In this document: one piece after another, positions 1-56,042 of the stretch
Position numbering within the stretch: the first letter of the stretch is position 1
Layout: each line of letters starts with the position of its first letter
Origin: Chlamydiales bacterium
GTDB taxonomy: Bacteria > Chlamydiota > Chlamydiia > Chlamydiales > SM23-39
Reading direction: 5' to 3'
Assembly (NCBI GenBank): GCA_035479435.1
Contig: DATIIR010000058.1
Coordinates: 1-56,042 of the forward strand
DNA length: 56,042 nucleotides
Notes under the pieces: model-generated
Seen by the model: the letters and a program-made list of their open reading frames with translations, nothing else
Told to the model about the DNA's origin: nothing
Database searches by the model: none
Program-made: the position numbers and the translations under genes

Positions 1-1
1 G

Positions 2-247
2 CTCAGCGGCATTGTGACGTTTAAGAAGAGCGAGGCGTTGCGAGAAGTGGCGAAGATGGCGCCGCTGAAGCAGTTGCTGATCGAAACGGACACTCCCTAT
101 CTCGCTCCCCAGAGTCGCAGAGGCAAGCCAAACGAGCCCTCCTTCTTGCCCGAAACGGCCCACCACATAGCCCAAGCCAAAGGGATTTCGCCCGAAGAAG
201 TGGCCCGCGCGACCTTCGAAAACGCCTCCCGCCTCTTTTCCATGTAA
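2..247 (+). CDS. TatD-family hydrolase/DNase, C-terminal fragment (5' end lies outside the window)
   Basis: The frame is open to the window edge. TDTPYLAPQSRRGKPNEP and the ...FENASRLF tail are typical TatD/YcfH motifs. The last Met and the TAA stop lie inside palindrome 242-260. Confidence 0.75.
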   Translation, partial: LSGIVTFKKSEALREVAKMAPLKQLLIETDTPYLAPQSRRGKPNEPSFLPETAHHIAQAKGISPEEVARATFENASRLFSM

Positions 248-259
248 AGCCGCTTTACA
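243..259. repeat. Iterated palindrome copy a (TGTAAAGC-C-GCTTTACA)
   Basis: Read directly. Symmetry extends over 242-260. The copy overlaps the tatD-like stop codon. Confidence 0.9.
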
Positions 260-261
260 TT

Positions 262-404
262 GGTGTTGTTGCATAAATCAAATTAACCACCGAGATCACC
301 GAGAGCACCGAGGGGATTTTAGGTCCTTTTTCCTCTTCTCGGTGATCTCGGTGTGCTCGGTGGTTATTAAACCGTCTCACAGCGAAGAATTATGCAACAA
401 GGCC
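262..404 (-). mobile_element. MITE-like hairpin element, copy 1 (inverted relative to copy 2)
   Basis: Termini are GGTGTTGTTGCATAA...TTATGCAACAAGGCC. Internal arms carry 3x CACCGAG facing 3x CTCGGTG. The reverse complement matches 34576-34719 with about 4 differences. No target-site duplication (TSD) is visible. Confidence 0.8.
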
Positions 405-510
405 GATAGGTTGATCTTTCTATCGAAACTGTGGAACGGCCATTCTGGGTTAAAAAAGAAGGTTGTCAAATAGTGCCATAGAGATTAAAAAATCTCTTTA
501 GGGGGCGTGT

Positions 511-1305
511 ATGACCGGCCGCATGGAGACGATTTCGCACACATTCATTTGGCGCAGAGTCCATTCATTGATGGGACTGTGGCTCGTCCTCTATTTGTTC
601 ATCCACTTGATCGTCAATTCGCAGGCGACGCTTTGGCTCGGCGAAGATGGGATCGGCTTCATCAGATTGGTCAATATCCTCGAGGCGTTGCCTTATTTGC
701 AGGTGGTCGAGATTACGCTGATCGGCATTCCATTGGTGGTGCATGGTTATTGGGGCGTGAAGCGGATTTTTGAGGCGAAGAACAATGCGGGGCGGGGGAA
801 TGGAGGCGCGCCTTCGTTGCCGTACGGGCGGAATCGGGCCTTTAGGTGGCAGAGATGGACTTCGTGGATCTTGCTGGTGGGCATTGTTGGCCACGTGGTG
901 CAGATGCGCTTTGTGCAGTTTCCACGAGAGGTAGAGGGAAGGTACGTCGTGGAGGTGGGACGCGATGCGGGGCTCGCTTCTTTGGCCGAGAGGATCGGCG
1001 TGAGGATTGAGGGAGAGGGCGATTGGGTGTTGGCGTCGGCGCCGTCGCCCGGGAAGGCGATGTTGTTGATGGTGCGCGAGACGTTTAAGAGTTTTCCGAT
1101 GTGCGTGTTCTATACGATCTTTGTGTTGGCTGCGGCGTTCCATGCGTTCAATGGATTTTGGACGTCGCTGATCACGTGGGGAGCGCTTTTGTCTTATAGG
1201 TCGCAGAGGGCGGTCATCCCGCTTTGCTGGGTGGGCGTGGGCGTGCTTGCGTTCTTGGGCTTGGCTGCCATTTGGGGCAGCTACTGGTTGAATCTTCGGT
1301 CATGA
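511..1305 (+). CDS. sdhC: Succinate dehydrogenase cytochrome b subunit (b558-type membrane anchor)
   Basis: Multi-TM protein directly upstream of sdhA and sdhB. The N-terminus (HTFIWRRVHSLMGLWLVLYLFIHL) resembles chlamydial/Bacillus-type SdhC. Confidence 0.8.
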   Translation: MTGRMETISHTFIWRRVHSLMGLWLVLYLFIHLIVNSQATLWLGEDGIGFIRLVNILEALPYLQVVEITLIGIPLVVHGYWGVKRIFEAKNNAGRGNGGAPSLPYGRNRAFRWQRWTSWILLVGIVGHVVQMRFVQFPREVEGRYVVEVGRDAGLASLAERIGVRIEGEGDWVLASAPSPGKAMLLMVRETFKSFPMCVFYTIFVLAAAFHAFNGFWTSLITWGALLSYRSQRAVIPLCWVGVGVLAFLGLAAIWGSYWLNLRS

Positions 1306-1432
1306 TGGATATTAACCCGAGAGGTCAATAGGTGGTAACAATCGGCGCTAGCGAGACAAAGCCAGATCGAAGCGAAGCGCTCCGAACGACGAAGGGCCAT
1401 AGCCAAAGGCTAGGCCGAGGAGGAGGATCGAT

Positions 1433-3364
1433 ATGGCGAAGTCGCAGCAAGCCGATTGTCACCTATTGACAGCTCGGGTTAATAAGAAGAGGAAAGAGGT
1501 GATCGTTGTCGGAGGGGGATTGGCGGGACTTTCGTGCGCCATGAAGTTGGCCGAAAAGGGGTGCCATGTCAAGCTGATCTCGGTGACGAAGGTGAGAAGG
1601 TCCCATTCGGTGTGCGCGCAGGGAGGGATCAATATCGCGGTCAACTTGAAGGGAGAGGACGATTCCCCGATCATCCACGCGTACGACACGATCAAGGGGG
1701 GAGATTTTTTGGCCAATCAGCCTCCGATTCTGGAGATGTGTTTGGCGGGGCCAGGGATTTTGCGGATGATGGACCGGATCGGCTGCCCATTCAACCGGAC
1801 GCCGGAGGGGCATGTCGATTTTCGCCGGTTTGGTGGGACTCTTTACCACCGGACGGCGTTTTGCGGCGCGTCGACAGGGCAACAATTGCTCTATTCACTC
1901 GATGAACAGGTGAGAAGGTTTGAAGCAACGGGGTTGGTGGAGAAGTTTGAGAATCACGAGTTTTTGCGACTGATTCTGGATAGCGAAGGGAGAGCTCGCG
2001 GGATTGTCATGCACGATCTGTTCAATTTGAAATTGGAAGTGCTCAAGGCAGACGCAGTGGTGATCGCGACGGGTGGATTGGGCCTCATTTATAAGAAATC
2101 GACGAATTCCACCTTCTGCACGGGAGCGGCGAATGGCAGATTGTATATGCAGGGGATGAAGTATGCCAATGGAGAGTTCATCCAAATCCACCCGACGTGC
2201 ATCCCGGGCAATGACAAAATGAGGCTGATTTCCGAATCGGTGCGGGGCGAAGGGGGGCGCATATGGGTGCCTGGCAATTCGTCGAAGTCGATTCGATTCC
2301 CCGACGGGAAGATGAGGCCTTGCGGCAAGACGGGAGAGCCGTGGTATTTTCTCGAGGAGATGTACCCCGTTTTTGGCAACTTGGTGCCGCGCGATATCGG
2401 CTCTAGAGAGGTTTTGCGCGTGTGCGAATTGGGGCTCGGCGTCGATGGGAAACTGCAGGTCTACCTCGATATCACTCACCTGCCCGCTGAGAACCAACAT
2501 AAATTGGAGTCGGTTCTCGATATCTATCAGAAATTCACGGGCGATGATCCGCGCAAAAAACCGATGAAAATCTGCCCGGGGGTCCACTATACGATGGGTG
2601 GGGCGTGGGTCGATTGGCCGTCCGCCGATGATCCCGATCGATGGAGCCGTTTTAGGCAGATGACCAATCTAACGGGCTGTTTCAACATCGGCGAATCGGA
2701 CTACCAATACCACGGCGCGAATCGCCTCGGCGCCAATTCCCTCCTCTCGTGCATCTTCAGCGGCCTTGTGGCGGGCGTTGAGGTGCCGAGGTACATCGAT
2801 TCGCTTTCTACGAGCTATGCAGAGACTCCCGAGGAGGTCTATCGCGATGCGCTGGCGATCGAGCAGCAGATGCAGCGGAATCTACTGAGTTGTGATGGCC
2901 CTGAAAATGTGCACAAACTGCACGATGAACTCTCCGATTGGATGGTTCTCTACGCGAGTGTAAAGAGAGACAATGCCGATCTCGAAAGGGCGATGGAAAA
3001 GATCAAAGAGATCCGCCAGCGCTATGAAAATATTGGCCTTGGGGATCGGGGGACAGTGTTGAATCAAACGTACGTTTTCGCGCACCAATTTCGGGCGATG
3101 TTAGAGGTGGCTTTGGTGATCGTAAAGGGCGCACTGCTGCGCAACGAATTTAGAGGGGCGCATTTCAAACCCGAATTTCCCGAACGAAATGATGCAGATT
3201 GGTTGAAAACCACGATTGCGACTTACGCTCCAGAAGAGCCGGTGATGAGTTATGAACCAGTTGACACGCGCCATCTCGATCCGGTACAGAGAGCCTATGC
3301 GCAGGTCAAAACCGGTAAACCGACTTTGAAGAATATCCCCAAAAATATACAACTGCCTCTGTAA
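1433..3364 (+). CDS. sdhA: Succinate dehydrogenase flavoprotein subunit
   Basis: FAD-binding VIVVGGGLAGLS, plus HSVCAQGGI and HYTMGG motifs. 643 aa with a GAGGAGG RBS. Confidence 0.95.
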   Translation: MAKSQQADCHLLTARVNKKRKEVIVVGGGLAGLSCAMKLAEKGCHVKLISVTKVRRSHSVCAQGGINIAVNLKGEDDSPIIHAYDTIKGGDFLANQPPILEMCLAGPGILRMMDRIGCPFNRTPEGHVDFRRFGGTLYHRTAFCGASTGQQLLYSLDEQVRRFEATGLVEKFENHEFLRLILDSEGRARGIVMHDLFNLKLEVLKADAVVIATGGLGLIYKKSTNSTFCTGAANGRLYMQGMKYANGEFIQIHPTCIPGNDKMRLISESVRGEGGRIWVPGNSSKSIRFPDGKMRPCGKTGEPWYFLEEMYPVFGNLVPRDIGSREVLRVCELGLGVDGKLQVYLDITHLPAENQHKLESVLDIYQKFTGDDPRKKPMKICPGVHYTMGGAWVDWPSADDPDRWSRFRQMTNLTGCFNIGESDYQYHGANRLGANSLLSCIFSGLVAGVEVPRYIDSLSTSYAETPEEVYRDALAIEQQMQRNLLSCDGPENVHKLHDELSDWMVLYASVKRDNADLERAMEKIKEIRQRYENIGLGDRGTVLNQTYVFAHQFRAMLEVALVIVKGALLRNEFRGAHFKPEFPERNDADWLKTTIATYAPEEPVMSYEPVDTRHLDPVQRAYAQVKTGKPTLKNIPKNIQLPL

Positions 3365-4137
3365 TGGAAAATAGATACACACTCCGCATTTTGAGAGGCA
3401 CGACAGGCCACCAATATTGGGAGGAATTTGAATTTGAGCGCCACCCACAAGCGAATGTGATTTCGTCTCTCATGGAGATCCAAAAAAGGCCGATCACGAA
3501 AGAGGGAAAAACGACAACGCCTGTGGCTTGGGAATCGGGCTGTTTGGAAGAGGTGTGTGGTTCTTGTTCTATGCTTGTGAACGGAAAGCCGCGCCAGGCG
3601 TGTACCGCTCTCATCGAGACCTATTTGAAAGAGGCGGGACACAAACCGATTGTTTTGGCGCCATTTACGAAGTTCCCTCTGATCCGCGATCTCGTAGTGG
3701 ATCGGACATCGATGTTTGAGTCGCTGAAAAAGATCCGGGGATGGATCTCTGTCGACGGATATGAAGATAATGGGCAATTTGGCCCGCCGATTAGCCCCGA
3801 AGTGCAAGAGGCGATGTATGTTCTCTCCACTTGCATGACGTGTGGATGTTGCACCGAATCTTGCCCACAAGTGAACGCTAAATCGGACTTCATGGGCCCA
3901 GCTGCGATGTCGCAAGTGCGCTTTTTTGACGCGAATCCCACGGGAAAAATGGAGAAATCGGAGCGGATGCGAGTGGCCATGAGCGAAGAGGGCATCGCCG
4001 GCTGCGGCAATGCGCAAAACTGCGTCCGCGTCTGCCCAAAAGGAATTCCGCTGACCGAGTCGCTCGCCCTCATCGGCAGAGAGGCATCCAAGCAGGCCAT
4101 CAAAGACTTTCTCAGCCTGCCCGACGCTGAAAAGTAG
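3364..4137 (+). CDS. sdhB: Succinate dehydrogenase iron-sulfur subunit
   Basis: Cys clusters CxxxxCGSC, CMTCGCCTESCP and CxxCxxxCP. The start overlaps the sdhA stop (TAATG). Confidence 0.93.
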   Translation: MENRYTLRILRGTTGHQYWEEFEFERHPQANVISSLMEIQKRPITKEGKTTTPVAWESGCLEEVCGSCSMLVNGKPRQACTALIETYLKEAGHKPIVLAPFTKFPLIRDLVVDRTSMFESLKKIRGWISVDGYEDNGQFGPPISPEVQEAMYVLSTCMTCGCCTESCPQVNAKSDFMGPAAMSQVRFFDANPTGKMEKSERMRVAMSEEGIAGCGNAQNCVRVCPKGIPLTESLALIGREASKQAIKDFLSLPDAEK

Positions 4138-4320
4138 AAATTAATCTTGCGTTAAGAGAGAATTGTTCCTCTCTGTTGTTAGGGACACCCTGGGCACCCT
4201 ATGCCCCTCAACGATGTTCTCAGCTAGGGGATCACGACGCCAGACGCGACCCGAGCGGTCCCTCTGGGAAGCGGTCCCACCTATAAGAAAAAGGTTGACT
4301 GAGCTAGTGCCAGGACCCTT

Positions 4321-4893
4321 TCAACGGAGTTTTATCAACTCTGTCGCCTGTCTGTGGGGCTTCGCAATCCAAGAATCTAGGTCGAATTCTTCCATGTAAA
4401 GCCGCTTTACAATGGTCTCTTTCAGCTTCTGAATCAATGTGTTAGGACTTAAACTGTGAACTTTTAGGCGGGTTAGAAAGTCGCTGTGAGAGCGATCTTT
4501 TCTGTATTGCGGCCTCTTTTCGGGAAGGCGAAGGTGGGCCATGTTTTCTTCGGAGTAATCCCACAAAAACGAGGTGTGGTGGAGCCACCGGTCTTTCTTG
4601 ATGTACTGCGCGTTGCCTCCACATTTTTTCTCCCCGATGCAATAGTCGTTTTCTCTGAGGTGAAACTGGGGAATTTTCCAGGCGTCTCTGTAGAGATCTG
4701 CAGACCAGCGGAGGATCGGCTCGGGGAAGGGGGCGACGTCAATGTGTTCTTTAGCCATGATGAAGGTGATGAAGAGGGTGTTTTCGTCGACGATGACGGT
4801 GCCGCCGCCGCTAAAGCGCTTGATGATGGGGATCTGATCCCGTTCGACCGTGGGGAGATTGAGCAGCGCTTCTGGCTGACCAGAAATACCCAT
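4321..4893 (-). CDS. Lipoate-protein ligase (LplA/LipM) family protein. Coordinates are the minimal ATG ORF; the true N-terminus probably extends to about 5016-5031.
   Basis: FSGGGTVIVDENTLFITFI and KKCGGNAQY motifs. The same frame upstream of the ATG reads KIHLIHLNGVPIFEQLQLEEALLR, a typical N-terminus for the family, with no ATG/GTG/TTG available. Confidence 0.8.
   Translation of the reverse strand: MGISGQPEALLNLPTVERDQIPIIKRFSGGGTVIVDENTLFITFIMAKEHIDVAPFPEPILRWSADLYRDAWKIPQFHLRENDYCIGEKKCGGNAQYIKKDRWLHHTSFLWDYSEENMAHLRLPEKRPQYRKDRSHSDFLTRLKVHSLSPNTLIQKLKETIVKRLYMEEFDLDSWIAKPHRQATELIKLR
4395..4411. repeat. Iterated palindrome copy b
   Basis: TGTAAAGCCGCTTTACA lies inside the lplA-like ORF and is translated as IVKRLYM. 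Confidence 0.9.
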
Positions 4894-5017
4894 GACGATG
4901 GCGCGGGGCGAGCCCTGATTGATGATGCAAAAGCTCCTCTCGTCCGAGCGGAGGAGGGCCTCTTCCAGCTGCAGTTGTTCGAAAATGGGGACGCCGTTGA
5001 GATGGATGAGATGGATC

Positions 5018-5386
5018 TTAGGTTGCGGAATAGGCGATCTCCACGATGTCTTCGACGGGTACGATTTGCGTTTTGTTTCCCTGGTTGGAGAGATATTTGA
5101 CGAGGAGGAGAGTGCCTCCGGTGGTGGCCGATAGGTCGGTGACGTTGTAGAACTGCATGCCGCCGGTGGTGCGGATGACGATTTTCATCGTGGGCTTATC
5201 TCTGCGGAGGTAATCGAAGGCTTGGATGTAGTCGCTTCCGCGCACTTTGGGGTCGATCACGATGACACATTTGGCGCCGGGCGCAGGAGTAGCAGCGACG
5301 GCAACGGCGGCGGGAGTGGGAGGCGTTGGCGCCGCTTCTTGGGCGAGAAGGGGGGCAACGAGGAGCAAAAGCGAGGCGTATTTCAT
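5018..5386 (-). CDS. Small secreted hypothetical protein (signal peptide plus Pro/Thr/Ala linker)
   Basis: MKYASLLLLVAPLLAQEAAPTPPTP...; 4-bp overlap with the upstream regulator gene. No recognisable domain. Confidence 0.6.
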   Translation of the reverse strand: MKYASLLLLVAPLLAQEAAPTPPTPAAVAVAATPAPGAKCVIVIDPKVRGSDYIQAFDYLRRDKPTMKIVIRTTGGMQFYNVTDLSATTGGTLLLVKYLSNQGNKTQIVPVEDIVEIAYSAT

Positions 5387-6279
5387 GGGGTCTCCTGATC
5401 GAGGGAAATGATGAGATTGGTTTCTGAGTGGGTTTTTAACGATTTAGCGGCCGATGCGATCATCTTGCTGAATCCTTTTTCGCTCGCTTCTAAAGAAGAG
5501 ACGGCGATCGATACGGTGAGGTGTTTGGGTCCGCTCCGGGTCAAAAAGGGGTGCTGTTGGATCACATTGCGCAATCTCTCTGCGACTAGATGAGCTTTAT
5601 CCACCTTCATATTCGATAAGAGGACGACGAATCCCCCTTCCGATGAGGGAAAAAGGAGGTCGTTTTTGCGCAAAAAACTGTTCACGAACTCGGAGAAGAG
5701 GGGATGGATCTCTTCTAGATTTAAATCTTTGTGCTGGTCGATGCGCATCAGCAGAAGCGCTACGGGGATGTTCCCATTTTTGGCAGCGGCGAGCAGGCGC
5801 ACCGCTTGGTCGTTGAGGACAAATTTATTTTTCAGCGATGCAGTGCCGATCTTTGGGGCTTTGATAGTGAGGGCGAGATCTTCCGTTTTCTGGCGAGAAG
5901 AGGCATTTTTTTTCCCCGAGGCGATGCGGAGGCGCAATTCCTCTATATCCAACTGATCGCTTAAGAAATCGGTGACGCCCGATGCGAGGGCCTCATCGCG
6001 ATACGACTTTTTCAGCCGTCCTGTGACGAGCAAAATGGGGACGAGCCCTTTCTGGGTCAATTTACTGATCTGTCTGCACAGATCCAGCGCATCGCACGCC
6101 TCGAGCTCGGCATCGACGATGATGAAGTCGAGCCGCGCATTGAGGGCATCCAGCGCTTCCTCCGCCGTCTCTGCGTTGATGATGAAGAAATCGTCGTCGA
6201 GGTGTTTTTTAACCCAAAAGCGGATGGAGGGATTGTCCGTAATCATCAAAAGAGTGGGGAGTCTCAATTGCTTCGACAT
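5383..6279 (-). CDS. Response regulator with a receiver domain and a degenerate GGDEF-like domain
   Basis: REC domain: LLMITDNP...IIVDAELE...PILLVTG...K. The C-terminal domain has the GGDEF-domain layout, but the signature reads SSEGGF. Start chosen at MSKQ (6279), preceded by an AGGAG RBS. The longer ORF to 6390 would overlap mnmG. Confidence 0.75.
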   Translation of the reverse strand: MSKQLRLPTLLMITDNPSIRFWVKKHLDDDFFIINAETAEEALDALNARLDFIIVDAELEACDALDLCRQISKLTQKGLVPILLVTGRLKKSYRDEALASGVTDFLSDQLDIEELRLRIASGKKNASSRQKTEDLALTIKAPKIGTASLKNKFVLNDQAVRLLAAAKNGNIPVALLLMRIDQHKDLNLEEIHPLFSEFVNSFLRKNDLLFPSSEGGFVVLLSNMKVDKAHLVAERLRNVIQQHPFLTRSGPKHLTVSIAVSSLEASEKGFSKMIASAAKSLKTHSETNLIISLDQETP

Positions 6280-6289
6280 AACTCCTCTT

Positions 6290-8140
6290 TTACCTCTTTT
6301 GCAGCGCAATGAGCAAGATGGAAATATCGGCGGGGGTAATCCCGGAGATGCGCGATGCTTGGCCGAGGTTTTCGGGCGTGAAGCGGGCAAACTTTTGGCG
6401 CGCCTCGGTCCTCAATCCAACGACTTGGTCAAAGGGGAAGTCTCTCGAGATGCGCACGTTGTCGAGATCTTCCAGTTTGGCGATGTCTTTTTTTTGCCTT
6501 TCGATGTAGCCGGCATATTTTAAATAGAGTTCAATTTGCACATTTACGTCGGGGCCAAAGTCGACCATCTGATCGGGATAACTCCTCAACGCCTGCTCAT
6601 AGGTCCAGTCGGGCCTGCAGATCAGCTGCGCCAAACTCGTTCCTCTGCCATCGATGGTCTTAAAGACTTTGCTCAACCTTGCCGTTTCACTGGCGATCGT
6701 CTCTTGTTTCTGGATCGCCCGATCGTACTGTTCTCTACTGACCATTCCCAATTCATAAGCGAGAGGGCGCAGCCTGAGATCGGCGTTGTCTTGTCTCAGC
6801 AACAACCGGTGTTCCGCTCTACTCGTAAACATCCGATAGGGTTCGCTTAAATCAAACCGAATGAGATCATCGATCATGACGCCGATGTAGCTATCGCTCC
6901 GCTTCATGACGAACGGCTCTTTGCCCAAACACTTACATGCTGCGTTGATCCCCGCGATCAGCCCCTGCCCTGCCGCCTCTTCATAGCCTGTCGTCCCATT
7001 CACTTGCCCTGCCAGGAAGAGCCCCTCGACCCGCTTGGTCTCCAGCGTAGGATAGATCTGATCGCTTTTGACGAAGTCGTATTCAATTGCGTAAGCTGCC
7101 CGCATCACTTCGGCCTTCTCCAGCCCCACGCAGCTATGGATCAGATCCAACTGCACATCGAACGGCAGCGACGATGAGATGCCATTGACGTAGACCTCTT
7201 CGGTTGTCAGCCCTTCGGGTTCCAGAAAGATCTGGTGTCTATCTTTATCGGCAAAGCGGACGACTTTGTCCTCGATGGACGGGCAATATCTGGGGCCCAC
7301 GCCTTTGATCGTCCCGCTTCCGTACATTGGCGAGCGGTGTAAATTCTGCCGGATGACCTCGTGTGTTTCAGGCGTTGTGTAGGTGATGTGGCAAGGAATC
7401 TGCGCCATTCGCTCTTCGGGCTCATCGTACGAGAAAGAGACCCCCTCATCGCCATGCTGCACTTCACACTTGGAGAAATCGATGCTCCTCCTATTGATTC
7501 TGGGCGGCGTCCCCGTCTTCAGCCTTCCCAACACGAAGCCGAGCGACTCCAGACACGGACTCAGTCCCATGGCCGCCTTATCGCCCCCCCGTCCCCCCGA
7601 GAAATTCGTCTGGCCGATATGTAGTAGTCCCCGCATGAACGTGCCCGACGACAAGATCACGCACCGCGCCTGGTACTCGATCCCCTCCTGTGTCCTCACG
7701 CCCACCACCCGGCCCCCTTCTACCACCAGCGACTCGGTCGTCCCCTGTTTGATCTCCAGATTCGCGCATTTTTCCAACCGAAACTTCATCTCTTGCGCGT
7801 ACATCGTCTTATCGGCCTGTGACCGGGGCGATCTCACGGCCGGCCCCTTGGAGGCGTTCAGCATCCGGAACTGGATGCTTCTCCGGTCGGCCACCTTCCC
7901 CATCAGTCCGCCCAGCGCGTCGATCTCTCTCACGATGTGCCCCTTGGCCGTCCCCCCGATCGACGGGTTGCAGCTCATCTTGCCGATCGTGTCCAAATTC
8001 ATCGTCAAGAGCACAGTTTGCGCCCCCATCCGGGCAGCCGCGTGCGCCGCTTCACAGCCCGCGTGGCCAGCGCCCACTACCAATACGTCAAAAATTTTTG
8101 GATATTTCCACATATAAAAAAACCCCTGCCAAAAGTTCAT
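6290..8140 (-). CDS. mnmG: tRNA uridine 5-carboxymethylaminomethyl modification enzyme MnmG (GidA)
   Basis: FDVLVVGAGHAGCEAA FAD motif and full-length similarity pattern. An alternative start is MWKYPKIF at 8113. Confidence 0.95.
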   Translation of the reverse strand: MNFWQGFFYMWKYPKIFDVLVVGAGHAGCEAAHAAARMGAQTVLLTMNLDTIGKMSCNPSIGGTAKGHIVREIDALGGLMGKVADRRSIQFRMLNASKGPAVRSPRSQADKTMYAQEMKFRLEKCANLEIKQGTTESLVVEGGRVVGVRTQEGIEYQARCVILSSGTFMRGLLHIGQTNFSGGRGGDKAAMGLSPCLESLGFVLGRLKTGTPPRINRRSIDFSKCEVQHGDEGVSFSYDEPEERMAQIPCHITYTTPETHEVIRQNLHRSPMYGSGTIKGVGPRYCPSIEDKVVRFADKDRHQIFLEPEGLTTEEVYVNGISSSLPFDVQLDLIHSCVGLEKAEVMRAAYAIEYDFVKSDQIYPTLETKRVEGLFLAGQVNGTTGYEEAAGQGLIAGINAACKCLGKEPFVMKRSDSYIGVMIDDLIRFDLSEPYRMFTSRAEHRLLLRQDNADLRLRPLAYELGMVSREQYDRAIQKQETIASETARLSKVFKTIDGRGTSLAQLICRPDWTYEQALRSYPDQMVDFGPDVNVQIELYLKYAGYIERQKKDIAKLEDLDNVRISRDFPFDQVVGLRTEARQKFARFTPENLGQASRISGITPADISILLIALQKR

Positions 8141-8169
8141 TCGGAAGGGGCCCTAAAACGACAGATCAA

Positions 8170-8259
8170 TTAGCTTTTCTTGTGGCGATCGCGACGGCGT
8201 CTTTTTTTACGCTTGTGACGGGCGATTTTCGCACGCCGTTTTTTCTTAACTGAGGCCAT
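8170..8259 (-). CDS. 29-aa highly basic micro-ORF resembling ribosomal protein bS22 (AURKAIP1/COX24-like family)
   Basis: Hand translation gives MASVKKKRRAKIARHKRKKRRRRDRHKKS*. It is below the ORF-track length cutoff and lies immediately upstream of mnmG on the same strand. Confidence 0.5.
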   Translation of the reverse strand: MASVKKKRRAKIARHKRKKRRRRDRHKKS

Positions 8260-8392
8260 ATTTTACCCTTGAGTTCCAAAGAATGAACACAGTTTAAGGG
8301 ATCGGACCCAAAAAGTAAAGGCCGAGATGGAATTTCCCCCCTTTTCTAGAGAGACTCCGTAAGTAATTGACAATAAGTAACTTGTTTTGTTA

Positions 8393-8421
8393 TTGAAAAA
8401 CATATTAAAATATGTTATAAT
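8393..8421 (+). promoter_or_regulatory. Sigma-70-like promoter (TTGAAA-N17-TATAAT) with an embedded operator-like palindrome
   Basis: TTGAAA at 8393-8398, a 17-nt spacer, and TATAAT at 8416-8421, about 20 nt upstream of the ATG at 8441. The spacer is AACATATT-AA-AATATGTT. Confidence 0.5.
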
Positions 8422-8440
8422 TACTTCGAAGGAAGGTAAT

Positions 8441-8872
8441 ATGATTACGGAAATAAGACTTAATAATGCGCCTTTAATGCAAGGCTCCGGAGGTACTGTA
8501 GTTCAGCAGCTTCAGGATGCTTTAGCCGATTACCAGAAGCTCTTTGCCCAGTGGGAACAAGATAGTCGTTCGGGGATAGACATGACGCAAATCAACGCTC
8601 AGGTGGAGGCCTCTATGACTAAAATACTCGATCTGATCAACGCGCCTGAAAATAGGATGTTTCTGGATGCGCAATTAAAAGCTAAAGGCTGGGTGCCTGG
8701 TAAATCGTATGGGCACGACATGAACCCCTTCGATTTATTTGGGGCGAGCTCGTCGTTCGCTGCAGACTTTCTCAAGCAATCTGCGGAGTGGACGCTCACC
8801 TCGTTCAACACAGATATCGCGACACTGGTGAATGACTTAAACAACCCCGCTCCCTCAGGCCATGGTCTCTGA
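8441..8872 (+). CDS. Hypothetical protein (orphan)
   Basis: Start chosen at MITEIRL with a GAAGGAAGG RBS. The TTG-started track ORF (8387) would begin inside the promoter. No recognisable domain. Confidence 0.6.
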   Translation: MITEIRLNNAPLMQGSGGTVVQQLQDALADYQKLFAQWEQDSRSGIDMTQINAQVEASMTKILDLINAPENRMFLDAQLKAKGWVPGKSYGHDMNPFDLFGASSSFAADFLKQSAEWTLTSFNTDIATLVNDLNNPAPSGHGL

Positions 8873-9878
8873 AATCAGTGCAGATAGTTCTTCCCCGTTA
8901 TCGCTCACGGATGAGGCGTTAGTCTCCGACCTGATCGGTCGGCTTTTCGGCATGCCTCTGGAAGATGCCAAAGAGTTTCTGCAAGTGCATATTCGCCGTT
9001 TCAATCCGCAGCAAATGGAAAGGATCCATACAGCGTTGTTCGCGCTTCCTCTGATCTGCAGATTTAAAGAGGAGAATCGGGGTGAGGCGGCAGCCATCTA
9101 TGCTGCGAGCAAGTACACTGAGTCACAGATTGAGTATGGAAAAAAGTGGTTTCAATCGGCCCTCCTCATTGAAAAGACCTCTTCTCTGACAGATAAATTC
9201 ATGTCCTGGGCGCTGGACCGTGAGGAGATAGCCATTCAGAGAGGAGAGGACTCCTCGGCCGATTTTACCTTGCCGAGGAACGCATCTCGTTCGGAGAAGT
9301 ACACCTCCATTGTGGGGCGATACTCTTGGATTCTCGACTCCTATCCCGAGCAAGCTTTACAAAACCTGGCATTGCTTGGCGATGGGGCCAGCGAAATCAG
9401 TTATGTTTTACAGTACCCCGATTCTTCTGGCCGGAACTTACCTCTCACCCGCTTTGTCAACGAGCCGGGCGCGACGCCCCATTGGCAGCATACATCTCGC
9501 AAGGTTTTGCGCATCTTAGAGCCTCACTTAAACGAGCTCCACGAAGAGTTGCATGCGCTTGGCAAGGAGATGGTGGCGGCGCAAGGAACGGATGCGTTCG
9601 AGTCGAAAAAGGGGCCATTTCTGGCCAAATTAGCTGAAGTCTACTGGCTGGCATCCAACTTGATGTTGACTGCGCGTGGCAGCGCCCAATACTGCCAAAA
9701 TCTCCTCTTTCATGAACTCGTGGATCACAAGCTTCCTCCCCTCGTTCCGAAAGTGGGTCTTCTTCCCGATTGCATTGCGATCACCATTCCCCTGGAAGTC
9801 TTCCAAAAGAACTTTCTCTCCTACTTTGAGTCGATGGACACATTCGCTCAAATCAGAGAACTCTGTACATCTAAATAA
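8862..9878 (+). CDS. Hypothetical protein (orphan, 338 aa)
   Basis: Long ORF that overlaps the upstream orphan by 11 nt. No signal peptide or domain that I can name. Confidence 0.65.
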   Translation: MVSEISADSSSPLSLTDEALVSDLIGRLFGMPLEDAKEFLQVHIRRFNPQQMERIHTALFALPLICRFKEENRGEAAAIYAASKYTESQIEYGKKWFQSALLIEKTSSLTDKFMSWALDREEIAIQRGEDSSADFTLPRNASRSEKYTSIVGRYSWILDSYPEQALQNLALLGDGASEISYVLQYPDSSGRNLPLTRFVNEPGATPHWQHTSRKVLRILEPHLNELHEELHALGKEMVAAQGTDAFESKKGPFLAKLAEVYWLASNLMLTARGSAQYCQNLLFHELVDHKLPPLVPKVGLLPDCIAITIPLEVFQKNFLSYFESMDTFAQIRELCTSK

Positions 9879-9884
9879 TCACTT

Positions 9885-11333
9885 CTAATCTTCGGGTGAG
9901 AAGGCGGAGAAGGCCTCTTTGTTGCCTTTGGCGACTTCGGGCTGGCCGTTGACGGGCGAGTAGTTGTTGAATTGGCCGATTTCCTTCCGGAAAGCGAGCT
10001 GGACATCGCCGACGGCACCGTGGCGGTTTTTGGCGACGATGACTTCGGCGATGCCGGGCTTGTCGTATTTGTCGTAATAATCGCGCCGGAAAATCATCAT
10101 CACCACATCGGCATCCTGTTCCAGGGATCCGCTTTCACGAAGGTCGCTCATCATGGGGCGGTGGCCTTGCCGCTCTTCCACTTTGCGGGAGAGCTGGGCG
10201 GCACAGAGAATGGGGACGTTGAGCTCGCGGGCGAGGTTTTTCAACATGCGGGAGATTTCAGAGATCTCCGTTTGCCGGTTCTCGATAGAGCGCATGTTGC
10301 CCGAGCCAGAGATAAGCTGCAGGTAGTCGATGACGATGAAGCCAACATTATAGGCCTCCTTCATGCGGCGGGCACGGGCGCGGATGTCGGTGATCTTGAG
10401 ACCCGGCTGGTCGTCGATAATGAGGGTGTCTTTTTGCATCATGTTGGCGGCGGCGACGATGCGCTGGTATTCAGAGCCGCTGAGAGAGCCGGTGAGGATT
10501 TTGTCCGATTCAACTTCCGATTGGGAACTGATAATGCGGTGGAGAATTTGGGTGGCGCTCATCTCAAGAGAAAAAATGCCGACAGGGATGTGATTGCGAA
10601 AGCAAATGTTCTCAGCGAGACAACAGGCAAGGGCGGTTTTTCCCATCGCGGGACGGGCGGCGAGGATCATGAGGTTGGATTTGTTAAAACCGTTGAGCAT
10701 CTTGTCGAGGTCGATAAAGTGGGTGGGAATGCCAGTAATGCCCGATTCGCCAGGCCCTTTCTCTTGATATTTCTGCTGCCGCTCCTGGAGCTCCTTGAGA
10801 TAGGGCATCTTCGATTCGGCTTTGAGTCCAGTGATGAGATCTTTGATCGTGACGCCAGAATTTTGCTGGTTCTCTTGCGAGATCTGGAAGAATTGCGATT
10901 GGGCTTGATCGAGAGCGGCAAGGACGTCGGCGGGCTCCTCAAGGGCCACTTTCTCTATGCCCTGAGCCGTTGAAACCATCTGGCGGAGGATCGACTTCTC
11001 CCGAACGAGCTGGATGTACTCTTCGATGAACGCAGAGGTGCCGGCGTATTGGGCGAGCGTGGTGAGGTAGCTGATGCCTCCGATGGCGTCGAGCTTGTTC
11101 ACCCGCTTGAGTTCTTCGCCGATGAGGTGGATGTCGGCGGGCTTGTCGGCGCGGTAGGCGGCCTTGAGGGTCGAGTAGATCGTCTGGTGCTCGGTGTAGT
11201 AGAAATCGAGATCGTCGAGACTGTCGGCGCCGATGTTGAGCGCGTTGACGTTCGTCAACATACAGCCAAGGACCATCATCTCCGATTCTTTGGAGTTGGG
11301 GGGAACGCGTGTCTTTCTCTCTGGTTCTGCCAT
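9885..11333 (-). CDS. dnaB: Replicative DNA helicase DnaB
   Basis: Walker A ARPAMGKT, plus IVIDYLQL and SGSLEQDADVV motifs. No intein. Confidence 0.95.
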   Translation of the reverse strand: MAEPERKTRVPPNSKESEMMVLGCMLTNVNALNIGADSLDDLDFYYTEHQTIYSTLKAAYRADKPADIHLIGEELKRVNKLDAIGGISYLTTLAQYAGTSAFIEEYIQLVREKSILRQMVSTAQGIEKVALEEPADVLAALDQAQSQFFQISQENQQNSGVTIKDLITGLKAESKMPYLKELQERQQKYQEKGPGESGITGIPTHFIDLDKMLNGFNKSNLMILAARPAMGKTALACCLAENICFRNHIPVGIFSLEMSATQILHRIISSQSEVESDKILTGSLSGSEYQRIVAAANMMQKDTLIIDDQPGLKITDIRARARRMKEAYNVGFIVIDYLQLISGSGNMRSIENRQTEISEISRMLKNLARELNVPILCAAQLSRKVEERQGHRPMMSDLRESGSLEQDADVVMMIFRRDYYDKYDKPGIAEVIVAKNRHGAVGDVQLAFRKEIGQFNNYSPVNGQPEVAKGNKEAFSAFSPED

Positions 11334-11413
11334 ACCCTGAGACGTTAACAGATTTTGTCAAAAAACGGAAAGGGATGGAGGAAATTAAATGAAAATTCGG
11401 GTAAACTCCCTCT

Positions 11414-12178
11414 ATGAACATGAGACAATCTAAATCTTTTGTTGACGGACAAAAATACTACGGCATCCACGCTTGTCTGGCGCTTTGGGAAAAACGCCCC
11501 TACGATGTGATCCGGGTCTATGTGCATGAGTCTAATATCAAGCTGCTTAGCCCTGTTTTAAAGGGGTGTGCGCAGCAAAAGAAGGCCTACCACGTGGTCT
11601 CCTCCGAAGAGCTGAGCCGGATTACCGACTCGGTGCACCATGAGGGCGTATGTGTGCTGGCGAAGGAATTGAAACCGGTGAAATTTGCGGACCTCTTGGC
11701 GGAGATCGGCCGTATGGGACCAAAAATTTGTTTGCTCTATTTGGACGGAGTGCAAAATCCCCACAACATCGGATCGATCCTGAGAACCTCTGCCCATTTT
11801 GGGATCCCCTACATCCTGGGCGATCGCTTGCCCGCTTTGAGCGCCTCGGCTTGCCGGATCGCGAAAGGGGGCGCCGAGTTGGTGCGATTGGTGCAGCTCG
11901 ACAATCCTCTGACCGCGCTTGAGTCGTTGAAAAAGTTGGGATTCTCCATCGTGGGCACATCGAGCCACGGGGGCACGTCGCTCTATCAGTGCTCTTTCTC
12001 GCCCCGCACGATTTTGGCTTTTGGTTCCGAATCGGATGGGATAGGGAAGCAGATGCAGAAAGCCGCGACGCAAAAGATCCAAATTCCGGGCACGGGAGCG
12101 ATCGAGAGTCTCAACGTTTCCGTGGCGACGAGTCTTTGCCTCGGAGAATATGCGCGTCAACATAGGCAGCAGCCATGA
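11414..12178 (+). CDS. TrmH/SpoU-family RNA 2'-O-methyltransferase (RlmB-like)
   Basis: LDGVQNPHNIGSILRT, AFGSESDG and ESLNVSVA SPOUT motifs. Confidence 0.85.
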   Translation: MNMRQSKSFVDGQKYYGIHACLALWEKRPYDVIRVYVHESNIKLLSPVLKGCAQQKKAYHVVSSEELSRITDSVHHEGVCVLAKELKPVKFADLLAEIGRMGPKICLLYLDGVQNPHNIGSILRTSAHFGIPYILGDRLPALSASACRIAKGGAELVRLVQLDNPLTALESLKKLGFSIVGTSSHGGTSLYQCSFSPRTILAFGSESDGIGKQMQKAATQKIQIPGTGAIESLNVSVATSLCLGEYARQHRQQP

Positions 12179-13050
12179 GAACTGGCTATCTCGCCCCCGT
12201 TGGCCTCGAAGAGGCGCTTTTGGGTGAGCTGAAAGAGGTCGAAAGCCAGGTGGGAAGGTTGATCATCGCCCGCGGAGAGGCGCAGCCAGTTCATTGGGCG
12301 CTCAATATTTGGCGCGATCTGCAGATCATCCCGTTTGATTCCATTGGAGATGCGGCCCAAAAATTGCGCGCTCTACACGGTCTTTGGGCCTTTTTCCCTC
12401 ACGAACACATCCGTAGAGCCCACCTCATTCAGGAAAAACTCCCCTACTTTTCCCCCAAGCCGTTGCCTTTTCCCGCGACGTTGCCCAAAGGGACGTTGGG
12501 ATCGTGGACTTTGTTGGATGCGAATACGCTCATCGCGTCGGCGTCTTGCACGAGTCCCGTCCCTCACGGCGAATATCAGTTTCTGGAGACCAAAGAGCCT
12601 CCTTCAAGGGCCTATCTGAAACTCTGGGAAGCGCTCACCCGTTTGGGTTGCATGCCGAAACCGGGCGACGTCTGTTTGGAAATCGGCGCCAGTCCCGGCA
12701 GTTGGACCTACGTCCTCTCCTCTTTGGGGGCGAAAGTGATCGCCGTCGACCGAGCGCCCTTGGAGAGAAATTTCCCCAATGTCCGGTTTCTGAAACAGGA
12801 TGCGTTTCAATTACATCCCAAAGATTTTGAGCAGGTGACCTGGGTGTTTAGCGATGTGATTTGCTATCCGGAGAAACTCCTCTCTTGGATTCAACTTTGG
12901 TTGGATCAGGGTAGCAAGGCGCGCTTTGTCTGCACTCTTAAGTTTCAGGGCGCAGACGGATATGGCGTCATTGCCGAGTTTGAGAAAATTCCCGGTTGCA
13001 AAATTCTCCACCTCTCCCATAATAAGCACGAACTTACTTTCATGGTGTAG
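12175..13050 (+). CDS. FtsJ/RlmM-like SAM-dependent rRNA methyltransferase
   Basis: CLEIGASPGSWTYVL SAM motif and the C-terminal layout of RlmM. ATGA overlap with the upstream gene. Confidence 0.7.
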   Translation: MRTGYLAPVGLEEALLGELKEVESQVGRLIIARGEAQPVHWALNIWRDLQIIPFDSIGDAAQKLRALHGLWAFFPHEHIRRAHLIQEKLPYFSPKPLPFPATLPKGTLGSWTLLDANTLIASASCTSPVPHGEYQFLETKEPPSRAYLKLWEALTRLGCMPKPGDVCLEIGASPGSWTYVLSSLGAKVIAVDRAPLERNFPNVRFLKQDAFQLHPKDFEQVTWVFSDVICYPEKLLSWIQLWLDQGSKARFVCTLKFQGADGYGVIAEFEKIPGCKILHLSHNKHELTFMV

Positions 13051-13052
13051 AG

Positions 13053-14792
13053 ATGAGAATCGCCCTGTTTTTGTTGGCTGTCAGCGGCCTATTTGCGCAG
13101 CAGAATATCGACTCCTATTTTGAGCGACTTTTCGATACGTTTCTAGCGCACGATCCTCAAGGGAAGAGCGCGACGGGGCTGTTTGAGCCCAACGACCAGC
13201 TCAACGACGTGAGTCCAAAGGCCCTTCTCCGCATCCACCGAGAGAAGATCGCCATGTTGGAAAAGCTGCAGCAGTATGAGCTCGATTCCCTCACGCCGGA
13301 ACAGCAGATTTCGCACCGCGTATTTTCTTGGATGCGCGACTATATGGTCGCGGATGAAAAATATCTTTTTCACGCCTATCGCGTGAATCAGATGTTTGGC
13401 ATTTTGAATGAATTGACATTTGTCTTTACGCAGTTTCACCGTTTGGAGACACAAAAAGATGTGGATCTCTACATCTCTCGCCTCGCGAAAATCCCCAAAC
13501 AACTCGAACAGACGATCGAGTTGATGAAGCATCAAAGGAAATTGGGCGTCGTACCTCCTGCATTTACGATTGAAAAAGTCATCCAGATCATTCAAAAATC
13601 GACCCCAGCCTCTATTGAGGAGAACGCCTTGTATTCCCATTTGGCGAGTAGAGACGTCGATCCGGCGCAACTGGCCAAAGCGGCCCGTGTGATGCAGACT
13701 CAAGTCTATCCCGCCTATCAAAAGTTGAGCGATTATTTAGCCGCTCTTTTGAAAGAGGGCGTGAAAAATCAGGGCGTTTGGGCATTGCCCGATGGGGACA
13801 ATTACTACGCCCACGTCCTTCGCTATCACACAACCACCGACCTCACCCCCGATGAGATCCACGCGATAGGATTTGAGCAAATCGCTCAGATCCAACAAGA
13901 GATGAGGAGTGTTTTAGCGGACCTCGGCCTCTCCGATCCCGACAAAACGGTTGGGGAGCTCGTTGCGCAGCTGGCCAAAGACCCTCAGTTTTACTTCTCC
14001 AACGACGAGGAAGGGCGGCAGGAGTGTTTGAAAAAGTACGAGGCGATATTGGCGCGGTGCCGCGAGCAGTTGTATCCTCTTTTCGATCTCAGGCCCGATG
14101 TGTCGGTTGCGATTACACCCGTGCCGGCCCACGAGCAAGAGGGGACGGCTGGCGCCTATTACCTCCCCCCCAGCCTCGACCGATCGCGGCCCGGGACCTT
14201 CTATGCCAACATGGGCAATATGAAAGAGGTCCCCATGTATACGATGGAGACGCTTACCATTCATGAAGCCGAACCGGGCCACCATTTTCAAATTGCGCTG
14301 CAAAATGAGATGAATATCCCCACTTTGCGCAAGTTGGAGAGTGGCTTTACAGCTTACGTGGAAGGGTGGGCGCTCTATGCGGAAAAGTTGGCTTATGAGC
14401 AGGGCTTCTATTCCTCTCCCTCTGCCCGGCTGGGCCATCTGCAAGCCGAATTGCTCCGAGCCGTTCGGCTTGTCGTAGACACGGGCATCCACAGCAAGAG
14501 ATGGACCCGCGAGCAGGCGATCGAGACGATGCAAAAGACGACGGGCCTCCACCTGGGCACCGTGACTCGCGAAGTGGAGCGCTACTTTGTCTACCCGGGC
14601 CAAGCCTGCTCCTACAAAATCGGGCAGCTCAAGATCCTCGAGCTGCGGAAGCGAGCCCAACTCGCCCTCGGCGACCGGTTTGACATCCGCCAGTTCCACA
14701 ACGTCGTCCTCAAGACCGCCGCAGCCCCCCTCACCGTCCTAGAAGAAAATATCGACAAATACATCATTGACGAAAAGTCCCCCTTTTTCTAG
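13053..14792 (+). CDS. DUF885-family secreted metallopeptidase-like protein
   Basis: Signal peptide MRIALFLLAVSGLFAQQ. HEAEPGHHFQ signature typical of DUF885. Confidence 0.8.
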   Translation: MRIALFLLAVSGLFAQQNIDSYFERLFDTFLAHDPQGKSATGLFEPNDQLNDVSPKALLRIHREKIAMLEKLQQYELDSLTPEQQISHRVFSWMRDYMVADEKYLFHAYRVNQMFGILNELTFVFTQFHRLETQKDVDLYISRLAKIPKQLEQTIELMKHQRKLGVVPPAFTIEKVIQIIQKSTPASIEENALYSHLASRDVDPAQLAKAARVMQTQVYPAYQKLSDYLAALLKEGVKNQGVWALPDGDNYYAHVLRYHTTTDLTPDEIHAIGFEQIAQIQQEMRSVLADLGLSDPDKTVGELVAQLAKDPQFYFSNDEEGRQECLKKYEAILARCREQLYPLFDLRPDVSVAITPVPAHEQEGTAGAYYLPPSLDRSRPGTFYANMGNMKEVPMYTMETLTIHEAEPGHHFQIALQNEMNIPTLRKLESGFTAYVEGWALYAEKLAYEQGFYSSPSARLGHLQAELLRAVRLVVDTGIHSKRWTREQAIETMQKTTGLHLGTVTREVERYFVYPGQACSYKIGQLKILELRKRAQLALGDRFDIRQFHNVVLKTAAAPLTVLEENIDKYIIDEKSPFF

Positions 14793-14946
14793 CATGGGGG
14801 GCATGAAAGAGTCCTTTATTCTTTCCTTTTCTCCTCCACCGCCCGTTCGGGTATAGAATCCTTTTTTTCACAATTTTTCGATTGCTACTTGCCAGCTTTA
14901 GAGATCTAAGGCTCATTTTTTAAAAAACTTTTTTCAGGTTCTATTT

Positions 14947-15666
14947 ATGAAAGTTGTCATTAAGGTGGGGACCAGTTCCCTGGCCATACGGCGTATTCAT
15001 TTGGGGTTAGTACAACAAATCGTTCAGTTACAGAGCCAAGGCGTCCAAATCTTGCTTGTGAGTTCGGGAGCGGTAGCCAGGGGAAGGGAATTGCTCCACT
15101 CGGTAACCTCCTCGAAACAAACCTTTGCCTCCATCGGACAGGTGAAGCTCATGCAAGTGTGGGCTGAGCTCTTCTCCCTGTTTGATCTTCAGGTAGGTCA
15201 AGTTCTATTAACCAAGGAAGATTTTGGGAAGGCGACTCAAGAGACCCTAAATGGGTTATTGCGAGAAAAAATCATCCCGATCATCAACGAAAACGATACC
15301 GTTGCCGCCTCTCAGGCGCGCATTGGAAACAACGACAGTTTGGCTGCGCTGGTAGCAAGATTGATCGATGCCGACCGGTTGATTCTCCTCACAGATCAAG
15401 AAGGGCTATATACGGCCGATCCGCGGCTTCATCCCGATGCAAAACTCATCCCCTTTGTCCGAAAAATCGATGAGACTCTTTTTGATTTTGCAAAGGGGTC
15501 TTCGACTGGTGTGGGAACGGGAGGAATGGCTACCAAGATCGAAGCCGCTTTGGTGGCATCGAGAGCGGGAATCCCGACGACGGTGGCTTCGGCCACCCGC
15601 CCGAATGTACTACTCGATTGGGTAGGCGGAAAAGAAATTGGCACCCTATTTGAGGAGGTAAGATGA
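14947..15666 (+). CDS. proB: Glutamate 5-kinase (short form without a PUA domain)
   Basis: VIKVGTSSL, LVSSGAVA and INENDTV motifs. 239 aa. Overlaps the proA start. Confidence 0.9.
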   Translation: MKVVIKVGTSSLAIRRIHLGLVQQIVQLQSQGVQILLVSSGAVARGRELLHSVTSSKQTFASIGQVKLMQVWAELFSLFDLQVGQVLLTKEDFGKATQETLNGLLREKIIPIINENDTVAASQARIGNNDSLAALVARLIDADRLILLTDQEGLYTADPRLHPDAKLIPFVRKIDETLFDFAKGSSTGVGTGGMATKIEAALVASRAGIPTTVASATRPNVLLDWVGGKEIGTLFEEVR

Positions 15667-16889
15667 GAGAGTTAGCAAAGAGTGCAAAAGCGCTTACCCA
15701 CGAGATGGCAAGCGCCACGACAGAGCAAAAAAATGGAGCCTTGCGAGCATTGATTGAGAATCTATGGGAGAATCGATCCCTTATTTTGGAGGCCAATCAG
15801 CAAGACCTAGCTGCAGCCAAGGAGCTTAGCGCCCCCATGCTGGAGAGGATGGCCCTTCATTTAGAGGGGATCATTCATGATATTGGAGAGGTCATTGCGC
15901 TCCCCGATCCGATTGGAGAGTGGTTTGAGGAGCGGACGCTTCCCAATTCGCTACACATTGCCAAATGTAGGACCCCACTCGGGGTCCTCGGGGCAATTTA
16001 TGAGTCGAGGCCCAATGTTACGCTCGATATTGCCTCATTGGCTATTAAGTCGGGCAATTGCGCCCTTTTACGAGGGGGCTCTGAAACGCTTTGCACCAAT
16101 CAAGTTTTAGTCCAAATGATTCAGCGAGCGCTACACCGTGCGGGCCTTCCCTCAAAGGCGATCCAACTCATTGCCAACACCGATCGGAGTGCGGTAAAGG
16201 AGATGCTTCAGTGTCACGAATCGATCGATCTGATCATCCCTCGAGGCAGCACTGCTTTGCAGCAATTTTGCCGTGAGCACAGCACCATTCCCGTAGTCAC
16301 GGGCGGCATTGGCATTTGCCATCTCTTTGTCGACGCCTCAGCCGATCTAGAGCGCTCGCTTGAGGTGATCCTCAATGCAAAAACACAGCGGCCCACCGTC
16401 TGCAATGCCCTCGATACCCTTTTGGTCCATGAGCAGGTGGCCCATTTCATCCCTCGAGTCGTGCAGACTCTAAGCGAGAAAGGAGTCTCCTTCCGTCTCG
16501 ACGAGAAAGCGATGCAGCTGGTCTCAAATGGCCACTGCCAATTAGCGGGGCCTAATGATTGGGATACCGAGTGGCTCAGTCTGGTGTTGGGGATTAAGGT
16601 CGTCGCCCATCTGCCTGCCGCCATCCTCCATATCCAGCAGCATGGGACGGGCCATAGCGATGGCATTTTGACCGAGAGCATCGAGAATGGGAAAATCTTC
16701 ATTCAGCAAATCGATTCCGCCGCCGTCTACATCAATGCCTCGACCCGTTTTACCGACGGCGGGCAATTTGGTCTAGGCGCGGAGGTGGCGATCAGCACGC
16801 AGAAGCTCCACGCCCGCGGCCCTATGGGGCTTAAAGAATTAACTACCTATAAGTGGGTTGTGAGAGGAGACTACCAAGTGCGCAAATAA
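15663..16889 (+). CDS. proA: Gamma-glutamyl phosphate reductase
   Basis: IYESRPNVT, CNALDTLLVH and ASTRFTDGGQFG motifs. Confidence 0.93.
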   Translation: MRELAKSAKALTHEMASATTEQKNGALRALIENLWENRSLILEANQQDLAAAKELSAPMLERMALHLEGIIHDIGEVIALPDPIGEWFEERTLPNSLHIAKCRTPLGVLGAIYESRPNVTLDIASLAIKSGNCALLRGGSETLCTNQVLVQMIQRALHRAGLPSKAIQLIANTDRSAVKEMLQCHESIDLIIPRGSTALQQFCREHSTIPVVTGGIGICHLFVDASADLERSLEVILNAKTQRPTVCNALDTLLVHEQVAHFIPRVVQTLSEKGVSFRLDEKAMQLVSNGHCQLAGPNDWDTEWLSLVLGIKVVAHLPAAILHIQQHGTGHSDGILTESIENGKIFIQQIDSAAVYINASTRFTDGGQFGLGAEVAISTQKLHARGPMGLKELTTYKWVVRGDYQVRK

Positions 16890-16928
16890 AAAGTTCACTT
16901 TTATCCCCTCCGCGTAGCGCAGAGAAAA

Positions 16929-16952
16929 CGGAAAGAGAGGGATTTCCCTCAG
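16929..16952 (-). repeat. Relic copy of the tRNA-Ser 3' end (acceptor 3' strand plus shortened T-arm)
   Basis: CGGAAAGAGAGGGATTT (16929-16945) is identical to 17086-17102. It is followed by CCCTC, as in the tRNA, after a 4-nt deletion. Confidence 0.7.
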
Positions 16953-17043
16953 AGCGGGCGGCGGAGCCGTCCCGTCCCTTCGGGGCCGCCTCGGCCGGTT
17001 TTGCGAGACGCAAAACAGCGGCTTTCGGTTCAAACCCCTCACG

Positions 17044-17065
17044 AAAAGCCAAGCAGTTGGCTTTT
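17044..17065. terminator. Bidirectional hairpin terminator between proA and tRNA-Ser
   Basis: AAAAGCCAA-gcag-TTGGCTTTT: a 9-bp stem with U-tracts on both strands. Confidence 0.5.
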
Positions 17066-17085
17066 CTATCTTTCCTCATAAAATT

Positions 17086-17174
17086 CGGAAAGAGAGGGAT
17101 TTGAACCCTCGATACCGTTTAACGGGTATGCGTCCTTAGCAGGGACGTGCTTTCGGCCACTCAGCCATCTTTCC
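17086..17174 (-). tRNA. tRNA-Ser (anticodon GCU)
   Basis: Hand-folded cloverleaf. Acceptor stem GGAAAGA/TCTTTCC, anticodon arm CGTCC-CTGCTAA-GGACG, long variable arm, and T-arm GAGGG-TTCAAAT-CCCTC. CCA is not encoded. Confidence 0.9.
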
Positions 17175-17252
17175 AGAGGAATAAATTCTATGTGAAGGGA
17201 ACGTTTTGAGCAAGGACAGAGCTTAATCAATCTTTTCTTGAGGGGGCTCAAA

Positions 17253-17269
17253 TGTAAAGCGGCTTTACA
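17253..17269. repeat. Iterated palindrome copy c (intergenic)
   Basis: TGTAAAGCGGCTTTACA; symmetry extends over 17252-17270. Confidence 0.9.
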
Positions 17270-17295
17270 TTAGAGGCCGCTACCGCCGATGCGCA

Positions 17296-17496
17296 TCAGT
17301 GTTGCATGGCTAGCAGCGCAGATTCGGCTTCGGCTAGGGTGGGTCTTTTTGCAGGATCTCGATCTAAAAGATTTTTGATCAATTGCACCAGCGACTTTTT
17401 CCCCCGTAAATTGCGATCTTTTAAAGGACTGTGTGGTGACCCCGGCTGTTTGCATTTCTCTTGCAAACTCCGGAGGGGATTCGTATAAGGCGGTTG
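17296..17496 (-). pseudogene. Ser/Thr protein kinase C-terminal fragment (relic)
   Basis: A frame not shown in the ORF track reads ...PPYTNPLRSLQEK...RNLRGKKSLVQLIKNLLDRDPAKRPTLAEAESALLAMQH*. This is the Hanks-kinase subdomain X-XI signature (LL..DP.KRPT). No catalytic core lies upstream, and the frame closes at 17542. Confidence 0.45.
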
Positions 17497-17499
17497 AAT

Positions 17500-17961
17500 A
17501 TGAAGTATTGGCCTCTGATCTCTTTGGTTGTTATTGCTGGGCTAGCCGCAACAGCGCTTTCATCGGGTTTTGAGATGAGGAGCTGGATGCACTACTTCAT
17601 GGGGTTTTTCCTTTGTCAATTTGCGATGCTAAAGATTTTCCATCCTGGAGGATTCGCCGACGGGTTTTCGATGTACGATCTGATTGCGTCCAGGTGGCGC
17701 TTGTATGGGTACATTTATCCGTTGATTGAACTTGGATTGGGGCTGGGTTATTTATCATTCTTTGCCCCCGTTTGGGTCTATTCGGTGACGATGATCGTCT
17801 TGGGAATCGGAGCTATCGGAGTGGTGAGATCTCTTCTTCGTGGGCTTGATCTAAGATGCGCTTGTATGGGTACTGTTTTAGATGTCCCACTTTCCACGGT
17901 TACGCTTACAGAAGATGTGGCGATGATCGCCATGGCCGCACTCCTTTTATATAATATGTAA
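17500..17961 (+). CDS. MauE/DoxX-like redox-associated membrane protein
   Basis: Four to five TM segments and a CACMG...PLSTVTLTED motif. Start chosen at MKYWPLISL. Confidence 0.7.
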   Translation: MKYWPLISLVVIAGLAATALSSGFEMRSWMHYFMGFFLCQFAMLKIFHPGGFADGFSMYDLIASRWRLYGYIYPLIELGLGLGYLSFFAPVWVYSVTMIVLGIGAIGVVRSLLRGLDLRCACMGTVLDVPLSTVTLTEDVAMIAMAALLLYNM

Positions 17962-17966
17962 ATTCG

Positions 17967-19820
17967 TTATCTGACGCGGAGGGCGTTGAGGATGACGGCT
18001 ACGTCGATGATCTCTTGGAGGAGGGCGCCGATGGCGGGAGGGATGTGTCCGAGGGCAGCGACGATCATGAGGAGAAAGCTGAGGCCGATGCCAATGAGGA
18101 TGCTCTCCTTGGCGATGTGGAGGGTTTGTTGGCTGATGGCGATGGCTTCGCCGACTTTGGCGATGTCGTCGACGAGAAGGACGATGTCGGCTGCTTCGGC
18201 AGAGATGGCGCTGCCGTGGGCCCCTAGGGCGATGCCGACGGTGGCGGTGGCGAGGGCAGGGGCGTCGTTGATGCCGTCGCCCACCATGGCGATGGGGTCG
18301 TAGTGCTGTTTGAGGGTGTGGATGGCGGCTACTTTCTGTGAGGGGAGAAGGTCGGCTTTGACGTTTTTGATGCCAGCTTGCTTGGCGATGACGGCGGCGT
18401 TTTTGGCGCTGTCGCCGGTGAGCATAACGACTTCGCGGACGCCAAGGGAGCGGATCCTTTCGAGGAGGATGGGAATGTTGGGACGAATGCGGTCGCTGAT
18501 GACGAGGATGCCGATGCAGAGGGCGTTTTTGGCGATGAAGATGAGGAGCTTTTCTTGCGTGTAGAAGCGGTTGATCGCCTCTTGGCAGTTGCGAAAACAG
18601 GAGGGGCCGAGGGTCTGCTCGAGAAAAGAGTGGGAGCCGATGGTGAAATGGTCGTTGCCAATGTCCCCTTCAACGCCGCGGCCGGGGGTTTCGCGGAAGT
18701 GGGTGGGAAGGATGAGTTTCTGGTTGGCTTTGTCGATGACGGCTTTGGCGATGGAGTGGGAGGAGAGCTGCTCAACACAGGCGGTATGGTAGAGGAGGTC
18801 GGCGGCCGATTCGTGATTGAGGGGAATGATCTCTTCGACATAGGGAGTGCCGTAGGTAATAGTGCCCGTTTTGTCAAAGACGACAGCTTGTGCGTTGCCG
18901 ATCTGTTCCATCGGAGCGCCTCCCTTGACGATGATGCCGCTTTGGGCCGATTTATTGATGCCGCAGAGAATGGCCAGAGGAGTGGCGAGAATGAGGGGGC
19001 AGGGAGTGGCCACGACGAGGACGGCGAGGATGGTGGTGGGGTCGCGGGTGATGACAAAGCCGAGGGCGCTCATGAGAAGAGTGAGGGGAGTGAAGAAGAT
19101 GGCGTAGCGATCGGCGAGGCGCTGGATGGGGGCCTTTTCCTCTTGGGCTTTTTTCACGAGTTCGACGATCTTTTGGTATTGGCTGTCGCGGCTGGACTTG
19201 TCGGCGCGCATTTCAAAGGCGCCGTTGATGTCGATGGTGCCGGAAAAGATGGGATCGCCGGGGGTTTTGGTGTGGGCAAGGGGTTCGCCAGTGAGGGCCG
19301 ATTCGTCGATTTCAGAGGTGCCGGAGAGGATGGTGCCGTCGACGGGGATGAGGTCGCCGGGACGGACAATGAGGGTGTCTCCAATGCGAACATGGTCGAC
19401 GTCTATTTTTTCGAGGGCGCCGTCGGTTTTGCGGAGGGCGAAACGGGGGGCGCGGGCGAGGAGGGCTTTGAGTGAGGAGGTCGCTCTGCGGAGACCGTAG
19501 GATTCGAGGGCTTCACCGCCCGATTGCATCAGGACGACGACAGCGCCCGCAAAGGCTTGATTCATGAGGATGGCGGTAAGGATCGCGAGCATGGCGACGA
19601 TATCGGAGGCAAAGTGGCCTTTGAGAATGCCCTTGAAGGTCTGCCAGACAATGGGGATGCCGCCGAGGATCAGGGTAACGAACCAAATCCAACTGCTGAG
19701 TTGCGGTTGATGGAGAAAGTAAAAGAGGAGGCCGAGGAGGAGTCCCGTGAGGGCGAAAAGGGGGATGGGATAGCGAATTTTACTCAAGTTCATTGGGCGC
19801 CGCGACGAGCCGCTTGCCAT
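17967..19820 (-). CDS. Heavy-metal P1B-type ATPase with a TPCP transmembrane motif and no N-terminal metal-binding domain
   Basis: TGEP, DKTGTIT, MLTGD and VGDGINDAP motifs. The TM metal-site motif reads ATPCPLILATP. Confidence 0.9.
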   Translation of the reverse strand: MASGSSRRPMNLSKIRYPIPLFALTGLLLGLLFYFLHQPQLSSWIWFVTLILGGIPIVWQTFKGILKGHFASDIVAMLAILTAILMNQAFAGAVVVLMQSGGEALESYGLRRATSSLKALLARAPRFALRKTDGALEKIDVDHVRIGDTLIVRPGDLIPVDGTILSGTSEIDESALTGEPLAHTKTPGDPIFSGTIDINGAFEMRADKSSRDSQYQKIVELVKKAQEEKAPIQRLADRYAIFFTPLTLLMSALGFVITRDPTTILAVLVVATPCPLILATPLAILCGINKSAQSGIIVKGGAPMEQIGNAQAVVFDKTGTITYGTPYVEEIIPLNHESAADLLYHTACVEQLSSHSIAKAVIDKANQKLILPTHFRETPGRGVEGDIGNDHFTIGSHSFLEQTLGPSCFRNCQEAINRFYTQEKLLIFIAKNALCIGILVISDRIRPNIPILLERIRSLGVREVVMLTGDSAKNAAVIAKQAGIKNVKADLLPSQKVAAIHTLKQHYDPIAMVGDGINDAPALATATVGIALGAHGSAISAEAADIVLLVDDIAKVGEAIAISQQTLHIAKESILIGIGLSFLLMIVAALGHIPPAIGALLQEIIDVAVILNALRVR

Positions 19821-20619
19821 TGAGCGCGTTCCAATAGGTGGTCATTTGGGAACCGTCGGGATTTTGTACGACAATGCTATAAACGGGGAGGAAAACTTCG
19901 GTCGTATTCCGAATGGCAAAATCGTTGCCAAAGGCGGCGCGGGCGACATTTTCCAGCTGAGAGGCGCGGTAGCGTTTCTTGACTCTGAGGGCTTGTTTGG
20001 TCGGCTTGGTGACAAGCCACTGGTCGAGCTTGGTTTCAGGGATGACCTGCAGCCGGGGATTCTGGAGGTGAAGGCGATAGGTGTTGCCGTTTTGCACGAT
20101 GAGGCTCTTTTTTCGACAGCTATCGACCCACGTATCGAGGATGTTATTCTCAATGTTGAGAAATTTGGAGAGACCGTCGCGGTCCCAGGCGCCGCCACGA
20201 GCGGCGAGGGCGTTGATGATCTTGAATTCATGGCGGGTCGCGTTGGAGGCAATGCAATCGGCAAAACCGTGGGTTTTCTCCCACGTGCCGGTGTTGATGA
20301 CCATCTCGGCGTCGACCATGCCCCAAAGGATGACTCCCTCACCCGTTTTATCCGAGGAGCGGATGTACTTCACATCCATGAGGAGATAGGGAACGAACTT
20401 CAGAGTGGGCTCCAAAAAGACATGATCGGAGTCTTTCAGGAGCTCTTTCCGGTGCGCGTCCATGATGGTTTCTGCGGAGTAGCGCACCTCGAGGGTCTGA
20501 AAAGTAGCTGAAGATAAGAGATCTTCGATCTTCGTGCGGACTTTGGGCTGGAAGTTCCAGGTCCAATAGCCGCCGCTGATGAGTACGGCGCACGCGAGAA
20601 AGATGAGAACTGATCGCAT
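19780..20619 (-). CDS. Membrane-anchored hypothetical protein upstream of the ATPase and downstream of rho
   Basis: N-terminal TM anchor MRSVLIFLACAVLISGGYW. No domain recognised. The 3' end overlaps the ATPase start. Confidence 0.65.
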   Translation of the reverse strand: MRSVLIFLACAVLISGGYWTWNFQPKVRTKIEDLLSSATFQTLEVRYSAETIMDAHRKELLKDSDHVFLEPTLKFVPYLLMDVKYIRSSDKTGEGVILWGMVDAEMVINTGTWEKTHGFADCIASNATRHEFKIINALAARGGAWDRDGLSKFLNIENNILDTWVDSCRKKSLIVQNGNTYRLHLQNPRLQVIPETKLDQWLVTKPTKQALRVKKRYRASQLENVARAAFGNDFAIRNTTEVFLPVYSIVVQNPDGSQMTTYWNALNGKRLVAAPNELE

Positions 20620-20633
20620 AATCTCTTTTTAAC

Positions 20634-21953
20634 TTATTCCTTCATCGAAAGCAAGAACTCCGCGTTAGAGGCCGTTTTCTTGAGGCGGGCTGTGAGGAGG
20701 TTCATGGCGTCAACGGGGGTCAAATCGGCGAGGCCTTGGCGCAGGAGATAGATCTTCTCAAGTTCGACCGGATGGAAGAGGAGTTCCTCTTTTCGGGTAC
20801 CGCTCTTGATGAGGTCGATGGCAGGCCAAATGCGGCGGTCGGCGAGACGGCGATCGAGAACGAGCTCCATGTTGCCGGTTCCCTTAAACTCTTCAAAGAT
20901 CACTTCGTCCATACGGGAGCCGGTGTCGATGAGGGCGGTGGCAATAATGGTGAGCGAACCCCCTTGCTCGACGTTACGGGCCGCTCCAAAGAAGCGCTTC
21001 GGCTTGTGGAGTGCGTTGGCGTCGACACCCCCCGTGAGGATCTTGCCTGAGTGGGGTTGAACGGTATTGTAGGCGCGGGCGAGGCGGGTGATGTTGTCGA
21101 GGAGGATGACGACGTCGTAGCCACATTCGACCATACGGCGCGCTTTCTCGATGGCCATTTCGGCGATCTGGACGTGGCGCTCTGGCGGCTCGTCAAAGGT
21201 GGAGGCGATTACCTCCCCTTTCACGGTGCGGATCATGTCGGTGACTTCCTCGGGGCGCTCGTCAATGAGGAGAACCATGAGGACCACTTCGGGACTGTTG
21301 GTCTCGATGGCATTGGCGATGTGCTGCATCAGGATCGTTTTGCCTGACTTGGGAGGGGCGACGATGAGGGCGCGCTGCCCTTTGCCGATCGGAGAGGCGA
21401 GGTCGAGGACGCGTGTGGTGAGACGCTCGCGCGTGGTCTCCATGACAAGTCGCTTGTCGGGGTAGAGCGGGGTGAGGTTTTCAAAGAGGACTCTGTCACG
21501 GGTCTGCTCAAAGGTCTTGCCGTTGATTTTGTCCACCTTGAGCATCGCAAAGTACTTCTCCTTATCCTTGGGAGAGCGGATGGAGCCGTAGAGGGTGTCC
21601 CCTTTGCGGAGGTCAAATCTGCGGATTTGGGCGGGAGAGACGTAGATGTCTTCGGTGGAGGGGAGGTAGTTGTAGTAGGGAGAGCGGAGAAAGCCGAATC
21701 CATCGGGGAGAACTTCGAGGACCCCTTCGCCATAGAGGACTTCATTGGGGCGCTCGGAGATCGTTTTGACAATTTCAAAGACGACAGCTGATTTGGGAAG
21801 CGATGCGGTGTGTTTGAGGCCGATGTTGCGGGCGTAATTTTGCAGCTGATCGATCTTCATCCGCTGTAGATCGGAGATTTTGGTGACTGTTTCGAAGTCG
21901 GCTGGAGGGCGGTGTTCGGTGTTGTTTTGCTCCATTTGCTGATCTTGATTCAT
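20634..21953 (-). CDS. rho: Transcription termination factor Rho
   Basis: RNA-binding FGFLR motif, Walker A APPKSGKT, and the C-terminal ATPase domain. Confidence 0.96.
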
Positions 21954-21970
21954 TTTGCAGAGACTCCAGT

Positions 21971-22582
21971 CTATTGTTTGTGAATGTTTTGGTTCAATTG
22001 GATGACTTCCCGACGAAGCTCTTCCATCGAACCATTGTTATGAATGGTATAGCGGGCTTTGGCTGCTTTCTTTTCTGGCTTTAGCTGCCGATTCATGCGT
22101 AGATCGTATTCCGTTTTTGGGAATCCCGCTTGCTCAAAACGCTTCCTGGCTATTGCCTCATCAGCGAGCACCGCGATTGCCACATCGTAGAATTTGTCCG
22201 CTCCGATTTCGAAGAGCAGAGGGATCTCCACCACAAAGGATGAGTACCGATCTGCTCTGCACGCCGACACATAGAGCTCTTCGATCTTTTGGAGCACCGC
22301 AGGATGGAGCAACTCTTCTAATTTCTTGAGAGTGGCTGGATCCTTGAATGCCTTTTCAGCAACAATCCTACGGCTAATCTGTCCATTTTTTATGATTTCA
22401 TTGCCGAGTTGTCGGATGATTTGCTGACCAAGATCGGTGTCGGGCGTTAGAAGCTCATGGACAATCGCATCAGCATTGACCACGTAGGCTCCCAGTTCTT
22501 CAAAGAACCGACAAACGGACGTTTTTCCGCTTGCCACCCCACCTGTGATAGCAATTTTCCTTAAGCTTAACATTCGGCCCAA
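21971..22582 (-). CDS. coaE: Dephospho-CoA kinase
   Basis: [15 protein letters not shown]-loop; about 200 aa. Confidence 0.88.
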
Positions 22583-25284
22583 TTTTTGCCAACTGCGATA
22601 TGCACTTCAATCGGGACATTCAAGGTCATGACATGTTCCATTTTCTCCTTGACAATTGCCTCGAAAATAGCGATTTCGGAGTCGGGGATTTCAAAAATTA
22701 ATTCGTCGTGAATTTGCAGGATCATTTTTCCCTTTAAATTCCGTTCGCGCAAGACTCGGTCGATCTCGATCATGGCCATCTTGATCAGGTCGGCGGCGGT
22801 CCCCTGCAGCGGCGTGTTGATGGCCAGTCTCTCTGCCGCGGCGCGGATGCTCGGATTCTGGTTGTGGATCTCGGGGATGGGGCGCAATCTGCCGTTCAGG
22901 GTGGTGGTGGAGCCGCTCTTGCGCACGACGGCTTTACAATGCTCTAAGTAGCTAAGCACGCCCGGGTAGCGGGCAAAATAAGTCTTGATGAAGTCGGAGG
23001 CCTCGCGCATGGAGATCCCGAGCTGTTTAGAGAGGCCGAAGGCGCCTTGTCCATAGACAATGCCGAAGTTCACTGTTTTCGCTTGCGAGCGCATGGCCGG
23101 AGTGACTTCGGTTTCGGGGACGCCGAAGACGAGCGATGCGGTGTGAACGTGGATATCTCTGCCCGTCTTAAAGGCGCGGGTTAGCTCGGGGTCTTCGCTG
23201 AAATGGGCGAGGAGGCGCAGCTCGATTTGCGAGTAGTCGGCTCCGAGGAAACTGTGGCCCGCAGCGGGCTCGAAACAGGAGCGGATCTCCGAGTGGATCG
23301 GGATATTTTGCAGGTTGGGATCTTGGCACGAGAGCCTTCCCGTCGCGGCGACAGACTGATTGAACGTGCAGTGGATGCGCCCGGTAATGGGGTTGACGGC
23401 GTGGGGAAGGGCTTCGACGTAGGTGGAGCGGAGTTTTTCGAGCGTTCGGTATTCTAGAACGTGGCGCACAACTGGGTGTTCCTCTGCCAATTCTTCGAGG
23501 ACGTCGGCAGCAGTGGAGGTGGTTTTCGATTTGAGACCCAGTTTTTGGTAGAGCACTTCGCTCAGCTGCTTGGGCGAATTGAGATTGAACTCTTCGCCCA
23601 CCTCTTCAAAGATCGTGAATTTGGCCTTGGTGAGGTCGTGGACGAGTTTTTCTCCTTCGACTTTTAGCCTCTCTACGTCGAGATAAATGCCGGTTCGCTC
23701 CATTTCTGCCAGAATCGGCAGGAGGGGCAGCTCGATATCGTGGAGAATCGGGCCTAATTTCTTGGCGTGGAGCTCCTCTTGGAAAAGCTCTTTGAGCCTT
23801 GTCGTGTAGTCGATGTCTTCACAGCAGTATTCTTTTACTTTTTCAATCGGCACATCGCGCATCGAAATCTGGTTTTTCCCCTTGCCGATGAGGCTCTCGA
23901 TGGGGACCTTTACTTTTTTGAACTTTTCGAGAGCGAGATCGTCGAGATTGTGGCGGCGCGTTTGGGGATCGATGATATACGAGGCGAGAAGGGTGTCAAA
24001 GGCGATTTTTTTGACGGGGATGTTGAGGTTTTGCAGAATGTGGTAGTCGTATTTGAAGTTGTGCCCATAAAAACCACACGGAGCTGAGGCGAAAAAGTTT
24101 CGGAGGGCCTCGACGACTCTCTGTTTGCCGAGTTTGCCATTGAGCGGCACATACCAAGCTTCGCCCGGCTCCACGCAAAAGCTGATGCCGACCAGATGGG
24201 CGAGCATCGGGTTGATGTCGGTCGTCTCGGTGTCCACCCCCACCTCTTTTGCGCTCGCGAGTCGCTGCAAAAGTGTCCGTAAATCGGCCTCGTTATCGAC
24301 CAAATGATACTCGTGTTTATCCAAATGTAAAGCCGCTTTACATTTGCCAGGGGCCCCCAAAGACGCATCGTCTTTGGGGTTTTGTATTGCGGCTTTACAT
24401 TGCATTTTTACGGGAGAAGGGGCTGCTTTCGGTTCGCTTAACTCCCTCAAAAGGGAGTTGAATTTCATCTCTTGGAAGAAGTTGCCGAGCTTTTGTTTGT
24501 CGGACTCTTTGATGCGGTAAAATTCTACATCTTGGGGGATCTCGACGCGGGTGTGGAGTGTGGCGAGTTCGCGGCTCATCAGCGCCTCTTTCTGTTGCGT
24601 GCGGAGGATCTGCTGCTTCTTTTCCCCTTTGACCCGTTCGGGGTGGGCCAAGATGTTGTCGAGTGTGCCGAATTCCTGTAAGAGTGAGGCGGCTGTCTTG
24701 GGGCCGAAACCCTCCAGGCCGGGGATGTTGTCTGAGGCGTCGCCCATGATCGCGAGGAGGTCGAGCATCTGGTCGGGCCTCACGCCGAAGAGCTCTTTCA
24801 CTTTGGAGGCGTCGACGATGAGATTATCTTTGTGGAGCTGGAGCAGGAAAATCCGGTCGTTGACCAGCTGCATCAGGTCTTTGTCGCTCGAGCAGAGGAA
24901 GACTTTCGAGCCCTTTTTCTCAGCCCAGAGGGCCACCGATGCCATGGTGTCGTCCGCTTCAACTCCATCGACGCAGAGCGTGGAGATGCCGGCCATTTGG
25001 CAGTAGTTGTAGGCGAGATCGAATTGGGGAAAGAGGTCTTCAGGGGCTCCTTTGCGGTGCATTTTGTATTCGGCGTAGACAACTTGGCGCGACTTTTTGT
25101 TGTCGGGGCCGTCGAAAACGCAGACGAGGTGGTCAGCGGAGAAGTCGCGGATCAACTTCTGGACGGTGCGGATAAAGCCAAACAGGGCACTTGTCGACTG
25201 CCCCTTGTCGTTGAGCATGGGCCCAATAGCGTAATAGGAACGGAAAAGGTAATTGACGGCGTCTAAGATATAGATCTTATCCAC
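22567..25284 (-). CDS. polA: DNA polymerase I
   Basis: 5'-nuclease N-terminus, 3'-5' exo motif VGVDTETT, and polymerase motifs DYSQIELR and QIHDELIFE. Confidence 0.96.
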   Translation of the reverse strand: MDKIYILDAVNYLFRSYYAIGPMLNDKGQSTSALFGFIRTVQKLIRDFSADHLVCVFDGPDNKKSRQVVYAEYKMHRKGAPEDLFPQFDLAYNYCQMAGISTLCVDGVEADDTMASVALWAEKKGSKVFLCSSDKDLMQLVNDRIFLLQLHKDNLIVDASKVKELFGVRPDQMLDLLAIMGDASDNIPGLEGFGPKTAASLLQEFGTLDNILAHPERVKGEKKQQILRTQQKEALMSRELATLHTRVEIPQDVEFYRIKESDKQKLGNFFQEMKFNSLLRELSEPKAAPSPVKMQCKAAIQNPKDDASLGAPGKCKAALHLDKHEYHLVDNEADLRTLLQRLASAKEVGVDTETTDINPMLAHLVGISFCVEPGEAWYVPLNGKLGKQRVVEALRNFFASAPCGFYGHNFKYDYHILQNLNIPVKKIAFDTLLASYIIDPQTRRHNLDDLALEKFKKVKVPIESLIGKGKNQISMRDVPIEKVKEYCCEDIDYTTRLKELFQEELHAKKLGPILHDIELPLLPILAEMERTGIYLDVERLKVEGEKLVHDLTKAKFTIFEEVGEEFNLNSPKQLSEVLYQKLGLKSKTTSTAADVLEELAEEHPVVRHVLEYRTLEKLRSTYVEALPHAVNPITGRIHCTFNQSVAATGRLSCQDPNLQNIPIHSEIRSCFEPAAGHSFLGADYSQIELRLLAHFSEDPELTRAFKTGRDIHVHTASLVFGVPETEVTPAMRSQAKTVNFGIVYGQGAFGLSKQLGISMREASDFIKTYFARYPGVLSYLEHCKAVVRKSGSTTTLNGRLRPIPEIHNQNPSIRAAAERLAINTPLQGTAADLIKMAMIEIDRVLRERNLKGKMILQIHDELIFEIPDSEIAIFEAIVKEKMEHVMTLNVPIEVHIAVGKNWAEC
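24323..24402. repeat. Nested palindromic module inside the polA linker
   Basis: Contains AAATGTAAAGCCGCTTTACATTT (24323-24345), the hairpin CCCCAAAGACG-cat-CGTCTTTGGGG (24355-24379), and the degenerate copy TGTATTGCGGCTTTACA (24383-24399). Translated in frame as MQCKAAIQNPKDDASLGAPGKCKAALHL. Confidence 0.85.
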
Positions 25285-25287
25285 CGA

Positions 25288-26349
25288 CTAGTTCTCCATG
25301 GGTTGATACAGATAGGCCACCTTGTCTCGGATTTTGGGCGCTCCCGTGTCGATCGTGTGTTCGATTCTGCCGGTGAACAGAGGAGAGCTCTTCTCGTTGA
25401 AAAGGGAGGAGAGCCATTCGCTCTTCGGTTCCAGAGAGACGACTTGGTAGGGCTTTGTGGCATCGATATTGGCCTGTTTCAGAAGCGCGAGGAGCGTTTC
25501 ATTGCGCGTCGCATTGGCGAAGTCGACATAACCGTAGCTTTGAGCCGTGACGGGATCGAATACTTTAGCGCCATACTCTTGGACCAACTTGGTTTTGTCC
25601 ATGCGCGGTTTTGCGTCCGTGACGATATCGACAAATTGTTGATAGAAGTAGGCTGTGACGGCTTTGAGGGAGGCGTCCTCGTCCGCTTTCCAGGGGCGGA
25701 ATGGGGTCATCATATCCTTGTTGAGACCTTCCGTAATCGTCTGCGATTTGATCCCGATTTTGGTCAGCCCGTCGACGACGTTAAAGAAGGGGCCGATAAT
25801 CACACCCACCGATCCGACGATGCTGGCAGGTCCTGCATAGACTTGATCTGCAGCGCAGGAAATATACATCCCTCCCGATGCGCAGAGGCCATCGATGTAG
25901 GCGAAAACAGGCACTTTGTACTGCTCCTTATAAACTCTCAGCATGCGGTAGATGTTATCCGAATCGACCACCGTTCCACCCGGCGTATTCATATGGAGCA
26001 AAATCGCCTTCACGCGGTTGTCTTTCAATGTGCCGGTGCGCGATTCGACTAAGATATTTTGGACGGTGTCGGTATCGAGGGTTTTTGGCTCCCCAATAAT
26101 CCCATGGATGTTGATCTGTAAAACCACCGGCGCGGTCGATGCCACCACATCCCGTTTGTTTTCTGCATCAGACAGATACTTGATTTTGGTTTTTGCATCG
26201 ATTGTCGTCGTCGTCGAGAGCGCGCTATAGATTAGCGACAGGATGGTGATGGCTAGGAAAATTCCGCATATGGCGAAGAACATACGGCAGAAAGATCTAA
26301 GCGCTGAAATAAAGATCGATTCACGTTGGATTTCCATGGAAGTCCTCAA
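25288..26349 (-). CDS. Signal peptide peptidase SppA/SohB (S49 family)
   Basis: N-terminal TM segment, LHMNTPGG, and DGLCASGGMYISCAAD with the catalytic Ser context. Confidence 0.88.
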   Translation of the reverse strand: MRTSMEIQRESIFISALRSFCRMFFAICGIFLAITILSLIYSALSTTTTIDAKTKIKYLSDAENKRDVVASTAPVVLQINIHGIIGEPKTLDTDTVQNILVESRTGTLKDNRVKAILLHMNTPGGTVVDSDNIYRMLRVYKEQYKVPVFAYIDGLCASGGMYISCAADQVYAGPASIVGSVGVIIGPFFNVVDGLTKIGIKSQTITEGLNKDMMTPFRPWKADEDASLKAVTAYFYQQFVDIVTDAKPRMDKTKLVQEYGAKVFDPVTAQSYGYVDFANATRNETLLALLKQANIDATKPYQVVSLEPKSEWLSSLFNEKSSPLFTGRIEHTIDTGAPKIRDKVAYLYQPMEN

Positions 26350-26381
26350 TTGGATTTGTATCTTACACTACCCGAAATGCC

Positions 26382-26939
26382 CTAAGCTGTCGAGGTCTTG
26401 ATCTGAAAAAGTTCTAGGAAGGCGAGCCATCCCATGACGATGAAGCTGCCGTAGATGTACCAGGGGAACTCGACGCCGAGGACAAGACCCACTAGGACGA
26501 TGAACTGCAGAGCGGTCGTCACCTTGCCCCACCGAATGGCCCGGAAGACGATGGTTTTCCAACGGCCCGCTGCCACGACCAAAAACCCGTAGAGGCAAAG
26601 GAAGAAGTCGCGGGAGAGCATCGCGGCCATTTCCCAGGGCGCTAACCTACTTTCCATGAAGAGGACGCTCATCGCAAAATAGACAAAAAATTTATCCATA
26701 GCTGGGTCGAGGATGGCCCCAAACCGGCTGGTCGATTGGCTCCGTCTGGCCAAATAGCCGTCGATGCTGTCGGTGATCATCGCGAGGATGACCGCTAGGA
26801 TGCGCAGGGAGGAGCTCTCTTGCAGAAACAAAAAAGCAAGGGGCGCTCGGACAAAAGAGAGGCTATTGGATGCGGTCAACATTGAATAGAAAAGCCTAGG
26901 TGGCAGCTTTTTTCTTCCTTTTATACCAAATGAAGCCAA
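26382..26939 (-). CDS. CDP-alcohol phosphatidyltransferase family protein (PgsA-like)
   Basis: DSIDGYLARR...GAILDPAMDK motif. A shorter start at MLTASNSL (26882) would remove the 44-nt overlap with dedA. Confidence 0.8.
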   Translation of the reverse strand: MASFGIKGRKKLPPRLFYSMLTASNSLSFVRAPLAFLFLQESSSLRILAVILAMITDSIDGYLARRSQSTSRFGAILDPAMDKFFVYFAMSVLFMESRLAPWEMAAMLSRDFFLCLYGFLVVAAGRWKTIVFRAIRWGKVTTALQFIVLVGLVLGVEFPWYIYGSFIVMGWLAFLELFQIKTSTA

Positions 26940-27504
26940 TTATCGATACCACAAAGGCGGCGAAGAGGAAAATATTGAAGGTTTTGAGGGCCTGGAGGAG
27001 GGCCTGGTAGTTTTTGCCCACGGTATAGGCCAGGGTAAAGAGAACCGTATTGGAGAGAATGCAGGCGATCCCGTCGCTCAAAATAAATTTGCCGAAGGGC
27101 ATTTTGCCCAATCCCGCCGTGAGAAAGAGGCCGTTGCGCACTCCAAAGGGGATAAACCGGCCGATCAGCAGCGTCAAGAACCCATATTTGGCGTAGTACT
27201 GGTGGACCTGGTCGATTTTCTTCGGATCAAACGTCTTGGCAAACCATCTGATATTCCACAATTTGGGGCCGAAGTGCCTTCCTATCCAATAGCAGACCCA
27301 ATCGGACAGATAGCAGCCCAAAAAAACGCCTATAAATAGTTTATAGGTATTCTCCGGCACGACTGTCGCGGCCAGGACGGCGCTGAAGATGATCATTAGG
27401 TCTTCGCTAATGGGGATATTCAATCCAGCCAGCATCAATGCGCCAAAGACGATCCAATGGGCGTACTGGGCGTTTTCGAAGATAAATTGAATCATGGTCT
27501 CCAT
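26896..27504 (-). CDS. DedA/VTT-domain membrane protein
   Basis: Typical DedA core: SEDLMII...GRFIPFGVRN. Confidence 0.8.
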   Translation of the reverse strand: METMIQFIFENAQYAHWIVFGALMLAGLNIPISEDLMIIFSAVLAATVVPENTYKLFIGVFLGCYLSDWVCYWIGRHFGPKLWNIRWFAKTFDPKKIDQVHQYYAKYGFLTLLIGRFIPFGVRNGLFLTAGLGKMPFGKFILSDGIACILSNTVLFTLAYTVGKNYQALLQALKTFNIFLFAAFVVSIIGFIWYKRKKKAAT

Positions 27505-27527
27505 TAATCCTTACAAATAGGAAACGG

Positions 27528-29015
27528 CTATTTTTGTAAAGCGAGTTCGGGCTTGGTCAGGGCGTCGAACTGTTTGCCTAGAGAGAGTACGGAGAAGATC
27601 CAGACCAGGACGACGATGAGGAAGATCACGGCCACGTAGGGCGTGCTGGCGGCGACGGAGGAGAAAACGAGGAGAAGGCTTTGGTGGATCATCGATCCCC
27701 CCGATTTGCCGAGACGGGAGCCGACGCCATCGATGGCGGCTTTCCCTTTGAGTTTGCACTCGTCGCTCAGCGGGATGAAGGCGATCTCCTTGGTCGCGTC
27801 AAAAATGGTGTATTTGGAGGCTCTGCTGAAGCAATTCTGGAGTCCCCCGAGGGCGACGCTCAGCACCAAGGGGGTCGATCCGAGGGCGATGGCAAACCAG
27901 GAGAGGCCTGAATCGGGGAAGAGGACGTAGGCGAAGAAACAGACCCCCGTGGCCAAGGTAACAACAGGGGCGATTAAGGCCGAGAAGGTCCACGAAAATC
28001 TCCGAATGGTAAAGACGGTGGCCAGGGCTGCGACCGTGGCGATGATCCCCATCAGAGTCATCACTTCGCCCATGTAGATATTGTAGTCGCTCGGATTCGG
28101 GTAGAGTTCTTTGATCTGATTTTTCCAAACGACTTCGATCAAGTTAATGACCAGGTTATAGGAGAGGACGATGAGGGCGATGCAGAGTAAATATTTTGAT
28201 TTCAGTAGGTAGGCAAAATTCTTCCGCATCGACATTTTGATCTTTTCGGGGGGCTCTCTGAATTGTTCCTCTTTGCGGATCACATGTCGGTTGAGCCAGC
28301 GGAAAATAGCGATGGTGGCCACCCCAGATGCAATGATGAGGCAGTTGAGGAAGAGGATCGACTGATCCCAGCTGCATTTTCCATAAGGGATGAAGGTGAG
28401 ATAACGGGTGTCGGACAAGAAGACCGATGCCTGCCCGGAGAAAATCCCGGCGATATTGGCCCCGATCATCAGGAGTCCATAATACCGTTTTGCCTCATCT
28501 ACCTTCATGATCGCGTTGGCAAAGCCCCAGAAGAGGACCGAGAGGATGGCCGTCCCCCACAGCTCCGACATCACGTAGAACAAGGTAAACGTCCAATTGC
28601 GGAACATGGCAATTAAACCTTTGAATCCAGCCGGGAGAATCGCCTGCAGGTGGTCGGCCCATTTCGTCGGATGGAGGTACTCTTGGGCGGGGAAAAGGAC
28701 GAAGGTGAAGACCAAAAAGAAGCCGAGAAAGATGCACATCATTGCGTAAAAAACTTTTTCACGCGTGTAGCGGTTGGCTAGGCGGGTAAAGAGGTAGGTG
28801 AGCAAAAAGGCCCCAGGCAATATAGCCCAAACTTTAATGAACGGGATCGCCTCGGCCCCCGATTCGGGCGCTGTCACCACCAGGGTGTCTTTACAAGCTC
28901 GTAATGCATTGTAACTAAATGAGATAAGAAAAAACATGAAGAACATGGGAAGGAACTTTTTCAATTCCGAGCGGTGGATGGGCCAGAGGAGGGAACGCCA
29001 TTTTCCGAATTCCAT
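27528..29015 (-). CDS. NTT/Tlc-family nucleotide transporter (ADP/ATP translocase family)
   Basis: 12-TM protein. The N-terminus WPIHRSELKKFLPMFFMFFLISFSYNALRACKDTLVVT is characteristic of chlamydial/rickettsial NTTs. Confidence 0.92.
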   Translation of the reverse strand: MEFGKWRSLLWPIHRSELKKFLPMFFMFFLISFSYNALRACKDTLVVTAPESGAEAIPFIKVWAILPGAFLLTYLFTRLANRYTREKVFYAMMCIFLGFFLVFTFVLFPAQEYLHPTKWADHLQAILPAGFKGLIAMFRNWTFTLFYVMSELWGTAILSVLFWGFANAIMKVDEAKRYYGLLMIGANIAGIFSGQASVFLSDTRYLTFIPYGKCSWDQSILFLNCLIIASGVATIAIFRWLNRHVIRKEEQFREPPEKIKMSMRKNFAYLLKSKYLLCIALIVLSYNLVINLIEVVWKNQIKELYPNPSDYNIYMGEVMTLMGIIATVAALATVFTIRRFSWTFSALIAPVVTLATGVCFFAYVLFPDSGLSWFAIALGSTPLVLSVALGGLQNCFSRASKYTIFDATKEIAFIPLSDECKLKGKAAIDGVGSRLGKSGGSMIHQSLLLVFSSVAASTPYVAVIFLIVVLVWIFSVLSLGKQFDALTKPELALQK

Positions 29016-29112
29016 GAACTAGAAAACCCCGTTTTTTACACCAATTATCATGGCATATTTCGTCATTAAACTGAATGATAACAAGAATTTAATGATTTAT
29101 TTGATAGGGCGA

Positions 29113-29868
29113 TCAAAAAGAACGAGGGGTCTCACCACTTTTACCCCCTAAGAGGTTGCGGCGCATTAAGCTTGCTTTTACAACCTTGAGATAATCCGTT
29201 TTGTTCGAGAGGCTTGGCTGATGTCCCATATTGCTAGTATGAATCCGTCTGTGCATGGCGATTTTGTCGATCGTTTTCACTGGAACTTTTAGTTCCACTC
29301 CGCGCAAATACCAATCGACAAATTCTGCCCCTGCTTTTTCTTCAACAAAAGGGCCTATTTGTCTCAGCCGTTTTTTGCTGATGAGTAATGTGCCAGCACT
29401 GATCCCAGGTAAAATGGCGTTGGGGATAGAGAGTTTTTTTTTCTCCTCTTCGGAAAGAGTGGGACAAAAAAATTGTCTAGCATAGGTAAAAATGAGGGGA
29501 TCCTCGTCGAGAAACTGGATCATCTCCCTCATTTGGGTGGTCAGTTTATCTTTTTCCCATAGGTCATCGTGATCGAGAAAGGAGAAGTAGTTGCCTGTTG
29601 CCATGCGGATTCCGCTATTGCGAGCGGCCCCTAATCCCTTATTCTCTTGAGTCATACTTCTCACGAGATTTTTAAATGAGGCAATGACCTCTTTTGTCCG
29701 GTCGGTAGAGCCGTCGTTAACGACAATGACTTCTTTGTTCTCATAATCTTGAGCCAAAACACTTTCGATCGCTTCAGCTAGATAGTTTTCGCCGTTCCAG
29801 GCCGGGATGATCACGCTGATTTTTTCACTCATCTGATTTCCTGGCGACAAGGAAAACCGAAGATCCAA
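29113..29868 (-). CDS. Family 2 glycosyltransferase
   Basis: ISVIIPAWNGENYL...VIVVNDGSTDRT and DHDD motifs. The likely start is MSEKIS at 29832. Confidence 0.85.
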   Translation of the reverse strand: MDLRFSLSPGNQMSEKISVIIPAWNGENYLAEAIESVLAQDYENKEVIVVNDGSTDRTKEVIASFKNLVRSMTQENKGLGAARNSGIRMATGNYFSFLDHDDLWEKDKLTTQMREMIQFLDEDPLIFTYARQFFCPTLSEEEKKKLSIPNAILPGISAGTLLISKKRLRQIGPFVEEKAGAEFVDWYLRGVELKVPVKTIDKIAMHRRIHTSNMGHQPSLSNKTDYLKVVKASLMRRNLLGGKSGETPRSF

Positions 29869-31222
29869 AAGGGAGTCGATAGCCCCTCTTGAGGAGCGCG
29901 TCTTCCCCTCTCTGCAAGGCGAGAAAGAGCCAATTAAACGGGGGGATTTTCAAATCGGTTTTGAACAAGTGGGAGAGTCGAACTATGGCGATGAGTGGAA
30001 AGAGAAGGCAAACGCGATAGGAAGCTTGAGTGATTTCAAAGCCGCAGGAGGTGAGCAGCAGGGTGCACTCCCTTTTGCTAAACCGTTTTTTCATTTCGCA
30101 ATTGCGGTCATGCCGAGACCTCATCCAATTGTACGCAGGTTGATTGAAAATCACCGAGCCACCTGGCTTAAGAATTCGTTTAAGTTCTTGAATTGCAGGA
30201 ACGATCTCCTCCTTTTCTAACATACATAGCACATCGATCGCAAGGGCGAGGTCAAAGGAGTTATTGGAAAAAGCGATCTGGGTCATAGAGCCTTGCTGTA
30301 CGTTTTGCACCCCCCGTTTACGACAGTGCTCCAAGGCAATGGAAGAGATGTCGACGCCCTGAACGGCATAGTGCTTCTCTTGGAGGAATTGCATGAGACA
30401 ACCAGTCCCGCACCCCACATCGCAGATCGATGAGGGGAGGATCTTTTCTATCTCTGCGAGAATGCGCTCTCTCAAAGCGACGTACCACCAGAGTTTTTCT
30501 TCGACATGCCTCATCGCTTGAAATGGGGTAGTGGCAGAAGAACTCCTATTTTTCACAAACAATTTCAAATCGCCCGACAGCTTCTCGAAAATGAGCCCCA
30601 AAAAAGTATAGTTTGAATTTCCGTAAACGCGCGGGTAATGCCGAACGGGGACTTCGGAAAACTTGGCCCCTGCCGATTGCAGCTTGGAGATGAGTTCGGG
30701 CAAGATGGAGGCCCCCTTGCTGATGAACTGGGTATCTTGCAAATACCTCTTTCGAATCAGACGAAAATCGCAATCGATATCTCGGATAGGCAATCTAAAA
30801 AGAAGACGGCTAAAAATCTGGTAGGCATTCCCAAACAATACGCGGTGCCACGGATCGGATCTCTCGACTTTATAGCCATTGACGACATCGCACCCATCCG
30901 CCTGCAGCGCGAGTTTGAAGAGGTCGTCTAAATGATATTGCCCATCGCCGTCTGTGTAGAAGACCCACTCTTTTGTAGCTGCTTCAAATCCATGGCGGAT
31001 CACGGCATATCCCTCCCGATTTGCCGAGTGGTCGAGGACCACTAAATCGGGGTATTTCCCCTTCGCGATCAAAATCTCTGCAAAGGTATTGTCTTTTGAG
31101 GCTCCACCGTGAATGGCGATCACCTCCAAGTTTTCGGTGATTTGTTTTCCCACAGAGTAGGCCTGAGAGATCAGCGATCCCACGGTCCCAGCATCGTTCA
31201 TGAAAGGAAAAAAAATGGTCAA
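29825..31222 (-). CDS. Fusion protein: GT2-like glycosyltransferase domain plus class I SAM-dependent methyltransferase domain
   Basis: N-terminal half: IFFPFMND...YTDGDGQY. C-terminal half: ICDVGCGTGCLMQFL...LKPGGSVIF. Confidence 0.8.
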   Translation of the reverse strand: MTIFFPFMNDAGTVGSLISQAYSVGKQITENLEVIAIHGGASKDNTFAEILIAKGKYPDLVVLDHSANREGYAVIRHGFEAATKEWVFYTDGDGQYHLDDLFKLALQADGCDVVNGYKVERSDPWHRVLFGNAYQIFSRLLFRLPIRDIDCDFRLIRKRYLQDTQFISKGASILPELISKLQSAGAKFSEVPVRHYPRVYGNSNYTFLGLIFEKLSGDLKLFVKNRSSSATTPFQAMRHVEEKLWWYVALRERILAEIEKILPSSICDVGCGTGCLMQFLQEKHYAVQGVDISSIALEHCRKRGVQNVQQGSMTQIAFSNNSFDLALAIDVLCMLEKEEIVPAIQELKRILKPGGSVIFNQPAYNWMRSRHDRNCEMKKRFSKRECTLLLTSCGFEITQASYRVCLLFPLIAIVRLSHLFKTDLKIPPFNWLFLALQRGEDALLKRGYRLPFGSSVFLVARKSDE

Positions 31223-32319
31223 AGAGGAGAGCAGATACGCCCCTTTGTGGTTTCAATGACTCGAAGGATCTCCTCCTCCGAATGCATGAAGGAGCAAGGG
31301 AGGCTCAGGATCGTTCGATGGATCTCTTCGGATAGGGGGAAAAGCTCCTCTTGCAGTTTGCCTTGCAGCGCCTTTTGCTTGTGGGGAGGGATGGGGTAAT
31401 GGATCATCGTCTCGATCTGATTCTCCTGCAAATAGCTCTTCCATCCATCCCGGTCAGGATGGCGAATGGCGAAAATATGCCAAACATCTTCATACCCATT
31501 TTCCACAACTGGCAAAATCAAATCAGAAGGGAGATAGCGCAAGTAGAGAGCTGCCAGCTTCGCCTTATGGCGATTGATCTCATCTAGGCGTTTCAGCTTG
31601 ATCCTTAAAAAAGCGGCCTGCAGCTCATCCAATCGGTGGTTATACCCCACGATCTCATGGTGATTTTTCCCTTTGCTGCCGTAATTGCGCATCAGACACA
31701 CTTTTTCAAACAGCAGAGGATCATCCGTCGTAATCGCACCTCCATCTCCCAGTGCACCCAAATTTTTGGTGGGATAGAAGCTGAAGGCATTGATGTCTCC
31801 GAAGCTGCCCGCCTTTTTCCCCAAATAGCTCGCCCCATGGGCCTGTGCGCAATCCTCCACGACCTTCAACCCGTTTGCTTTTGCAAATCGCAGGATCGAG
31901 ACCATGGGAGAGAGCTTCCCATAGAGGTGAACCGGAAGGATAGCCACAGTGCGATCCGTCAACTTCGCTTCGAGCCCTTCTACGTCGAGATTGTAAGTGC
32001 TCAGGTTGGGCTCCACCAAGACGGGTACCAGGCCATTGTGTAAAATCGCTAAAAGGGTCGCGATGTAAGTATTGGAGGGGACGAGGACCTCTTTGCCGGG
32101 AGGGAAATCGAGGGCCATCAGAGCCAATCTGAGCGCATCTAGTCCCGAGCTGATGCCGACGCAGAAGCGGGTGCCCACATAGGCTGCAAATTCTTCCTCA
32201 AATTTTGCCGTCTCATCGCCGAGTATAAAGCGCCCTCTAAGGAGGAGGCGATCAAAGGCTCTCCGGAACTCATCTCCAAAGGGGGCGTTTACGCGGGCCA
32301 GATTTTCATACTCAATCAT
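31219..32319 (-). CDS. DegT/DnrJ/EryC1/StrS-family PLP-dependent sugar aminotransferase
   Basis: Family-wide pattern, including SFYPTKNLGALGDGG (the PLP lysine). Start chosen at MIEYENL, which overlaps the upstream stop. Confidence 0.88.
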   Translation of the reverse strand: MIEYENLARVNAPFGDEFRRAFDRLLLRGRFILGDETAKFEEEFAAYVGTRFCVGISSGLDALRLALMALDFPPGKEVLVPSNTYIATLLAILHNGLVPVLVEPNLSTYNLDVEGLEAKLTDRTVAILPVHLYGKLSPMVSILRFAKANGLKVVEDCAQAHGASYLGKKAGSFGDINAFSFYPTKNLGALGDGGAITTDDPLLFEKVCLMRNYGSKGKNHHEIVGYNHRLDELQAAFLRIKLKRLDEINRHKAKLAALYLRYLPSDLILPVVENGYEDVWHIFAIRHPDRDGWKSYLQENQIETMIHYPIPPHKQKALQGKLQEELFPLSEEIHRTILSLPCSFMHSEEEILRVIETTKGRICSPL

Positions 32320-32665
32320 AGATATAATTATCTGGCATGTAGGAGTGGGATGATAAAACCAACAAAATGGAGTTGGGTTCAAATTGGATGCTGTGCCAAT
32401 CGTCGGAATCTAGGACGAGACACAGATCAGGCGTATTGAGCAAGAAGTCTTGATCGTGTCCTTCAACCCTCACATGTACGCGGCACTCTTTGTGCAGACA
32501 GACGAGAGCTTGCTGTCCCACACGATGCTTATGGCCTGCTCTAGGGCGCTGATTCGTATCGTAGATGTAGTAGACTCTTTGAATAGAAAACGGCAAGACC
32601 TTCTCGATCACTGTCAACGCACCCCGTTCGTCTTTAAAAGAGGGAAGTTCCAATAGTTTCGGCAT
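32312..32665 (-). CDS. WxcM/FdtA-like cupin (NDP-6-deoxy-hexulose 3,4-ketoisomerase family)
   Basis: FKDERGALTVIE...RGGHKH-like RAGHKHR... pattern. About 117 aa, located next to the aminotransferase. Confidence 0.65.
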   Translation of the reverse strand: MPKLLELPSFKDERGALTVIEKVLPFSIQRVYYIYDTNQRPRAGHKHRVGQQALVCLHKECRVHVRVEGHDQDFLLNTPDLCLVLDSDDWHSIQFEPNSILLVLSSHSYMPDNYIYD

Positions 32666-32667
32666 AA

Positions 32668-33792
32668 TTACAACGAAAATTTATAGACGTTAACAAATGC
32701 GATGACATACATGGTTCCGAGGATCAAATTGCTGTAGATGTAGAAATTGCGAAACCACTCCTCTTCGTTGGCCAGAGCGATATACAAGGGGATCAACATC
32801 AAAACGTAGCGATAGGCCGCGTAGAAGCGCTCGCTGCCCGTTGATATGAGGAATACCACAATGCAAAAGATCAGTTCATTCAGAGGGATTTTTTTATAGT
32901 TTCGAATCAGGATGGCGGCGAATAGCGACCAGATGTAGAGATGAAACCATTGAAGAGGGGGATTTTTGATCCCCTTCAGGATAAAAACGACCAGCGACTC
33001 CAGAGGATAGGGGTTTGGGTTTCCCCAAGCCGCCTGTACATCGAAAAACGCGAATGCATTTCCCGTTAGCGAGTGGAGATACGCCATGTGAACCAGGGTG
33101 GGTATACCAAACAGGGCGACCATTACTGGTGCGTGGAGTATCTTTCTCCTAATCTGTGGATCGAATAAGAGCGCTCCTAGAGGGATCAAGAGAAGCGCCA
33201 CCAACTGCAGCCGCGTGATGGCCGCAAGACCAGCCATAATGGCGGCTAACCAGTACTTTTTTTCTTTCGTGAAGTGAAACGTACAAGCGAGGAGAAGTAA
33301 GCCGAGGCTTTCTGCGTAAGGGATTGACAGATAGAGACTTCCAGCAGACGCTAAATAGAGAAACAGAAACCGTTTCCTATTTGAAATGCGATCTTTGAAG
33401 GTATTGATGAAGATCCAGAGTGCCGAAAAGGAGGAGGCGCAAGAAATGAGAGAGCCGACGATGGAGAATTTGGTGGTGTGGAACAGCCAAACAAACGCCT
33501 TAATTGTCATGGGGTAGAGGGGTAAGAAGCCCCAACTTCTCTCTTTGAGGGTGTTAAACGGCATTGCATCGTAGCCGTGATGGGCGATTCGCGTATACCA
33601 AGAGACGTCCCATTTTGCCCAAATGGCTGTCATCCATTCGTTCCATGGCAAGTCGAGCTCTTGCTGGAAATGGTTGTAGGCTGCCAGAGAGATCGCAACG
33701 ATGACCAGACGGGAGACCACGAACAGCGAAGTGAGATACACCAGTAACGAGCGAGTCTCTGAAGCAATCTGAGGTTTTGCAATTGAAGCCAT
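32668..33792 (-). CDS. Polytopic GT-C-type membrane glycosyltransferase (PIG-V/DUF2029-like)
   Basis: At least 9 TM segments and a WDVSWYTRIAHHGY motif. Start chosen at MASIAKPQ. The 41 codons upstream in the track ORF cover a repeat fragment. Confidence 0.7.
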   Translation of the reverse strand: MASIAKPQIASETRSLLVYLTSLFVVSRLVIVAISLAAYNHFQQELDLPWNEWMTAIWAKWDVSWYTRIAHHGYDAMPFNTLKERSWGFLPLYPMTIKAFVWLFHTTKFSIVGSLISCASSFSALWIFINTFKDRISNRKRFLFLYLASAGSLYLSIPYAESLGLLLLACTFHFTKEKKYWLAAIMAGLAAITRLQLVALLLIPLGALLFDPQIRRKILHAPVMVALFGIPTLVHMAYLHSLTGNAFAFFDVQAAWGNPNPYPLESLVVFILKGIKNPPLQWFHLYIWSLFAAILIRNYKKIPLNELIFCIVVFLISTGSERFYAAYRYVLMLIPLYIALANEEEWFRNFYIYSNLILGTMYVIAFVNVYKFSL

Positions 33793-33854
33793 TGTAACCA
33801 AAATATTTGGACTTCGAAGGAGCGTAGAGCAGCTATGTAAAATAGTCAAGGGAT

Positions 33855-33888
33855 CGTTGAGACCGTTGCATAACCCTTCAAATGTCTT
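33855..33888 (+). repeat. Solo end of the MITE subfamily (GTTGCATAACCCT...TCTTGGCC)
   Basis: Matches the left end of copy 3 (36011-36044) at about 23 of 28 positions. Confidence 0.55.
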
Positions 33889-34023
33889 GGCCAAATAGAA
33901 GGACAGGATAGGCATGATTGCTGGCGCAGCATGATTTGCATGATATGATATTTTTTATCCTGTTTATCATGCCATTTAGATCATGCATATCCTGTTTTTC
34001 TTTTTATGCAATGATCTCATCGT

Positions 34024-34111
34024 TATTTATCAGATAGGGCGTCGATGCCGGGGAGATGCCCGTATTCGAGAAGTTCGAGTGAGGCGCCGCCGCCTGTCGA
34101 GAGGTGGGCAA
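34024..34111 (-). pseudogene. Displaced duplicate of the pgk 3' end (last 29 codons plus stop)
   Basis: 87 of 88 nt are identical to 34788-34875. It is preceded by its own stop codon (TAA here, TAG in the intact gene). Confidence 0.85.
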
Positions 34112-34206
34112 GAGGTGTGTAAATTTTTCTTATCTTCTCTGTAAGTTCTTTTAGTGATACGATGTTTCCGTTCGTGTGACATAATTCAGTAACGAAGGAG
34201 GCCTTT

Positions 34207-34554
34207 ATGTCTAGTACAAGACTTCAGTTTCCAAGCGCAGATGTAATGACACAATTTTTATCCAATCATGGACTGTTGAATTGCGACTATTATCGAGAAA
34301 ACAACATTACACAAACCGTAGCGAGACTCTCTGCAGAACGATTTGCTGATACCAACAAGCCAGAACGAGGTATTGAAATGGGAATAATGTTAATCGTTAA
34401 CGATCTTAAGACAGGAAAGGACGGTTTTTCTGGAGCAGATCTCCCAAAGATCGAGTTGCCGGAGGCGATGTGGCCCCAGCTTGGTTTGGCTCTTCGAAAG
34501 GCTCTCGTTGAGTGCGCAGAAATTCCAGTAGCAGACAGCAAAAATAAGGTCTAA
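34207..34554 (+). CDS. Hypothetical protein (orphan, 115 aa) inside the pgk-duplication cassette
   Basis: Strong AGGAGG RBS 7 nt upstream. Visibly lower GC than the surroundings. No domain recognised. Confidence 0.55.
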   Translation: MSSTRLQFPSADVMTQFLSNHGLLNCDYYRENNITQTVARLSAERFADTNKPERGIEMGIMLIVNDLKTGKDGFSGADLPKIELPEAMWPQLGLALRKALVECAEIPVADSKNKV

Positions 34555-34575
34555 TGCAGATCTTTTCGGGCTCGC

Positions 34576-34719
34576 GGCCTTGTTGCATAATTCTTCGCTG
34601 TTAGACGGTTCAATAACCACCGAGCACACCGAGATCACCGAGAAGAGGAAAAAGGACCTAAATTTCCCCTCGGTGCTCTCGGTGATCTCGGTGGTTAATT
34701 TGATTTATGCAACAACACC
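34576..34719 (+). mobile_element. MITE-like hairpin element, copy 2, with an 8-bp target-site duplication
   Basis: Terminal inverted repeats (TIRs) GGCCTTGTTGCATAA / GGTGTTGTTGCATAA (13 of 15 match). Flanked by GGGCTCGC at 34568-34575 and again at 34720-34727. Internal arms carry 3x CACCGAG facing 3x CTCGGTG. Confidence 0.88.
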
Positions 34720-34786
34720 GGGCTCGCTGTTTTTTTTGAAGAGGGTGAGTCGTTTGGTTTTTCTCCAAAAGCACTTAGAGGTCTCC

Positions 34787-35956
34787 CTATTTATCAGATA
34801 GGGCGTCGATGCCGGGGAGATGCCCGTATTCGAGAAGTTCGAGTGAGGCGCCGCCGCCTGTGGAGAGGTGGGCAAATCGATCGCCCAGACCCATTTGCTG
34901 AATCGCTGCGACCGAGTCGCCGCCGCCGATGATGGTTTTGGCCTTGGCGTGGGCAAGCGCTTCGGCGATGCCGCGGGTTCCCGTGGCAAAGTGGGCCATT
35001 TCAAAGACTCCGACGGGTCCATTCCAAAAAACAGTGGCGGCTTTCGTTAATTCCTTAGACCACTGGGCAATGGTCTGAGGCCCAATGTCCATCCCTTGCC
35101 AGCCGGTGGGGATGCCCTGATGGATGGGAACGATCCGCCTGGTGGCATCATTGGAAAAGGCGTTGGCGATGACGAGATCGACGGGAAAATGGAGCTTGGT
35201 TTTGGGAAGATCGCGGATGGTATTGGGATCTTCGCAGAGCGAATCGCCGATGGGGATGCCCTGCGCTTTGAGAAATGTGTAGACCATGCCGCCGCCGATG
35301 AAGAGGGCGTCTACGCGTTTGAGCAGGCTTTGGATCACGCCGATTTTACTCGAGATCTTGGCTCCGCCGATGAGGGCAAAGAAGGGGCGCGCGGGATTGT
35401 GGAGGAGGGGACTGAGTTCTTGGAGCTCTTTCTCCATCAGAAAGCCCATGGCGGCTTTGTGGGGGAAGAATTTGGCGATGAGGGCTGTCGATGCATGGGC
35501 GCGGTGGGCGGTGCCGAAGGCGTCATTGACGTAGCAATCGCCCAGTTTCGCGAGCTGCGCGGTAAATGAGGGGTCTTTTTCGGGCGTCTCTTCTCCGGCG
35601 TGAAAGCGAAGGTTTTCCAATAGGAGCACTTGGCCGGGTTGCAGTTGGGTCGCCATTTTTTTTACTTCGGGACCGATGCAATCGGGCGCCATGGCGACTG
35701 GTTTTTTCAGCAGATCCGATAGCTTTTTAGCGCAGGGCGCAAGTGTCAACTGCGGGTCTTTGCCTTTAGGCCGGCCCAGATGGCTCATCAGAATGAGCGA
35801 GGCGCCCTGGTTGAGTACGTATTCAATGGAGGGCAAAGAAGCGACAATGCGCGAATCGTCGGTGATGACTCCGTTTTCGATGGGGACGTTGAAGTCGACG
35901 CGCATGAGAACGCGCTTTCCCTTAAGCGATAGATCTTTCAGGGTGAGTTTAACCAT
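34787..35956 (-). CDS. pgk: Phosphoglycerate kinase
   Basis: RVDFNVP, MSHLGRP and GGGDS motifs. 389 aa. Confidence 0.96.
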   Translation of the reverse strand: MVKLTLKDLSLKGKRVLMRVDFNVPIENGVITDDSRIVASLPSIEYVLNQGASLILMSHLGRPKGKDPQLTLAPCAKKLSDLLKKPVAMAPDCIGPEVKKMATQLQPGQVLLLENLRFHAGEETPEKDPSFTAQLAKLGDCYVNDAFGTAHRAHASTALIAKFFPHKAAMGFLMEKELQELSPLLHNPARPFFALIGGAKISSKIGVIQSLLKRVDALFIGGGMVYTFLKAQGIPIGDSLCEDPNTIRDLPKTKLHFPVDLVIANAFSNDATRRIVPIHQGIPTGWQGMDIGPQTIAQWSKELTKAATVFWNGPVGVFEMAHFATGTRGIAEALAHAKAKTIIGGGDSVAAIQQMGLGDRFAHLSTGGGASLELLEYGHLPGIDALSDK

Positions 35957-36010
35957 ATTTCGATGGTAGGTAAGGGAGGCGATTTAGTCAAGCGAGCCAG
36001 TTATGAGCCG

Positions 36011-36128
36011 GTTGCATAACCCTCAGATATCTTGGCCGGAAGGGTAAAATTAACCACCGAGCACACCGAGAGCACCGAGAAAGGGTAGGAAAATGCGCGT
36101 TTCGCGCCTCGGTGTCTCTCGGTGGTTG
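36011..36128 (+). mobile_element. MITE-like element, copy 3 (diverged and truncated)
   Basis: GTTGCATAA end, then 3x CACCGAG facing 2x CTCGGTG. There is no right TIR and no TSD. Confidence 0.6.
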
Positions 36129-36161
36129 AAAAAATTAGCGAAAATTGTGGGTCAGACTTAG

Positions 36162-36911
36162 TTATAGATCGGCGAAGGGGCTGGACTGCTGTTCAAAGCT
36201 GCCCCCTCTTTTCCGATTGCGCAATTCAGAGCGGATGGAGAAGAGAAGGTCTTGATCGAAGTCTTTCCGCTCGGCCCAGAGGAGATACTCAACGGGGATT
36301 TCGTCAAAGCGGCGCCCCTTGTGCTTGCCGAGCGGCATCGTTTTGAGTTTGATCGGCTTTTCGAGGGTTTTGAAGATCTGCTCGGTGGTTTGGAAGGACT
36401 TGGTGAGGTACTTAAACACTTCGATGTTGACGATCACGTCGCTCATGGCGCGGTGGGCCCCTTCGGGTTCGATGTTGAAGTGCTGGCGGAGGCGCTCGAG
36501 GGAATTGATGGGGCTCTCGCCATAGAGGCGGGCGAGGCGAAGGGTGTCGATGAAGGGCTGCTTCTCGATTTGGGTGGGGATTTGGCTCCGTTTGGCCTCG
36601 GCGGCGATGAGAGAAATGTCAAAGCCAATGCCGTGGCCGATGAGGATGTGGCCGTGGATCAGCTTGAGCGCCTCAGGGAGAATTTCGGCGACTTTTGGCT
36701 TCCCTTCTAGCATCTCGATCGAAATCTTGTGGATGTCTTGCGATACTTGGGGAATGGCGCACTCGGGATCGATGAGGGTTTCAAATTTTTGCAGAATGTG
36801 ATCGAAGGTAAAACGGGCAACGGCGATCTCGATCATCCGGTCTTTGGCCGGGTCGAGCCCCGTCGATTCGCAATCGACACAGACAAAAATGTCTTGGTGA
36901 ATCAATCCCAT
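36162..36911 (-). CDS. DnaQ-like DEDDh 3'-5' exonuclease with a C-terminal DUF3820-like domain
   Basis: VCVDCESTGLD, HGIGFD and HRAMSD exo motifs. The C-terminus reads MPLGKHKGRRFDEIPVEYLLW. Confidence 0.85.
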   Translation of the reverse strand: MGLIHQDIFVCVDCESTGLDPAKDRMIEIAVARFTFDHILQKFETLIDPECAIPQVSQDIHKISIEMLEGKPKVAEILPEALKLIHGHILIGHGIGFDISLIAAEAKRSQIPTQIEKQPFIDTLRLARLYGESPINSLERLRQHFNIEPEGAHRAMSDVIVNIEVFKYLTKSFQTTEQIFKTLEKPIKLKTMPLGKHKGRRFDEIPVEYLLWAERKDFDQDLLFSIRSELRNRKRGGSFEQQSSPFADL

Positions 36912-37465
36912 AAAATTTGTCCGATCCTTTTTTCTAAGTTGACGCGAGAATGGTGGTCTTCGACTGTGTAGGGAATCGCTTCAGGGTGCTTTTTCAGGAG
37001 CGCTACTTTCTCGCCGCTGGATAGTTTATCAGTTTTGGTCAAAATCAACAAAAGGGGAATTCGCTTGTGGGTGGCCCATTCGATGAGAGTCTGGTCCTCA
37101 GGGCCGATGTCGCGGCGGCTGTCGATGAGAAGGAGGATGAGGCGGAGCGTGGGGCGGTTGTTGAGGTAGTTGTCGATCGCCTCGGACCACTTGCCCACTT
37201 CTTCTTTGGGCGCTTTGGCGTAGCCGTAACCGGGGAGGTCGACGAGGAGAAATTTCTCATCGACGGAGAAGAAGTTGAGGAGGCGCGTTTTGCCAGGAGT
37301 GGAGGAGGTTTTGGCGAGCCTTTTTTGTTCGAGAAGATGGTTGATGAGGCTCGACTTGCCCACATTGGAACGGCCTACAAGGGCAATCTCGGGGAGGAGT
37401 TTGCCTCGGGGGTCTTTGAGGGTGGGAAATTCGGTGAGGGTGGAGAGGAGAAAGCGGGCTTTCAT
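36902..37465 (-). CDS. engB: Ribosome-biogenesis GTPase EngB/YihA
   Basis: GRSNVGKSSLIN, DLPGYG and TKTDK motifs. Start chosen at MKARFLL (ATGA overlap with tsaE). Confidence 0.9.
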   Translation of the reverse strand: MKARFLLSTLTEFPTLKDPRGKLLPEIALVGRSNVGKSSLINHLLEQKRLAKTSSTPGKTRLLNFFSVDEKFLLVDLPGYGYAKAPKEEVGKWSEAIDNYLNNRPTLRLILLLIDSRRDIGPEDQTLIEWATHKRIPLLLILTKTDKLSSGEKVALLKKHPEAIPYTVEDHHSRVNLEKRIGQILWD

Positions 37466-37878
37466 GGGAGCACCTCGGCTAGGCGCTGGGTCCCGTCGTA
37501 GGAGAAGTGGATGGAGATGGTTTCGGGAGGGAGAAGGGAGGCGATCCGGTCGGGCCATTCGATGGCGCAGAGTCCCCCCTTTTGGAAGTACTCTTCAAAT
37601 CCCATGCTGGTGAAATCGGAGGGCTTTTTCAGCCGGTAAAGGTCAAAGTGAAAGAGGCGGTCTTGGTAGATATTTAAAATCACAAAAGTGGGGCTCTGCA
37701 CGTTTTCTTCGATTCTGAGGCCGAGCGCTAAGCCTTGGACAAAAGTCGTCTTGCCAGCGCCCAAGTCACCAGAAAGGGCAATCACCGCATTCGGAGGGAG
37801 GAGCGTCGCCATCTTTCGCCCAAAGGCAAGGGTCTCTTCATGCGAGGCGAGCGAATAGATCAATCCGATTCGACCCAT
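37462..37878 (-). CDS. tsaE: tRNA t6A biosynthesis ATPase TsaE
   Basis: LSGDLGAGKTTFVQG P-loop and HFDLYR motif. Confidence 0.88.
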   Translation of the reverse strand: MGRIGLIYSLASHEETLAFGRKMATLLPPNAVIALSGDLGAGKTTFVQGLALGLRIEENVQSPTFVILNIYQDRLFHFDLYRLKKPSDFTSMGFEEYFQKGGLCAIEWPDRIASLLPPETISIHFSYDGTQRLAEVLP

Positions 37879-38585
37879 TTTTCAAGATAAGGCCCGAATT
37901 CGAGGTGTTGCGAAAGCGCCTCAACAAAGCCGGCAATCTTGTCTTCTGTCAGATACTTCTGGATAAAGCTGAGGAAATGCTCTTCGATCTGGAACCGGTT
38001 CTGGTTTTGCACTTCGAGGAGCGTGAGTGGCTTTACATGGTTCTTTTTGAAGTCATCGATTACGGCTGCTTTGCTGTTGAAAAGCTTGCCTGTAACGGCT
38101 GATGAGTAGACGACCTTCTTCATCGATGCTTTTCGCTGGCTGATATAATTCTTAATCACTTCGGGGTCTTCAGAGACAAAAAATCTCTTCACAGGGAGGC
38201 CGCCGACTCGCTCTTTATTCTCTGGGCATTTGGAGACCCAGTCGTAAATGGCGTCTTGGGGATTGGGACAGGTGTTGTCGCCAAAGACCTTGCCGGTAAA
38301 GGGGCAGATGTAAATCTTTTTTGTCTGCTCGTTGACGCTTTGCTGGCCGAACTGGATGGTGATTTCCGTCTCACGCCAAAGCTTGCCCTGCTGCTCAAGA
38401 GCTGCGATCAGATCATCGATGCTTTGATAGATCGTCTTGTCTCGGGGAAACAGAACGGGCCTTACGTGGTGCTTTTCCTCCACGAAAAAGAGGTAAACGG
38501 TCACCAAATCGGCGCCGCGGTTCTTTTTTAAAAATTTCAGTAACTCGTTTTTCTGTTCCGCAGAAATACTGAGGGCAGTTGTCAT
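37860..38585 (-). CDS. Conserved hypothetical protein with a Cys-rich central motif
   Basis: 241-aa ORF containing ICPFTGKVFGDNTCPNPQDAIYDWVSKCP. I cannot assign a function. Confidence 0.65.
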   Translation of the reverse strand: MTTALSISAEQKNELLKFLKKNRGADLVTVYLFFVEEKHHVRPVLFPRDKTIYQSIDDLIAALEQQGKLWRETEITIQFGQQSVNEQTKKIYICPFTGKVFGDNTCPNPQDAIYDWVSKCPENKERVGGLPVKRFFVSEDPEVIKNYISQRKASMKKVVYSSAVTGKLFNSKAAVIDDFKKNHVKPLTLLEVQNQNRFQIEEHFLSFIQKYLTEDKIAGFVEALSQHLEFGPYLEKWVESD

Positions 38586-38718
38586 GATATCCTCAAAAAT
38601 CTTAGACAGCTAAGGTACAATAAAGACTGATTATCATCAAGACATTGATCGCTTCTTGATTTTGGAGCGGAGGCGTGATATAGTCTTTTCAAAAAATATT
38701 TGGCGAGGATCCCCCACG

Positions 38719-39879
38719 ATGAGCAACGCGACTTTAGAAAAGGCCCCAAAGAAAGTACTCTCCTCTCTGGTTCGAGAGGCGAGAGAGACCCTTCATCTCG
38801 AAAATATACCCGTCAAAGGCTACGAAAGGGTCGTCAAGGTGACGGACAAGAAGGCTGGACTCACGGGGATCATCGCCGTCCATAGCACGGTGCTGGGGCC
38901 CTCGCTCGGGGGGATCCGGATTCGGCCCTACCCCACATTCGACGCCGCCTTGGAAGACGTGTTGCGCCTCGCCAAAGGGATGACCTACAAAATGGCCGTC
39001 GCCGAAACGGGTCTTGGCGGGGGAAAGAGCGTGATCATCGCCGACCCTAAAAAGGAAAAAACCCCCGAATTGCTCATGGCGATGGGCGCCGCGATCGAAA
39101 GACTCGGAGGGAGCTACATTTGCGCTGAAGATATGGGTTGCACCATGGATGATGTGAAGATCGTTCGCCGTGCGACGAAGTATGTCGTAGGGCTCTCCCA
39201 CGCTAAGAGCAGCGGCGATCCTGGACTCTTCACAGCCTGGGGCACTTTTCGCGGGATTCAATCCATTGTAAAGCGGCTTTACATGACCGATTCCCTAGAG
39301 GGACGAAGGGTTGCAGTCCAAGGAATTGGCAATGTGGGAACCCCTCTCATCGACCACCTTTTTTGGGCTGGTGCCGAATTGATTCTCTCCGATATCGACG
39401 CGGCTAAATTGGACTACTATGCGACCAGATACAACGCGAAAAAGGTCTCTCCCGATCAGATTTTGAAAGTGGAGTGCGATGTGCTCTCTCCCTGCGCGGC
39501 GGGCGCCATCTTCAACGACCAGACGATTCCCCAATTGCGCTGCAGAGGGATCTCGGGATGTGCCAACAATCAGCTGCTCCGCGACGACCACGCGCGAGCG
39601 CTGAAAGACAGAGGCATCCTCTATGCGCCCGATTTCGTCGTCAGTGGCGGCGGAGTCATCAACGTCGCCGAGGAGCTCGAGGATGCGGGCTATAACCCCA
39701 CTACACCTCGCTACAAAGTACACCACATTTACGACACGCTTCAGGCCATCTACGAGATCGCCGACAAGAACAACGAATCGACCCATGAAGCCGCCGTCGC
39801 CTTGGCCGATTATCGACTCAAGTACGCGATTGGCAAGAGAGTTGTTCCCCCCACATTCCACCACAGCGCAGAATTCTAG
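38719..39879 (+). CDS. Glu/Leu/Phe/Val dehydrogenase family protein (leucine dehydrogenase-like)
   Basis: GPSLGGIRI, KMAVAETGLGGGK and VAVQGIGNVG motifs. Start chosen at MSNATLEK. Confidence 0.88.
   Translation: MSNATLEKAPKKVLSSLVREARETLHLENIPVKGYERVVKVTDKKAGLTGIIAVHSTVLGPSLGGIRIRPYPTFDAALEDVLRLAKGMTYKMAVAETGLGGGKSVIIADPKKEKTPELLMAMGAAIERLGGSYICAEDMGCTMDDVKIVRRATKYVVGLSHAKSSGDPGLFTAWGTFRGIQSIVKRLYMTDSLEGRRVAVQGIGNVGTPLIDHLFWAGAELILSDIDAAKLDYYATRYNAKKVSPDQILKVECDVLSPCAAGAIFNDQTIPQLRCRGISGCANNQLLRDDHARALKDRGILYAPDFVVSGGGVINVAEELEDAGYNPTTPRYKVHHIYDTLQAIYEIADKNNESTHEAAVALADYRLKYAIGKRVVPPTFHHSAEF
39267..39283. repeat. Iterated palindrome copy e
   Basis: TGTAAAGCGGCTTTACA inside the dehydrogenase ORF, translated as IVKRLYM. 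Confidence 0.9.
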
Positions 39880-41622
39880 ATGGAAACGGTGTTATCGGTT
39901 TTTAAAAAGAAGGTCACCGATGCGATGGTTCGCGCCTTTGGAGATGCCCTCTCTGCCGAAGAGGCCAAATCTGACATAGCCCCCTGCGCGCAGGAGGAGT
40001 TTGGCCATTACCAGTGCAATAGCGCACTTCGCCTCTCCAAAATCTTGAAGCAAAATCCCCGCGCTATTGCTCAGAAGATCATCGACTGTTTCGACTCCGA
40101 CATGTGCTCCAAAGTCGAAATCGCGGGGCCTGGCTTCATCAACTTCACCCTTTCGCCCTCCTTTTTGTCTCACCAATTGGAGCAGCAATTAAACGACCGC
40201 TTTTTGGGCGCTTGCCCTCCTGCAAAGAGACAAAAAATCATCGTCGAATTCTCCTCTCCAAATATCGCCAAGGAGCTCCACGTCGGTCATATCCGTTCGA
40301 CCATCATCGGCGATTGCCTGGCGCGCCTCTTTGAATTTTTGGGACAAGACGTCCTCCGTTTGAATCACCTCGGCGACTGGGGCACGCAGTTTGGGATGTT
40401 GATCACCTACATGAAGGCCTTTTGCCCTGCCGTTTTGAGTGGCGATGAACCCACGGATCTAGAATCGCTGATGCAGTGGTACAAGGCCTCCAAAAAGCGA
40501 TTTGATGAAGACCCCGAATTTAAATCCAAGGCGCAAAAAGAGGTGGTCCGCCTCCAAGCCGGTGAAAAAGAGTCGATCCATGCTTGGAAACTCATTTGCG
40601 AAGTATCGCGCAAGGGCTTTCAGGAAATTTACGACCTGATGCATGTCCGCATCACCGAGCGAGGTGAGTCGTTTTACAACCCCTATCTCAAAGACGTAGT
40701 CGAGGAACTCGATCGGAAAGGGTTGGTGACTATTTCCGATGGCGCCAAGTGCATCTTTCTCGAAGGCTTCCAAAACCGCGAAGGGGAGCCGCTCCCCCTC
40801 ATGATCCAAAAATCGGATGGGGGCTACAACTACGATACCACCGACCTCGCTGCCATTCGCCATCGCATTCAGGTGGAGAAAGCCGACCGGATTATCGTCG
40901 TCGTCGATGCGGGCCAATCGCTCCATTTCGATATGATTTTTGCCGCCGCGAGAAAGGCGGGTTGGCTCGACTCTAAAGTGGAGGCCGACCATGTGGGATT
41001 TGGCCTCGTCCTCGGCGCTGACGGGAAGAAATTCAAGACCCGTTCAGGGGAGACAGAAAAGTTGATCGATCTCCTGCATGAGGCGATCGATAAGGCGCGC
41101 ATCATCATCGCCGAGCGCCTTCCCGAAGCCGATCCGAAAGAGGCAGACCACCTCGCCCATGTCCTTGGGATTGGCGCTGTCAAGTACGCCGACCTCGCCT
41201 CGCTCCGCACGAAAGATTACACATTTAGCTATGAGCGGATGCTCCGTTTTGAGGGCAATACGGCTGTTTTTCTCCTCTACGCCTACGTTCGGATCAATGG
41301 GATCAAGCGAAAAACGCACGCCGACATGCGCCAAGTTCTAGCCCATCACAAGATTGCAGTGAACCACCCCTCTGAAATTTCTCTGGGCCTCCATTTGCGC
41401 CGCTTTGGAGAGGTTCTCGACACGATGGCCCGCGACCTTCTCCCCAATCGCCTCACAGATTATCTCTATGAACTTGCGGAGAAGTTCAACGCCTTCTTCC
41501 GCGACTGCAGAGTCGAAGGTTCTCCCGAAGAGGGAAGCCGCCTCGTCCTTTGCGAGCTCACGGCCCGCGTCCTCAAGCAAGGCCTCGAGATCCTCGGCCT
41601 AGAAACCGTCGACCGAATGTAG
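39880..41622 (+). CDS. argS: Arginyl-tRNA synthetase
   Basis: SSPNIAKELHVGHIRS (HIGH region), the class I core, and a DALR anticodon-binding C-terminus. Confidence 0.95.
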   Translation: METVLSVFKKKVTDAMVRAFGDALSAEEAKSDIAPCAQEEFGHYQCNSALRLSKILKQNPRAIAQKIIDCFDSDMCSKVEIAGPGFINFTLSPSFLSHQLEQQLNDRFLGACPPAKRQKIIVEFSSPNIAKELHVGHIRSTIIGDCLARLFEFLGQDVLRLNHLGDWGTQFGMLITYMKAFCPAVLSGDEPTDLESLMQWYKASKKRFDEDPEFKSKAQKEVVRLQAGEKESIHAWKLICEVSRKGFQEIYDLMHVRITERGESFYNPYLKDVVEELDRKGLVTISDGAKCIFLEGFQNREGEPLPLMIQKSDGGYNYDTTDLAAIRHRIQVEKADRIIVVVDAGQSLHFDMIFAAARKAGWLDSKVEADHVGFGLVLGADGKKFKTRSGETEKLIDLLHEAIDKARIIIAERLPEADPKEADHLAHVLGIGAVKYADLASLRTKDYTFSYERMLRFEGNTAVFLLYAYVRINGIKRKTHADMRQVLAHHKIAVNHPSEISLGLHLRRFGEVLDTMARDLLPNRLTDYLYELAEKFNAFFRDCRVEGSPEEGSRLVLCELTARVLKQGLEILGLETVDRM

Positions 41623-41630
41623 CGATTCAA

Positions 41631-41988
41631 CAAGTCTATCTACGCAGGGCAGAGAACAGGATAACGACTCGCTCTCGCGAGTCTGAAGATATCCACTCGC
41701 TGCGCGAGTGGGCAAGATACGTCCGCCTGATGGCGGACTGGCAGGATAAGAGAAAGGGGGAGCGCCGGGCCCAGCCTCCGGCTGGTATTGCGCCTGCGGC
41801 GCAATTGCGAATTGCATTCGCGCCCGGCGCTCCCCCGCTTCGCGTCTTCTTGGGGCGCGGGGCCTCCCCGCATCTTGTAAGCCTGCTATCAAGCAGGCGT
41901 ATCGTGCCCACTCGCAACGCGAGTGGACATCCTTAGGCTCGAGAGAGCGAGCCGTCATCCTGTTCCCCGCCTTGCATAGATAGACTTG
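41631..41988. repeat. 358-bp long inverted repeat composed of serial short hairpins
   Basis: Arms of about 140 bp (CAAGTCTATCTACGCAGG... versus ...CCTTGCATAGATAGACTTG) are roughly three-quarters identical as reverse complements. At least 10 local hairpins are present, for example 41693-41711 and 41908-41926. Confidence 0.85.
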
Positions 41989-41996
41989 TGGGTAAC

Positions 41997-42021
41997 AAAA
42001 AAACGCCTCCTAGAGGAGGCG
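41997..42021 (-). terminator. Rho-independent terminator downstream of epmB
   Basis: On the minus strand: CGCCTCC-TCTA-GGAGGCG followed by T7. Confidence 0.65.
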
Positions 42022-42151
42022 CCAAATAACAAAAAGGTGATTAGGGTTATTATGAATAATTAACAATGGTTGGTTGTTAATCGCCATTGATTATAGCAAA
42101 ATCATTAATATAGTTACAGTGAAGATTTTACGTTACATTAAGTATTTATTA

Positions 42152-43153
42152 TCAATAAGTTATGAATGTTTTGCTTGGCATGCCGGGCTCTTCCCTCGCG
42201 AATCGGGGGACCCCAAAGCCCGACAGGTTTTCTTGGATGTGGCGGATGAGCTGAAGGCCCCTCTCATCGGAGACGGCAAAGTGGCTGGTCCCCTGAACGG
42301 GGTCTAGGGCGTGAAGGTAGTAGGGGATCACACCTGCGTTGAGAAGCTCCTCGGACAGCGAGAGGATCGTCTGTTCATCGTCGTTCACTCCCTTCAGAAG
42401 TACCGATTGATTCAGCACGGGGATGCCGAGCGATTGGATCTTCTTCAGGCCGCCCACGACATCTTGGTCGAGTTCCCTCGGATGGTTTACATGGACGATG
42501 AAAACCATTTGCTTAGAAGAGTTTTCTAAAAGGTCGAGAAACGAGTCGTCGATCCTTTCGGGGATGCCTACGGGGAATCGGCTGTGGAAGCGGATCCGTT
42601 TCAGGTGGGGAATGGCCTCGAGCGCGCGGAAGAAAGTGACCAGGGCGCCATCGCTCAGAGACAGGGGGTCGCCGCCGCTGAGGATGATCTCCGCAATGGT
42701 TGGGTCTTGGGCGATGTAGGCGATTTCGTTGTCAAAACTTTTTTCCTCAGTTTCGTAGGGAAAATTTTGTCTAAAACAGTAGCGGCAATGCATGGCACAG
42801 GCGCTCGTCGCCACCACCAGGGCCCGCCCCTGGTACTTGTGGAGAATTTTCTTTGTTTTTTTGAACCGTTGATCTTGCACGGGATCGGTGACAAAGCCAG
42901 GAGTGATGGCCAGCTCCTCTTCCAAGGGCACAAATTGGCGCAAAATGGGATCGTCCAGTGTGTTCTTGGCTATTTTTGCGGCGAGCCGTTTGGGGAGATT
43001 GAGGATAAAGCGGGGCTGCTTCAGAACACGCTTCTTCAGTGCATCTGACAGTTCCAAAAACTCGAGGAGGGGTTCGATTTGTGTGAAGTTTCCTCTCTGG
43101 ATTTGGCGCCACAGGGGGATCGCTTGTGTTTTCTCTGGGCAAAGGACGGTCAT
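42152..43153 (-). CDS. KamA-family radical SAM protein (lysine 2,3-aminomutase / EpmB-like)
   Basis: CAMHCRYCFRQNF radical-SAM cluster motif and ILSGGDPL. Confidence 0.88.
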   Translation of the reverse strand: MTVLCPEKTQAIPLWRQIQRGNFTQIEPLLEFLELSDALKKRVLKQPRFILNLPKRLAAKIAKNTLDDPILRQFVPLEEELAITPGFVTDPVQDQRFKKTKKILHKYQGRALVVATSACAMHCRYCFRQNFPYETEEKSFDNEIAYIAQDPTIAEIILSGGDPLSLSDGALVTFFRALEAIPHLKRIRFHSRFPVGIPERIDDSFLDLLENSSKQMVFIVHVNHPRELDQDVVGGLKKIQSLGIPVLNQSVLLKGVNDDEQTILSLSEELLNAGVIPYYLHALDPVQGTSHFAVSDERGLQLIRHIQENLSGFGVPRFAREEPGMPSKTFITY

Positions 43154-43308
43154 AGCGCCAGAGAGTTTAATCGTTTTGAGAGCCCTTTGTCAATTTGAGG
43201 TTTTGGCTGTTCAAAAAATTCTTGCACAAATCTGAGGCGATTCGCTAGGATTCCCTCTCTTTAAGAAAATCTTAGTAGTTTTTAAAAACCAAGTCAAGGA
43301 GAGTCAGT

Positions 43309-45321
43309 ATGGCAGCACCAGTTAGTAGAGTAAGTCCCTCAGGAGCTTATGTTCCAGAGACGGATAGAAAAGAACGTCCAGTGTCAGAAAGTTCCGCAAT
43401 AGTGGGAGCGACCTCTCCCGGTCTATTAGACGCCAGGACGGTGGCAGATCTGGCCCGAACCCAAGCGTTGGGAATCAAACCGTGGATGGCCAAGTTACAG
43501 AAAAATCTTCCCGATCTTCCAGCCGATACGTGTTCTAATGCGGAGCCGGAAAACGTGGTGACCACGCATCTGAAATGGGATGTGACGCCCGATTTTGACA
43601 AAAAGCAATTGGTTGCAACGGCTACTTATACTTACAACAACAAAGTTGCCGACAATGACCGGCTCGTTTTGGATATATCCAATTTGGAGATTGAGTCGGT
43701 CACAGTCAATGGACACGGCACTGCTGTCTCAATCATTCCAAGCACAGCCAAGAATCGACCCGATGCTTTGGTGATTGTCATTCCACCAGAGAAAGGTTTG
43801 GGAGAAGTTGTGATCAAATACCGTACGACTCCAGATTCTAAATCTGTTTATTGGATAGATAAAGAGTGTACCCACGGGAAACAGCACCCCCTTGTCTATA
43901 CTCTATTCGAGACGAATGAGGGAGCGAGCGCAATTCCAGGTCAACACACTCCTCAGGTTCGACTCACTTATGAGGTCAACGCGCACACGGGAAGTCCCGA
44001 TCTGATGGCGCTAAGCAGTGTGACCAACAATCCAAGAGTGCGCAATGAGACGGGCGACTACATGGGTTTGAGGATGGGACGCGCTGTTCCTCTCTACTTG
44101 CTCAGTTTGCATGTGGGCAATGTTAGCTTCCGAGGCTATGAAGCCGATCCAAGAACTGGTGTCTATGGTGAGGATGGGATGATCGATGAGGTCTTTGGCG
44201 CGTTTAAAGACCTCCCCGAAATCATGAAGAAGGCTGAGGAGTTTTGTGGCCCTTATAATTGGGGAACTTACAGTGTGGATCTCCTCTCGTGGGCTTTTCC
44301 CTATATGGCGATGGAACACCCCTGCAACAGTACGTTCGGTCAGATCTGCTTGGAGCGGCCCTATGTGGTTCCGCACGAACTGGCCCATTCCTGGACCGGA
44401 AATGACATTACGAACTGCAACTGGCGTCAGTTTTTCTGGAATGAGGGGGCAACAGAATTCGCCGAATACCATATCTGCGAAAAGATGTGGGGTACCGATT
44501 ACGCTGCTATGTCATTTATGTATACTCTGAAAGAAATGAAGGGCGCAATGGACGAATACCGGGAAAAACGGCCCGATATTCTGAGACTTTGTCAAGAAAC
44601 AGATGATTTTGAATTCACCCGCATTCCCTATGCAAAAGGAGCTCTCTTCTTCTTTATGCTGAAGAACGCAATGGGTGAAAACGACTTCAACCAGTTTTTC
44701 AAAGACTACATGAAAGTTTTCTTTCAAAACACGATGTCGGATGATCGGTTCCTTGTCTTCTTGCAACAGTGGCTGTTAAATGAGAAAGGGATCGGACAGG
44801 AAGGCTTTGACAAGTTTATGGAGGAGCATAAAGTGATGGAGTGGCTCTACGGTACAGAACTCCCATCTAACGCTCCTCTCTTCCAGTCAAAATTGATGGA
44901 TATGGTCGAGACGCAGAAGGCGTGTGTATTGCGAAGGAAACCGGTAGACGTGGAGTTGATTCGATCTTGGAATATTTTCACTCAGGTCGCTTTCCTGAGT
45001 CTGATGATCGATTCTGTGACACCTGAAGAGCTGGCTTATTTGGATCAGCAGATGCATTTTTCCGAATCCACATCGATGTCGATTCGAGAAGAGTGGTCTC
45101 GCCTTTGCGCAAGCGCAGGCTACTTGCCTCTTCATATTCGAAAGTACATCGGAGACTACCTCATCGAGCGGAACAGCGCGCACAAGGCCAACCAAATCGG
45201 CAAAGCTTTGAGTAAAACTCTGATAGGTCGAGCCGTGATCGCCGATATTCTCGCACGAGGAGAAGGAAGGCTTTTTCCCTTGACTAAGGAGAAACTTGCC
45301 AATACCCTAAGAGCCAAGTAA
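43309..45321 (+). CDS. M1-family zinc metallopeptidase (aminopeptidase N / LTA4 hydrolase-like) with an N-terminal extension
   Basis: MAMEH (GAMEN-like) motif and HELAHSWTGN-x-WNEGATE (HExxH-x18-E). About 75 aa of low-complexity leader and no signal peptide. Confidence 0.85.
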   Translation: MAAPVSRVSPSGAYVPETDRKERPVSESSAIVGATSPGLLDARTVADLARTQALGIKPWMAKLQKNLPDLPADTCSNAEPENVVTTHLKWDVTPDFDKKQLVATATYTYNNKVADNDRLVLDISNLEIESVTVNGHGTAVSIIPSTAKNRPDALVIVIPPEKGLGEVVIKYRTTPDSKSVYWIDKECTHGKQHPLVYTLFETNEGASAIPGQHTPQVRLTYEVNAHTGSPDLMALSSVTNNPRVRNETGDYMGLRMGRAVPLYLLSLHVGNVSFRGYEADPRTGVYGEDGMIDEVFGAFKDLPEIMKKAEEFCGPYNWGTYSVDLLSWAFPYMAMEHPCNSTFGQICLERPYVVPHELAHSWTGNDITNCNWRQFFWNEGATEFAEYHICEKMWGTDYAAMSFMYTLKEMKGAMDEYREKRPDILRLCQETDDFEFTRIPYAKGALFFFMLKNAMGENDFNQFFKDYMKVFFQNTMSDDRFLVFLQQWLLNEKGIGQEGFDKFMEEHKVMEWLYGTELPSNAPLFQSKLMDMVETQKACVLRRKPVDVELIRSWNIFTQVAFLSLMIDSVTPEELAYLDQQMHFSESTSMSIREEWSRLCASAGYLPLHIRKYIGDYLIERNSAHKANQIGKALSKTLIGRAVIADILARGEGRLFPLTKEKLANTLRAK

Positions 45322-45343
45322 CAACAGTAAGCCCCAGGGAAGT

Positions 45344-46144
45344 ATGGCAGCATTCATCAGTTTTATTTTCTTGGGGCTTGCTTTTTTGAGCGTGTGGGTC
45401 CGCCGCGACTTGAGAATCTGGATGAGCCTATTTTTTGCCAGCGTGATCGCAGCGATGATGGGGGGCAATATCCTCCCAGTTGGCGTGCTGGTCCTGTTTG
45501 GATGGGTCTATCTCTGGTTTTTTTATACCGAGCTCAAGTCTATCAGTCAGTTCCTCGTTTTTTTGGTTATTATCCTAGCCAGTTACGCGATGATTTTTCA
45601 ACTTGTGCCCGGATTTGATCCCGTGGTGATCACTCCGAAATTCCGCATGGGGATACAAAAACCGATGGTTTTGCTTTTTCCTCTGGCTTTACTTGTGCCG
45701 GTGGCGCGGACGTGGCGCGATTGGAAAAAAGCGTTTAGAGGGCTTCTCTACGGCTGCCTGGGAATCGGAGTTATGGCTTTGCTGGCGACTGCCGCTGGTG
45801 CGACCCATTGGCAGATGAAATTGCCCCCTTCGGCGTGGATCATCTACTTAAACAACCTGATTTTTGTGGCCATTCCCGAAGAGGCATTTTTTCGCGGATT
45901 TATTCAGAATCAAGTTTGTCGTTATTTGAATAATAAGTTTCTTGGACTCCTGATCGCCTCGGCGATCTTTACTTTAGCGCATGTCTATTGGAGTCCGAAT
46001 GCGACGATCTTGGCATTTGTATTCATTGCGGGGTTGCTATACGGCGGGGTCTACCTGCTAACAGAAAAAATTGAGAGCGCAATCCTCACCCACTTCCTCC
46101 TCAACTTTATCCACATGACCTTTTTCGCCTATCACGCCCTTTAG
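45344..46144 (+). CDS. CPBP-family intramembrane glutamic protease (CAAX protease-like)
   Basis: IPEEAFFRGF, FTLAH and HFLLNF motifs in a polytopic protein. Confidence 0.85.
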   Translation: MAAFISFIFLGLAFLSVWVRRDLRIWMSLFFASVIAAMMGGNILPVGVLVLFGWVYLWFFYTELKSISQFLVFLVIILASYAMIFQLVPGFDPVVITPKFRMGIQKPMVLLFPLALLVPVARTWRDWKKAFRGLLYGCLGIGVMALLATAAGATHWQMKLPPSAWIIYLNNLIFVAIPEEAFFRGFIQNQVCRYLNNKFLGLLIASAIFTLAHVYWSPNATILAFVFIAGLLYGGVYLLTEKIESAILTHFLLNFIHMTFFAYHAL

Positions 46145-47523
46145 GTCGTCAATAGCGTTTGCAGGGCCGCTTTCCCTTTTTCTGCCCCTTTCTTGGGCAG
46201 CGCCACACGGGTGATATCGGCGCCGAGAGAGGTGAGCTTGTCGACGAGGTCTTCATATCCGCGGTCGAGGTAGTCGACGTTGGAGATGGTGCTTGTGTCG
46301 GCGACGAGGAGGGCCGCCATCACGTAGGCAAAGCCGGCGCGTAGGTCGGGGATAGAGATGTCTTTGGCTTTGAGCGGGGTTGGCCCCTTAACGGTGAGAC
46401 TGTGGTGGTGATCGCTCGAGGCAAAACGGCACTGCTTGCCGCCAAGACACTGCGTAAAGAGCTCAATGTCGGCTCCCATCTCTTTTAAAGTGCGCGTGTA
46501 GCCAAAACGGTTTTCGTAAACGGTTTCGTGAATGACAGAGGCGCCGGTGGCTTGTGTCATCAGGACGACGAAGGGCTGCTGCCAGTCGGTCATAAAGCCT
46601 GGATGGACATCGGTTTCGAGATGCAGACCGCCGCGGAGCTCTTTTTCGTAGAAGAATTCGATCCCATTCTTCTTGACGTGGAAGCCGCCGCCCATTTCGC
46701 GCAGCTTGTTGAGGAAGGCGATCATGTTGAGGTGTTCAGCCCCTTCGATAAAGACACGTCCCTTGGTGCCAATGGCAGCCATCGCATAAGAGGCCACCTC
46801 GTTCCTGTCAGCTAGGACGGTGTGTTCTACTTCTTGAAATTCGTGCGCTTGTTGAATGCAAATCGTCCGGTCTACGTCGACTCTAATATTGGCGCCTAAT
46901 TTTTGAAGGAAGAGAATGAGGTCGATGATTTCCGGCTCGGTCGCGGCGTTTTTAATGATCGTTGTCCCTTTGGCGCGTACGGCGGCTAAAATGGTGTTTT
47001 CTGTGGCGCCAACGGAAGGGTAACTGAGGGAGATGATGGCGCCTTTCAGTCCTTGGTGCGCTTGCGCAAAGTAGGCGCCCTCTTTTTTCATCTCGCGGTA
47101 CTCGATGCGCGTTCCCAACTTCTGCAAGGCACTGATGTGGAGATCGACAGGGCGTAAACCGATGAGATCTCCGCCGGCGGTGGGGACGATGATATCTTCA
47201 TCGGTGCGACCCAAGAGTGCGCCGATCATCAGAATAGGAATGCGGTTTGATCCCGAATAGCGCTGCGGAATGTAGGAGGTCTTTAGCTCTGGTGTTACGA
47301 TCTCGAGGATTTGCGCTTTTTTGTCCCACTGGATTTCAGAGCCGATTTCACGGCAGAGATTTACGGTGATTTCAACATCGCCGATGTTGGGTACGTTGTA
47401 GAATGTGCATTTTTTGTCAGACAGAAGCGAAGCGACGAGTAGTTTGGTCATCGCATTTTTCGCACCTGCTGCCTTGATCTGTCCTGTGAGTGGTTTACCG
47501 CCTTTGATTTTCAACACATCCAT
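46141..47523 (-). CDS. murA: UDP-N-acetylglucosamine 1-carboxyvinyltransferase (Asp variant at the fosfomycin-target position)
   Basis: MDVLKIKGG...AGAKNA...GGDLIGLRPVDLH. Start chosen at 47523, preceded by a GAGG RBS. The track ORF extends to 47580. Confidence 0.93.
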   Translation of the reverse strand: MDVLKIKGGKPLTGQIKAAGAKNAMTKLLVASLLSDKKCTFYNVPNIGDVEITVNLCREIGSEIQWDKKAQILEIVTPELKTSYIPQRYSGSNRIPILMIGALLGRTDEDIIVPTAGGDLIGLRPVDLHISALQKLGTRIEYREMKKEGAYFAQAHQGLKGAIISLSYPSVGATENTILAAVRAKGTTIIKNAATEPEIIDLILFLQKLGANIRVDVDRTICIQQAHEFQEVEHTVLADRNEVASYAMAAIGTKGRVFIEGAEHLNMIAFLNKLREMGGGFHVKKNGIEFFYEKELRGGLHLETDVHPGFMTDWQQPFVVLMTQATGASVIHETVYENRFGYTRTLKEMGADIELFTQCLGGKQCRFASSDHHHSLTVKGPTPLKAKDISIPDLRAGFAYVMAALLVADTSTISNVDYLDRGYEDLVDKLTSLGADITRVALPKKGAEKGKAALQTLLTT

Positions 47524-47542
47524 ACGCACCTCGTTTGCACTC

Positions 47543-48466
47543 TTATACGACATTGCGAGAAAATTGGACAGTTTTTCCACGCACGCTCAATTGATTCGGG
47601 AGAAGACCGTCTTGGATATGTGTAAAATAGAGACGCTTTTGTGGCATTTGCAGTGCAACCCAGCTCATCGTTTTGCGCGCATTGATCTCGACGATCGGAT
47701 GCACCCGCTTTTTTCCTTCCCACAGATAGATGAAACTGTCGATTCCCACGTAGCCTGAGTAGCCGAGCTTCGCAATCTTCTCAATCAACGGCTTTGCCAC
47801 TGCAAGATGTTCTTCCAGCGCCCATGTTTCGACACTGGCTTCAAACGTTCCTCTGTACGTGCCGTTGGGTTCATTTTCAAAAACAGTGACGCCTAAAAGG
47901 GCGCCATCCTTCCACTGCGTGCTGAAGTCTTGGAGCCTCTCCACCCACGGTTCTCCTATGAGAGGGCCAATGTAAAGCCGCTTTACATTGGGATTTAGGA
48001 CGTGGCCTCTACCTGCGGTTCCGAAGGGCGTTTTCAACACCTTTGGCCCCGGTGTCTTGGCAATCCATTGGGTGATTTCTTGGCCGGTTTCGAGCAGAGC
48101 GGCGCCGGGTAAGGGGGGCGATTCTGTGAAGGAGAAGATCTTTGAGTTCACTTTCTGGACCACATTCCATGGCGGGATAGTGTAGGGGATGTGATGGCTT
48201 TTGGCCCAGCGGGCGATCGCCTCGGAGGGGCCCCAGTGTTCGATGTGGGTGGTGCCTGGTGGGGGTTCAAGGCAGAGGCGAGGGTCTGGATCTCTGGGTA
48301 GGTCGGAGACCAAAATGGAGTCGTTGGGCCCGGCGTAGAGGAGAGGGAGAAATTGGAGCTGCATCACGACCGGATGGGAGCGGATCCACTCGGCCAACGG
48401 TTTTTTGTCTCTGGTTTCGAGCTCTTTTTCAAAAAAAGTATTGCAAATGTGGAGTGGCGACGACAT
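47543..48466 (-). CDS. ATP-grasp-like hypothetical protein
   Basis: The C-terminal half carries [13 protein letters not shown]...[10 protein letters not shown]...IVEINAR, an ATP-grasp-like Mg/ATP motif pattern. Confidence 0.65.
47967..47991. repeat. Iterated palindrome copy f (perfect 25-bp form)
   Basis: CCAATGTAAAGC-C-GCTTTACATTGG inside the ATP-grasp ORF, translated as PNVKRLYIG. Confidence 0.92.
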
Positions 48467-48497
48467 TTATGTAAGTTTATGCCATAATGGCTCCATT

Positions 48498-49004
48498 ATG
48501 CACACCATTACACCGATCTACCGTACAGGAATTGGGCAGGACAGTCACCGTTTTTTACCTGCTGATTCCACAAAGCCGTGCACGATTGGGGGCGTTATCT
48601 TTGAAGATGTCCCTGGTTTAGATGCTGACTCCGATGGCGACATCGTTTACCACGCCATGTGCAATGCGATCACTTCTCTCTCTGGCGTTCCCATTTTGGG
48701 CGATATCGCTCGCGATCTATGTCGCAAAGATGGGATTACCGACAGCCAAGTGTATCTCGAGGAGGCGTTGAAGACGCTCGGTGCGCAAAAAATCGTCCAC
48801 GTCGCTCTTTCTATTGAGGGGAAGCGCCCCTATTTTGATGAGAAGATTGTTCAGATGAGGAAGAAAATCGCTTCGGTTCTGAAGATTAAGCCTGCAGCTG
48901 TTGGCATTACGGCCACATCTGGCGATGGCCTGACCGATTTTGGCTGTGGCGATGGCCTCCAATGCCTCTGCGTGATGACAACAGTAGAATCAATAAACGT
49001 CTAA
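48498..49004 (+). CDS. ispF: 2-C-methyl-D-erythritol 2,4-cyclodiphosphate synthase
   Basis: [11 protein letters not shown] and SDGDIVYHA motifs. Start chosen at MHTITPIY. Confidence 0.9.
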
Positions 49005-50048
49005 AAGATAGCGCTTCTCAGTGCGCAGCGTTTTGATGAATTTGCGCGCGTCTTCCTCGCTCATGGAGCCCTCTTCGCGGGCGATCTGCTGCAGGGCGGC
49101 GTCGACGTCTTTAGCCATCTCTTCCGCATCTCCGCAGACGTAGATGTAACTCCCCTGCTGGATCCAATTCCAGAAGCTCTTCTTCTGTTCGAGCATTTTG
49201 TGCTGCACATAGACTTTCTCGGCTTGGTCGCGCGAAAAGGCGAGATCGAGGCGGATCCGCCCCTGTTTTTCCAACTCGAGCCAGAAGTGGGAGTAGTAAA
49301 AGTCAGTGGCGCGGTTGCGCTCGCCGAAGAAAACCCAGTTGAGTCCAGGGGCTTGCGTGGCGAGCCGCTCTTGGAGAAAGGCGCGGAAAGGGGCGATGCC
49401 TGTGCCGGGCCCGATGAGGATGATGGGAGCTGCGGGATCGGGAAGTGTGAAGTGATTCGAGGGCTGCACATAAATGGGAATGGGTGTCGATTCGACTTGA
49501 GCTTCGTGACAGAGAAAATGGCTCCCGACGCCGGTGTGCACATGTCCATTGGCGTGATATTGAAAGAAGGCGACGGTGAGGTGGATCTCGTTGGGAAAGA
49601 CTTTGGGTGAGGAGGCAATCGAATAGAAGCGGGGCATGAGCGGCATGAGGGGCTTGCAGAGTTCGGATGGGGAAAGGGGGTCCGTGTGCTTTTCGAGAAG
49701 TTCGAGGAGAGTTTCGGTCGATTTTTCGAGATTGAGGAGTTTCAGTAGGGCGGAATTGACTTTGCTGATGTTCGCCTTGTGGAGTAGGTATTCCCGAAAG
49801 GTGGTGGTCGTATGGGTGCGCGCATCGAGAATCTCTTCGTGGCCGGTGGCTGAGAGTTTGTGGATGATCCGATCGACGATGTGGGGATCGTTGGTGGGAA
49901 GGACGCCGATACTGTCGCCCACTTTGAAGGGGAGGTTGGATCCCTCGATATCGAGAACGATATGGTAGGTCTTTTTGGTCGAGGTGGGTCCGGTGAGGAG
50001 GGTTCTCTCTTTCATCCGGGCGATGTAGGGGTGGGTTCTCGAGTACAT
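48990..50048 (-). CDS. FNR-like FAD/NADPH-binding oxidoreductase (CysJ C-terminal-type, no flavodoxin domain)
   Basis: [20 protein letters not shown] and [13 protein letters not shown] motifs, with a terminal ...DVY. Confidence 0.85.
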
Positions 50049-50105
50049 TTCTATAGACAGGGGCTGGGGAAATGATTAAATTGGGGTAAAAAGGAGCCTG
50101 GGTTC

Positions 50106-50249
50106 ATGCGTCTCTTACTATTGCTTTGTCTCTGCGTACTCTCAAATGGTTGCACCAATGGCGACTCCTACAGTAACCGGAACTATGTGATCTCAAAGTC
50201 TCAAGAAACGGCTGTCGATGATGACGCTACGGAACCGGAACCTGAGTAA
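50106..50249 (+). CDS. 47-aa signal-peptide micro-ORF (possible lipoprotein)
   Basis: Hand translation gives [22 protein letters not shown]...EPEPE*. AAGGAG RBS 9 nt upstream. Below the ORF-track cutoff. The 3' end overlaps the convergent gltX by 23 nt. Confidence 0.35.
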
Positions 50250-51744
50250 TTAGATCCTTGCAGTTTTTCTTTCCCCAACCTTTTTTCAGCTGATCCATCT
50301 TTTTGTTCGAGATGCCTCCGAGCATTTCGATGGCGGCCATGAGCCGGACGCGGGTCCGGTCTTTTCCGAGCAATGTGACCGATTCAAAGAGAGGAAGGCC
50401 GTGCGTTTTGCCCATGATCGTGACGTAAAGCGTCGGGATGACGACCTTTTTGTGGTGGACGCCAAAGGCCTCAGCTGTTTCGTGGGATGCTTTTTCTAGG
50501 CCAACGCCGGTCCAATCTTCCTGTTCATCGAGACTCCAAATCATCGCTTGCAAGAGGCAACTGACCGCTTCAGGTGGCGTGTTTTTGGGGCAAAGCATGT
50601 CGGGCGTAATCTTCAAGTCGTTGATGAAGAGAAAATCGCAGAGCGACATGAAATCGCCAAAGGTCTTGATCCGCGTGTGGACGAGGGGCATCAGCTTGCG
50701 CATGAATGCTTCGTTGAAGTTCCACGCAACGAGGCGATCCCAGAGGTTGTTTTCAGGAATCATTTCGATGATCCGCTTCTGGTTGACCCAGTTGAGTTTT
50801 TGGATGTCGAAAAAGGCGCCCGAAATGCCGATCCGTTTGGGGTCGAAGGCGCGGATGATCTCGTCGAGGTTGTAAATCTCCTTGTCTCCTTCCATGCTGT
50901 AGCCCATGAGGGTGAGGAAGTTGACGAGTGCCTCGGGGAGATAGCCGCTGTCGCGGAAATAGAAAATGGAGGTGGGATTTTTCCGTTTGGAGAGTTTTTT
51001 GCCATCTTTGCCAAGGAGAAGGGGCATGTGCATGAAGATGGGGGCTTTCCATCCGAACGCTTCGTAGAGGAAAATGTGTTTGGGCGTCGAGCTCATCCAC
51101 TCATCGCCGCGGATGACGTGGGTGATTTTCATGAGGTGATCGTCGACGACGTTGGCGAGGTGATAGGTGGGGAAGCCGTCCGATTTCAGGAGGATTTGGT
51201 CATCGATATCGGCCCACGGCGCCGTGATGCGCCCTTTGATCTGATCATCGAAAACGCATTCGCCAGTGAGGGGGATTTTGAGGCGGATGACGAAAGATTG
51301 TCCCGCTTCCTCTCTTTGGCGCACCTCTTCAGGGCTCAGGTTGCGATAACGGCGGTCATAGCCGCTCCGTTTCCCCTGCTTGGCGGCCACTTCGCGCATT
51401 TCGGCGAGCTCTTCAGGTGTGGCGAAGCACTTGTAGGCCATGCCCCGCTCGAGGAGCAGATAGGCGTGTTTGCGGTAGATTTCGGTTCTCTCCGATTGGC
51501 GATAGGGAGCGTGGGGGCCGCCGACATCGGGGCCTTCGTCCCACTCGATGTGGCACCAATGGAGGGCGTCCATGATATTTTTTTCATACTCTGGCCTGCT
51601 GCGGGTCTGGTCAGTATCCTCAATGCGAAGGATGAACTGCCCTTTGAAATGGCGGGCAAAAATGAGGTTAAAGAGGGCGATATAGGCGGTACCCACATGA
51701 GGGTCGCCAGTGGGAGAGGGGGCAATACGGACACGTACGGTCAT
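50227..51744 (-). CDS. gltX: Glutamyl-tRNA synthetase
   Basis: [16 protein letters not shown] (HIGH region) and KLSKR (KMSKS region). Confidence 0.95.
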
Positions 51745-51790
51745 AGATACCTTTCAGAAAATCGGTCTCCATTGTGACAATCCGGGGAGT

Positions 51791-53731
51791 TTATCTCAAG
51801 GATTCGATGCTGACCAAAAAAATCAGGTCTTTCATCACGTTGAGCGCTTCGACCATCTGCAGATCGCTCTGGCCAAAGAGGTCGATCGAGTCTGCGTCGA
51901 AATTCTTTTTTTGAATCTCTGTCAAAAAGCTCTGATAATTTTTATTTGTCTCTATCCGGAGATGGGAATTTTTTTTCAGAGTATCCAGATAGGGCAGATA
52001 GGTGGTGAGTTGGGTCTGGAGGTTGTACTTGTACATGGGGCCGAGCTGAATCCGATGGAAAGGAGAGATGTCGGACAGATCGTCCTCAAAATGGGACTCG
52101 ATCTGATCGTTTTCCAGCGGGAATTTGGCGTATTTTTCGCCGATATCGAGCTGCGATAGAAGGCCGGGGATCTCGATGTCGGAGATGACGCCGATGAGTT
52201 GCGGACTCTTGCCAGAAACCGTGTAGTAGCGGCCGCGGGTCACTTTGTACTCCCCTTGCGGATTGATTTTGGGGTTGTTGACAGGATCGAGGGTGAAGGT
52301 TTGAAAAGAGCCTTTGCCAAACGTATGGTCGTCGCCGATGACGAGGGCGCGTCCGTAATCTTGCAGCGTTTGCGCCACGATCTCAGCGGCCGATGCAGAG
52401 GCGCGATTCACGAGACAGAAGAGGGGCCCTTCCCAAACGGGCTTCCCTTCGACTTCACGCAGGTGTTGCACTTTTCCCGTATTGTCTTTGATCGAGACGA
52501 CGATCCCCTTGTTGATGAAGAGGCCTGTGACGCTGACGGCCTGCGTCAAAAGTCCCCCCGCATTGCTGCGCAAATCGAGTACGACCCCTTTTAGCTTGTG
52601 GTCTTTTTTGATCTGCTCAAGCGCTTTGCGGATGTCGGTCGTCGATGAGCTTTTGGGGTCTTGGTAGAAAGAAAAGAGGCGCAAAGTGGCGATCACGCCA
52701 TCGCCATAGGGCTCGAGAGTGGTATCTAGACGCGTCTCCTCCAGCACCACTTCATTGCGGACGAGTTCGATTTCCAACTTCTCCTCGACCCGCTCTTCTC
52801 CCGCGCTGTTTTCGCGCAAAACGGTGAGGAGGACTGAGGTCCCTTTTTCCCCGCGGATCAGTTCGACCGCTTCGCTGATCTCCATCCCCACGACAGGTTC
52901 ATGGTCGACGGCGATGATCTTGTCGTTGATCTTGAGTTTGTTGTTCAGGCTGGCAGGGCTGTTTTCGATGATCCGGATCACTGAGAGGCCGTCGAGGTCA
53001 TCTCGGAGCTGCGCCCCGATTCCAAAGAGGCGCTGCTGCACTTGGATCATGAACTGATTCGCTTCGTTGGGAGTGAAGTAATTGGTGTGGGAGTCGAGCG
53101 AGGAGGTGGCTGCCTTGAGGACATAGGCGAGGGTCTGCTTGTGGCGCTCTTCAGGCGTGATGCCGGTGAGTTCCTGCTCTCTGTTGAGGCGCCGCTTTTG
53201 TACTCGCTGCACAAAGCGATTTTGACTCTCATTGCCCAATTTTTCGGTGGCGTCCAATTGGAGGGCTTTGATCCGGAGGAGCCGCTCGGTCAGCTCCTCT
53301 TCTGTGGCGACCCATGCGAGGTCTTTGAACTCGTCGCTCTTGACCCCAGTGGGAAGCTCGCGCTGGGCTAGTTCCGTCTCGATCCGGTTCCGCCTTTCAA
53401 TCGCCAGGATGAAAGTAGTATGAATTTCTTGAAAAAGGGAGAAGTCGCTCTTATTGAATCCCGATAAAGCCCTTTCGAGCACCTCATTGGACGGGTCTGT
53501 CCACTGGGAGATCTCCCCCTCCAGGAAGTAGGTTTTAGTGGGATCTAGCTCGTCCAGGAAGTTTTGGAGGGTCCGGCTCATGAGCTCGGGCGTTAGGGCC
53601 TTGTGGCACACGTGGGCCTTCAAAATCTCTTCGATCTTGGTCCGGACGTCCCGGGGACTCAACTGGGGGGGTTTTGCCTCACAAACGAGGGTGCAGAGCA
53701 GTAGGAGGAGGAACAGGCCTTTACGGATCAT
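51791..53731 (-). CDS. Tail-specific (C-terminal processing) protease, S41 family
   Basis: Signal peptide, PDZ region, and the LVNRASASAAEIVA catalytic Ser context. Confidence 0.9.
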   Translation of the reverse strand: MIRKGLFLLLLLCTLVCEAKPPQLSPRDVRTKIEEILKAHVCHKALTPELMSRTLQNFLDELDPTKTYFLEGEISQWTDPSNEVLERALSGFNKSDFSLFQEIHTTFILAIERRNRIETELAQRELPTGVKSDEFKDLAWVATEEELTERLLRIKALQLDATEKLGNESQNRFVQRVQKRRLNREQELTGITPEERHKQTLAYVLKAATSSLDSHTNYFTPNEANQFMIQVQQRLFGIGAQLRDDLDGLSVIRIIENSPASLNNKLKINDKIIAVDHEPVVGMEISEAVELIRGEKGTSVLLTVLRENSAGEERVEEKLEIELVRNEVVLEETRLDTTLEPYGDGVIATLRLFSFYQDPKSSSTTDIRKALEQIKKDHKLKGVVLDLRSNAGGLLTQAVSVTGLFINKGIVVSIKDNTGKVQHLREVEGKPVWEGPLFCLVNRASASAAEIVAQTLQDYGRALVIGDDHTFGKGSFQTFTLDPVNNPKINPQGEYKVTRGRYYTVSGKSPQLIGVISDIEIPGLLSQLDIGEKYAKFPLENDQIESHFEDDLSDISPFHRIQLGPMYKYNLQTQLTTYLPYLDTLKKNSHLRIETNKNYQSFLTEIQKKNFDADSIDLFGQSDLQMVEALNVMKDLIFLVSIESLR

Positions 53732-54041
53732 AAAACCTTAGCTTTCGTCCGACTATATCGAAATATCTACTTTTGACGCCAATCAAAAATTTTGAGAATA
53801 AGTATTTGATCATTAAATGTTTATAATGGGATTGCAGATATCCCAAAAATAGTTCGCTGAAATCGATGATTTCGTTTGATTTATAGTCGTTAATATGAAA
53901 TAATCATTACTTAAAGAACGAAAACTAAAATAAATACGAAATAACCGTATGATATTAAAAATGTAATTTATAGCCATACGGTAAGTAGTTAAAGATTAGC
54001 AATTAAATAGAATATGAATGAATTTTGAGGAGGAAGGAACC

Positions 54042-54479
54042 ATGGATTCAGACACAGCATGGAGCCAGACCCAGGGACAAAGTAATTCAGCGAAGGTGGT
54101 TTCGATCACTGAAGCCGCTCGAATTAACAATGTAACTCGGCAGGCCATCTATGTTGCTATCAAACAAAAGAAATTGAAAGCAACAAAAGACTCGACTCGT
54201 TGGACAATCCACCTGGACGATCTTGAAGAGTATCGAAATAACAAGTACTCGCGTACGAAATCGATGTACGACGGGGAACTTTTATTCGACAACAAAAAAG
54301 GTTACTATTCAGTTAATCAAGCCGCAAAAGTTTTGGGTGTACCCGCTCAAAAGATTTACTACGCGACACGCGTAGGTCTTTTAAAAGCGCATCGTAAAGG
54401 TGCTGCGTGGGTTATTCACACCGATGACATTAAAGGCTACCAAGAAAATTATCTGAATCGCAGACCCAAAGTTGGCTAG
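54042..54479 (+). CDS. euo: Tandem excisionase-type HTH DNA-binding protein, candidate Euo-like developmental regulator
   Basis: Two repeats of the pattern (V/Y)S(I/V)xxAAxxxxVxxQxIYxAxxxxxLKAxxxxxxWxIHxDD(L/I). Strong GAGGAGG RBS. The position next to tsp and gltX matches the chlamydial gltX-euo neighbourhood as I recall it. Confidence 0.6.
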   Translation: MDSDTAWSQTQGQSNSAKVVSITEAARINNVTRQAIYVAIKQKKLKATKDSTRWTIHLDDLEEYRNNKYSRTKSMYDGELLFDNKKGYYSVNQAAKVLGVPAQKIYYATRVGLLKAHRKGAAWVIHTDDIKGYQENYLNRRPKVG

Positions 54480-54500
54480 TCAATGTATTTAGTGAAATGA

Positions 54501-54538
54501 ATCGCCCAGACTCTCGAGACGGGCGATTTTTCTTTTTT
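54501..54538. terminator. Hairpin terminator between the euo-like gene and the convergent autotransporter gene
   Basis: ATCGCCC-13 nt-GGGCGAT followed by TTTTTCTTTTTT. Confidence 0.6.
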
Positions 54539-54539
54539 G

Positions 54540-56042
54540 TCACCATTCCCATTCAAAACAAATATTGCCGTAATGGTTATAGAGTAGAGTCTCTTTGTCT
54601 GCGGACATTTCGCAATTGTATTCCACATCGATAGAGAAAGCTTGATAGAAGAAGCCTAGGCCGAAATCGAGGCTAAAGAGGTTCCAGGTCTCGTCCCAGC
54701 CAAAGGTTGTGAAGGGGATGGGAGCTCCCACGAAGAAGGAGTGGTAGTTTTGCCGCTCAATCGGGCACATATTGACCCAACCGATGGAAAAGAGCGGCGT
54801 AATGCCCATGGTCTCGTCGTAGTTGAGGTCGATGAGTTGCAGAGCCAGCCCCATTTCGGTTCTGAACGTGGAGGCGTGGTTGCTTCCTACATCGAGGTCG
54901 AGGCTATCTGCGCCGTGCTCGGTAAAGCCAGGCGTGTGGCAATAGAGGTAATCGAAGTTGGCGTAGGGGTAAAAGTAGGCCGTGGGGGCGCCAAAATAGT
55001 AGGCGGTGGCCAACTGCGCCACGATGTCATAGCCTCTGAAGTTCGCCTTTGCCTTATCATCGATGGTCACGATCCGGATGTGCCTTTCTGTGTCGTAGAA
55101 ATCGATGCCCCCGTAAACCGCTGCTCCTATATAGAAATTGCTCACGAGATAATCGGTGTAGACAGAGCCATAAAAACCGTTCACCTCTCCGTGTCCGTGT
55201 CTCGCATGCCACTCCAGCTGGCCATAGTTCCACGCGCCTCCGAATCCCAGATCCCAATAGGGTGTCAGGTCTCCATCGACTCCAAAAGCCACTCCGCCAG
55301 AATTCGCTGTAAAGCCAAATTCTTCGCCGTGGTGCTTCTCTGTCAAAGAGTCTCCGAACGGAGTCACCCAGACCCGCGTCGAATCGAGGTAGACGTAGGG
55401 CAAGTAGGGCTTGCGGTGGAAGAGAGAAATGAGCTTAGCTCCCACCTCTTCTTGGAACTCCGTGAACGCGCTATACGGTGCTGGGTGCAGTTGATCGAGT
55501 GCCTCGTTGATCGTCGCGTCGCTTTGTCCCACCAGCAGCCCCAAGAGACTCGCCAGGCCAGCGGGGAGTTCTCCCGCCTCATTTAAAGCGGCGATGTTGT
55601 TGCCGACGCTCTCCTCATTTCGATTGCCAAACGGGAATTCAAAAAACGGATTCAGCACCTTTAGGGTAAGAAGCACATTGTTTCCACCTGCATAACTCAG
55701 AGTGGGGATGAAATTGGAGTTGGTGGATAAGGCTGGGCTGTTAAATTGGGTCCCGCCAAGGCCTGCTGAAGTGAGTATGGTGTACGAAGTGGTGAGCCCA
55801 TAAAAGCCAGGCTGTGGGGAAACGGTGAGCGTGGTACCTGTTAAGACCGCTGTGCCGCTGACTGCGATTTTGCTCGCGCTCAAAGGAGCTGCATGGATGA
55901 GCACATTGGAGGCGCCATTGAAAGTTAGGTTGCCGCTGACCGTTAAGGTGCCGACCCCGCCATTTCCTGGAGTGATTGTCGCGCTATTGCTCGTAGTGGC
56001 GCCGACGGTGCCCGTCCCACCCAAAGTAGTTCCCGAAGAGAG
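54540..56042 (-). CDS. Autotransporter / polymorphic-membrane-protein-like outer membrane protein, C-terminal part (5' end lies outside the window)
   Basis: Beta-strand passenger repeats (GTLTVSGNLTFNG...) and a C-terminal beta-barrel ending in aromatic ...CFEWEW. The frame is open to the window end. Confidence 0.8.
   Translation of the reverse strand, partial: LSSGTTLGGTGTVGATTSNSATITPGNGGVGTLTVSGNLTFNGASNVLIHAAPLSASKIAVSGTAVLTGTTLTVSPQPGFYGLTTSYTILTSAGLGGTQFNSPALSTNSNFIPTLSYAGGNNVLLTLKVLNPFFEFPFGNRNEESVGNNIAALNEAGELPAGLASLLGLLVGQSDATINEALDQLHPAPYSAFTEFQEEVGAKLISLFHRKPYLPYVYLDSTRVWVTPFGDSLTEKHHGEEFGFTANSGGVAFGVDGDLTPYWDLGFGGAWNYGQLEWHARHGHGEVNGFYGSVYTDYLVSNFYIGAAVYGGIDFYDTERHIRIVTIDDKAKANFRGYDIVAQLATAYYFGAPTAYFYPYANFDYLYCHTPGFTEHGADSLDLDVGSNHASTFRTEMGLALQLIDLNYDETMGITPLFSIGWVNMCPIERQNYHSFFVGAPIPFTTFGWDETWNLFSLDFGLGFFYQAFSIDVEYNCEMSADKETLLYNHYGNICFEWEW

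Follow-up and report, generated by a model that had tools for sequence, protein, structure and literature searches.

The palindromic segment in the polA gene of this chlamydial contig is composed of P1, a short palindrome that is the putative recognition site of a factor, and a 57-nt terminator-like cassette that occurs at P1 sites, the whole probably being a REP/BIME-like mosaic. The segment was analyzed in the context of the window, which is the entire 56,042-nt stretch of DNA. The polA gene (22567–25284, minus strand) encodes a DNA polymerase I of 905 aa that is intact and contains all three domains according to the open reading frame (ORF) list, Pfam (5_3_exonuc_N, 5_3_exonuc, DNA_pol_A_exo1, and DNA_pol_A), and AlphaFold2. 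ORF translation places the segment in frame between the 5′-nuclease (Pfam, residues 3–263) and 3′-5′ exonuclease (residues 326–505) domains, in agreement with a preliminary description of the locus. The AlphaFold2 model, based on a 40-sequence alignment, has a mean pLDDT of 87; residues 288–316 (codons at 24337–24423, minus strand) have pLDDT values below 50 and are predicted to form a disordered inter-domain tether. The segment is located inside this predicted disordered linker, as expected from the earlier proposal that it occupies a structurally tolerant site. It is read as M294–L321 of the protein (MQCKAAIQNPKDDASLGAPGKCKAALHL), and the encoded peptide is incidental.

Three elements make up the segment, each at the position originally reported. 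P1 (24325–24343) is a 19-bp perfect palindrome, ATGTAAAGC-C-GCTTTACAT, with the full sequence ATGTAAAGCSGCTTTACAT; it encodes C315–H320 (CKAALH), and its extended form, CAAATGTAAAGC-C-GCTTTACATTTG, is a perfect palindrome over 24322–24346. The second element is a hairpin with an 11-bp stem, CCCCAAAGACG-cat-CGTCTTTGGGG (24355–24379), the pattern of which occurs once in the window and not at all in 100 shuffles. The third, P2′ (24382–24400, TTGTATTGCGGCTTTACAT), is a variant palindrome that differs from P1 by A1T, A6T, and A7T and encodes CKAAIQ; it matches P1 with 84% identity as a direct repeat and with 89% complementarity as an inverted repeat. The composite module is approximately 80 bp in size, and 57 nt of it (19 codons, 24344–24400), consisting of a spacer, GGGG, the hairpin, TT, and P2′, are present in some close orthologs and missing from others. 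We refer to this indel part as the cassette. Folding of the 85-nt segment produced free energies of −44.4 kcal/mol for the plus strand (z = −7.3) and −43.2 kcal/mol for the minus strand (z = −6.5). No Rfam family matched the 80-bp polA segment.

The P1 19-mer is present seven times in the window when up to three mismatches are allowed, compared with 0.01 expected occurrences, and the 56-kb contig contains six P1 copies. Outside the window, P1 turned up in at least 113 tiles, nearly all of them from Chlamydiota MAGs labeled as various taxa, and in 83 phage-like contig stretches. Tile retrieval relied on exact matches, which biases the census, and the number of tiles is a lower bound. P1 density is approximately 1 per 10–20 kb and is similar in the phage-like contigs. 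Of 121 chromosomal copies, 63 fall within predicted genes and a further 11 overlap a stop codon; P1 is enriched about 4-fold between genes. It is read in two open frames, CKAALH and VK[R/P]LY, and it is also found in intergenic DNA. The motif is sharply bounded, with no conservation of the flanks past 19–23 bp (consensus AAATGTAAAGCSGCTTTACATTT), and its core is a 17-bp dyad, TGTAAAGC-N-GCTTTACA, with a geometry of 8 + 1 + 8 bp and a free central base.

Several functional interpretations of P1 were rejected. Changes in variant copies broke complementarity in 167 cases and kept it in 5, and this near absence of compensatory changes rules against a constraint on hairpin formation only; from these counts, conservation acts on the sequence of P1 and not on mere base pairing. 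P1 is also not a pair of independently functional 9-mers because half-sites are no more enriched than decayed palindromes would account for. The sequence TTTACA within the motif was considered as a sigma-70 −35 element, but there is no enrichment of a −10 hexamer 16–18 bp downstream in the phage-like contigs (1.1% versus 2.6% background); in chromosomes, a weak enrichment was detected (5.0% versus 1.2%). The central base showed no bias relative to the direction of transcription (27:28, 13:11, and 14:11).

The phage-like contigs that carry P1 are a family resembling tailed phages, and many are 38–41 kb long. Here, 73% of the P1 copies lie outside genes, where structural genes meet at conserved junctions, and they occur in short intergenic gaps adjoining gene starts. 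Protein clusters gave no host names for these contigs. Two of the phage-like loci, L155 and L188, have paired P1 sites 25 bp apart. A third locus, L179, has no similarity to sequences among the GenBank phages or PLSDB plasmids. As far as we are aware, the Microviridae are the only phages established for Chlamydiota.

Comparison of orthologs separates the history of P1 in polA from that of the cassette. Of 121 polA sequences, 45 have CKAALH at this site, and they belong to a clade reaching down to about 70% identity. In six orthologs compared at the DNA level, the codons are TGT AAA GCN GCT TTA CAT with synonymous variation at the dyad centre only, where G, A, C, and T all occur, and the flanking codons vary freely. 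Outgroup polA genes lack CKAALH and have KKGKRH; the two motifs differ in length by one codon within a linker of variable length, and this is not a clean same-length replacement. On this alignment, P1 in polA is ancestral to the whole clade and not lineage specific. It would have arisen once, in the clade ancestor, within a basic linker motif similar to KKGKRH, and have been retained since.

Solo copies of P1 elsewhere provide a clearer view of how the motif could originate. In leucine dehydrogenase (LeuDH), the window copy is read as IVKRLYM and aligns gap-free with AAKKLFG or AVKKLYG of more distant orthologs; VVKRLYM likewise aligns with AAKKLFG without gaps. In RecD, CKAALH aligns with KSRGGIH without gaps, and the intermediates CKTALH and CKSALH were found. 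These gap-free alignments indicate that P1 in both genes arose in place by substitution; judged from sequence comparison, codons were replaced with no change in length, the reverse of what happens in an insertion of the RPE type. We propose that P1 arises inside genes by point substitution where the local codons already resemble the CKAALH or VK[R/P]LY frame. Recurrence of the two peptides in unrelated proteins would then be due to a constraint on the DNA rather than on the protein.

The cassette behaves differently. It is missing from the closest orthologs, i.e., the 889-aa proteins (P0002–P0005 and P0007) and the L115 DNA, and it is present in L114, as determined by DNA and protein alignment. 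The cassette is found in 7 of 121 polA sequences, which are scattered on a neighbor-joining (NJ) tree, and the sisters of both the query and P0001 on this tree do not have it; such a distribution fits gain or precise loss alike. The preliminary description had interpreted the entire segment, including a full palindrome copy, as an RPE-style in-frame insertion of a selfish element, and had suggested that 26–28 residues might be lineage specific. Approximately 19 codons indeed proved to be patchily distributed, and no homologous element occupies their place in the closest orthologs. The insertion idea does not extend to P1 because CKAALH and its DNA are conserved at the site across the clade and the solo copies are gap-free. 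Given an ancient palindrome and a later cassette, only the 57-nt cassette fits a selfish insertion.

A search for other copies of the module, as previously recommended, showed that it belongs to a dispersed family of repeats, members of which are likewise read in frame in other genes. Twelve further modules were located at other loci, including in-frame copies in RecD (L063) and LplA (L035). The RecD module adds 19 aa, and the LplA module is likewise an insertion relative to orthologs. A tandem array of modules with a 61-nt period is present at L123, and the hairpin alone follows tRNA genes at L007. The window module is 76–93% identical to modules at unrelated loci of other genomes, and the polA flanks are 73–77% identical to those of orthologs. 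The hairpin is thus not unrelated to the palindromes, as had been thought, but belongs as a fixed component to a composite module that recurs. Almost every module contains P2′, which provides the T tract that follows the hairpin; a scan of metagenomes for P2′ identified 10 stretches, but 7 were solitary matches that did not belong to a module. A MITE would have terminal inverted repeats, a target-site duplication, and a related autonomous IS; here, P1 and P2′ can be drawn as inverted ends with 16 pairs in the consensus structure. They also have in common a 12–13-nt direct repeat, ATGTAAAGCSGC, which is part of P1 and does not represent a separate duplication. No IS partner was found for the module, and there was no similarity to it among GenBank phages or PLSDB plasmids.

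On the plus strand, antisense to polA, the hairpin followed by TTTTGTATTG (24355–24389) matches the intrinsic terminator pattern in a pattern scan, with a GC-clamped 11-bp stem, a 3-nt loop, and a T tract. The stem is kept across the 13 modules, with three compensatory pairs and a strand-specific G·U pair, and for 11 of these 13 the terminator strand gives the better fold. In all six in-gene modules the terminator strand is antisense to the gene (5 independent loci; hypergeometric p about 0.03–0.05). The seven intergenic modules comprise four in sense orientation after the 3′ end of a gene, two antisense, and one with no assigned orientation. Read on one strand, the module is a P1–hairpin–T tract arrangement that could act as a gene-end or terminator cassette. 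The 57-nt cassette may be added by copying to P1 sites that are already there, or lost from them, and the likely route would be short-homology recombination, template switching, or slippage via the 12–13-nt repeat. Within genes, the cassette would be tolerated only when the terminator strand is antisense, the reading frame is maintained, and the site is a permissive loop; the polA linker has all three properties.

The symmetry and exactness of P1 suggest that a factor with sequence specificity recognizes it, the simplest candidate being a protein that binds DNA as a dimer; copies are placed mainly at gene boundaries in a large clade of environmental Chlamydiota. Many of these observations would also be compatible with a reader of RNA or single-stranded DNA hairpins. 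An alternative explanation for the whole family is a selfish REP/BIME- or REPIN-like mosaic, spread by an HUH/RAYT-type or other transposase, that has RNA-level effects by stabilizing or terminating mRNA 3′ ends and whose in-gene copies are tolerated accidents. In favor of this explanation, and as in the REP/BIME and REPIN-RAYT systems of Proteobacteria, there are numerous copies of short palindromic units, mosaic and tandem layouts (the L123 array and the hairpin after tRNA genes at L007), 4-fold intergenic enrichment with stop-codon overlap and a preference for positions just after genes, a terminator-like strand, and the report of REPs inside replication and repair genes of other bacteria (PMC3733652). 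Nevertheless, we consider this explanation unlikely. Insertion of a 19-bp unit would not preserve the reading frame, solo copies swap codons with no change in length, and approximately half of the chromosomal P1 copies are in genes. P1 is identical in sequence across many MAGs and phage-like contigs, and orthologous sites are kept with the exact sequence across deep divergence. Variant copies lack compensatory changes. Neither GTAG nor CGTC is present as a tag at the ends of P1. At the loci examined, inspection by eye of the ORFs between neighboring P1 copies revealed no transposase-like gene and no RAYT, and no RAYT was recognized among the called genes of annotated regions; the ORFs between close pairs appeared to encode terminase, exonuclease, LAGLIDADG endonuclease, and capsid-like proteins.

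A drive similar to that of uptake signals, in which biased DNA uptake, recombination, or repair favors P1 and lets it accumulate by substitution in host and phage, would account for the in-place origin in two permissive frames, the conserved orthologous sites, the copies in polA and recD, and the similar density in phage-like contigs. The USS of Pasteurellaceae and DUS of Neisseriaceae are indeed comparable as exact, over-represented oligomers that arise by substitution in tolerated frames, persist at orthologous sites, and occur in terminators and phage DNA. However, P1 is a full 17–19-bp perfect dyad instead of an asymmetric 9–12-mer, there is no enrichment of its half-site on its own, its density is about 10-fold lower (approximately 1 per 10–20 kb rather than 1 per kb), and its copies in phage contigs are 73% intergenic at conserved structural-gene junctions. 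This explanation is therefore improbable, and we are not aware of any sequence-specific uptake of DNA in Chlamydiota. Least credible, to the point of being almost discounted, is an ordinary variable linker in which PolA function keeps CKAALH and DASLG in place and the palindromes merely result from the coding sequence. Conservation of CKAALH in many orthologs is what such a linker would show, but synonymous sites are frozen save at the dyad centre, the same 19-mer is found in another frame, between genes, and in phage contigs, the region is predicted to be disordered, and outgroup PolA proteins do without CKAALH.

A stronger form of the factor-site interpretation is also possible, although we put it forward tentatively: P1 may be a dimeric-factor site, absent from the literature that we searched, of a broad clade of environmental Chlamydiota and of the tailed-phage-like contigs that would be their phages, spread by directed substitution and serving as a dock for a mobile terminator cassette. 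Host and phage would then share a system of “punctuation” or self-marking for which there is no direct precedent. Candidates for the predicted P1 reader are a tandem HTH_17 protein encoded in the window (54018–54479), which has a phage homolog, and phage proteins with sigma-70 region 4 only, as encoded at L149, L175, and L193. Our literature search found no paper with the DNA sequence or peptides of the module, and reports of palindromic repeats in Chlamydiae provided background only. The motif is not mentioned in PMC4652624, and the consensus sequences given in PMC4989314 for Euo, HrcA (HrcA/CIRCE), and PhoB do not resemble P1; NrdR is also named in that paper.

Other known systems match P1 and its cassette in part. 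RPEs, compared here by description, are palindromic repeats of Rickettsia, likewise an obligate intracellular bacterium, and are translated in frame at permissive sites of its essential genes, much as the cassette is in polA, recD, and lplA. They come from a different taxon and are units of about 100–150 bp that are inserted whole, whereas here the 19-bp core arises by substitution and only the 57–61-nt add-on is an indel. Mycobacteriophage stoperators, Noc and SlmA sites, and lambda-type 17-bp operators likewise occur as dispersed copies and have comparable architecture to the 8 + 1 + 8 bp of P1, and the position of P1 near gene starts and in pairs in phage-like contigs is a further likeness; stoperators are asymmetric and phage only, whereas P1, as a putative binding site, is conserved inside host housekeeping genes. 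Rho-independent terminators have the same stem, 3-nt loop, and T-rich tail as the putative polA element, but the latter is in a gene and antisense.

If the proposed explanation is correct, then uncultured chlamydiae contain a previously unnoticed genome-wide system of cis elements that shapes protein sequences, marks gene ends, offers places where a small terminator cassette can land, even in essential genes, and ties their chromosomes to a family of tailed-phage-like contigs. For annotation, recurrent CKAALH and VK[R/P]LY peptides should not be taken for protein motifs. P1 could also offer a host-prediction signature for such phages and a concrete bait for isolation of its binding factor.

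The other P1 copies in the window illustrate the range of contexts in which the motif is found. At 242–260, ATG TAA within P1 provides the stop codon of an ORF that enters at the left end of the window (...ENASRLFSM*) and which, by its appearance, we take to be TatD-like. The copy at 17252–17270 is intergenic. Two copies with one mismatch are read as IVKRLYM, one in leucine dehydrogenase (39266–39284) and one (4394–4412) in an LplA-type gene (4321–4893, minus strand; Pfam LplA-B_cat), where the window has only solo P1 and the orthologous site in L035 has the full module. The copy at 47970–47988 is read as NVKRLYI in a hypothetical gene (47543–48466, minus strand), and this site is conserved in L025.

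The window corresponds to one complete contig (56,042 bp) from a MAG labeled "Chlamydiales bacterium." The polA gene (22567-25284, minus strand) encodes a 905-aa protein with Pfam domains for the 5'-nuclease (residues 3-263), the 3'-5' exonuclease (326-505), and the polymerase (539-904). Read on the plus strand, the linker segment consists of a perfect palindrome, CAAATGTAAAGC-C-GCTTTACATTTG (24322-24346), whose 19-bp core (24325-24343) is here called P1; GGGG and the hairpin CCCCAAAGACG-cat-CGTCTTTGGGG (24355-24379); and TT followed by a variant palindrome, P2', TTGTATTGCGGCTTTACAT (24382-24400). Its minus-strand translation is PolA M294-L321, MQCKAAIQNPKDDASLGAPGKCKAALHL. The 19-mer has seven copies in the window against 0.01 expected, the hairpin pattern never occurred in shuffles, and folding of the 85-nt stretch gave z = -7.3 on the plus strand and z = -6.5 on the minus strand. 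The segment is therefore not a product of chance, and the preliminary description of palindromes and a hairpin read in frame in the polA linker is borne out. A second public assembly, GCA_964460525.1, has proteins identical to those of the window on shorter contigs (L127 and L128; 20.5 and 7.8 kb), so the organism has been assembled independently.

PolA was aligned with its 120 best relatives (65-87% identical), all of them from MAGs and metagenomes of Chlamydiota type. Of the 121 sequences, 45 have CKA[AV]L[HQY] at exactly the P1 site and nine more have near-variants there, and these group as one clade in a neighbor-joining tree; the other sequences have a basic motif, KKGKRH or KKKARH, followed by the same T/L-D/E-K-H-x-Y-H-L-V-D. 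Outgroup codons at the site are AAA AAA GGG AAA CGG CAC. Among the six orthologues whose DNA was compared, all have TGT AAA GCN GCT TTA CAT. Synonymous variation was confined to the central dyad base, where G, A, C, and T were all found, and the last codon was changed non-synonymously in two of the six (TAT, CAA); the adjoining codons vary freely at synonymous sites. This pattern shows that the DNA (or transcript), rather than the peptide, is conserved at polA P1, and with the motif at the same site in so many orthologues the full palindrome can no longer be regarded as a lineage-specific insertion.

The exact 19-mer was found in at least 113 tiles in an exact-match scan with one genome per species. 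Nearly all of the matches listed were Chlamydiota MAGs, labeled Parachlamydiales, "Chlamydiia," Ca. Amphrikana, or Ca. Algichlamydia, with some mislabeled Verrucomicrobia. P1 is sharply bounded, with zero information content beyond AA-19mer-TT, and mismatches in variant copies cluster at the outermost base, leaving a 17-bp core, TGTAAAGC-N-GCTTTACA. Of 121 chromosomal copies, 63 are within predicted genes, 11 form a stop codon (ATG TAA), and 47 are intergenic, an approximately 4-fold intergenic enrichment if ~90% of the sequence is taken as coding. In-gene copies are read as CKAALH or VK[R/P]LY, the two open frames available on either strand. Leucine dehydrogenase, with P1 at window 39266, has VVKRLYM where its more distant orthologues have AAKKLFG, AVKKLYG, or TLKKIFG, with no gap in the alignment, and VKRLY is present in 58/120 orthologues. 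In RecD, the gap-free counterpart of CKAALH is KSRGGIH, with CKTALH and CKSALH as intermediates. These gapless alignments show that P1 arises in place by substitution and that the copies within genes were not inserted; for a unit of 19 bp, insertion in frame would in any case be impossible.

A generic hairpin requirement fits P1 poorly because compensatory changes are almost absent: in variant copies, five changes keep pairing and 167 break it. The 9-bp half-site alone was not enriched beyond decayed palindromes, and the central base showed no bias with respect to transcription direction. Together, these observations point to a symmetric, sequence-specific factor as the reader of P1, the simplest candidate being a protein that binds dsDNA as a dimer (8+1+8 geometry). 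A candidate for such a reader of dyad sites is a 153-aa protein with two tandem HTH_17 domains (window 54018-54479, plus strand), which has homologues both in a second chlamydial MAG (L062) and, at 33% identity, in the phage-like contig L156. TTTACA of P1, a 16-nt spacer, and TATCAT make a 10/12 sigma-70-like promoter match at window 24304-24331 (minus strand), directed into the Klenow-type portion of polA; TATCAT encodes Y-H in the conserved EYHLVD, and the match is probably due to chance. Across chromosomal P1 sites, a -10 box at promoter spacing is weakly enriched (5.0% vs 1.2%).

CKAAIQNPKDDASLGAPGK is missing from the closest orthologues (P0002-P0005 and P0007, 889 aa), in which CKAALH is retained. 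At the DNA level, the related locus L115 is without exactly P2', hairpin, and spacer, a piece that is present in L114; this comparison delimits a cassette of 57 nt, or 19 codons (24344-24400), bounded by a 12- to 13-nt direct repeat, ATGTAAAGCSGC, that is common to P2' and P1. The in-frame insertion originally proposed would thus fit the cassette, which is missing from the 889-aa orthologues and L115, and does not fit P1. A confident AlphaFold2 model of PolA from a 40-sequence alignment had a mean pLDDT of 87 and values below 50 at residues 288-316; the cassette-encoded residues 296-314 are therefore predicted to belong to a disordered tether that connects the 5'-nuclease domain with the exonuclease domain, in agreement with the permissive linker suggested earlier. 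The P1 site in polA also appears to be an indel hotspot: orthologue P0016 has a different insertion of ~55 residues (RDPSEFVNFGGPQSGPDV...DRDVD) directly after CKAALH, at the 3' edge of P1, and hairpin peptides are duplicated (DASLG twice) in P0008 and P0011.

A search for other copies of the module, P1 plus cassette, found the composite P1 - spacer - GGGGYCCC - hairpin - GGGG - TWTTGTATTGCSGCTTTACAT at 12 further loci in other genomes and metagenomes (L018, L035, L044, L049, L063, L080, L084, L108, L114, L119, L122, and L123). It is in frame in RecD (L063), where it adds 19 aa, in an LplA-type gene (L035) whose orthologue in the window (at 4394) has a solo P1 only, and in two further ORFs. 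At L123:723-985, P1 precedes a tandem array of four identical 61-nt units (spacer, hairpin, P2') between convergent genes. The window module has 76-93% identity with these non-orthologous copies, as against just 73-77% between the polA flanks and their orthologues. The cassette has a scattered distribution on the polA tree (query, P0001, P0011, P0029, and P0034, with the hairpin only in P0008 and P0019), the sisters of both the query and P0001 are without it, and the window spacer is closer to that of L049 than to that of the orthologous L114 module. This distribution favors repeated acquisition of the cassette at a resident P1; repeated precise loss through slippage between the direct repeats is a conceivable alternative. 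At L007:~2012-2130, the GC-clamped hairpin, GGGGCCCCCAAAAACGGATCGTTTTTGGGG, stands alone twice, each time after the apparent 3' end of a tRNA gene, which indicates that the hairpin is a repeat unit in its own right. A different hairpin (GTCCCCGA...TCGGGGAC) comes after P1 at L003:3619-3700, together with a hexanucleotide repeat tract, (GGACTC)n.

On the P1-to-P2' strand (plus in the window), TTTTGTATTG directly follows the hairpin, and a pattern scan called a terminator. The constant differences of P2' from P1, A1T, A6T, and A7T, are exactly those that create the T tract. The stem is retained across 13 modules with three compensatory pairs, and because G.U is the commonest pair at one stem position, 11/13 modules fold better on the P1-to-P2' strand (summed energies -476 vs -404 kcal/mol). 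The P1-to-P2' strand is antisense to the gene in 6/6 in-gene modules (five independent loci); of seven intergenic modules, four are sense after a gene 3' end, two are antisense, and one could not be assigned (hypergeometric p ~ 0.03-0.05 from these counts). In L049, and perhaps in L044, P1 seems to contain the stop codon of the gene. The orientation fits a working terminator.

Eighty-three stretches of viral contigs in IMG/VR (L133-L215) also contain the exact 19-mer; a rough estimate gives <1 chance match. Each contig has several exact copies, and many are 38-41 kb long at a GC of 0.32-0.47. One of 39.7 kb (L179) encodes an exonuclease, RecT, a tail fiber, and a major tail protein (PHROGs) and had no GenBank phage match as the one example searched; for L155, Pfam gave a weak capsid match below threshold, and L149 has an ORF that, by eye, we take to be a terminase large subunit. 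These tailed-phage-like contigs may represent phages of environmental Chlamydiota. Of their P1 copies, 66/91 are intergenic; the copies occupy conserved junctions where the adjoining genes appear to be structural, and a GC hairpin and T run often immediately precede them. In 28/91 an RBS and start codon follow within 40 nt, and some copies are paired 25 bp apart. A sigma-70 promoter was rejected because no -10 box lies at the right spacing. The composite module and hairpin were absent from the phage-like contigs. Sigma70_r4 is the sole Pfam domain of ~220- to 240-aa proteins at L149:533-1219 (minus), L175:8055-8780 (plus), and L193:3922-4572 (plus), which are 42-51% identical to the C terminus of a host gene (L106:~3600-4353) that, by eye, is presumably sigma-70/RpoD-like; P1 directly follows the stop codon of this host gene and, likewise, the phage gene in L149.

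We lean toward an account in two layers, in which an ancient P1 site would have formed by substitution in the PolA linker and been recognized by some factor, and a P1-anchored terminator cassette would later have been copied in (or retained) and kept in the sole orientation and frame tolerable to a gene, the encoded peptide being incidental. The account is weakest on the P1 reader, in both identity and nature, and on how the cassette would be copied. A protein-level explanation of CKAALH is contradicted by the frozen synonymous sites, the two reading frames, and the copies in phage contigs. The mosaic structure, tandem arrays, and gene-end position would suit a selfish repeat of the REP/BIME/RAYT type, but this is rather unlikely given that P1 originated by substitution and is deeply conserved at orthologous sites, that a GTAG/CGTC tag is missing, and that no RAYT was recognized by eye among ORFs between close P1 pairs. 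Drive like that of USS/DUS would accommodate both substitution and the presence of P1 in phage DNA; the dyad symmetry of P1, its low density, and its ordered intergenic placement in phage contigs make it less probable still.

The cassette resembles an RPE in behavior, being in frame, palindromic, and within essential genes of an intracellular bacterium, but RPEs are defined by insertion and the P1 core appears not to have been inserted. As a whole, the system would be closest in its workings to a REP/BIME mosaic joined to an operator-like dyad. No Rfam family matches the segment, the literature searched held no paper with a matching DNA sequence or peptides, and P1 matched none of the published chlamydial transcription-factor motifs compared (Euo, HrcA, and PhoB). 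In syntenic relatives of the window, the DnaB helicase genes contain an intein with a LAGLIDADG endonuclease domain (L115:18443-21187 and L130:18364-21105), and in L115 the gene is adjoined by a Bro-N (phage antirepressor-type) gene.

Follow-up and report, generated by a model that had tools for sequence, protein, structure and literature searches.

Introduction

In E. coli, prophage e14 and phage 21 integrate into the 3' end of icd. Each brings a substitute 3' end with it, such that the end is duplicated and the gene stays functional. These are prophages of 15-40 kb that possess their own integrase, and the substitute end differs from that of the host at several positions.

Elements of the ICESt1 family at the fda 3' end of Streptococcus thermophilus exemplify CIMEs and the tandem accretion of ICE/IME-type islands (PMC5704250). 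Displaced 3' ends also occur at rhs, CDI and T6SS effector loci, where they have been attributed to homology-facilitated illegitimate recombination (PMC5361080); the works cited in that paper include Jackson 2009, de Vries & Wackernagel 2002 and Prudhomme 2002.

Here we analyze a locus in a contig of 56,042 nucleotides from an uncultured member of the Chlamydiales (the 56-kb window, i.e., the whole stretch of DNA examined, to which all positions refer). Two near-identical ends and one decayed end of pgk, a break in synteny, a later MITE insertion and the absence of recombinase genes from the 56-kb window are all directly observed. The pgk tail has received at least two insertions, each with a replacement tail, and an 88-bp repeat at this site is a real insertion scar. 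In our best reading, DNA was inserted twice in succession into the final ~90 nt of the gene, and the repeat is the joint that the younger event left.

Results

The pgk gene lies on the minus strand at 34787-35956 and is intact, encoding 389 aa (PF00162, E=4e-148) and ending in a TAG codon at 34787-34789; the nearest pgk from Chlamydiota is 74% identical to it. Its last 28 codons and stop occur twice, in direct repeats that match at 87 of 88 nt (BLAST E=8.6e-44) and form the longest direct repeat of the window. Repeat comparison assigns the functional 3' end to the right copy (R, 34788-34875, minus strand) and a displaced end to the left (R', 34024-34111, minus strand), both having the translation AHLSTGGGASLELLEYGHLPGIDALSDK*. 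Because no in-frame start lies upstream of R', this copy is untranslated. The sole mismatch is synonymous (C at 34098 vs. G at 34862, giving TCG vs. TCC, both Ser), and since R' has its own TAA stop (34023-34025) where R has TAG, the identity between copies extends no further than the first two bases of the stop codon. A previous reading, made from the letters alone (the sequence-only reading), had described the 87-nt match, the distinct stops, and a right copy inside an intact pgk with the left copy displaced downstream, and each of these observations holds, the stops having been located by position in the sequence. A mosaic origin of the 3' part of pgk was rejected, there being no break in sliding identity or GC3 along the gene.

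The junction between R and the intervening segment reads pgk...GATAAATA / GGGAGACC, and that between the segment and R' reads ACACACCTC / TTGCCCACC; a site lacking the segment would be expected to read pgk...GATAAATA / ACGATGAGATC. At the joint between the segment and R' (34111/34112), GAGGTGGGCAA is followed by GAGGTGTGTAA, a tandem match of 9/11 positions and not one shared copy, and the motif CACCTC likewise occurs twice, 5 nt apart, rather than as a single junction copy.

The segment between the repeats, cassette X (34112-34787), is indeed a 676-bp stretch of low GC content, as claimed previously (0.44 vs. 0.524 for the window and 0.569 for pgk). Subtraction of a MITE (MITE-A, below) and its target duplication leaves ~524 bp. 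X contains ORF115 (34207-34554, plus strand), which is convergent with pgk; at the two edges of X, the sequence not assigned to any feature amounts to just 95 nt and 67 nt. ORF115 encodes a 115-aa protein of an uncharacterized family, has a GC3 of 0.39, and is preceded by a GGAGG Shine-Dalgarno motif 6 nt upstream and a possible extended -10 element (TGACATAAT) at ~34178-34186; scans for consensus promoters and terminators were uninformative.

The previous description of this frame as an orphan is refuted: An exhaustive HMMER search recovered 91 homologues at E<=1e-3, the best of which is 46% identical over its full length, whereas a word-indexed search returned the window's own protein alone and was misleading. 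Most family members are ~110 aa long, and the few that are traceable derive from Chlamydiota or PVC MAGs, where they occupy ordinary chromosomal contexts without integrases. Neither the pgk nor the ORF115 protein was on record in an exact look-up, and the 90% clusters of both contain only the window's own proteins. ORF115 had no matches in Pfam, NCBIfam or PHROGs; its fold is confidently predicted (AlphaFold2 pLDDT 94.2, pTM 0.85), and a Foldseek comparison of this predicted fold with the PDB gave no significant match.

Members of the ORF115 family are occasionally fused to a eukaryote-type MYND finger, and the family has a habit of local duplication. One locus (L161) contains repeated units, with a period of 811 nt, that each comprise a family member and the last ~270 nt of the chorismate-binding gene upstream; between units, the stretch derived from that gene is 89-98% identical. 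A general link between the family and duplicated neighbor ends was rejected, as it appeared in only 1/4 other contexts and L161 is a true tandem duplication.

Bacterial MITEs are non-autonomous elements with terminal inverted repeats. The element within X, MITE-A (34575-34720), is a palindromic sequence of 146 nt whose 16-nt terminal inverted repeats match at 14/16 positions (CGGCCTTGTTGCATAA / CGGTGTTGTTGCATAA). A direct repeat of 6-8 bp, (C)GGGCTCG, borders it on both sides, with the target duplication GGGCTCG at 34568-34574 and 34720-34726; its region folds strongly (z=-6.95), and its core motif occurs five times where none is expected. The sequence-only reading had placed a MITE in the cassette, and the terminal repeats, the target duplication and a 97%-identical copy at 262-405 substantiate that placement: MITE-A is a MITE, being short, non-coding, bounded by terminal repeats and a target duplication, and multicopy. 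Because its own target duplication sits within X, MITE-A is younger than X.

Two relatives of this element lie nearby. MITE-B (33855-34022), which adjoins the stop codon of R', belongs to the same terminal-repeat family by alignment (CGTTGAGACCGTTGCATAA ... TTATGCAATGATCTCATCG) and has a DNA fold of z=-5.5; MITE-C (36004-36135), upstream of pgk, is a partial, mosaic copy of the same family. The sequence GTTGCATAA occurs six times vs. 0.2 expected. MITE-A and MITE-B resemble bacterial MITEs in their length (146-168 nt), terminal inverted repeats, strong folding, lack of an ORF and presence in several copies; MITE-B and MITE-C depart from typical ones in being mosaic or partial and in having no clear target duplication. 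Two candidate arrangements involving these elements were rejected. X is not an integron gene cassette with an attC site, in that the palindrome 3' of ORF115 is a dispersed MITE whose ends are unlike attC cores (RYYYAAC...GTTRRRY), and no integrase was found in the 56-kb window. Nor do MITE-B and MITE-A delimit a composite transposon, since their outer flanks mismatch (CAAGGGAT vs. GGGCTCGC) and MITE-A has a target duplication of its own.

The gene order DUF2709-TsaE-EngB-RNaseT-pgk-NTT-VTT-CDP-OH-S49 is kept in 22 other Chlamydiota loci. In all 22, NTT lies directly 3' of pgk, whereas in the window the same genes are present with 5.8 kb between these two (29016-34786), comprising X, the displaced pgk end, the second MITE and a five-gene glycan-modification cluster. 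Because pgk and NTT adjoin across the Chlamydiota, everything between them here was inserted. The bracketed insert of the sequence-only reading is thus real, but synteny with these 22 loci shows that its 676 bp are merely the newest and smallest layer of 5.8 kb. NTT, the ancestral neighbor of pgk by synteny, is a TLC ATP/ADP translocase gene (27528-29015, minus strand; PF03219, E=4e-189). The cluster, Y (29113-33915, minus strand, co-directional with pgk), was annotated from Pfam and NCBIfam and encodes, all on the minus strand, a GT-C-like membrane protein (32668-33792/33915), FdtA (32312-32665), a DegT aminotransferase (31219-32382), a GT2-methyltransferase fusion (29825-31222) and a GT2 (29113-29868). 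Its GC3 is 0.48-0.60 vs. 0.6-0.76 in the flanking core genes; none of the 22 relatives has the cluster between pgk and NTT, and the same module recurs in other genomes at ~60% identity.

At the far border of Y lies a third, decayed and older pgk 3' end, R'' (29095-29114, minus strand; GAT(C)GCCCTATCAAATAAAT), which is ~20 nt long and overlaps the GT2 stop codon. It matches the end of pgk at 15/17 positions (shuffle p=0.0005) and directly precedes the conserved NTT upstream element, in register with a relative (L003) in which the NTT upstream block abuts the pgk stop; no such remnant was found in the 22 relatives' pgk-NTT spacers. With R'' at this border, the locus forms a serial array, pgk[R]-X-[R']-Y-[R'']-NTT, and a third, decayed end implies at least two insertions of one kind at the same place. 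What all three ends have in common is confined to the final ~20 nt of pgk; the homology begins at -88 in the case of X and near -20 in that of Y.

Among the ORFs of >=150 aa scanned across the 56-kb window (one per locus), there was no Pfam match to a recombinase, integrase or transposase, and neither the region nor ORF115 matched plasmid and phage collections at the DNA or protein level. A donor arrangement, with pgk followed by X or by Y, was not found among the relatives' loci. The empty site that had been proposed downstream of pgk exists at the phylum level for the entire 5.8 kb, pgk abutting NTT in 22 loci, and none was retrieved for X alone. Genome and metagenome scans with pgk yielded no locus from the same species, the best relatives being 74% and 72% identical. 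For a 99.7%-identical strain (GCA_964460525.1), the recovered contigs stop at window positions 29044, 29661, 33837 and 35937.

Discussion

We tentatively favor, at slightly less than an even chance, insertions driven by homology to pgk without a dedicated integrase. We infer the order of events and the mode of recombination as follows. From an ancestral layout with NTT immediately 3' of pgk, Y (~4.9 kb) would have entered ~20 nt before the pgk stop, carrying a replacement end (now R') and leaving the old end as the ~20-nt stub R'' ahead of NTT. X, then ~0.5 kb and bearing ORF115, would have entered 88 nt before the stop with another replacement end (now R), shifting R' downstream. MITE-A landed within X afterward; MITE-B adjoins R'.

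The homology used by each insertion would be the pgk sequence itself, either through a single (Campbell-type) crossover between pgk and a circular or looped intermediate containing a pgk 3' fragment, or through homologous recombination at one end and illegitimate joining at the other. Only products with an intact pgk and an intact NTT upstream region, the latter directly adjoining the pgk stop in the ancestral layout, would survive selection. The length of R and R' suffices for RecA to act on them, and X could be lost in this way as a 764-bp circle.

Several observations are consistent with this homology-driven model. The displaced ends appear to have decayed in a graded manner, R and R' matching at 87/88 positions and R'' at 15/17 over ~20 nt, and the identity between R and R' ends at the stop, as would be expected if the incoming segments shared pgk and differed downstream. 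That the incoming pgk segment is 87/88 identical to the resident suggests that it came from the same species or the same genome, not from a roving element whose attP is old. In addition, the 56-kb window holds no recombinase, the region has no plasmid or phage likeness, and homologues of ORF115 reside in ordinary contexts. The gene order shared with 22 loci and interrupted here by 5.8 kb also speaks for the model, as does the lack of homology to X beyond R', and the displaced ends at T6SS and Rhs loci (PMC5361080) provide a precedent. Against homology-driven insertion, two events at the same ~90-nt target, with the frame restored, are what site-specific accretion classically produces as well. 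If a donor carried Y between pgk and NTT, a double crossover would be far commoner and would leave no R''. Moreover, there is no clean microhomology at the X/R' joint and no donor arrangement among the relatives' loci, no empty site was retrieved from within the species, and with 56 kb of the genome in view, a recombinase encoded elsewhere may have acted in trans.

Site-specific accretion is a serious rival, albeit one that we consider rather unlikely. In this model, a tyrosine or serine recombinase, encoded elsewhere in the genome or by an element since lost, uses the pgk 3' end as its attB, and X and Y are integrase-less, cis-mobilizable remnants of CIME type or cassettes added serially, the newest nearest pgk, with R, R' and R'' as attL, a hybrid attI and attR. 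Much of the architecture fits: X is flanked by direct repeats holding the target-gene 3' end (87/88) and Y by R' and R'' (15/17), the order of decay is that of newcomers entering at the functional gene end, and the two events share one short target, with the frame restored each time. The last ~20 nt of pgk, common to the three copies, could hold a core, and the single R/R' mismatch, at the pgk-internal end, is compatible with an attP arm polymorphism. The sister-strain contigs recovered stop near the island borders, hinting at heterogeneity in the population, and CIMEs, like tandem accretion at the 3' ends of genes, have ample precedent (PMC5704250).

However, the 56 kb contain no recombinase, nor is there room for a deleted integrase, because the GT2 stop overlaps R'' and the edges of X offer only 95 and 67 nt. 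The duplicated lengths are very unequal (88 vs. ~20 nt), and the incoming pgk segment is near-identical to the host even at synonymous sites, which is unusual for the attP of a mobile element. Hallmarks of mobile elements are missing from the cargo, which consists of a glycan cluster and a small protein of a chromosomal chlamydial family, and the searches of plasmids and phages gave no match. Of the integrative-element geometry proposed in the sequence-only reading, which had left a decayed island, a small mobilisable cassette and duplication as options, insertion with a replacement end is supported by synteny and R''; nothing links the structure to an integrative element, there being no recombinase in the 56 kb, no plasmid or phage match, and ORF115 homologues in ordinary contexts.

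An extension of accretion would make the pgk 3' end a dedicated capture site, at which an unseen trans-acting recombinase stacks integrase-less cassettes with built-in gene ends. We regard this as improbable. If true, it would amount to an integron-like stacking system that uses the terminus of a housekeeping gene for attachment, and its cassettes would differ greatly in size, from one small gene to a five-gene operon.

Tandem duplication of the pgk 3' end together with X, followed by loss or replacement of the second X upon the arrival of MITE-B and the glycan cluster, has an equally small probability. The 811-nt period at L161 shows that such units do duplicate in the ORF115 family. Under this scenario, X must be older than Y, yet R and R' are almost undiverged and R'' is decayed; moreover, the required deletion must end within 1 nt of the stop codon, and R'' beyond Y is unexplained. 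Beyond R' there is no trace of an X-like sequence, and the window contains no second copy of X apart from the MITE, so that the simple duplication offered as an option in the sequence-only reading fails.

Least credible, and very improbable, is an assembly artefact in which strain haplotypes pgk-X and pgk-Y were chained through a shared pgk end: The window does look like a whole metagenome-derived contig, its proteins being on record solely for an NCBI contig of 56,042 nt, and contigs recovered from the 99.7%-identical strain break off near the region, but a false join needs a k-mer common to the end of X and pgk -88, where no such overlap occurs, the one-base difference indicates that R and R' were resolved as separate sequences, and R'' is an independent sign of real insertions at the site.

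The locus matters because an obligate intracellular lineage of environmental chlamydiae with deeply conserved gene order nonetheless gains genes at one junction, leaving its essential neighbors, pgk and the ATP/ADP translocase gene, undamaged. The stack of scars is readable and orders the insertion events. Because a 99.7%-identical sister strain and reads exist, the locus can separate integrase-driven from homology-driven stacking. A by-product is a widespread and unannotated family of ~110-aa proteins, whose predicted fold appears to be absent from the PDB. On present evidence, this is otherwise an ordinary recombination scar and not a new class of mobile element.

Among described systems, the accretion of CIMEs and ICEs resembles the pgk locus in that integrase-less segments lie between direct repeats holding the 3' end of a glycolytic gene, and in that several segments stand in series at one target with the target gene intact. 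The pgk locus differs in having no cognate integrase, ICE or IME visible in the 56 kb, repeats of unequal length (88 and ~20 nt) in place of a single fixed att core, and cargo without mobile-element features, and in that the host is a member of the Chlamydiota and the target is pgk. Like e14 and phage 21, the insertions at pgk carried in a substitute 3' end of a central-metabolism gene. The arrays at rhs, CDI and T6SS loci differ in that the pgk ends are near-identical ends of a metabolic enzyme and not alternative toxin domains, and in that the pgk locus has no immunity genes and no sign of an arms race at its displaced ends. What these arrays share with the pgk locus is a conserved anchor gene that acquires a new 3' end and cargo, with older ends shifted and decaying by age; and the same order of anchor gene, new cargo and displaced older ends is seen in pgk[R]-X-[R']-Y-[R'']-NTT.

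Results

The 3' end of pgk (34787-35956, minus strand; PF00162, E=4e-148) occurs twice, in direct copies at 34788-34875 (R) and 34024-34111 (R') that are identical at 87 of 88 nt (BLAST, E=8.6e-44); no direct repeat in the 56-kb window is longer. Translated in the pgk frame, both copies read AHLSTGGGASLELLEYGHLPGIDALSDK*, the sole mismatch being synonymous. R is part of the intact gene and ends in TAG. R' terminates with TAA and lacks an upstream in-frame start, and the identity between the two extends no further than the first two bases of the stop codon. The 676 bp that they bracket (X) have a GC content of 0.44 (window, 0.52; pgk, 0.57), which confirms the low-GC segment between duplicated pgk ends reported in the sequence-only reading.

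That reading also placed a MITE within X, and MITE-A (34575-34720) indeed ends in inverted repeats of 16 nt, is flanked by the direct repeat (C)GGGCTCG, 6-8 bp long, and has a 97% identical copy at 262-405. Its family, characterised by terminal repeats of the GTTGCATAA type and a core rich in CCGAG, is represented in the 56 kb by four copies, full or mosaic (262-405, 33855-34022, 34575-34720 and 36004-36135), three of them within 2.3 kb around pgk. MITE-A arrived in X later, as an insertion, and its region is predicted to form a long hairpin between two convergent genes; MITE-B (33855-34022), with the same type of terminal repeats, abuts the R' stop codon.

The other occupant of X is ORF115 (34207-34554, plus strand), which is convergent with pgk and preceded by a GGAGG ribosome-binding site. 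It has no match in Pfam, NCBIfam, PHROGs or a word-indexed protein search, and had been called an orphan. This label is wrong: an exhaustive HMMER search recovers 91 proteins at E<=1e-3, most of them 105-115 aa long and the best 46% identical over the full length. The AlphaFold2 model built from the family alignment is confident (pLDDT 94.2, pTM 0.85), and Foldseek found nothing like it in the PDB (best match E=1). Because it has both these homologues and a confident fold without a PDB match, ORF115 is a genuine gene, and its family, so far uncharacterised, is a side finding that deserves separate follow-up. Only a few members could be assigned to an organism; their MAGs are labelled Chlamydiota or, in one case, "Verrucomicrobia bacterium". 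Among the family proteins (P0002-P0095), P0014 carries a fused MYND-type zinc finger. Vertebrate AHNAK/AHNAK2 repeats align repeatedly to residues 47-108 in HMMER (14 stretches in P0007, 9 in P0084), and these alignments may reflect eukaryote-like repeats or be spurious.

Tandem duplication is known within this family. Downstream of a chorismate-binding gene in GCA_018240105.1 (JAFEGE010000127.1; locus L161, 7699-10351; see also L165, 3302-5146) are three tandem members, and the duplicated 811-nt unit consists of the 3' ~270 nt of the chorismate-binding gene plus a family member, present in both units. Identity between units is 89-98% in the gene-fragment part and only 67-76% in the family genes, a sequence contrast that suggests either that the family genes diverge fast or that gene conversion has homogenised the fragment.

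In all 22 Chlamydiota loci with enough sequence downstream of pgk, the gene is followed directly by NTT, the TLC ATP/ADP translocase gene, across spacers of 67-833 nt. The window has the genes 5' of pgk (DUF2709, TsaE, EngB, RNase T) and those further 3' (NTT at 27528-29015, VTT, CDP-alcohol phosphatidyltransferase, S49 peptidase); therefore, judging from synteny, the lineage-specific stretch is 29016 to 34786, about 5.8 kb. Along the direction of pgk transcription it contains X, R', MITE-B and Y, a glycan-modification cluster of five genes co-directional with pgk that encode a GT-C-like membrane protein, FdtA, a DegT aminotransferase, a GT2-methyltransferase fusion and a GT2. GC3 in Y is 0.48-0.60, below the 0.6-0.76 of flanking core genes, and the module occurs elsewhere at ~60% identity inside larger polysaccharide loci of other genomes. 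The comparison of relatives suggested by the sequence-only reading recovers pgk-NTT without the 5.8-kb insert in the 22 loci, at the level of the phylum.

Right after the GT2 stop codon, and right before an NTT upstream block conserved among relatives, lies a short segment, R'' (29095-29114, minus strand), that reads GAT(C)GCCCTATCAAATAAAT and agrees at 15/17 positions with the pgk end of the window itself, CGCCCTATCTGATAAAT. It is in register with locus L003, where the same block abuts the pgk stop codon, and is colinear with the expectation of a pgk end joined to the island-proximal edge of the spacer. A score this high arises in 0.05% of shuffles and in 0.8% of random 125-nt windows drawn from this sequence, and none of the pgk-NTT spacers of the 22 relatives, examined as a control, holds a similar relic of the adjoining pgk. 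We read R'' as the stub of the ancestral pgk terminus (...DALSNK), which makes the locus pgk[R]-X-[R']-MITE-B-Y-[R'']-NTT. Decay across the three ends is graded, from 87/88 between R and R' to 15/17 over ~20 nt in R''.

The recovered contigs of a 99.7%-identical strain, GCA_964460525.1, span 29661-33837 (Y) and 35937-46756 in window coordinates, plus the part from ~29044 downwards, leaving out the stretch with pgk, X, R' and MITE-B. They stop (L169, L172, L174) at 29044, 29661, 33837 and 35937, close to the borders of the inserted region and 20 nt into pgk. Either structural heterogeneity in that population or fragmentation induced by repeats could account for these stops, which hint that the structure around pgk varies among strains. 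For both pgk and ORF115, the 90% clusters consist solely of the window's proteins. Elsewhere, DNA polymerase I is a 905-aa ORF in the window (22567-25284) and 558 aa in the sister strain (L174 3779-6523), preceded there by a 144-aa opposite-strand ORF; this may reflect a genuine disruption, or it may stem from assembly or annotation. The sister strain also differs by an indel (window 42162-42216 vs L172 4596-4695) near a 118-nt inverted repeat downstream of argS (41630-41989; 80% complementary, 124-nt spacer).

Further features of the window include a 338-aa ORF (8862-9878) with a weak Pfam match to AvrB_AvrC, a type III effector (E=3e-7), preceded by a low-GC3 161-aa ORF without matches (8387-8872). 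The only mobile-element-flavoured gene is a 153-aa ORF of low GC3 (0.44) at 54018-54479, ~19 kb from pgk, which matches the HTH_17 (excisionase/MerR-type) domain in two stretches and adjoins an autotransporter gene (54540-56024).

Discussion

At least two insertions have hit the final ~90 nt of pgk, each supplying a correct replacement end. The geometry first proposed, insertion at a gene's 3' end with a replacement copy and displacement of the old end, is therefore supported and extends to a two-layer, 5.8-kb stack. Such an array fits two models, homology-driven insertion and site-specific accretion.

We tentatively favour homology-driven insertion without a dedicated integrase, to which we give somewhat less than an even chance. 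The intermediate could have been a circular or looped molecule bearing a pgk 3' fragment, integrated by a Campbell-type single crossover; alternatively, one end might have joined by homologous recombination and the far joint by illegitimate recombination. This preference follows from several observations: no recombinase or transposase domain was found in scanned ORFs >=150 aa across the 56 kb, a deleted integrase would fit neither inside X nor at the ends of Y, searches for plasmid or phage similarity found none, and ORF115 homologues reside in ordinary chromosomal contexts. In addition, the incoming pgk segment was 87/88 identical to the resident one, which points to an origin within the species or the genome itself. 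Identity ending at the stop codon would be expected of homology-driven insertion, since two haplotypes would share pgk and differ downstream. Selection can explain why both joints lie inside pgk: in the ancestral layout the NTT upstream element begins right at the pgk stop, and any joint beyond that point would harm NTT expression.

The second model, site-specific accretion, has a recombinase act in trans and treats X and Y as CIME-like remnants (PMC5704250); it is a less likely though serious competitor. It would account for one short target being struck twice with the reading frame regenerated each time, and for the newest insert lying nearest the gene; and the last ~20 nt of pgk, common to the three copies, could hold a core. 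However, each of the observations that favour homology-driven insertion counts against it, selection can explain the joints inside pgk, and the repeat lengths are unequal. The term "integrative element" is unproven and does not describe the likeliest mechanism. Tandem duplication followed by loss, for all its precedent at L161, is improbable: the sequence past R' is unrelated to X and R'' sits on the far side of Y, so that a plain duplication fails to explain two pgk-end insertions. A chimeric assembly is more improbable still, given the one-base difference between R and R' and the lack of k-mer overlap between the end of X and pgk position -88.

The scar is of a known kind, and pgk in Chlamydiota is a new instance of it. 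The one-ended route has been proposed for the displaced 3' ends of T6SS and Rhs loci (PMC5361080), which the displaced pgk ends resemble.

Follow-up and report, generated by a model that had tools for sequence, protein, structure and literature searches.

A 144-bp hairpin element in a Chlamydiales genome is very probably a MITE of an IS903-group parent with composite ends

Introduction

The insertion sequence (IS) IS903 makes 9-bp duplications of its target. In the E. coli plasmid record NZ_CP110979.1 it carries the terminal repeat GGCTTTGTTGAATAAATC at both ends. IS903-type elements are reported to transpose replicatively and to give rise to adjacent deletions and cointegrates; in that study's data, those insertions that went with a large deletion were without a duplication (PMC11708052).

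Bacterial MITEs, among them Correia/NEMIS, RUP and QMITE as well as the IS6-family MITEBth2 and MITEHarch3, are small, intergenic and non-coding, have terminal inverted repeats and a target duplication, form a stable hairpin on transcription and have an inferred origin in an IS minus its transposase (PMC10969869, PMC6807381). The IS6/IS26 family, for which two MITEs are listed, makes 8-bp duplications; in its terminal consensus, GGTTCTGTTGCAAA, G1, G2, G7 and G10 are conserved and positions 3-4 are variable (PMC6807381, PMC7986276).

Here we analyse a 56,042-nt stretch of a Chlamydiales genome (the window), in which an earlier note, made from the letters alone, had recognised a MITE-like element. 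This element, termed B, shares the above traits of bacterial MITEs but differs from them in its parent IS group and in its long, composite inverted ends with a triple heptad each. The kind is well known; the heptad-bearing family is, as far as we found, undescribed. Literature searches on CACCGAG hairpin repeats returned only unrelated papers, and those on GxxExxY with transposase and on Chlamydiae with MITE yielded no description of the element. The window itself holds nothing beyond ordinary MITE biology, its odd feature being the triple CACCGAG repeat at each end.

Results

Anatomy of element B

Element B begins with GGCCTTGTTGCATAA at 34576 and ends with TTATGCAACAACACC at 34719. Its features, in order along the window, are as follows.

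34567..34575, no strand: left target-site duplication as the 9-mer CGGGCTCGC, read from the sequence
34568-34575, no strand: left target-site duplication copy as the 8-mer GGGCTCGC, read from the sequence
34576..34593, + strand: left terminal inverted repeat, GGCCTTGTTGCATAATTC, 15/18 to the IS903 inverted repeat
34615..34642, + strand: left sub-terminal heptad array, AACCACCGAG CA CACCGAG AT CACCGAG, from sequence and pattern scan
34643..34668, no strand: 26-nt loop, read from the fold and from comparison with the full-length element L117 (below) as the remnant junction of the missing parent-IS interior
34669..34696, - strand: right sub-terminal heptad array, CTCGGTG CT CTCGGTG AT CTCGGTG GTT as read on the + strand
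34702..34719, - strand: right terminal inverted repeat, reverse complement GGTGTTGTTGCATAAATC, 15/18 to IS903
34720..34727, no strand: right duplication copy, GGGCTCGC; its 9-mer form, 34719-34727, takes in the last C of the element

Direct reading agreed with the earlier note that the terminal inverted repeats match at 13 of 15 positions (15/18 when extended to 18 nt), and that each arm bears three CACCGAG heptads at 9-nt spacing, starting at 34618, 34627 and 34636 on the + strand and at 34669, 34678 and 34687 on the - strand. A window scan for a two-heptad pattern returned 10 matches against 0.04 expected. The 160-nt stretch folds at -76.6 kcal/mol on the + strand (z = -8.6) and at -80.5 kcal/mol on the - strand (z = -10.2), values matched by none of the shuffled sequences on either strand.

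At gathering threshold, Rfam gave a single tRNA in the window and nothing for the element; in E-value mode it gave only generic hairpin (miRNA-model) matches far below threshold. No intrinsic terminator around B rose above shuffled background in a scan that is blind to a hairpin this long, and the 144-bp element had no match in the plasmid collection. The sole ORF across B, of 73 aa at 34580-34801 (+), runs through the hairpin (...TTEHTEITEK...SVLSVISVV...); it is a MITE artefact, which gene finders would probably list as a hypothetical protein.

Full-length elements with the same ends

By tblastn, the window encodes no IS903-type transposase; the earlier note had said that it has no transposase gene at all, and had proposed a search for an IS with matching ends and 8-bp duplications. 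Such ISs do exist, with duplications of 9 bp among the relatives: full-length elements of 1.2-1.6 kb with the same ends, and with heptad triplets at both, occur on metagenome contigs from samples other than this genome (L117, L119, L121, L151 and L153-158). L117 was located by a metagenome scan for the terminal repeat together with heptads. L119 and L121 are decayed full-length copies. The copies in L151 and L153-158 were fetched via protein identity alone and are thus a sample unbiased as to DNA pattern; all have heptads at both ends. Five sister elements (L145, L147, L148, L150 and L152; 62-71% identical) share the terminal repeat and have no heptads.

The intact element in L117 (973-2564, 1592 bp) shares the terminal repeat and bears three heptads at each end: on the left GGCCTTGTTGCATAAATC, a spacer and ACCACCGAG CA CACCGAG AG CACCGAG, on the right the mirror image. 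It encodes two genes.

1032-1445, - strand: GxxExxY/PDDEXK_3 gene
1535-2485, + strand: transposase gene, 316 aa

The L117 transposase scores 291.5 bits on the NCBIfam model NF033579 'IS5 family transposase' (cut-off 140), which the IS903 transposase of the E. coli plasmid matches too; the two proteins compare at 47%/38% identical (E = 6.6e-59). Against plasmids, the best matches reach 43-44% identity across 97-98% of its length, some of them under the annotation 'IS5-like element IS903B family transposase'. This exact protein (P0001) is on record with the Pfam families PF13737 and PF01609, both of which also score on the L119 copy. At E <= 1e-20 there are at least 7070 homologues, the named ones including 'IS5 family transposase [Chlamydiae bacterium]' and one from Candidatus Babeliaceae.

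The ends point the same way. The 18-nt terminal repeat of the family, GGYNTTGTTGCATAAATC, starts with GGC and is nearly identical to the GGCTTTGTTGAATAAATC of IS903/IS903B of enterobacteria; the two window ends match the latter at 15/18 each and an L118 end at 17/18. With IS903/IS903B the family thus has in common the terminal repeat and a partner transposase that matches NF033579 and the Pfam families DDE_Tnp_1_5 and DDE_Tnp_1. That transposase is, however, only ~44% identical, IS903 lacks both the CACCGAG heptads and a GxxExxY passenger gene, and the window element is a 144-bp non-coding derivative rather than an IS.

Its small size, terminal repeats, a flanking duplication at B itself, several copies and full-length ISs with the same ends bear out the earlier reading of B as a MITE. 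We consider it very probable that B and its two further copies in the window, A and C, are non-autonomous miniature transposons of an IS5-family, IS903-group parent with composite ends. Each end of such a parent would be an unusually long composite of ~55-60 nt, in which the 18-nt IS903-like repeat is followed by a short spacer rich in A/T and by three CACCGAG heptads; of each end, ~55-75 nt would be kept in the window element. With the interior lost (the transposase gene, with or without the GxxExxY nuclease gene), the two ends would have come to lie head to head, and it is because they face each other that the element forms one long hairpin. The interior hairpin of the earlier note is not cargo: it corresponds to the sub-terminal part of the parent's long inverted ends. 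An IS903-type DDE transposase, supplied in trans by a full-length copy that lies, or once lay, elsewhere in the genome, would bind the terminal repeats, cut at the GG/CC tips and insert the element by a staggered 9-bp target cut, the repair of which would create the flanking duplication. Such mobilisation in trans is what we infer for the window's genome, the full-length elements coming from other metagenomes.

For annotation, this reading turns three intergenic hairpins and a spurious 73-aa ORF into one MITE family, whose parent would be of the IS903 type and belong to environmental chlamydiae and their neighbours.

The GxxExxY gene (TIGR04256 / PF13366 PDDEXK_3), of a nuclease family, was found in L117 (1032-1445), L121 (874-1356) and L153-L158. 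It recurs as a passenger of the heptad-bearing IS, where it is oriented divergently from the transposase gene, and is absent in L151. In L118 (147-866), a 720-bp element consists of terminal repeats and the GxxExxY gene only. A general association between heptads and GxxExxY was considered and rejected, as it occurs only in the IS903-like family and not in the other 100-odd loci. The passenger gene provides a lead to the biology of a large uncharacterised nuclease family and, together with the cross-phylum heptad module described below, is a part of this system worth following.

Three side observations concern these loci. Right beside the decayed heptad-bearing IS of L121 lies an IS110-family (RNA-guided) transposase gene (1620-2702). 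L152 contains 47-bp elements (784-830 and 3025-3071), each made of two IS903-like terminal repeats back to back, which adjoin a full-length IS of the same family. Finally, an Acidobacteriota MAG (L014, 2924-3703) has five tandem copies of a 124-bp relative at a 164-bp period, bearing the same two kinds of terminal repeat.

The heptad array across phyla

One genome per species was scanned with the pattern AACCACCGAGNNCACCGAGNNCACCGAG, a 28-nt array in which exact heptads are required. The exact array occurred in at least 111 genome stretches, and the matches listed include Chloroflexota, Planctomycetota, Chlamydiota, Acidobacteriota, Rifleibacteriota, Verrucomicrobiota, KSB1, Ignavibacteriaceae and Gammaproteobacteria; with so many phyla, the heptad hairpin is not specific to the window's lineage. 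Since the search pattern itself demanded exact heptads, their apparent conservation is partly a matter of ascertainment. A few of the matches listed, in high-GC actinobacteria and phages, are coding repeats of the Thr-Thr-Glu type, and those on viral contigs were mostly coding Thr-Glu repeats and uninformative. Related copies of the element itself came from Chlamydiales and Acidobacteriota MAGs and from metagenomes; the window-type terminal repeat (TTGCATAA...TTATGCAA) accompanied the array, among the matches listed, only at some Chlamydiales MAG loci and in one Acidobacteriota MAG. No kilobase-scale element bracketed by heptad arms was found in the genome loci.

A counterpart outside the IS903-like family is a set of repeats in Chloroflexi, seen in MAGs only, at 10 or more sites per genome. 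They share with B and its relatives the layout of a terminal repeat, an A/T spacer and three heptads at both ends, and with the relatives duplications of 9 bp, which are exact in 8 of 20 elements and 8/9 in 4 more. They differ in the terminal repeat, which reads CAGGGCAATCGCATCAAA...TTTGATGCGATTGCCCTG around an unchanged layout, and in an interior of 150-300 nt of several types. With such duplications they look like MITEs moved by a 9-bp-duplicating transposase, comparable to the IS903-type relatives. No transposase was found in the fetched loci.

Other arrays are found outside such a frame. Hairpin-only copies, for instance in L027 and L086, have no recognisable IS903-like terminal repeat. 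Among L057, L099, L042, L103 (a Simkaniaceae MAG) and L092 (a Chlamydiota MAG), heptad arrays also occur outward-facing around a conserved 87-nt core, and as 82-nt tandem units around a GxxExxY gene. Hairpin-only copies and outward-facing arrays suggest that the array may also exist independently of such ends; neither the outward arrays nor the tandem units are accounted for by a simple MITE model.

Within the IS903-like family, two elements have a departure from the consensus array at both of their ends. In L153 (239-1837) the heptad spacing is 8/10 instead of 9/9, mirrored at both ends, and in L151 (1225-2527) the outermost heptad, beside each terminal repeat, is CGCCGAG at both ends. Judged from these two sequences, the mirrored changes suggest that ends separated by 1.3-1.6 kb evolve in concert.

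How much the array means beyond the transposon can be read in two ways. It may be, and we put this forward tentatively, that the triple CACCGAG array has a function, as a sub-terminal module in a cross-phylum lineage of IS903-related elements and their MITEs, whose two ends are kept complementary. If so, the ends would either pair, as RNA or as single-stranded DNA, or show identical arrays to a protein, and either would amount to a control or synapsis device undescribed for the IS5 family. As to what the heptads do, our guess is extra binding sites or an anti-read-through device. A stronger departure would make the CACCGAG hairpin the real unit, spread or selected separately as a protein-binding array, structured RNA or terminator, with IS903-type ends as one carrier among others. 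The very stable fold, the exact array in at least 111 stretches of many phyla and in different shells, the hairpin-only copies and outward-facing arrays, and the mirrored changes in L153 and L151 would all suit such a unit. Yet wherever boundaries are readable, the array is sub-terminal within a terminal inverted repeat and the element has a 9-bp duplication, and the Chloroflexi counts fit one broad IS903-related lineage; moreover, Rfam has no match, and some occurrences are merely coding repeats. An independent heptad unit is, on this balance, unlikely, and a MITE derived from an IS903-group parent is the reading we retain.

The exact array links MITE-like repeats of many phyla and hence offers a handle for their annotation. 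The shared architecture of terminal repeat, spacer, three heptads and 9-bp duplication is, in addition, a testable case for the role of long composite IS ends.

Target-site duplications

For B, a perfect 8-bp duplication had been claimed. An exact 8-mer does abut both ends, which by arithmetic (4^-8) has a chance of ~1.5e-5 per element, but its length departs from the family rule of 9 bp. Counting the last C of the right end as target makes the repeat an exact 9-mer, CGGGCTCGC (34567-34575 / 34719-34727); on the sequence as it stands, the 9-bp rule would hold for B only with a shared terminal C or after the loss of one base. The junction with a single repeat copy expected at an empty B site (34567-34727) is CTTTTCGGGCTCGCTGTTTT. 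Duplications among the relatives were as follows.

L118, MITE at 430-596: ATAGGAAGG, 9/9; a GxxExxY gene is interrupted by this MITE, and its residues 65-68 occur twice
L145: TCCATTCGT, 9/9
L147 and L148: GTGTGGAGA and ATTAGCCCG, 9/9 each; two insertions of an identical IS, both from one sample
L152: GTTTCAAGT, 9/9
L118, outer 720-bp element: 8/9

No flanking duplication was found at L117, L123, L151 and L153-158; some of these contigs, being short-read assemblies of a multi-copy IS, may be chimeric.

Duplication length and tips also bear on a different parentage, in which B would be a MITE of the IS6/IS26 family with GG-tipped 14-bp terminal repeats and 8-bp duplications. An IS6/IS26 parent was an early lead, suggested by the terminal repeat and by a duplication of 8 bp: the window ends have G1, G2, G7 and G10, disagree with each other at precisely positions 3-4, and are flanked, at B, by an exact 8-mer. 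The lead was overturned by the IS5/IS903-type partners. The ends match at ~10-11/14, against 15/18 for IS903; the transposase encoded by all full-length elements that have these ends is of the IS5 family (NF033579) and not of IS6; and the relatives make 9-bp duplications, with the repeat at B readable as 9 bp. We regard an IS6/IS26 origin as very improbable. Hardly credible, finally, is a REP/RAYT-type palindrome or other domesticated intergenic hairpin with a coincidental flanking repeat: a highly stable intergenic hairpin in several copies would suit it, but B has no GTAG head, the associated genes are DDE rather than tyrosine (HUH) transposases, the terminal repeats are of DDE type with flanking duplications here and in relatives and with full-length IS partners, and the 8-mer would arise by chance at ~1.5e-5.

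Other copies in the window and an empty site

A profile of the element ends matched only A, B and C (3 copies in 56 kb), all three of which are intergenic.

262..404, - strand: copy A, inverted relative to B and 140/144 identical by alignment, with heptad arrays at 288-312 and 338-362
~36005..36140, no strand: copy C, degenerate, with left end GAGCCGGTTGCATAA (nhmmer E = 4.6e-12 for the left end)

Copy A measures 143 bp and B 144 bp. The inverted copy had been put at about four differences from B, and the alignment gave just that, with 3 substitutions and 1 indel (140/144 columns identical). Recent mobility, which had been concluded from this likeness, is made plausible by the 97% identity but finds no echo in the surroundings of A, where the flanks match at 2/9, or 5/9 after a one-base shift, and there is no target-site duplication. 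The arrival of A was, on this ground, not a simple insertion.

Copy C, between an RNase_T-type exonuclease gene and the pgk promoter, has three heptads at 36055-36079 and two at 36108-36123, a barely recognisable right end and flanks too decayed for a duplication to be read. The comparison of empty and filled sites suggested by the earlier note was made for this copy. By its pgk neighbours, the window's organism is an environmental Chlamydiota; its exact pgk protein has no entry on record. L161 is syntenic with the window (TsaE - EngB - RNase_T exonuclease - PGK), its pgk being 80% identical to the window's. The exonuclease/pgk spacer is 76 nt long in L161 and 205 nt long in the window; the 36 nt nearest the promoter are conserved, and the length difference is about the size of copy C. 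L161, which lacks copy C, thus represents an empty orthologous site for it, filled in the window.

Several further repeats of the window were recorded. A 17-nt palindrome, TGTAAAGCSGCTTTACA, has six exact occurrences (243-259, 4395-4411, 17253-17269, 24326-24342, 39267-39283 and 47971-47987) vs 0 expected, the first of which abuts copy A; the palindrome is perhaps a terminator particular to the species, or else a REP-like motif. An 88-nt direct repeat (34024-34111 and 34788-34875; 99% identical) duplicates the pgk 3' end 764 bp downstream of the real gene end, and between its two copies lie B and a 115-aa ORF (34207-34554) with no Pfam or NCBIfam match; the repeat has the look of a scar left at the pgk end by an insertion or a rearrangement. 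Two inverted arms of 118 nt (41630-41747 / 41872-41989), 80% complementary, 124 nt apart and with the tips ACAAGTCTATCTA...TAGATAGACTTGT, probably represent a MITE-like element of another family.

Follow-up and report, generated by a model that had tools for sequence, protein, structure and literature searches.

The window, a stretch of 56,042 nucleotides, belongs to the metagenome bin of an environmental chlamydia (here G000; 1.77 Mb, 52% G+C, 168 contigs). The locus under study lies between two convergent genes. On the plus strand, an open reading frame at 39880-41622 encodes an arginine--tRNA ligase (argS; TIGR00456, 516.7 bits), and on the minus strand a radical-SAM gene of the EpmB/KamA family occupies 42152-43153, with a score for TIGR03821 (361 bits) that falls just below the cut-off of this model (369 bits). 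The spacer between them contains a palindrome of about 360 bp (41631-41988; 61% G+C, the adjoining spacer having 31%). An earlier note had claimed a 358-bp inverted repeat here, and a repeat search of the window bore this out, returning arms of 118 nt at 41630-41747 and 41872-41989 that are 80% complementary. The ten hairpins listed in the same note are all genuine local palindromes, the clamp of 15 nt around a 51-nt core is present and 100% complementary, and the mirror-image ORFs of 77-128 aa, which it had regarded as artefacts, have no Pfam match and recur as the same sequence in unrelated spacers. Folded as RNA, 371 nt of the locus reach -254.9 kcal/mol, compared with -146.3 +/- 5.5 for 100 dinucleotide shuffles (z = -19.75), none of which is as stable as the real sequence.

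Alignment of the copies described below allows the element to be divided into several parts. It starts with an outer end module of type A at 41626-41655 (TTCAACAAGTCTATCTACGCAGGGCAGAGA, a degenerate version of the family consensus TTACCCACAAGTCTATCTATGCAAGG), and the TAG stop codon of argS lies 3 nt upstream of its first base. The left arm follows on the plus strand (41656-41750, repeat spacing 28) and is matched at 41655-41751 by the covariance model R1 with 103 bits. In this arm, four direct words (ACAGGATAAC at 41656-65, GAAGATATC at 41685-93, CAAGATAC at 41713-20 and GCAGGATAAG at 41741-50) have three hairpins between them (41666-83, 41693-711 and 41721-38), with a period of 28-29 nt. Further inward, the two halves of the clamp, GGGGGAGCGCCGGGC at 41756-41770 and GCCCGGCGCTCCCCC at 41822-41836, form a perfect inverted repeat around the invertible core of 51 nt (41771-41821), which consists of three small hairpins (41771-85, 41787-805 and 41807-21). 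In single-stranded or cruciform DNA, core and clamp would form a cloverleaf-like four-way junction. Only the right side has an extra module at 41837-41871, composed of a GCTTCGC(G) mini-palindrome and the hairpin GCGGGGCCTCCCCGC (41857-71), and pieces of this module of about 27-31 nt also stand alone in G000 and related genomes. The right arm (41871-41963, minus strand) mirrors the left one; R1 matches its minus strand at 41868-41964 with 93.5 bits, its words are CATCTTG (41871-77), GTATCGTG (41899-906), ACATCCTT (41927-34) and GTCATCCTGT (41954-63), and its hairpins lie at 41881-98, 41908-26 and 41936-53. The right copy of the A module, ending in ..CTTGCATAGATAGACTTGTGGGTAA, closes the element at 41964-41995. 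Some copies possess an A module at one or both ends, others a B module or neither. The terminus of the right A module (41983-41995) reads TGTGGGTAA, and TGTGGATAA is found in two other copies, at the element ends on C145 and C96. Both match the E. coli DnaA-box consensus, TTATCCACA, in 8-9 of 9 positions, a likeness that may be due to chance.

Outside the element, an intrinsic terminator (GGCGCCTCCTCTAGGAGGCG followed by TTTTTTTG) is located at 42002-42023 on the minus strand, where it ends a leftward transcript. The earlier note had placed a separate terminator near 41997-42021. The hairpin and the T-run are indeed present, but they do not serve the argS strand, and the conclusion that the palindrome is unneeded for termination is flawed, since this terminator acts on the other strand. 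A GC hairpin followed by a T-run was not found on the argS strand within 41500-42300, where the minus-strand site is the sole terminator-like one. The same terminator belongs to a conserved candidate sRNA unit between epmB and the element (minus strand, 41998-42099). The candidate has an extended -10 box, TGCTATAAT (42099-42091), and then about 85 nt in which a 5' hairpin ATTAACA..TGTTAAT, a conserved single-stranded stretch, CCCUAAUCACCUUUUU, that resembles an anti-Shine-Dalgarno sequence, and the terminator (42023-42002) are located. Promoter, hairpin, seed and terminator are all kept in G003 and G012, and the unit has no Rfam match. In G007, the argS-epmB spacer (C6) contains a different palindrome with CAGGAT words and lacks the candidate sRNA and the terminator of G000, G003 and G012, which might reflect either a repeated use of the same spacer or a replacement.

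The arm is not unique to this spacer. R1 detects 27 arm matches in G000. About eleven near-full copies of the element, 82-89% identical, lie on 11 contigs, and four shortened, internally deleted copies (C64, C113, C96 and C148, the latter a mini version with one hairpin) bring the spread to 14 contigs. The suggestion of a head-to-head pair of an uncharacterised repeat was therefore right, and the opposite case considered by the same author, an arm unique in the genome and absent from relatives, does not apply, as the arm is dispersed in G000 and has homologues in related genomes. All copies in G000 are intergenic, and according to crude ORF calls none of 13 lies between divergent genes. Most are situated just downstream of a gene, several of them beginning 3-35 nt past a stop codon, and with respect to the adjacent genes they may point either way. 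The identity of 82-97% among copies does not by itself demonstrate recent activity of the element.

Some of the copies have conspicuous surroundings. Those at C119:5455-5945, C128:493-984, C66:669-1163 and C148:300-460 have extended flanks in common on both sides and lie inside a larger repeated region at contig ends; in the C148 copy a single hairpin unit is left, as expected from a deletion between the arms. A second palindromic family with low-complexity ends of the GCCCGAGCCCG/GGGCACGGGCACGCACACG type (C81:6537-6770 and C2:33985-34060) often adjoins the hairpin-train element on one side (flanks of C111, C145, C96, C77 and C120), and at C145 a 24-nt piece of this family was apparently inserted along with the element. 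The iterated palindrome at 47967-47991 of the window was considered as a relative of the element and rejected, since its sequence is unrelated.

Comparison of orthologous spacers revealed empty sites. G003 and G012, which belong to the same genus, lack the element: in both, an A-run, the terminator hairpin known from G000 and the conserved spacer AAAAAGGTGATTAGGG come directly after the argS stop codon. Since these spacers are empty, we conclude that the element was inserted at argS. The copy on C145 occupies the spacer after a pgl-like gene, which we take, from its translation and by eye, to encode a 6-phosphogluconolactonase-like protein, and four relatives lack the element at this site. For the C120 copy, a search of five relatives did not recover the protein that flanks it. 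Neither of the two empty sites, at argS and at C145, reveals a target-site duplication of at least 3 bp. Of the 14 elements of which both ends are seen, about 8 are flanked by TA. As a self-complementary dinucleotide, however, TA may be part of the inverted repeat itself, which makes a TA duplication indistinguishable from a repeat that is simply longer. Many elements of G014, G007, G349 and G010 have the form TA|ACAGGAT...ATCCTGT|TA or TA|CAGGAT...ATCCTG|TA, and the ends ..ACAGGAT / ATCCTGT.. are conserved across genera; the outermost ends in G000 are fuzzy and mosaic. In most relatives, argS ends with ATG TAA, in G000 with ATG TAG followed by the element, which is compatible with an ancestral TAA stop codon whose TA was the insertion site. 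A palindromic target site, GACTGTTAACAGTC, was also considered, but it is absent from the genome, and GACTGTTA is part of the element end instead.

The small hairpins are maintained by compensatory changes. In a seed alignment of 20 arms, 95.7% of the stem cells pair, 13 of the 22 pairs have changes on both sides (55 double-change cells), and G:U accounts for two one-sided changes; slid controls pair in 24-45%. In an alignment of 107 arms, which was fitted to the covariance model and is therefore biased to its structure, 96.2% of 1884 stem cells pair, 21 of 22 pairs covary, and 308 double-change cells stand beside about 6 G:U cells (slid controls 25-42%). The MAFFT seed agrees with this larger alignment, and no shuffle reached the observed values for pairing, double changes and covariation, either for the seed (0/500) or for the 107 arms (0/500). 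In the ten full copies of G000, the local stems are 99.0% paired, versus 82.1% for the long-range pairing of left with right arm at the same positions. Therefore, it is the train of small hairpins that is maintained and not a duplex of 360 nt. The third hairpin illustrates this, since its stem differs between the two arms (GTCCGCC versus GCCTGCT) and is perfect in each. The near absence of G:U pairs points to a constraint that acts on the two DNA strands alike, rather than to an RNA helix. Palindromic DNA, hairpins in cruciform or single-stranded form, or hairpin-templated repair could underlie it.

Another feature of the family is the inversion of its core. Judged against the left and right arms, which can be told apart, the core is oriented as in the window in four copies (C58, C120, C60 and C111) and reversed in the other seven of the eleven (C66, C119, C128, C108, C145, C77 and C24), with the break exactly at the clamp. 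If the arms alone are compared, the nearest relative of every copy of the first kind is one of the second kind. Moreover, left and right arms have discordant nearest neighbours; C60 and C128, for instance, are 97.4% identical in the left arm and 84.6% in the right arm. Since core orientation is not linked to arm similarity and the nearest neighbours are discordant, inversion and/or exchange between copies must have occurred several times. The core might flip by recombination or by replication template switching between the clamp halves. In plastid DNA, a flip-flop of hairpin loops by template switching is established.

The analysis of copies from G000 together with relatives from G007, G014, G349, G435 and G386 (CAITMJ01-type) resulted in a common grammar. 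Within an arm, copies of a word with the consensus ACAGGATAAC and the core RGAT (family words "CAGGATAAC", of the CAGGAT(A/G)AC type) are arrayed in direct orientation, with RRGATRNC and AGGATAC as weaker internal forms. The words alternate with hairpins of 7-8 bp with loops of 3-4 nt in a period of 28-29 nt. Inward of the arm come a purine run and a clamp that is rich in GC and has CCGGGC at its end; beyond it lie three small hairpins, the other half of the clamp and the mirror arm. The words are kept between genera whose argS genes are just 69-76% identical in nucleotides, whereas the stems vary, those of unit 1 being GACTCGC, GCCTCGC, GGTTTGC or GCTTCGC. Outer modules of the G000 copies are also present in G435 (type A, TTACCCACAAGTCTATCTATGCAAG.., and type B, CCCACATCTGTTCCTGCTAAAAACAGG..), where the copies possess yet another outer inverted repeat that is absent from G000. 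Other centres are found between the arms as well: two clamp-core units in G007, an unrelated sequence of about 400 nt in G010 and an insert of about 240 nt in one copy of G349. In G014 and G349 there are words alone without hairpins. The double word ACAGGATNNNCAGGAT occurs 59 times in G349, 33 times in G014 and 12 times in G007, the reversed pattern giving no matches. The inner hairpin modules were never found outside the composite. The element of the window is thus one elaborate member, apparently nested, of a superfamily defined by the CAGGAT word. A further arrangement of such words was noted in G014 (locus L101, C80:780-3900), where a glycogen phosphorylase gene lies between two small CAGGAT-word elements in mutually inverted orientation, a bracketing that could promote inversion or loss of the gene.

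The distribution of the arms is restricted and patchy. Within the same GTDB family, R1 has matches in 23 of 103 genomes (in 13 of 53 genera), and a scan of about 140 genomes that represent about 40 further families of the order, each at least 90% complete, gave no match. The nine richest genomes possess 7-37 arms, among them G349 with 37, G000 with 27, G007 with 22, G386 with 14, G435 with 11 and G014 with 9. Detectable arms are missing in 80 of the 103 genomes of the family and even in 8 of 13 genomes of the same genus. The composite, with its A module, also recurs in G435, a member of another genus, at 81-84% nucleotide identity over 300-340 nt. The G435 composite and that of G000 are about as alike as the copies within G000, and the argS products share 78% of their amino acids and the genes 74% of their nucleotides. 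On the basis of these comparisons, the patchiness and the discordance of G435 fit better with horizontally spreading selfish DNA than with an ancestral host function. Plasmid and phage collections yielded no match, and a scan of viral contigs with the double word returned chance matches and collagen-like coding repeats. In metagenomes, the family pattern identified two real members, both on contigs of 1 kb, and the flank pattern none; an exact look-up of the EpmB protein gave no strain variants on record. A search of full-text literature yielded no account of a comparable chlamydial family, and the hairpin-train family has apparently not been described before.

An enzyme that might mobilise the element was searched for in metagenome bins. 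Such bins frequently lack transposases, plasmids and near-identical repeats, so that the absence of a gene carries little weight. The RAYT/IS200 domain PF01797 is absent from the element-rich genomes checked for it (G000, G007, G386, G349 and G014). Across the family, Y1 genes are not associated with the element; they are present in 40 of the 103 genomes, in 8 of the 23 carriers of arms and in 32 of the 80 non-carriers, and at 12 Y1 loci of the family no R1 arm lies beside the gene. The TA flanks and the CAGG tips drew attention to IS630/Tc1 elements, but DDE_3 occurs in G014 only and the ends there (TATACCACGACC..) are unrelated. The G000 assembly contains no DDE_3 (IS630), DDE_Tnp_1 or IS110 gene, and its single rve gene lacks CAGGAT ends. 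Between paired arms, no transposase was detected in the genomes searched. A search for an autonomous parent, with inverted word arrays 1-3 kb apart, returned two candidates, both of them around host genes, judging by eye presumably a glycogen phosphorylase in one case and a GTPase of the EngA/Der type plus one further ORF in the other.

Taken together, the structure at argS is probably a copy of a non-autonomous, non-coding mobile repeat of the MITE/REPIN kind, confined to a single family of environmental chlamydiae. The repeated words may be binding sites of a mobilising protein that acts in trans; they are direct within an end and inverted between the ends, like the words of transposon ends that have several such sites. 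The palindromic form of the hairpin spacers might be maintained in the DNA itself, either through template switching or hairpin-templated repair or because mobilisation requires extruded or single-stranded hairpins. The G000 copies appear to be nested, with clamp and core inside the CAGGAT arms and these inside an outer A or B module. At the present locus, such an element would have landed between the stop codon of argS and the terminator of the convergent small transcript. Its position at argS would be incidental and any effect on the argS mRNA, for instance by a very stable 3' hairpin, a by-product.

It is conceivable, though unlikely, that the elements are instead an array of BIME-like protein-binding sites domesticated by the host, in which the words and/or extruded hairpins bind a nucleoid, topoisomerase or replication protein, and that their retention is due to a role in DNA organisation or in the insulation of transcription units at the ends of genes. 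The earlier note had also named a BIME-like array. The mosaic of modules agrees with it, whereas the inner modules, which occur only in the composite, and the lack of a RAYT do not. The conservation of the words across genera while the stems drift, the regular spacing of 28-29 nt, the location of copies at gene ends and never between divergent genes, and the strand-symmetric constraint on the DNA would all be expected of a domesticated array, as would the other CAGGAT palindrome in the argS spacer of G007. However, a host function is difficult to reconcile with the many genomes in the family (80/103) and in the genus (8/13) that have no detectable arms, with empty orthologous spacers and unconserved positions, with copy numbers that vary from 0 to 37 arms, and with a near-identical subfamily that is common to another genus and not to sister species.

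Slightly less probable still is that the word-plus-hairpin units and the flip/flop cloverleaf core together are the substrate of a machinery acting on single-stranded DNA hairpins. It could be a nickase or transposase unrelated to the RAYTs, or a rolling-hairpin-like copying process. This would be compatible with the data, because conservation concerns the hairpins and not the long duplex, and strictly as Watson-Crick pairs, because no clear duplication and no DDE parent were found, and because the inversion is exact to the clamp, much as in the flip/flop termini of parvoviruses. If true, it would mean a new mechanistic class of bacterial mobile DNA and not an ordinary deletion derivative of an insertion sequence.

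We consider it improbable that the hairpins are maintained by a function in RNA, that is, as a structured 3' UTR which serves as RNase III substrate, mRNA stabiliser or terminator, as known from Correia and REP sequences. The fold is extremely stable, it begins 3 nt past the stop codon of argS, a gene without a T-run terminator of its own, and most copies follow a gene directly. On the other hand, a permissive scan of Rfam 15 gave best scores of 12-25 bits against thresholds of 42-141, most of them on the neighbouring terminator, and we regard these as chance matches. Arms and core occur in either orientation relative to the upstream gene, which together with the lack of an Rfam match points in the same direction as the scarcity of G:U, away from an RNA helix. 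About 6 G:U cells in 1884 versus 308 double changes is the pattern of a DNA palindrome, and preservation concerns the small hairpins, whereas RNase III would need the long duplex. The earlier proposal of a structured RNA or RNase III substrate as the selected function is thus not supported, in view of the missing Rfam match, the two orientations, the rarity of G:U and the strand symmetry of the hairpins.

The recurrent flipping of the core, with both orientations in existence (4 versus 7 copies) and bounded exactly by the perfect inverted repeat, brings to mind a site-specific switch, in which a recombinase inverts the 51-nt core between the 15-bp clamp repeats and thereby toggles a signal. 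Such a switch is very unlikely, since 51 bp are far below the substrates of known invertases, the G000 assembly contains no serine recombinase gene, the core has no promoter-like sequence and each locus is assembled in one state only. Moreover, a hairpin flip-flop by template switching, for which plastid DNA provides the precedent, accounts for the data without an enzyme. Finally, an idiosyncratic local duplication-inversion or a chance palindrome, which is what the structure looks like within the single window, is refuted by the many copies in G000, the homologous family in 22 other genomes, the empty orthologous sites and the z-score of -19.75.

As a non-autonomous mobile repeat, the element shares a number of properties with the MITEs of Neisseria, the Correia elements (CREE/Nemis). 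Both are short, non-coding, multi-copy and intergenic, have inverted-repeat ends and fold as a whole into a long hairpin; empty orthologous sites exist, TA is often found at the ends, and the elements can become part of 3' UTRs. However, with about 360 bp the chlamydial element is two to three times longer, its arms are word arrays with independently conserved hairpins, and in its centre there is an invertible core of three hairpins. In addition, neither a parent insertion sequence or transposase nor a clear target duplication was found for it. Small size, lack of coding capacity, multiple copies, terminal inverted repeats and empty orthologous sites are thus all features that it has in common with MITEs, but an autonomous insertion sequence with the same ends was not found in the genomes searched, which are incomplete metagenome bins.

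There are also parallels to the REP, BIME and REPIN sequences that depend on RAYTs, i.e. Y1 transposases similar to those of IS200/IS605. These include a short tag followed by a GC-rich hairpin, head-to-head arrangement, location at gene ends, mosaics of modules and the preservation of the hairpin through compensatory change. Unlike the REP tags, which read GTAG or CGTC, the chlamydial tag is AGGAT(A/G)AC. The inner units were never found singly, a Y1 gene is lacking in the richest genomes, and the Y1 genes of the family have no flanking arms. Hence, neither a hairpin of 20-40 bp that has one of the REP tags and is found both single and paired nor a cognate RAYT flanked by the repeats was observed.

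The palindromic elements of Rickettsia (RPE) are likewise selfish palindromic repeats of an obligate intracellular bacterium with no known transposase. They differ in length (100-150 bp) and are often located in frame within genes, whereas the chlamydial elements are strictly intergenic, and no likeness in sequence was seen. A long stem around small palindromes that exists in two orientations is reminiscent of the flip/flop in the AAV ITR of parvoviruses and of the flip-flop loops of plastids, a resemblance that is one of analogy only. The chlamydial elements are chromosomal, internal and multi-copy, and the comparison is not meant to extend to a Rep-type nickase or to rolling-hairpin replication. 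Finally, transposon ends with several binding sites, such as the IR/DR of Tc1-like elements and the ends of Tn7 and Mu, resemble the chlamydial ends in having 3-5 direct copies of a word per end, inverted between the ends, with the outermost word at the tip and, in many chlamydial copies, TA or TTA before it. The chlamydial spacers between the words, however, are conserved perfect hairpins, and no transposase of the IS630/Tc1, Tn7 or Mu type is linked to them.

Mobile DNA is usually considered scarce in chlamydiae. The present analysis indicates that an elaborate superfamily of repeats marks the intergenic DNA of many environmental chlamydiae. This is also of practical concern, since the elements fragment metagenome assemblies: copies lie near contig ends on C66, C119 and C128, and in G386 arm matches begin at bases 6-65 of the contigs C8 and C30. 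Moreover, annotation pipelines may call genes from the spurious mirror ORFs of 77-128 aa. Beyond that, the family constitutes a natural data set on the upkeep of DNA palindromes, in which compensatory changes bypass G:U intermediates, pairing within local hairpins takes precedence over that between distant arms and a loop segment inverts repeatedly. A protein that reads the ACAGGATAAC word would reveal whether a new mechanism of mobilisation exists in these bacteria.

Follow-up and report, generated by a model that had tools for sequence, protein, structure and literature searches.

Why is one 17-bp palindrome, TGTAAAGC-S-GCTTTACA, written again and again, inside genes as well as between them, in the 56,042-bp stretch of DNA analysed here (the window), and what makes and keeps its copies? 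A pattern search of the window returned six exact copies of the word (TGTAAAGCSGCTTTACA) and one copy with two mismatches (Table 1), and 100 dinucleotide-preserving shuffles of the window returned no match to the exact form. Allowing up to three mismatches adds two sites only: the degenerate copy at 24383 and a site at 14335 that has three mismatches and lies within the chance range. Two exact copies extend into 25-bp palindromes with arms that are 100% complementary, at 47967-47991 (CCAATGTAAAGCCGCTTTACATTGG) and at 24322-24346. The coordinates and copy counts given in an earlier note, six exact copies and the degenerate one at 24383-24399, are correct in a pattern search with mismatches, as are its statements that the form at 47967-47991 is perfect, that copies lie inside genes (polA, the leucine dehydrogenase (LeuDH) gene, lipB and a 307-aa ORF) and between them (17253 is intergenic and 243 lies on a stop codon), and that most copies sit in ORFs of housekeeping enzymes (polA, leucine dehydrogenase, lipB).

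Table 1. Copies of the word and associated features in the window; exact copies start at the first position given or, for the 25-bp palindrome, at that of its core.
Feature	Position	Context	Reading or remark
Exact copy, centre C	243-259	Overlaps 3' end of tatD-like gene, + frame 2	
Exact copy in lipB	4395-4411	lipB 4321-4893, minus strand	V-K-R-L-Y
Solitary half-site GCTTTACA	14344-14351	+	One example
Exact copy, centre G, intergenic	17253-17269	Between tRNA gene 17086-17174 (minus) and MauE-like ORF 17461-17961 (plus)	
Exact copy in polA	24326-24342	polA 22567-25284, minus strand	C-K-A-A-L-H
Second palindrome CCCCAAAGACG-cat-CGTCTTTGGGG	24355-24379	Encodes ...PKDDASLG... in PolA	Apical hairpin of the composite
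Variant copy TGTATTGCGGCTTTACA, 2 mismatches	24383-24399	In polA	C-K-A-A-I-Q
Exact copy in leucine dehydrogenase gene	39267-39283	Gene 38719-39879, plus strand	V-K-R-L-Y
25-bp perfect palindrome, core 47971-47987	47967-47991	Unannotated 307-aa ORF 47543-48466, minus strand	V-K-R-L-Y

The gene content of the window fits a chlamydial source (a TLC ATP/ADP translocase, DUF2709, a Euo-like protein and an autotransporter), and the homologs of its PolA carry the names Parachlamydiales, Chlamydiales or Chlamydiia. The copies occupy different kinds of places in these genes. The tatD-like gene, whose frame-2 product is 74% identical to its L084 ortholog, ends within the palindrome: its last codon is ATG at 242-244 and its stop codon TAA at 245-247, so that the product reads ...S-M-stop. 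The lipB copy lies about 27 codons ahead of the stop codon, the exact polA copy lies in the linker joining the 5'-3' exonuclease and 3'-5' exonuclease domains, the intergenic copy is about 80 nt away from the tRNA gene, and the 307-aa ORF is conserved and adjoins the EPSP-synthase gene. The earlier note held that the motif is far beyond chance and must be selected or propagated, which the six copies against none in the shuffles bear out. An assembly artefact, which it considered as well, falls because the word stands at orthologous sites in independent JGI, Logan and NCBI assemblies. Taken together, the shuffles, the clade distribution, the orthologous sites and a scrambled control reject both chance and artefact.

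The copies are nearly all-or-none, and one-mismatch forms are rare: copies with 0, 1, 2 and 3 mismatches number 6, 0, 1 and 1 in the window, 10, 1, 0 and 2 in close relatives, and 8, 3, 2 and 3 in a set of loci anchored on polA. In every locus set this word is the only over-represented palindrome with arms of 8 nt, and no other palindrome or 'dialect' was over-represented in any of these sets. In anatomy the word consists of two 8-bp half-sites flanking one free base. Among viral sequences, one-off forms at inner positions 6/12 are found in 19 stretches, about the chance level, and those at outer positions 1/17 are enriched, with 96 stretches, which together define a strict core, GTAAAGC-N-GCTTTAC, usually flanked by T and A. 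The centre base is free, S and W centres both being abundant in phages, and it has no sense-strand bias (23 G versus 19 C). Two 8-bp half-sites, a free centre and the lack of strand bias suggest that a dyad-symmetric protein reads the word in duplex DNA.

Solitary half-sites number seven in the window versus 0.9 expected, if the half-site at 24392, part of the variant copy, is included; apart from the example in Table 1, GCTTTACA starts on its own at 9354, 22931 and 38030, and TGTAAAGC alone at 27535 and 55308. Given that solitary half-sites are about as frequent as full palindromes (seven and six), most half-sites sit in palindromes. Solitary half-sites (GCTTTACA) are 4-8-fold enriched where the word occurs and are not enriched in chlamydial lineages without it. 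As a separate observation, the flanks of host copies covary, with 1.73 versus 0.88 nt of extra pairing per copy, an effect that is absent in phages and that may just reflect a lineage-specific extended consensus.

As a palindrome, the word gives the same readings on both strands. Frame 1 reads TGT AAA GCS GCT TTA (C-K-A-A-L), frame 2 reads xxT GTA AAG CSG CTT TAC (V-K-R/P-L-Y) and frame 3 includes a TAA, each of the three being in use. CKAALH is read in polA and VKRLY in the genes for LeuDH, LipB and the 307-aa protein, and the TAA of the word is the stop codon of the tatD-like gene here, of PGK in a relative and of about 16 phage genes. In the L048 ortholog of the 307-aa ORF the word stands at the same place in the CKAAL frame. 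Since the word is read in differing frames, even at one orthologous place, the conserved entity is nucleic acid and not peptide; a peptide motif is rejected by the occurrence of identical DNA in two frames, as a stop codon and between genes. Among 133 non-redundant host copies, 63 lie deep in long ORFs (VKxLY frame, 44; CKAAL frame, 19) and 45 outside long ORFs; of the remainder, 15 are at a 5' end and 10 fall in the final 25 codons of an ORF. Thus, 53% are not deep inside long ORFs, and host copies often abut stop codons. Chlamydial genomes are assumed to be about 90% coding and, given this density, gene boundaries and intergenic positions are over-represented.

The word is specific to a clade, and its density is specific to lineages within it. 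In a scan over one genome per GTDB species (a 596-Gb collection) it was found in at least 114 stretches. Among the 80 matches listed, about 38 assemblies are represented, which are named as Chlamydiota or as uncultured, the named ones including Simkaniaceae, Parachlamydiales, Waddliaceae and Ca. Amphrikana, and many contigs of a single genome carry the word. Six singletons from other phyla among the matches listed fit chance, as a few hundred chance sites are estimated for the 596-Gb collection. In the polA-anchored set, 62 loci (669 kb) chosen only by PolA similarity, exact copies are present in just four loci, the PolA proteins of which are 68-78% identical to that of the window, and the low-GC lineages of this set have no exact copy. 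Closer relatives have two to three copies per 21 kb, and the density works out at about one word per 7-19 kb. The earlier note did not recognise the sequence from any described family, and indeed none emerged from the searchable literature or from Rfam: a search of 8 million full texts found neither the sequence nor the phenomenon, searching the literature for palindromic repeats, uptake sequences or tailed phages of chlamydiae gave nothing relevant, Rfam at gathering and permissive thresholds found only a tRNA, and when the extended palindrome was compared by BLAST with PLSDB (plasmids) and INPHARED (phages) the only matches were spurious ones of 19 nt.

How do new copies arise? Comparison with motif-free orthologs shows that they arise in place, by base substitution or by short same-length patch replacement, at codons tolerating C-K-A-A-L or V-K-R/P-L-Y and at gene ends via TAA. 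In LeuDH, ...QSVVKRLYMTDS... aligns without gaps to ...QAAAKKLFGTDS... or ...SVIKKLYGTDS..., with VVKRLY in place of ancestral AAKKLF or VIKKLY. In lipB, where the replacement leaves the length as in motif-free orthologs, ...ETIVKRLYMEE... corresponds to ...HTLEKHFTLKV... and ...ETLAIDYDLEE..., IVKRLY aligning to LEKHFT, LAIDYD and similar segments. In polA, ...KCKAALHLDKH... corresponds to ...KKKTAQIDKH... and ...KKKARHIDKH..., and the word replaces ancestral KKK[AT][AR][HQ]I with the length unchanged. The proto-sites already agree with the word at 7-10 of the 17 bases, and the solo word in these three genes is without target-site duplication. Same-length replacement in three genes argues that the solo word is not of transposon or RPE-type origin.

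Once present, the sites are old, positionally stable and actively held letter-perfect while neighbouring synonymous sites randomise. LeuDH DNA was collected from five other species, for which the sole criterion of choice was the protein sequence, 66-78% identical to that of the window. All six species, the GC content of which ranges from 42 to 52%, have T GTA AAG CGG CTT TAC A, and the flanking codons vary synonymously. The five motif codons are invariant (5/5) in the six species, versus 5.7% elsewhere (P = 6e-7; comparison with the 193 other columns in which a degenerate amino acid is invariant), and the motif is the gene's longest run of invariant codons. Similarly, a direct alignment of the 307-aa ORF has a block of 18 nt that four species share without change, flanked by variable sequence and an indel, and the site is exact in L043, L301 and L302. 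The polA orthologs with CKAAL all encode it by TGT AAA GCS GCT TTA (6-8 species). Single decays are present in three lineages, TGTAAAACC in L116 and L124 and TTTATA in L179. In essential enzymes, namely PolA, leucine dehydrogenase and LipB, DNA-level selection appears to take precedence over codon choice.

A second entity is built from the word. In the window polA, the variant copy at 24383-24399 together with 24326-24382 makes up a 57-nt in-frame unit that is absent in PolA orthologs of 889 aa. The order in this composite is variant palindrome, second hairpin, perfect palindrome, with the architecture TGTAAAGCSGCAATACA - ACCCCAAARAYG nnn CRTYTTYGGGGGCCCC - spacer - TGTAAAGCSGCTTTACA. The unit was found again in eight other loci (L034, L052, L060, L074, L083, L108, L167), with a tandem pair in L052. 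Its period is 57-61 nt, except for one locus with 71 nt, and the lipB of L060 carries it as an in-frame insertion of 60 nt. The internal sequence is always the same, across differing genes and species, and the unit folds as one long hairpin (-44 kcal/mol, z = -7.4). We conclude that the composite is a separate, genuinely insertional, hairpin-forming derivative, RPE- or REPIN-like, with the word as its ends, and we give about even odds to the composite alone being mobile.

It could be argued that mobile and selfish miniature elements, like those of the REP/REPIN, MITE or RPE type, also gave rise to the solo copies, with a transposase supplied in trans and spread by phages. Copies that are perfect and all-or-none would be expected of such an element, and one gain has this appearance: a relative carries CCAATGTAAAGCCGCTTTACATTGG, identical to 47967-47991 of the window, at the 3' end of PGK, and four orthologous regions are without it. 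The constant interior of the composite in differing genes and species, its tandem arrangement in L052 and its long REPIN-like hairpin are of the same kind, as are phage gene junctions that have the word only sporadically, some orthologous junctions without it being just 9-12 nt long. Against this stand the same-length replacements without target-site duplication in polA, LeuDH and lipB, the age, positional conservation and lack of decay of the copies, unlike neutral selfish ones, and an intragenic fraction of 47%, unlike that of REPs. Moreover, inspection of eight multi-copy loci turned up no driver gene with copies on both sides, the arrangement expected of a RAYT gene. We consider a mobile origin of the solo copies very unlikely.

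The word extends from the bacteria to phages. In IMG/VR the S-centre and the W-centre word are each found in at least 120 stretches, together at least 240, as against two viral matches for a scrambled palindrome of equal composition. One protein-sharing family holds 113 of the 120 and 112 of the 117 viral matches listed (about 94%). Its contigs are 37-40 kb long with a GC content of about 35-45% and share a P22-type portal, a major head protein (capsid) and a terminase; more than 4,800 portal homologs are present in the protein collection, and cultured relatives are only distant (at most 28% identity). Counted without bias by selection, phage copies are sporadic, with about 8 per 2 Mb per centre class or about 0.3 per genome. 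They lie mostly in minimal intergenic gaps, in the order stop codon, word, RBS, ATG, and are positionally conserved among phages with flanks that are 67-79% identical. A promoter reading of the TTTACA hexamers was rejected: their geometry disagrees with the phage contexts, and the copy at 17253 fits only weakly.

A protein of the phage locus L235 is 33% identical, over both domains, to the Euo-like protein of the window, a tandem excisionase-type wHTH protein. A tandem wHTH is the architecture of the chlamydial master regulator Euo (PMC4989314). The shared word and the Euo-like protein in L235 make a chlamydial host likely, and we suggest that the phage family likely infects chlamydiae and acquires the host word. 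The chlamydial loci and the phage family share only the Euo-like protein, a Doc/Fic toxin and a DnaB-type helicase, and no prophage copies of the family were found in the chlamydial loci examined. To our knowledge, only Microviridae phages have been described so far for Chlamydiota.

The phage contexts raise the possibility that the word works as a hairpin, of RNA or of single-strand DNA, with a 7-11-bp stem and a CNG loop, read by an RNA-binding protein or an RNase; alternatively, the stem would stabilise or terminate transcripts, the palindrome working in either orientation. Phage copies in short structural-operon gaps, from stop codon through motif to RBS, and host copies that abut stop codons are as such a role would have them. 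After the major capsid gene, L214 has the word and other members of the family have unrelated GC-rich hairpins, and the presence of the word where related phages have GC-rich hairpins would fit an RNA or terminator role. The folding energies of the 25-mer (-11.5 kcal/mol) and of the composite are both well beyond those of shuffles; the 19-mer hairpin is weak (-4.7 kcal/mol). It is the sequence, however, and not just the pairing that is conserved, and neither compensatory variants nor lineage dialects were seen. A recurring variant of the composite, TT to AA in one arm, breaks the pairing inside that copy, and a hairpin that processes or terminates transcripts would do harm deep in essential genes, the location of nearly half of the host copies. 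On balance, a hairpin role appears improbable.

Combining anatomy, maintenance and distribution, we suggest that the word is a double-stranded DNA genomic mark that would be recognised by a dyad-symmetric, probably dimeric, putative protein of one environmental Chlamydiota clade. The copies may be kept by per-site purifying selection, in a chromosome-organising or 'self'-marking role of the parS, NBS or Chi type, or else by a conversion-type drive as for USS. To a protein-read double-stranded DNA word in this general sense, whether its role is parS/NBS-like, that of a Chi-like 'self' mark or of uptake type, we assign a probability of roughly 0.45. The more specific version, in which the word serves one environmental Chlamydiota lineage as its dedicated mark of 'self' or of transfer, read by a putative dimeric protein and copied by phages, is put forward tentatively, as a possibility that we consider doubtful. 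A putative reader factor probably acts on the word, judging from the sequence patterns; although a Euo-like tandem wHTH protein is encoded in the window, Euo is an unlikely candidate, as its published motif is the A/T-rich TTAAAAACAAATTTT. Three points weigh against a protein-read word: (i) typical operator and nucleoid-protein sites are degenerate and not letter-perfect, (ii) per-site selection at about one site per 7-19 kb is hard to explain in intracellular bacteria with small populations, and (iii) an architectural host protein by itself leaves the sporadic phage copies unexplained.

As a rival reading, the word could be a DNA-uptake or transfer signal like USS and DUS, fragments bearing it being preferentially taken up or recombined, perhaps in a ComEC-dependent manner. 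Improved proto-sites would then spread by molecular drive, and perfect sites would accumulate and persist regardless of organismal fitness, which accounts for per-site maintenance without per-site fitness effects. The origin of the word by substitution in only two open frames at less-constrained protein positions, the conservation of orthologous sites across species, the lineage-specific density and the enrichment at gene boundaries and between genes all agree with an uptake signal. Known uptake sequences are non-palindromic 9-12-mers that occur about once per kb with many one-off variants, whereas the word is a strict 17-bp dyad found about once per 10 kb with very few one-off forms. In addition, palindromy is no advantage for the uptake of duplex DNA, and perfect, positionally conserved copies in apparently lytic phages of 37-40 kb are poorly explained. 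ComEC-homolog-dependent lateral transfer is documented for C. trachomatis (PMC6686042), which adds to the points in favour. We regard an uptake signal as unlikely, and there is a very small chance that none of these explanations applies.

Several consequences follow. DUS/USS and HIP1 would be joined by a third well-documented class of genome-wide 'watermark', in a phylum in which genetics is very hard. As the word is long and strict, its putative reader should be easy to find by DNA pull-down or phylogenetic profiling, and the discovery of this reader could reveal a new mechanism of chromosome marking, DNA exchange or defence against phages in obligate intracellular bacteria. As a practical in-silico tag, the word marks out chlamydial contigs in metagenomes and connects Chlamydiota with an abundant, uncultured tailed-phage family. 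Should a self or transfer mark be the true function, an uncultured and very large family, that of the 37-40 kb phages with a P22-type portal, would be assigned to chlamydial hosts.

The word invites comparison with several known systems. The earlier note likened it to cyanobacterial HIP1 (GCGATCGC), and in behaviour the analogy holds: both are short perfect palindromes that are iterated, clade-specific and over-represented, that lie within and between genes with all permissible frames in use, and that are conserved at orthologous sites beyond codon constraint, as in LeuDH here. They differ in that HIP1 has 8 bp and occurs about once per kb, compared with 17 bp and about one copy per 10 kb here, and in that the present word belongs to Chlamydiota, has a free central base and is not GCGATCGC. 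The DUS of Neisseriaceae and the USS of Pasteurellaceae resemble the word in arising by substitution in tolerant frames, in their enrichment at gene ends, in their conservation in relatives and in the dominance of perfect forms; unlike the 17-bp dyad they are asymmetric 9-12-mers that are about ten times denser and have more one-off variants.

ParB and Noc sites (parS, TGTTNCACGTGAAACA; NBS) are, like the word, near-perfect dyads of about 16 bp that are tolerated in genes; they are read by dimers, positionally conserved and also found on plasmids and phages. Their sequence is a different one, and the word has far more copies and is apparently not confined to one chromosomal region. A canonical parS was rejected, no parS-like site being present in the window within two mismatches. 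Chi shares with the word the character of a host 'self' word that is all-or-none, over-represented in core genes and occasionally acquired by phages, but Chi sites are asymmetric, of 5-8 nt, read on a single strand and oriented with replication, and in a 17-bp palindrome no orientation is possible.

The analogy with Rickettsia palindromic elements (RPE) that the earlier note also drew survives in part: it fails for the 17-mer, which arose by substitution in polA, LeuDH and lipB, and it holds only for the composite of 57-61 nt in polA and in the lipB of a relative. Like an RPE, the composite inserts in frame, in the polA linker and in the C-terminal region of lipB, and adds a peptide segment; RPEs differ in being 100-150 bp long, always insertions and unrelated in sequence. 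With REP, BIME and REPIN-RAYT systems the word has in common palindromic units, mosaic or tandem composites and doublets that form long hairpins. REPs, however, lie outside genes, are imperfect as palindromes, have GTAG or CGTC heads and are species-specific in sequence, whereas the word is perfect, about half intragenic (63/133 copies deep in long ORFs) and identical across deep lineages. In behaviour, then, the word is closest to HIP1 and to USS/DUS and in form to the dyads of parS and NBS, and it fails defining features of each; it is a clade-specific iterated genomic word of unusual length and strictness with an unexpected link to phages.

The same palindrome is present in one large family of uncultured phages (IMG/VR loci L181-L300 and L310 onwards, e.g. 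L214, L256 and L322), and a scrambled control palindrome gave two matches only in IMG/VR. The motif-bearing contigs are ~37-40 kb long and encode a P22-type portal that has more than 4,800 homologs; we suggest that this family may consist of tailed phages of environmental chlamydiae. Some of the phages carry, after the word, further half-sites (single 8-bp arms) or 11-nt iterons (ggaatttacat, three copies) (L220:5420-5470; L256:2451-2485), and around position 5900 of phage contig L289 two imperfect variants lying 14 nt apart take its place. In combination, the additional half-sites and iterons and the paired variants suggest putative binding-site clusters upstream of phage structural genes.

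The extension of the palindrome differs by lineage: in JALEGI01 (Simkaniaceae CC_bin22) almost all copies are extended to AGCT-TGTAAAGCSGCTTTACA-AGCT (L001, L021, L024, L037, L070, L078 and others), whereas the relatives of the window prefer a CAAA/CCAA...TTTG/TTGG extension. At locus L087 (18-2998), three copies lie within a perfect tandem repeat of ~1,490 nt. A 279-aa ORF lies in this repeat together with the C-terminal end of a gene resembling secretion ATPases (...NVKRLYKGTGC...); the repeat may have arisen by segmental triplication or be a product of the assembly.

The linker of the window's PolA contains a second palindromic module, which is found again in the PolA linker of relatives (homologs P0008 and P0011); there it can occur as tandem copies and with no 17-mer. 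This module may be a repeat family in its own right, made up of in-frame hairpins.

Features of the window considered here
Feature	Position	Strand	Remark
338-aa ORF	8862-9878	+	weak AvrB_AvrC avirulence-protein family match (E = 3e-7)
DnaB, 482 aa	9885-11333		without intein
Second palindromic module, CCCCAAAGACG-nnn-CGTCTTTGGGG	24355-24379		encodes x-P-x-D-(D/N)-A-S-L-G
153-aa protein	54018-54479	+	two excisionase-type HTH_17 domains; Euo-like architecture

Among the other genes, the 338-aa ORF may code for a type III effector-like protein. In a close relative, the replicative helicase DnaB is 914 aa long (L179:18443-21187) and includes an intein that has a LAGLIDADG domain.

The 153-aa protein has an 84% identical ortholog in L106, and one phage of the motif-bearing family encodes a homolog that is 33% identical (L235:881-1261). 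The chlamydial regulator Euo has been described with this two-domain architecture (PMC4989314).
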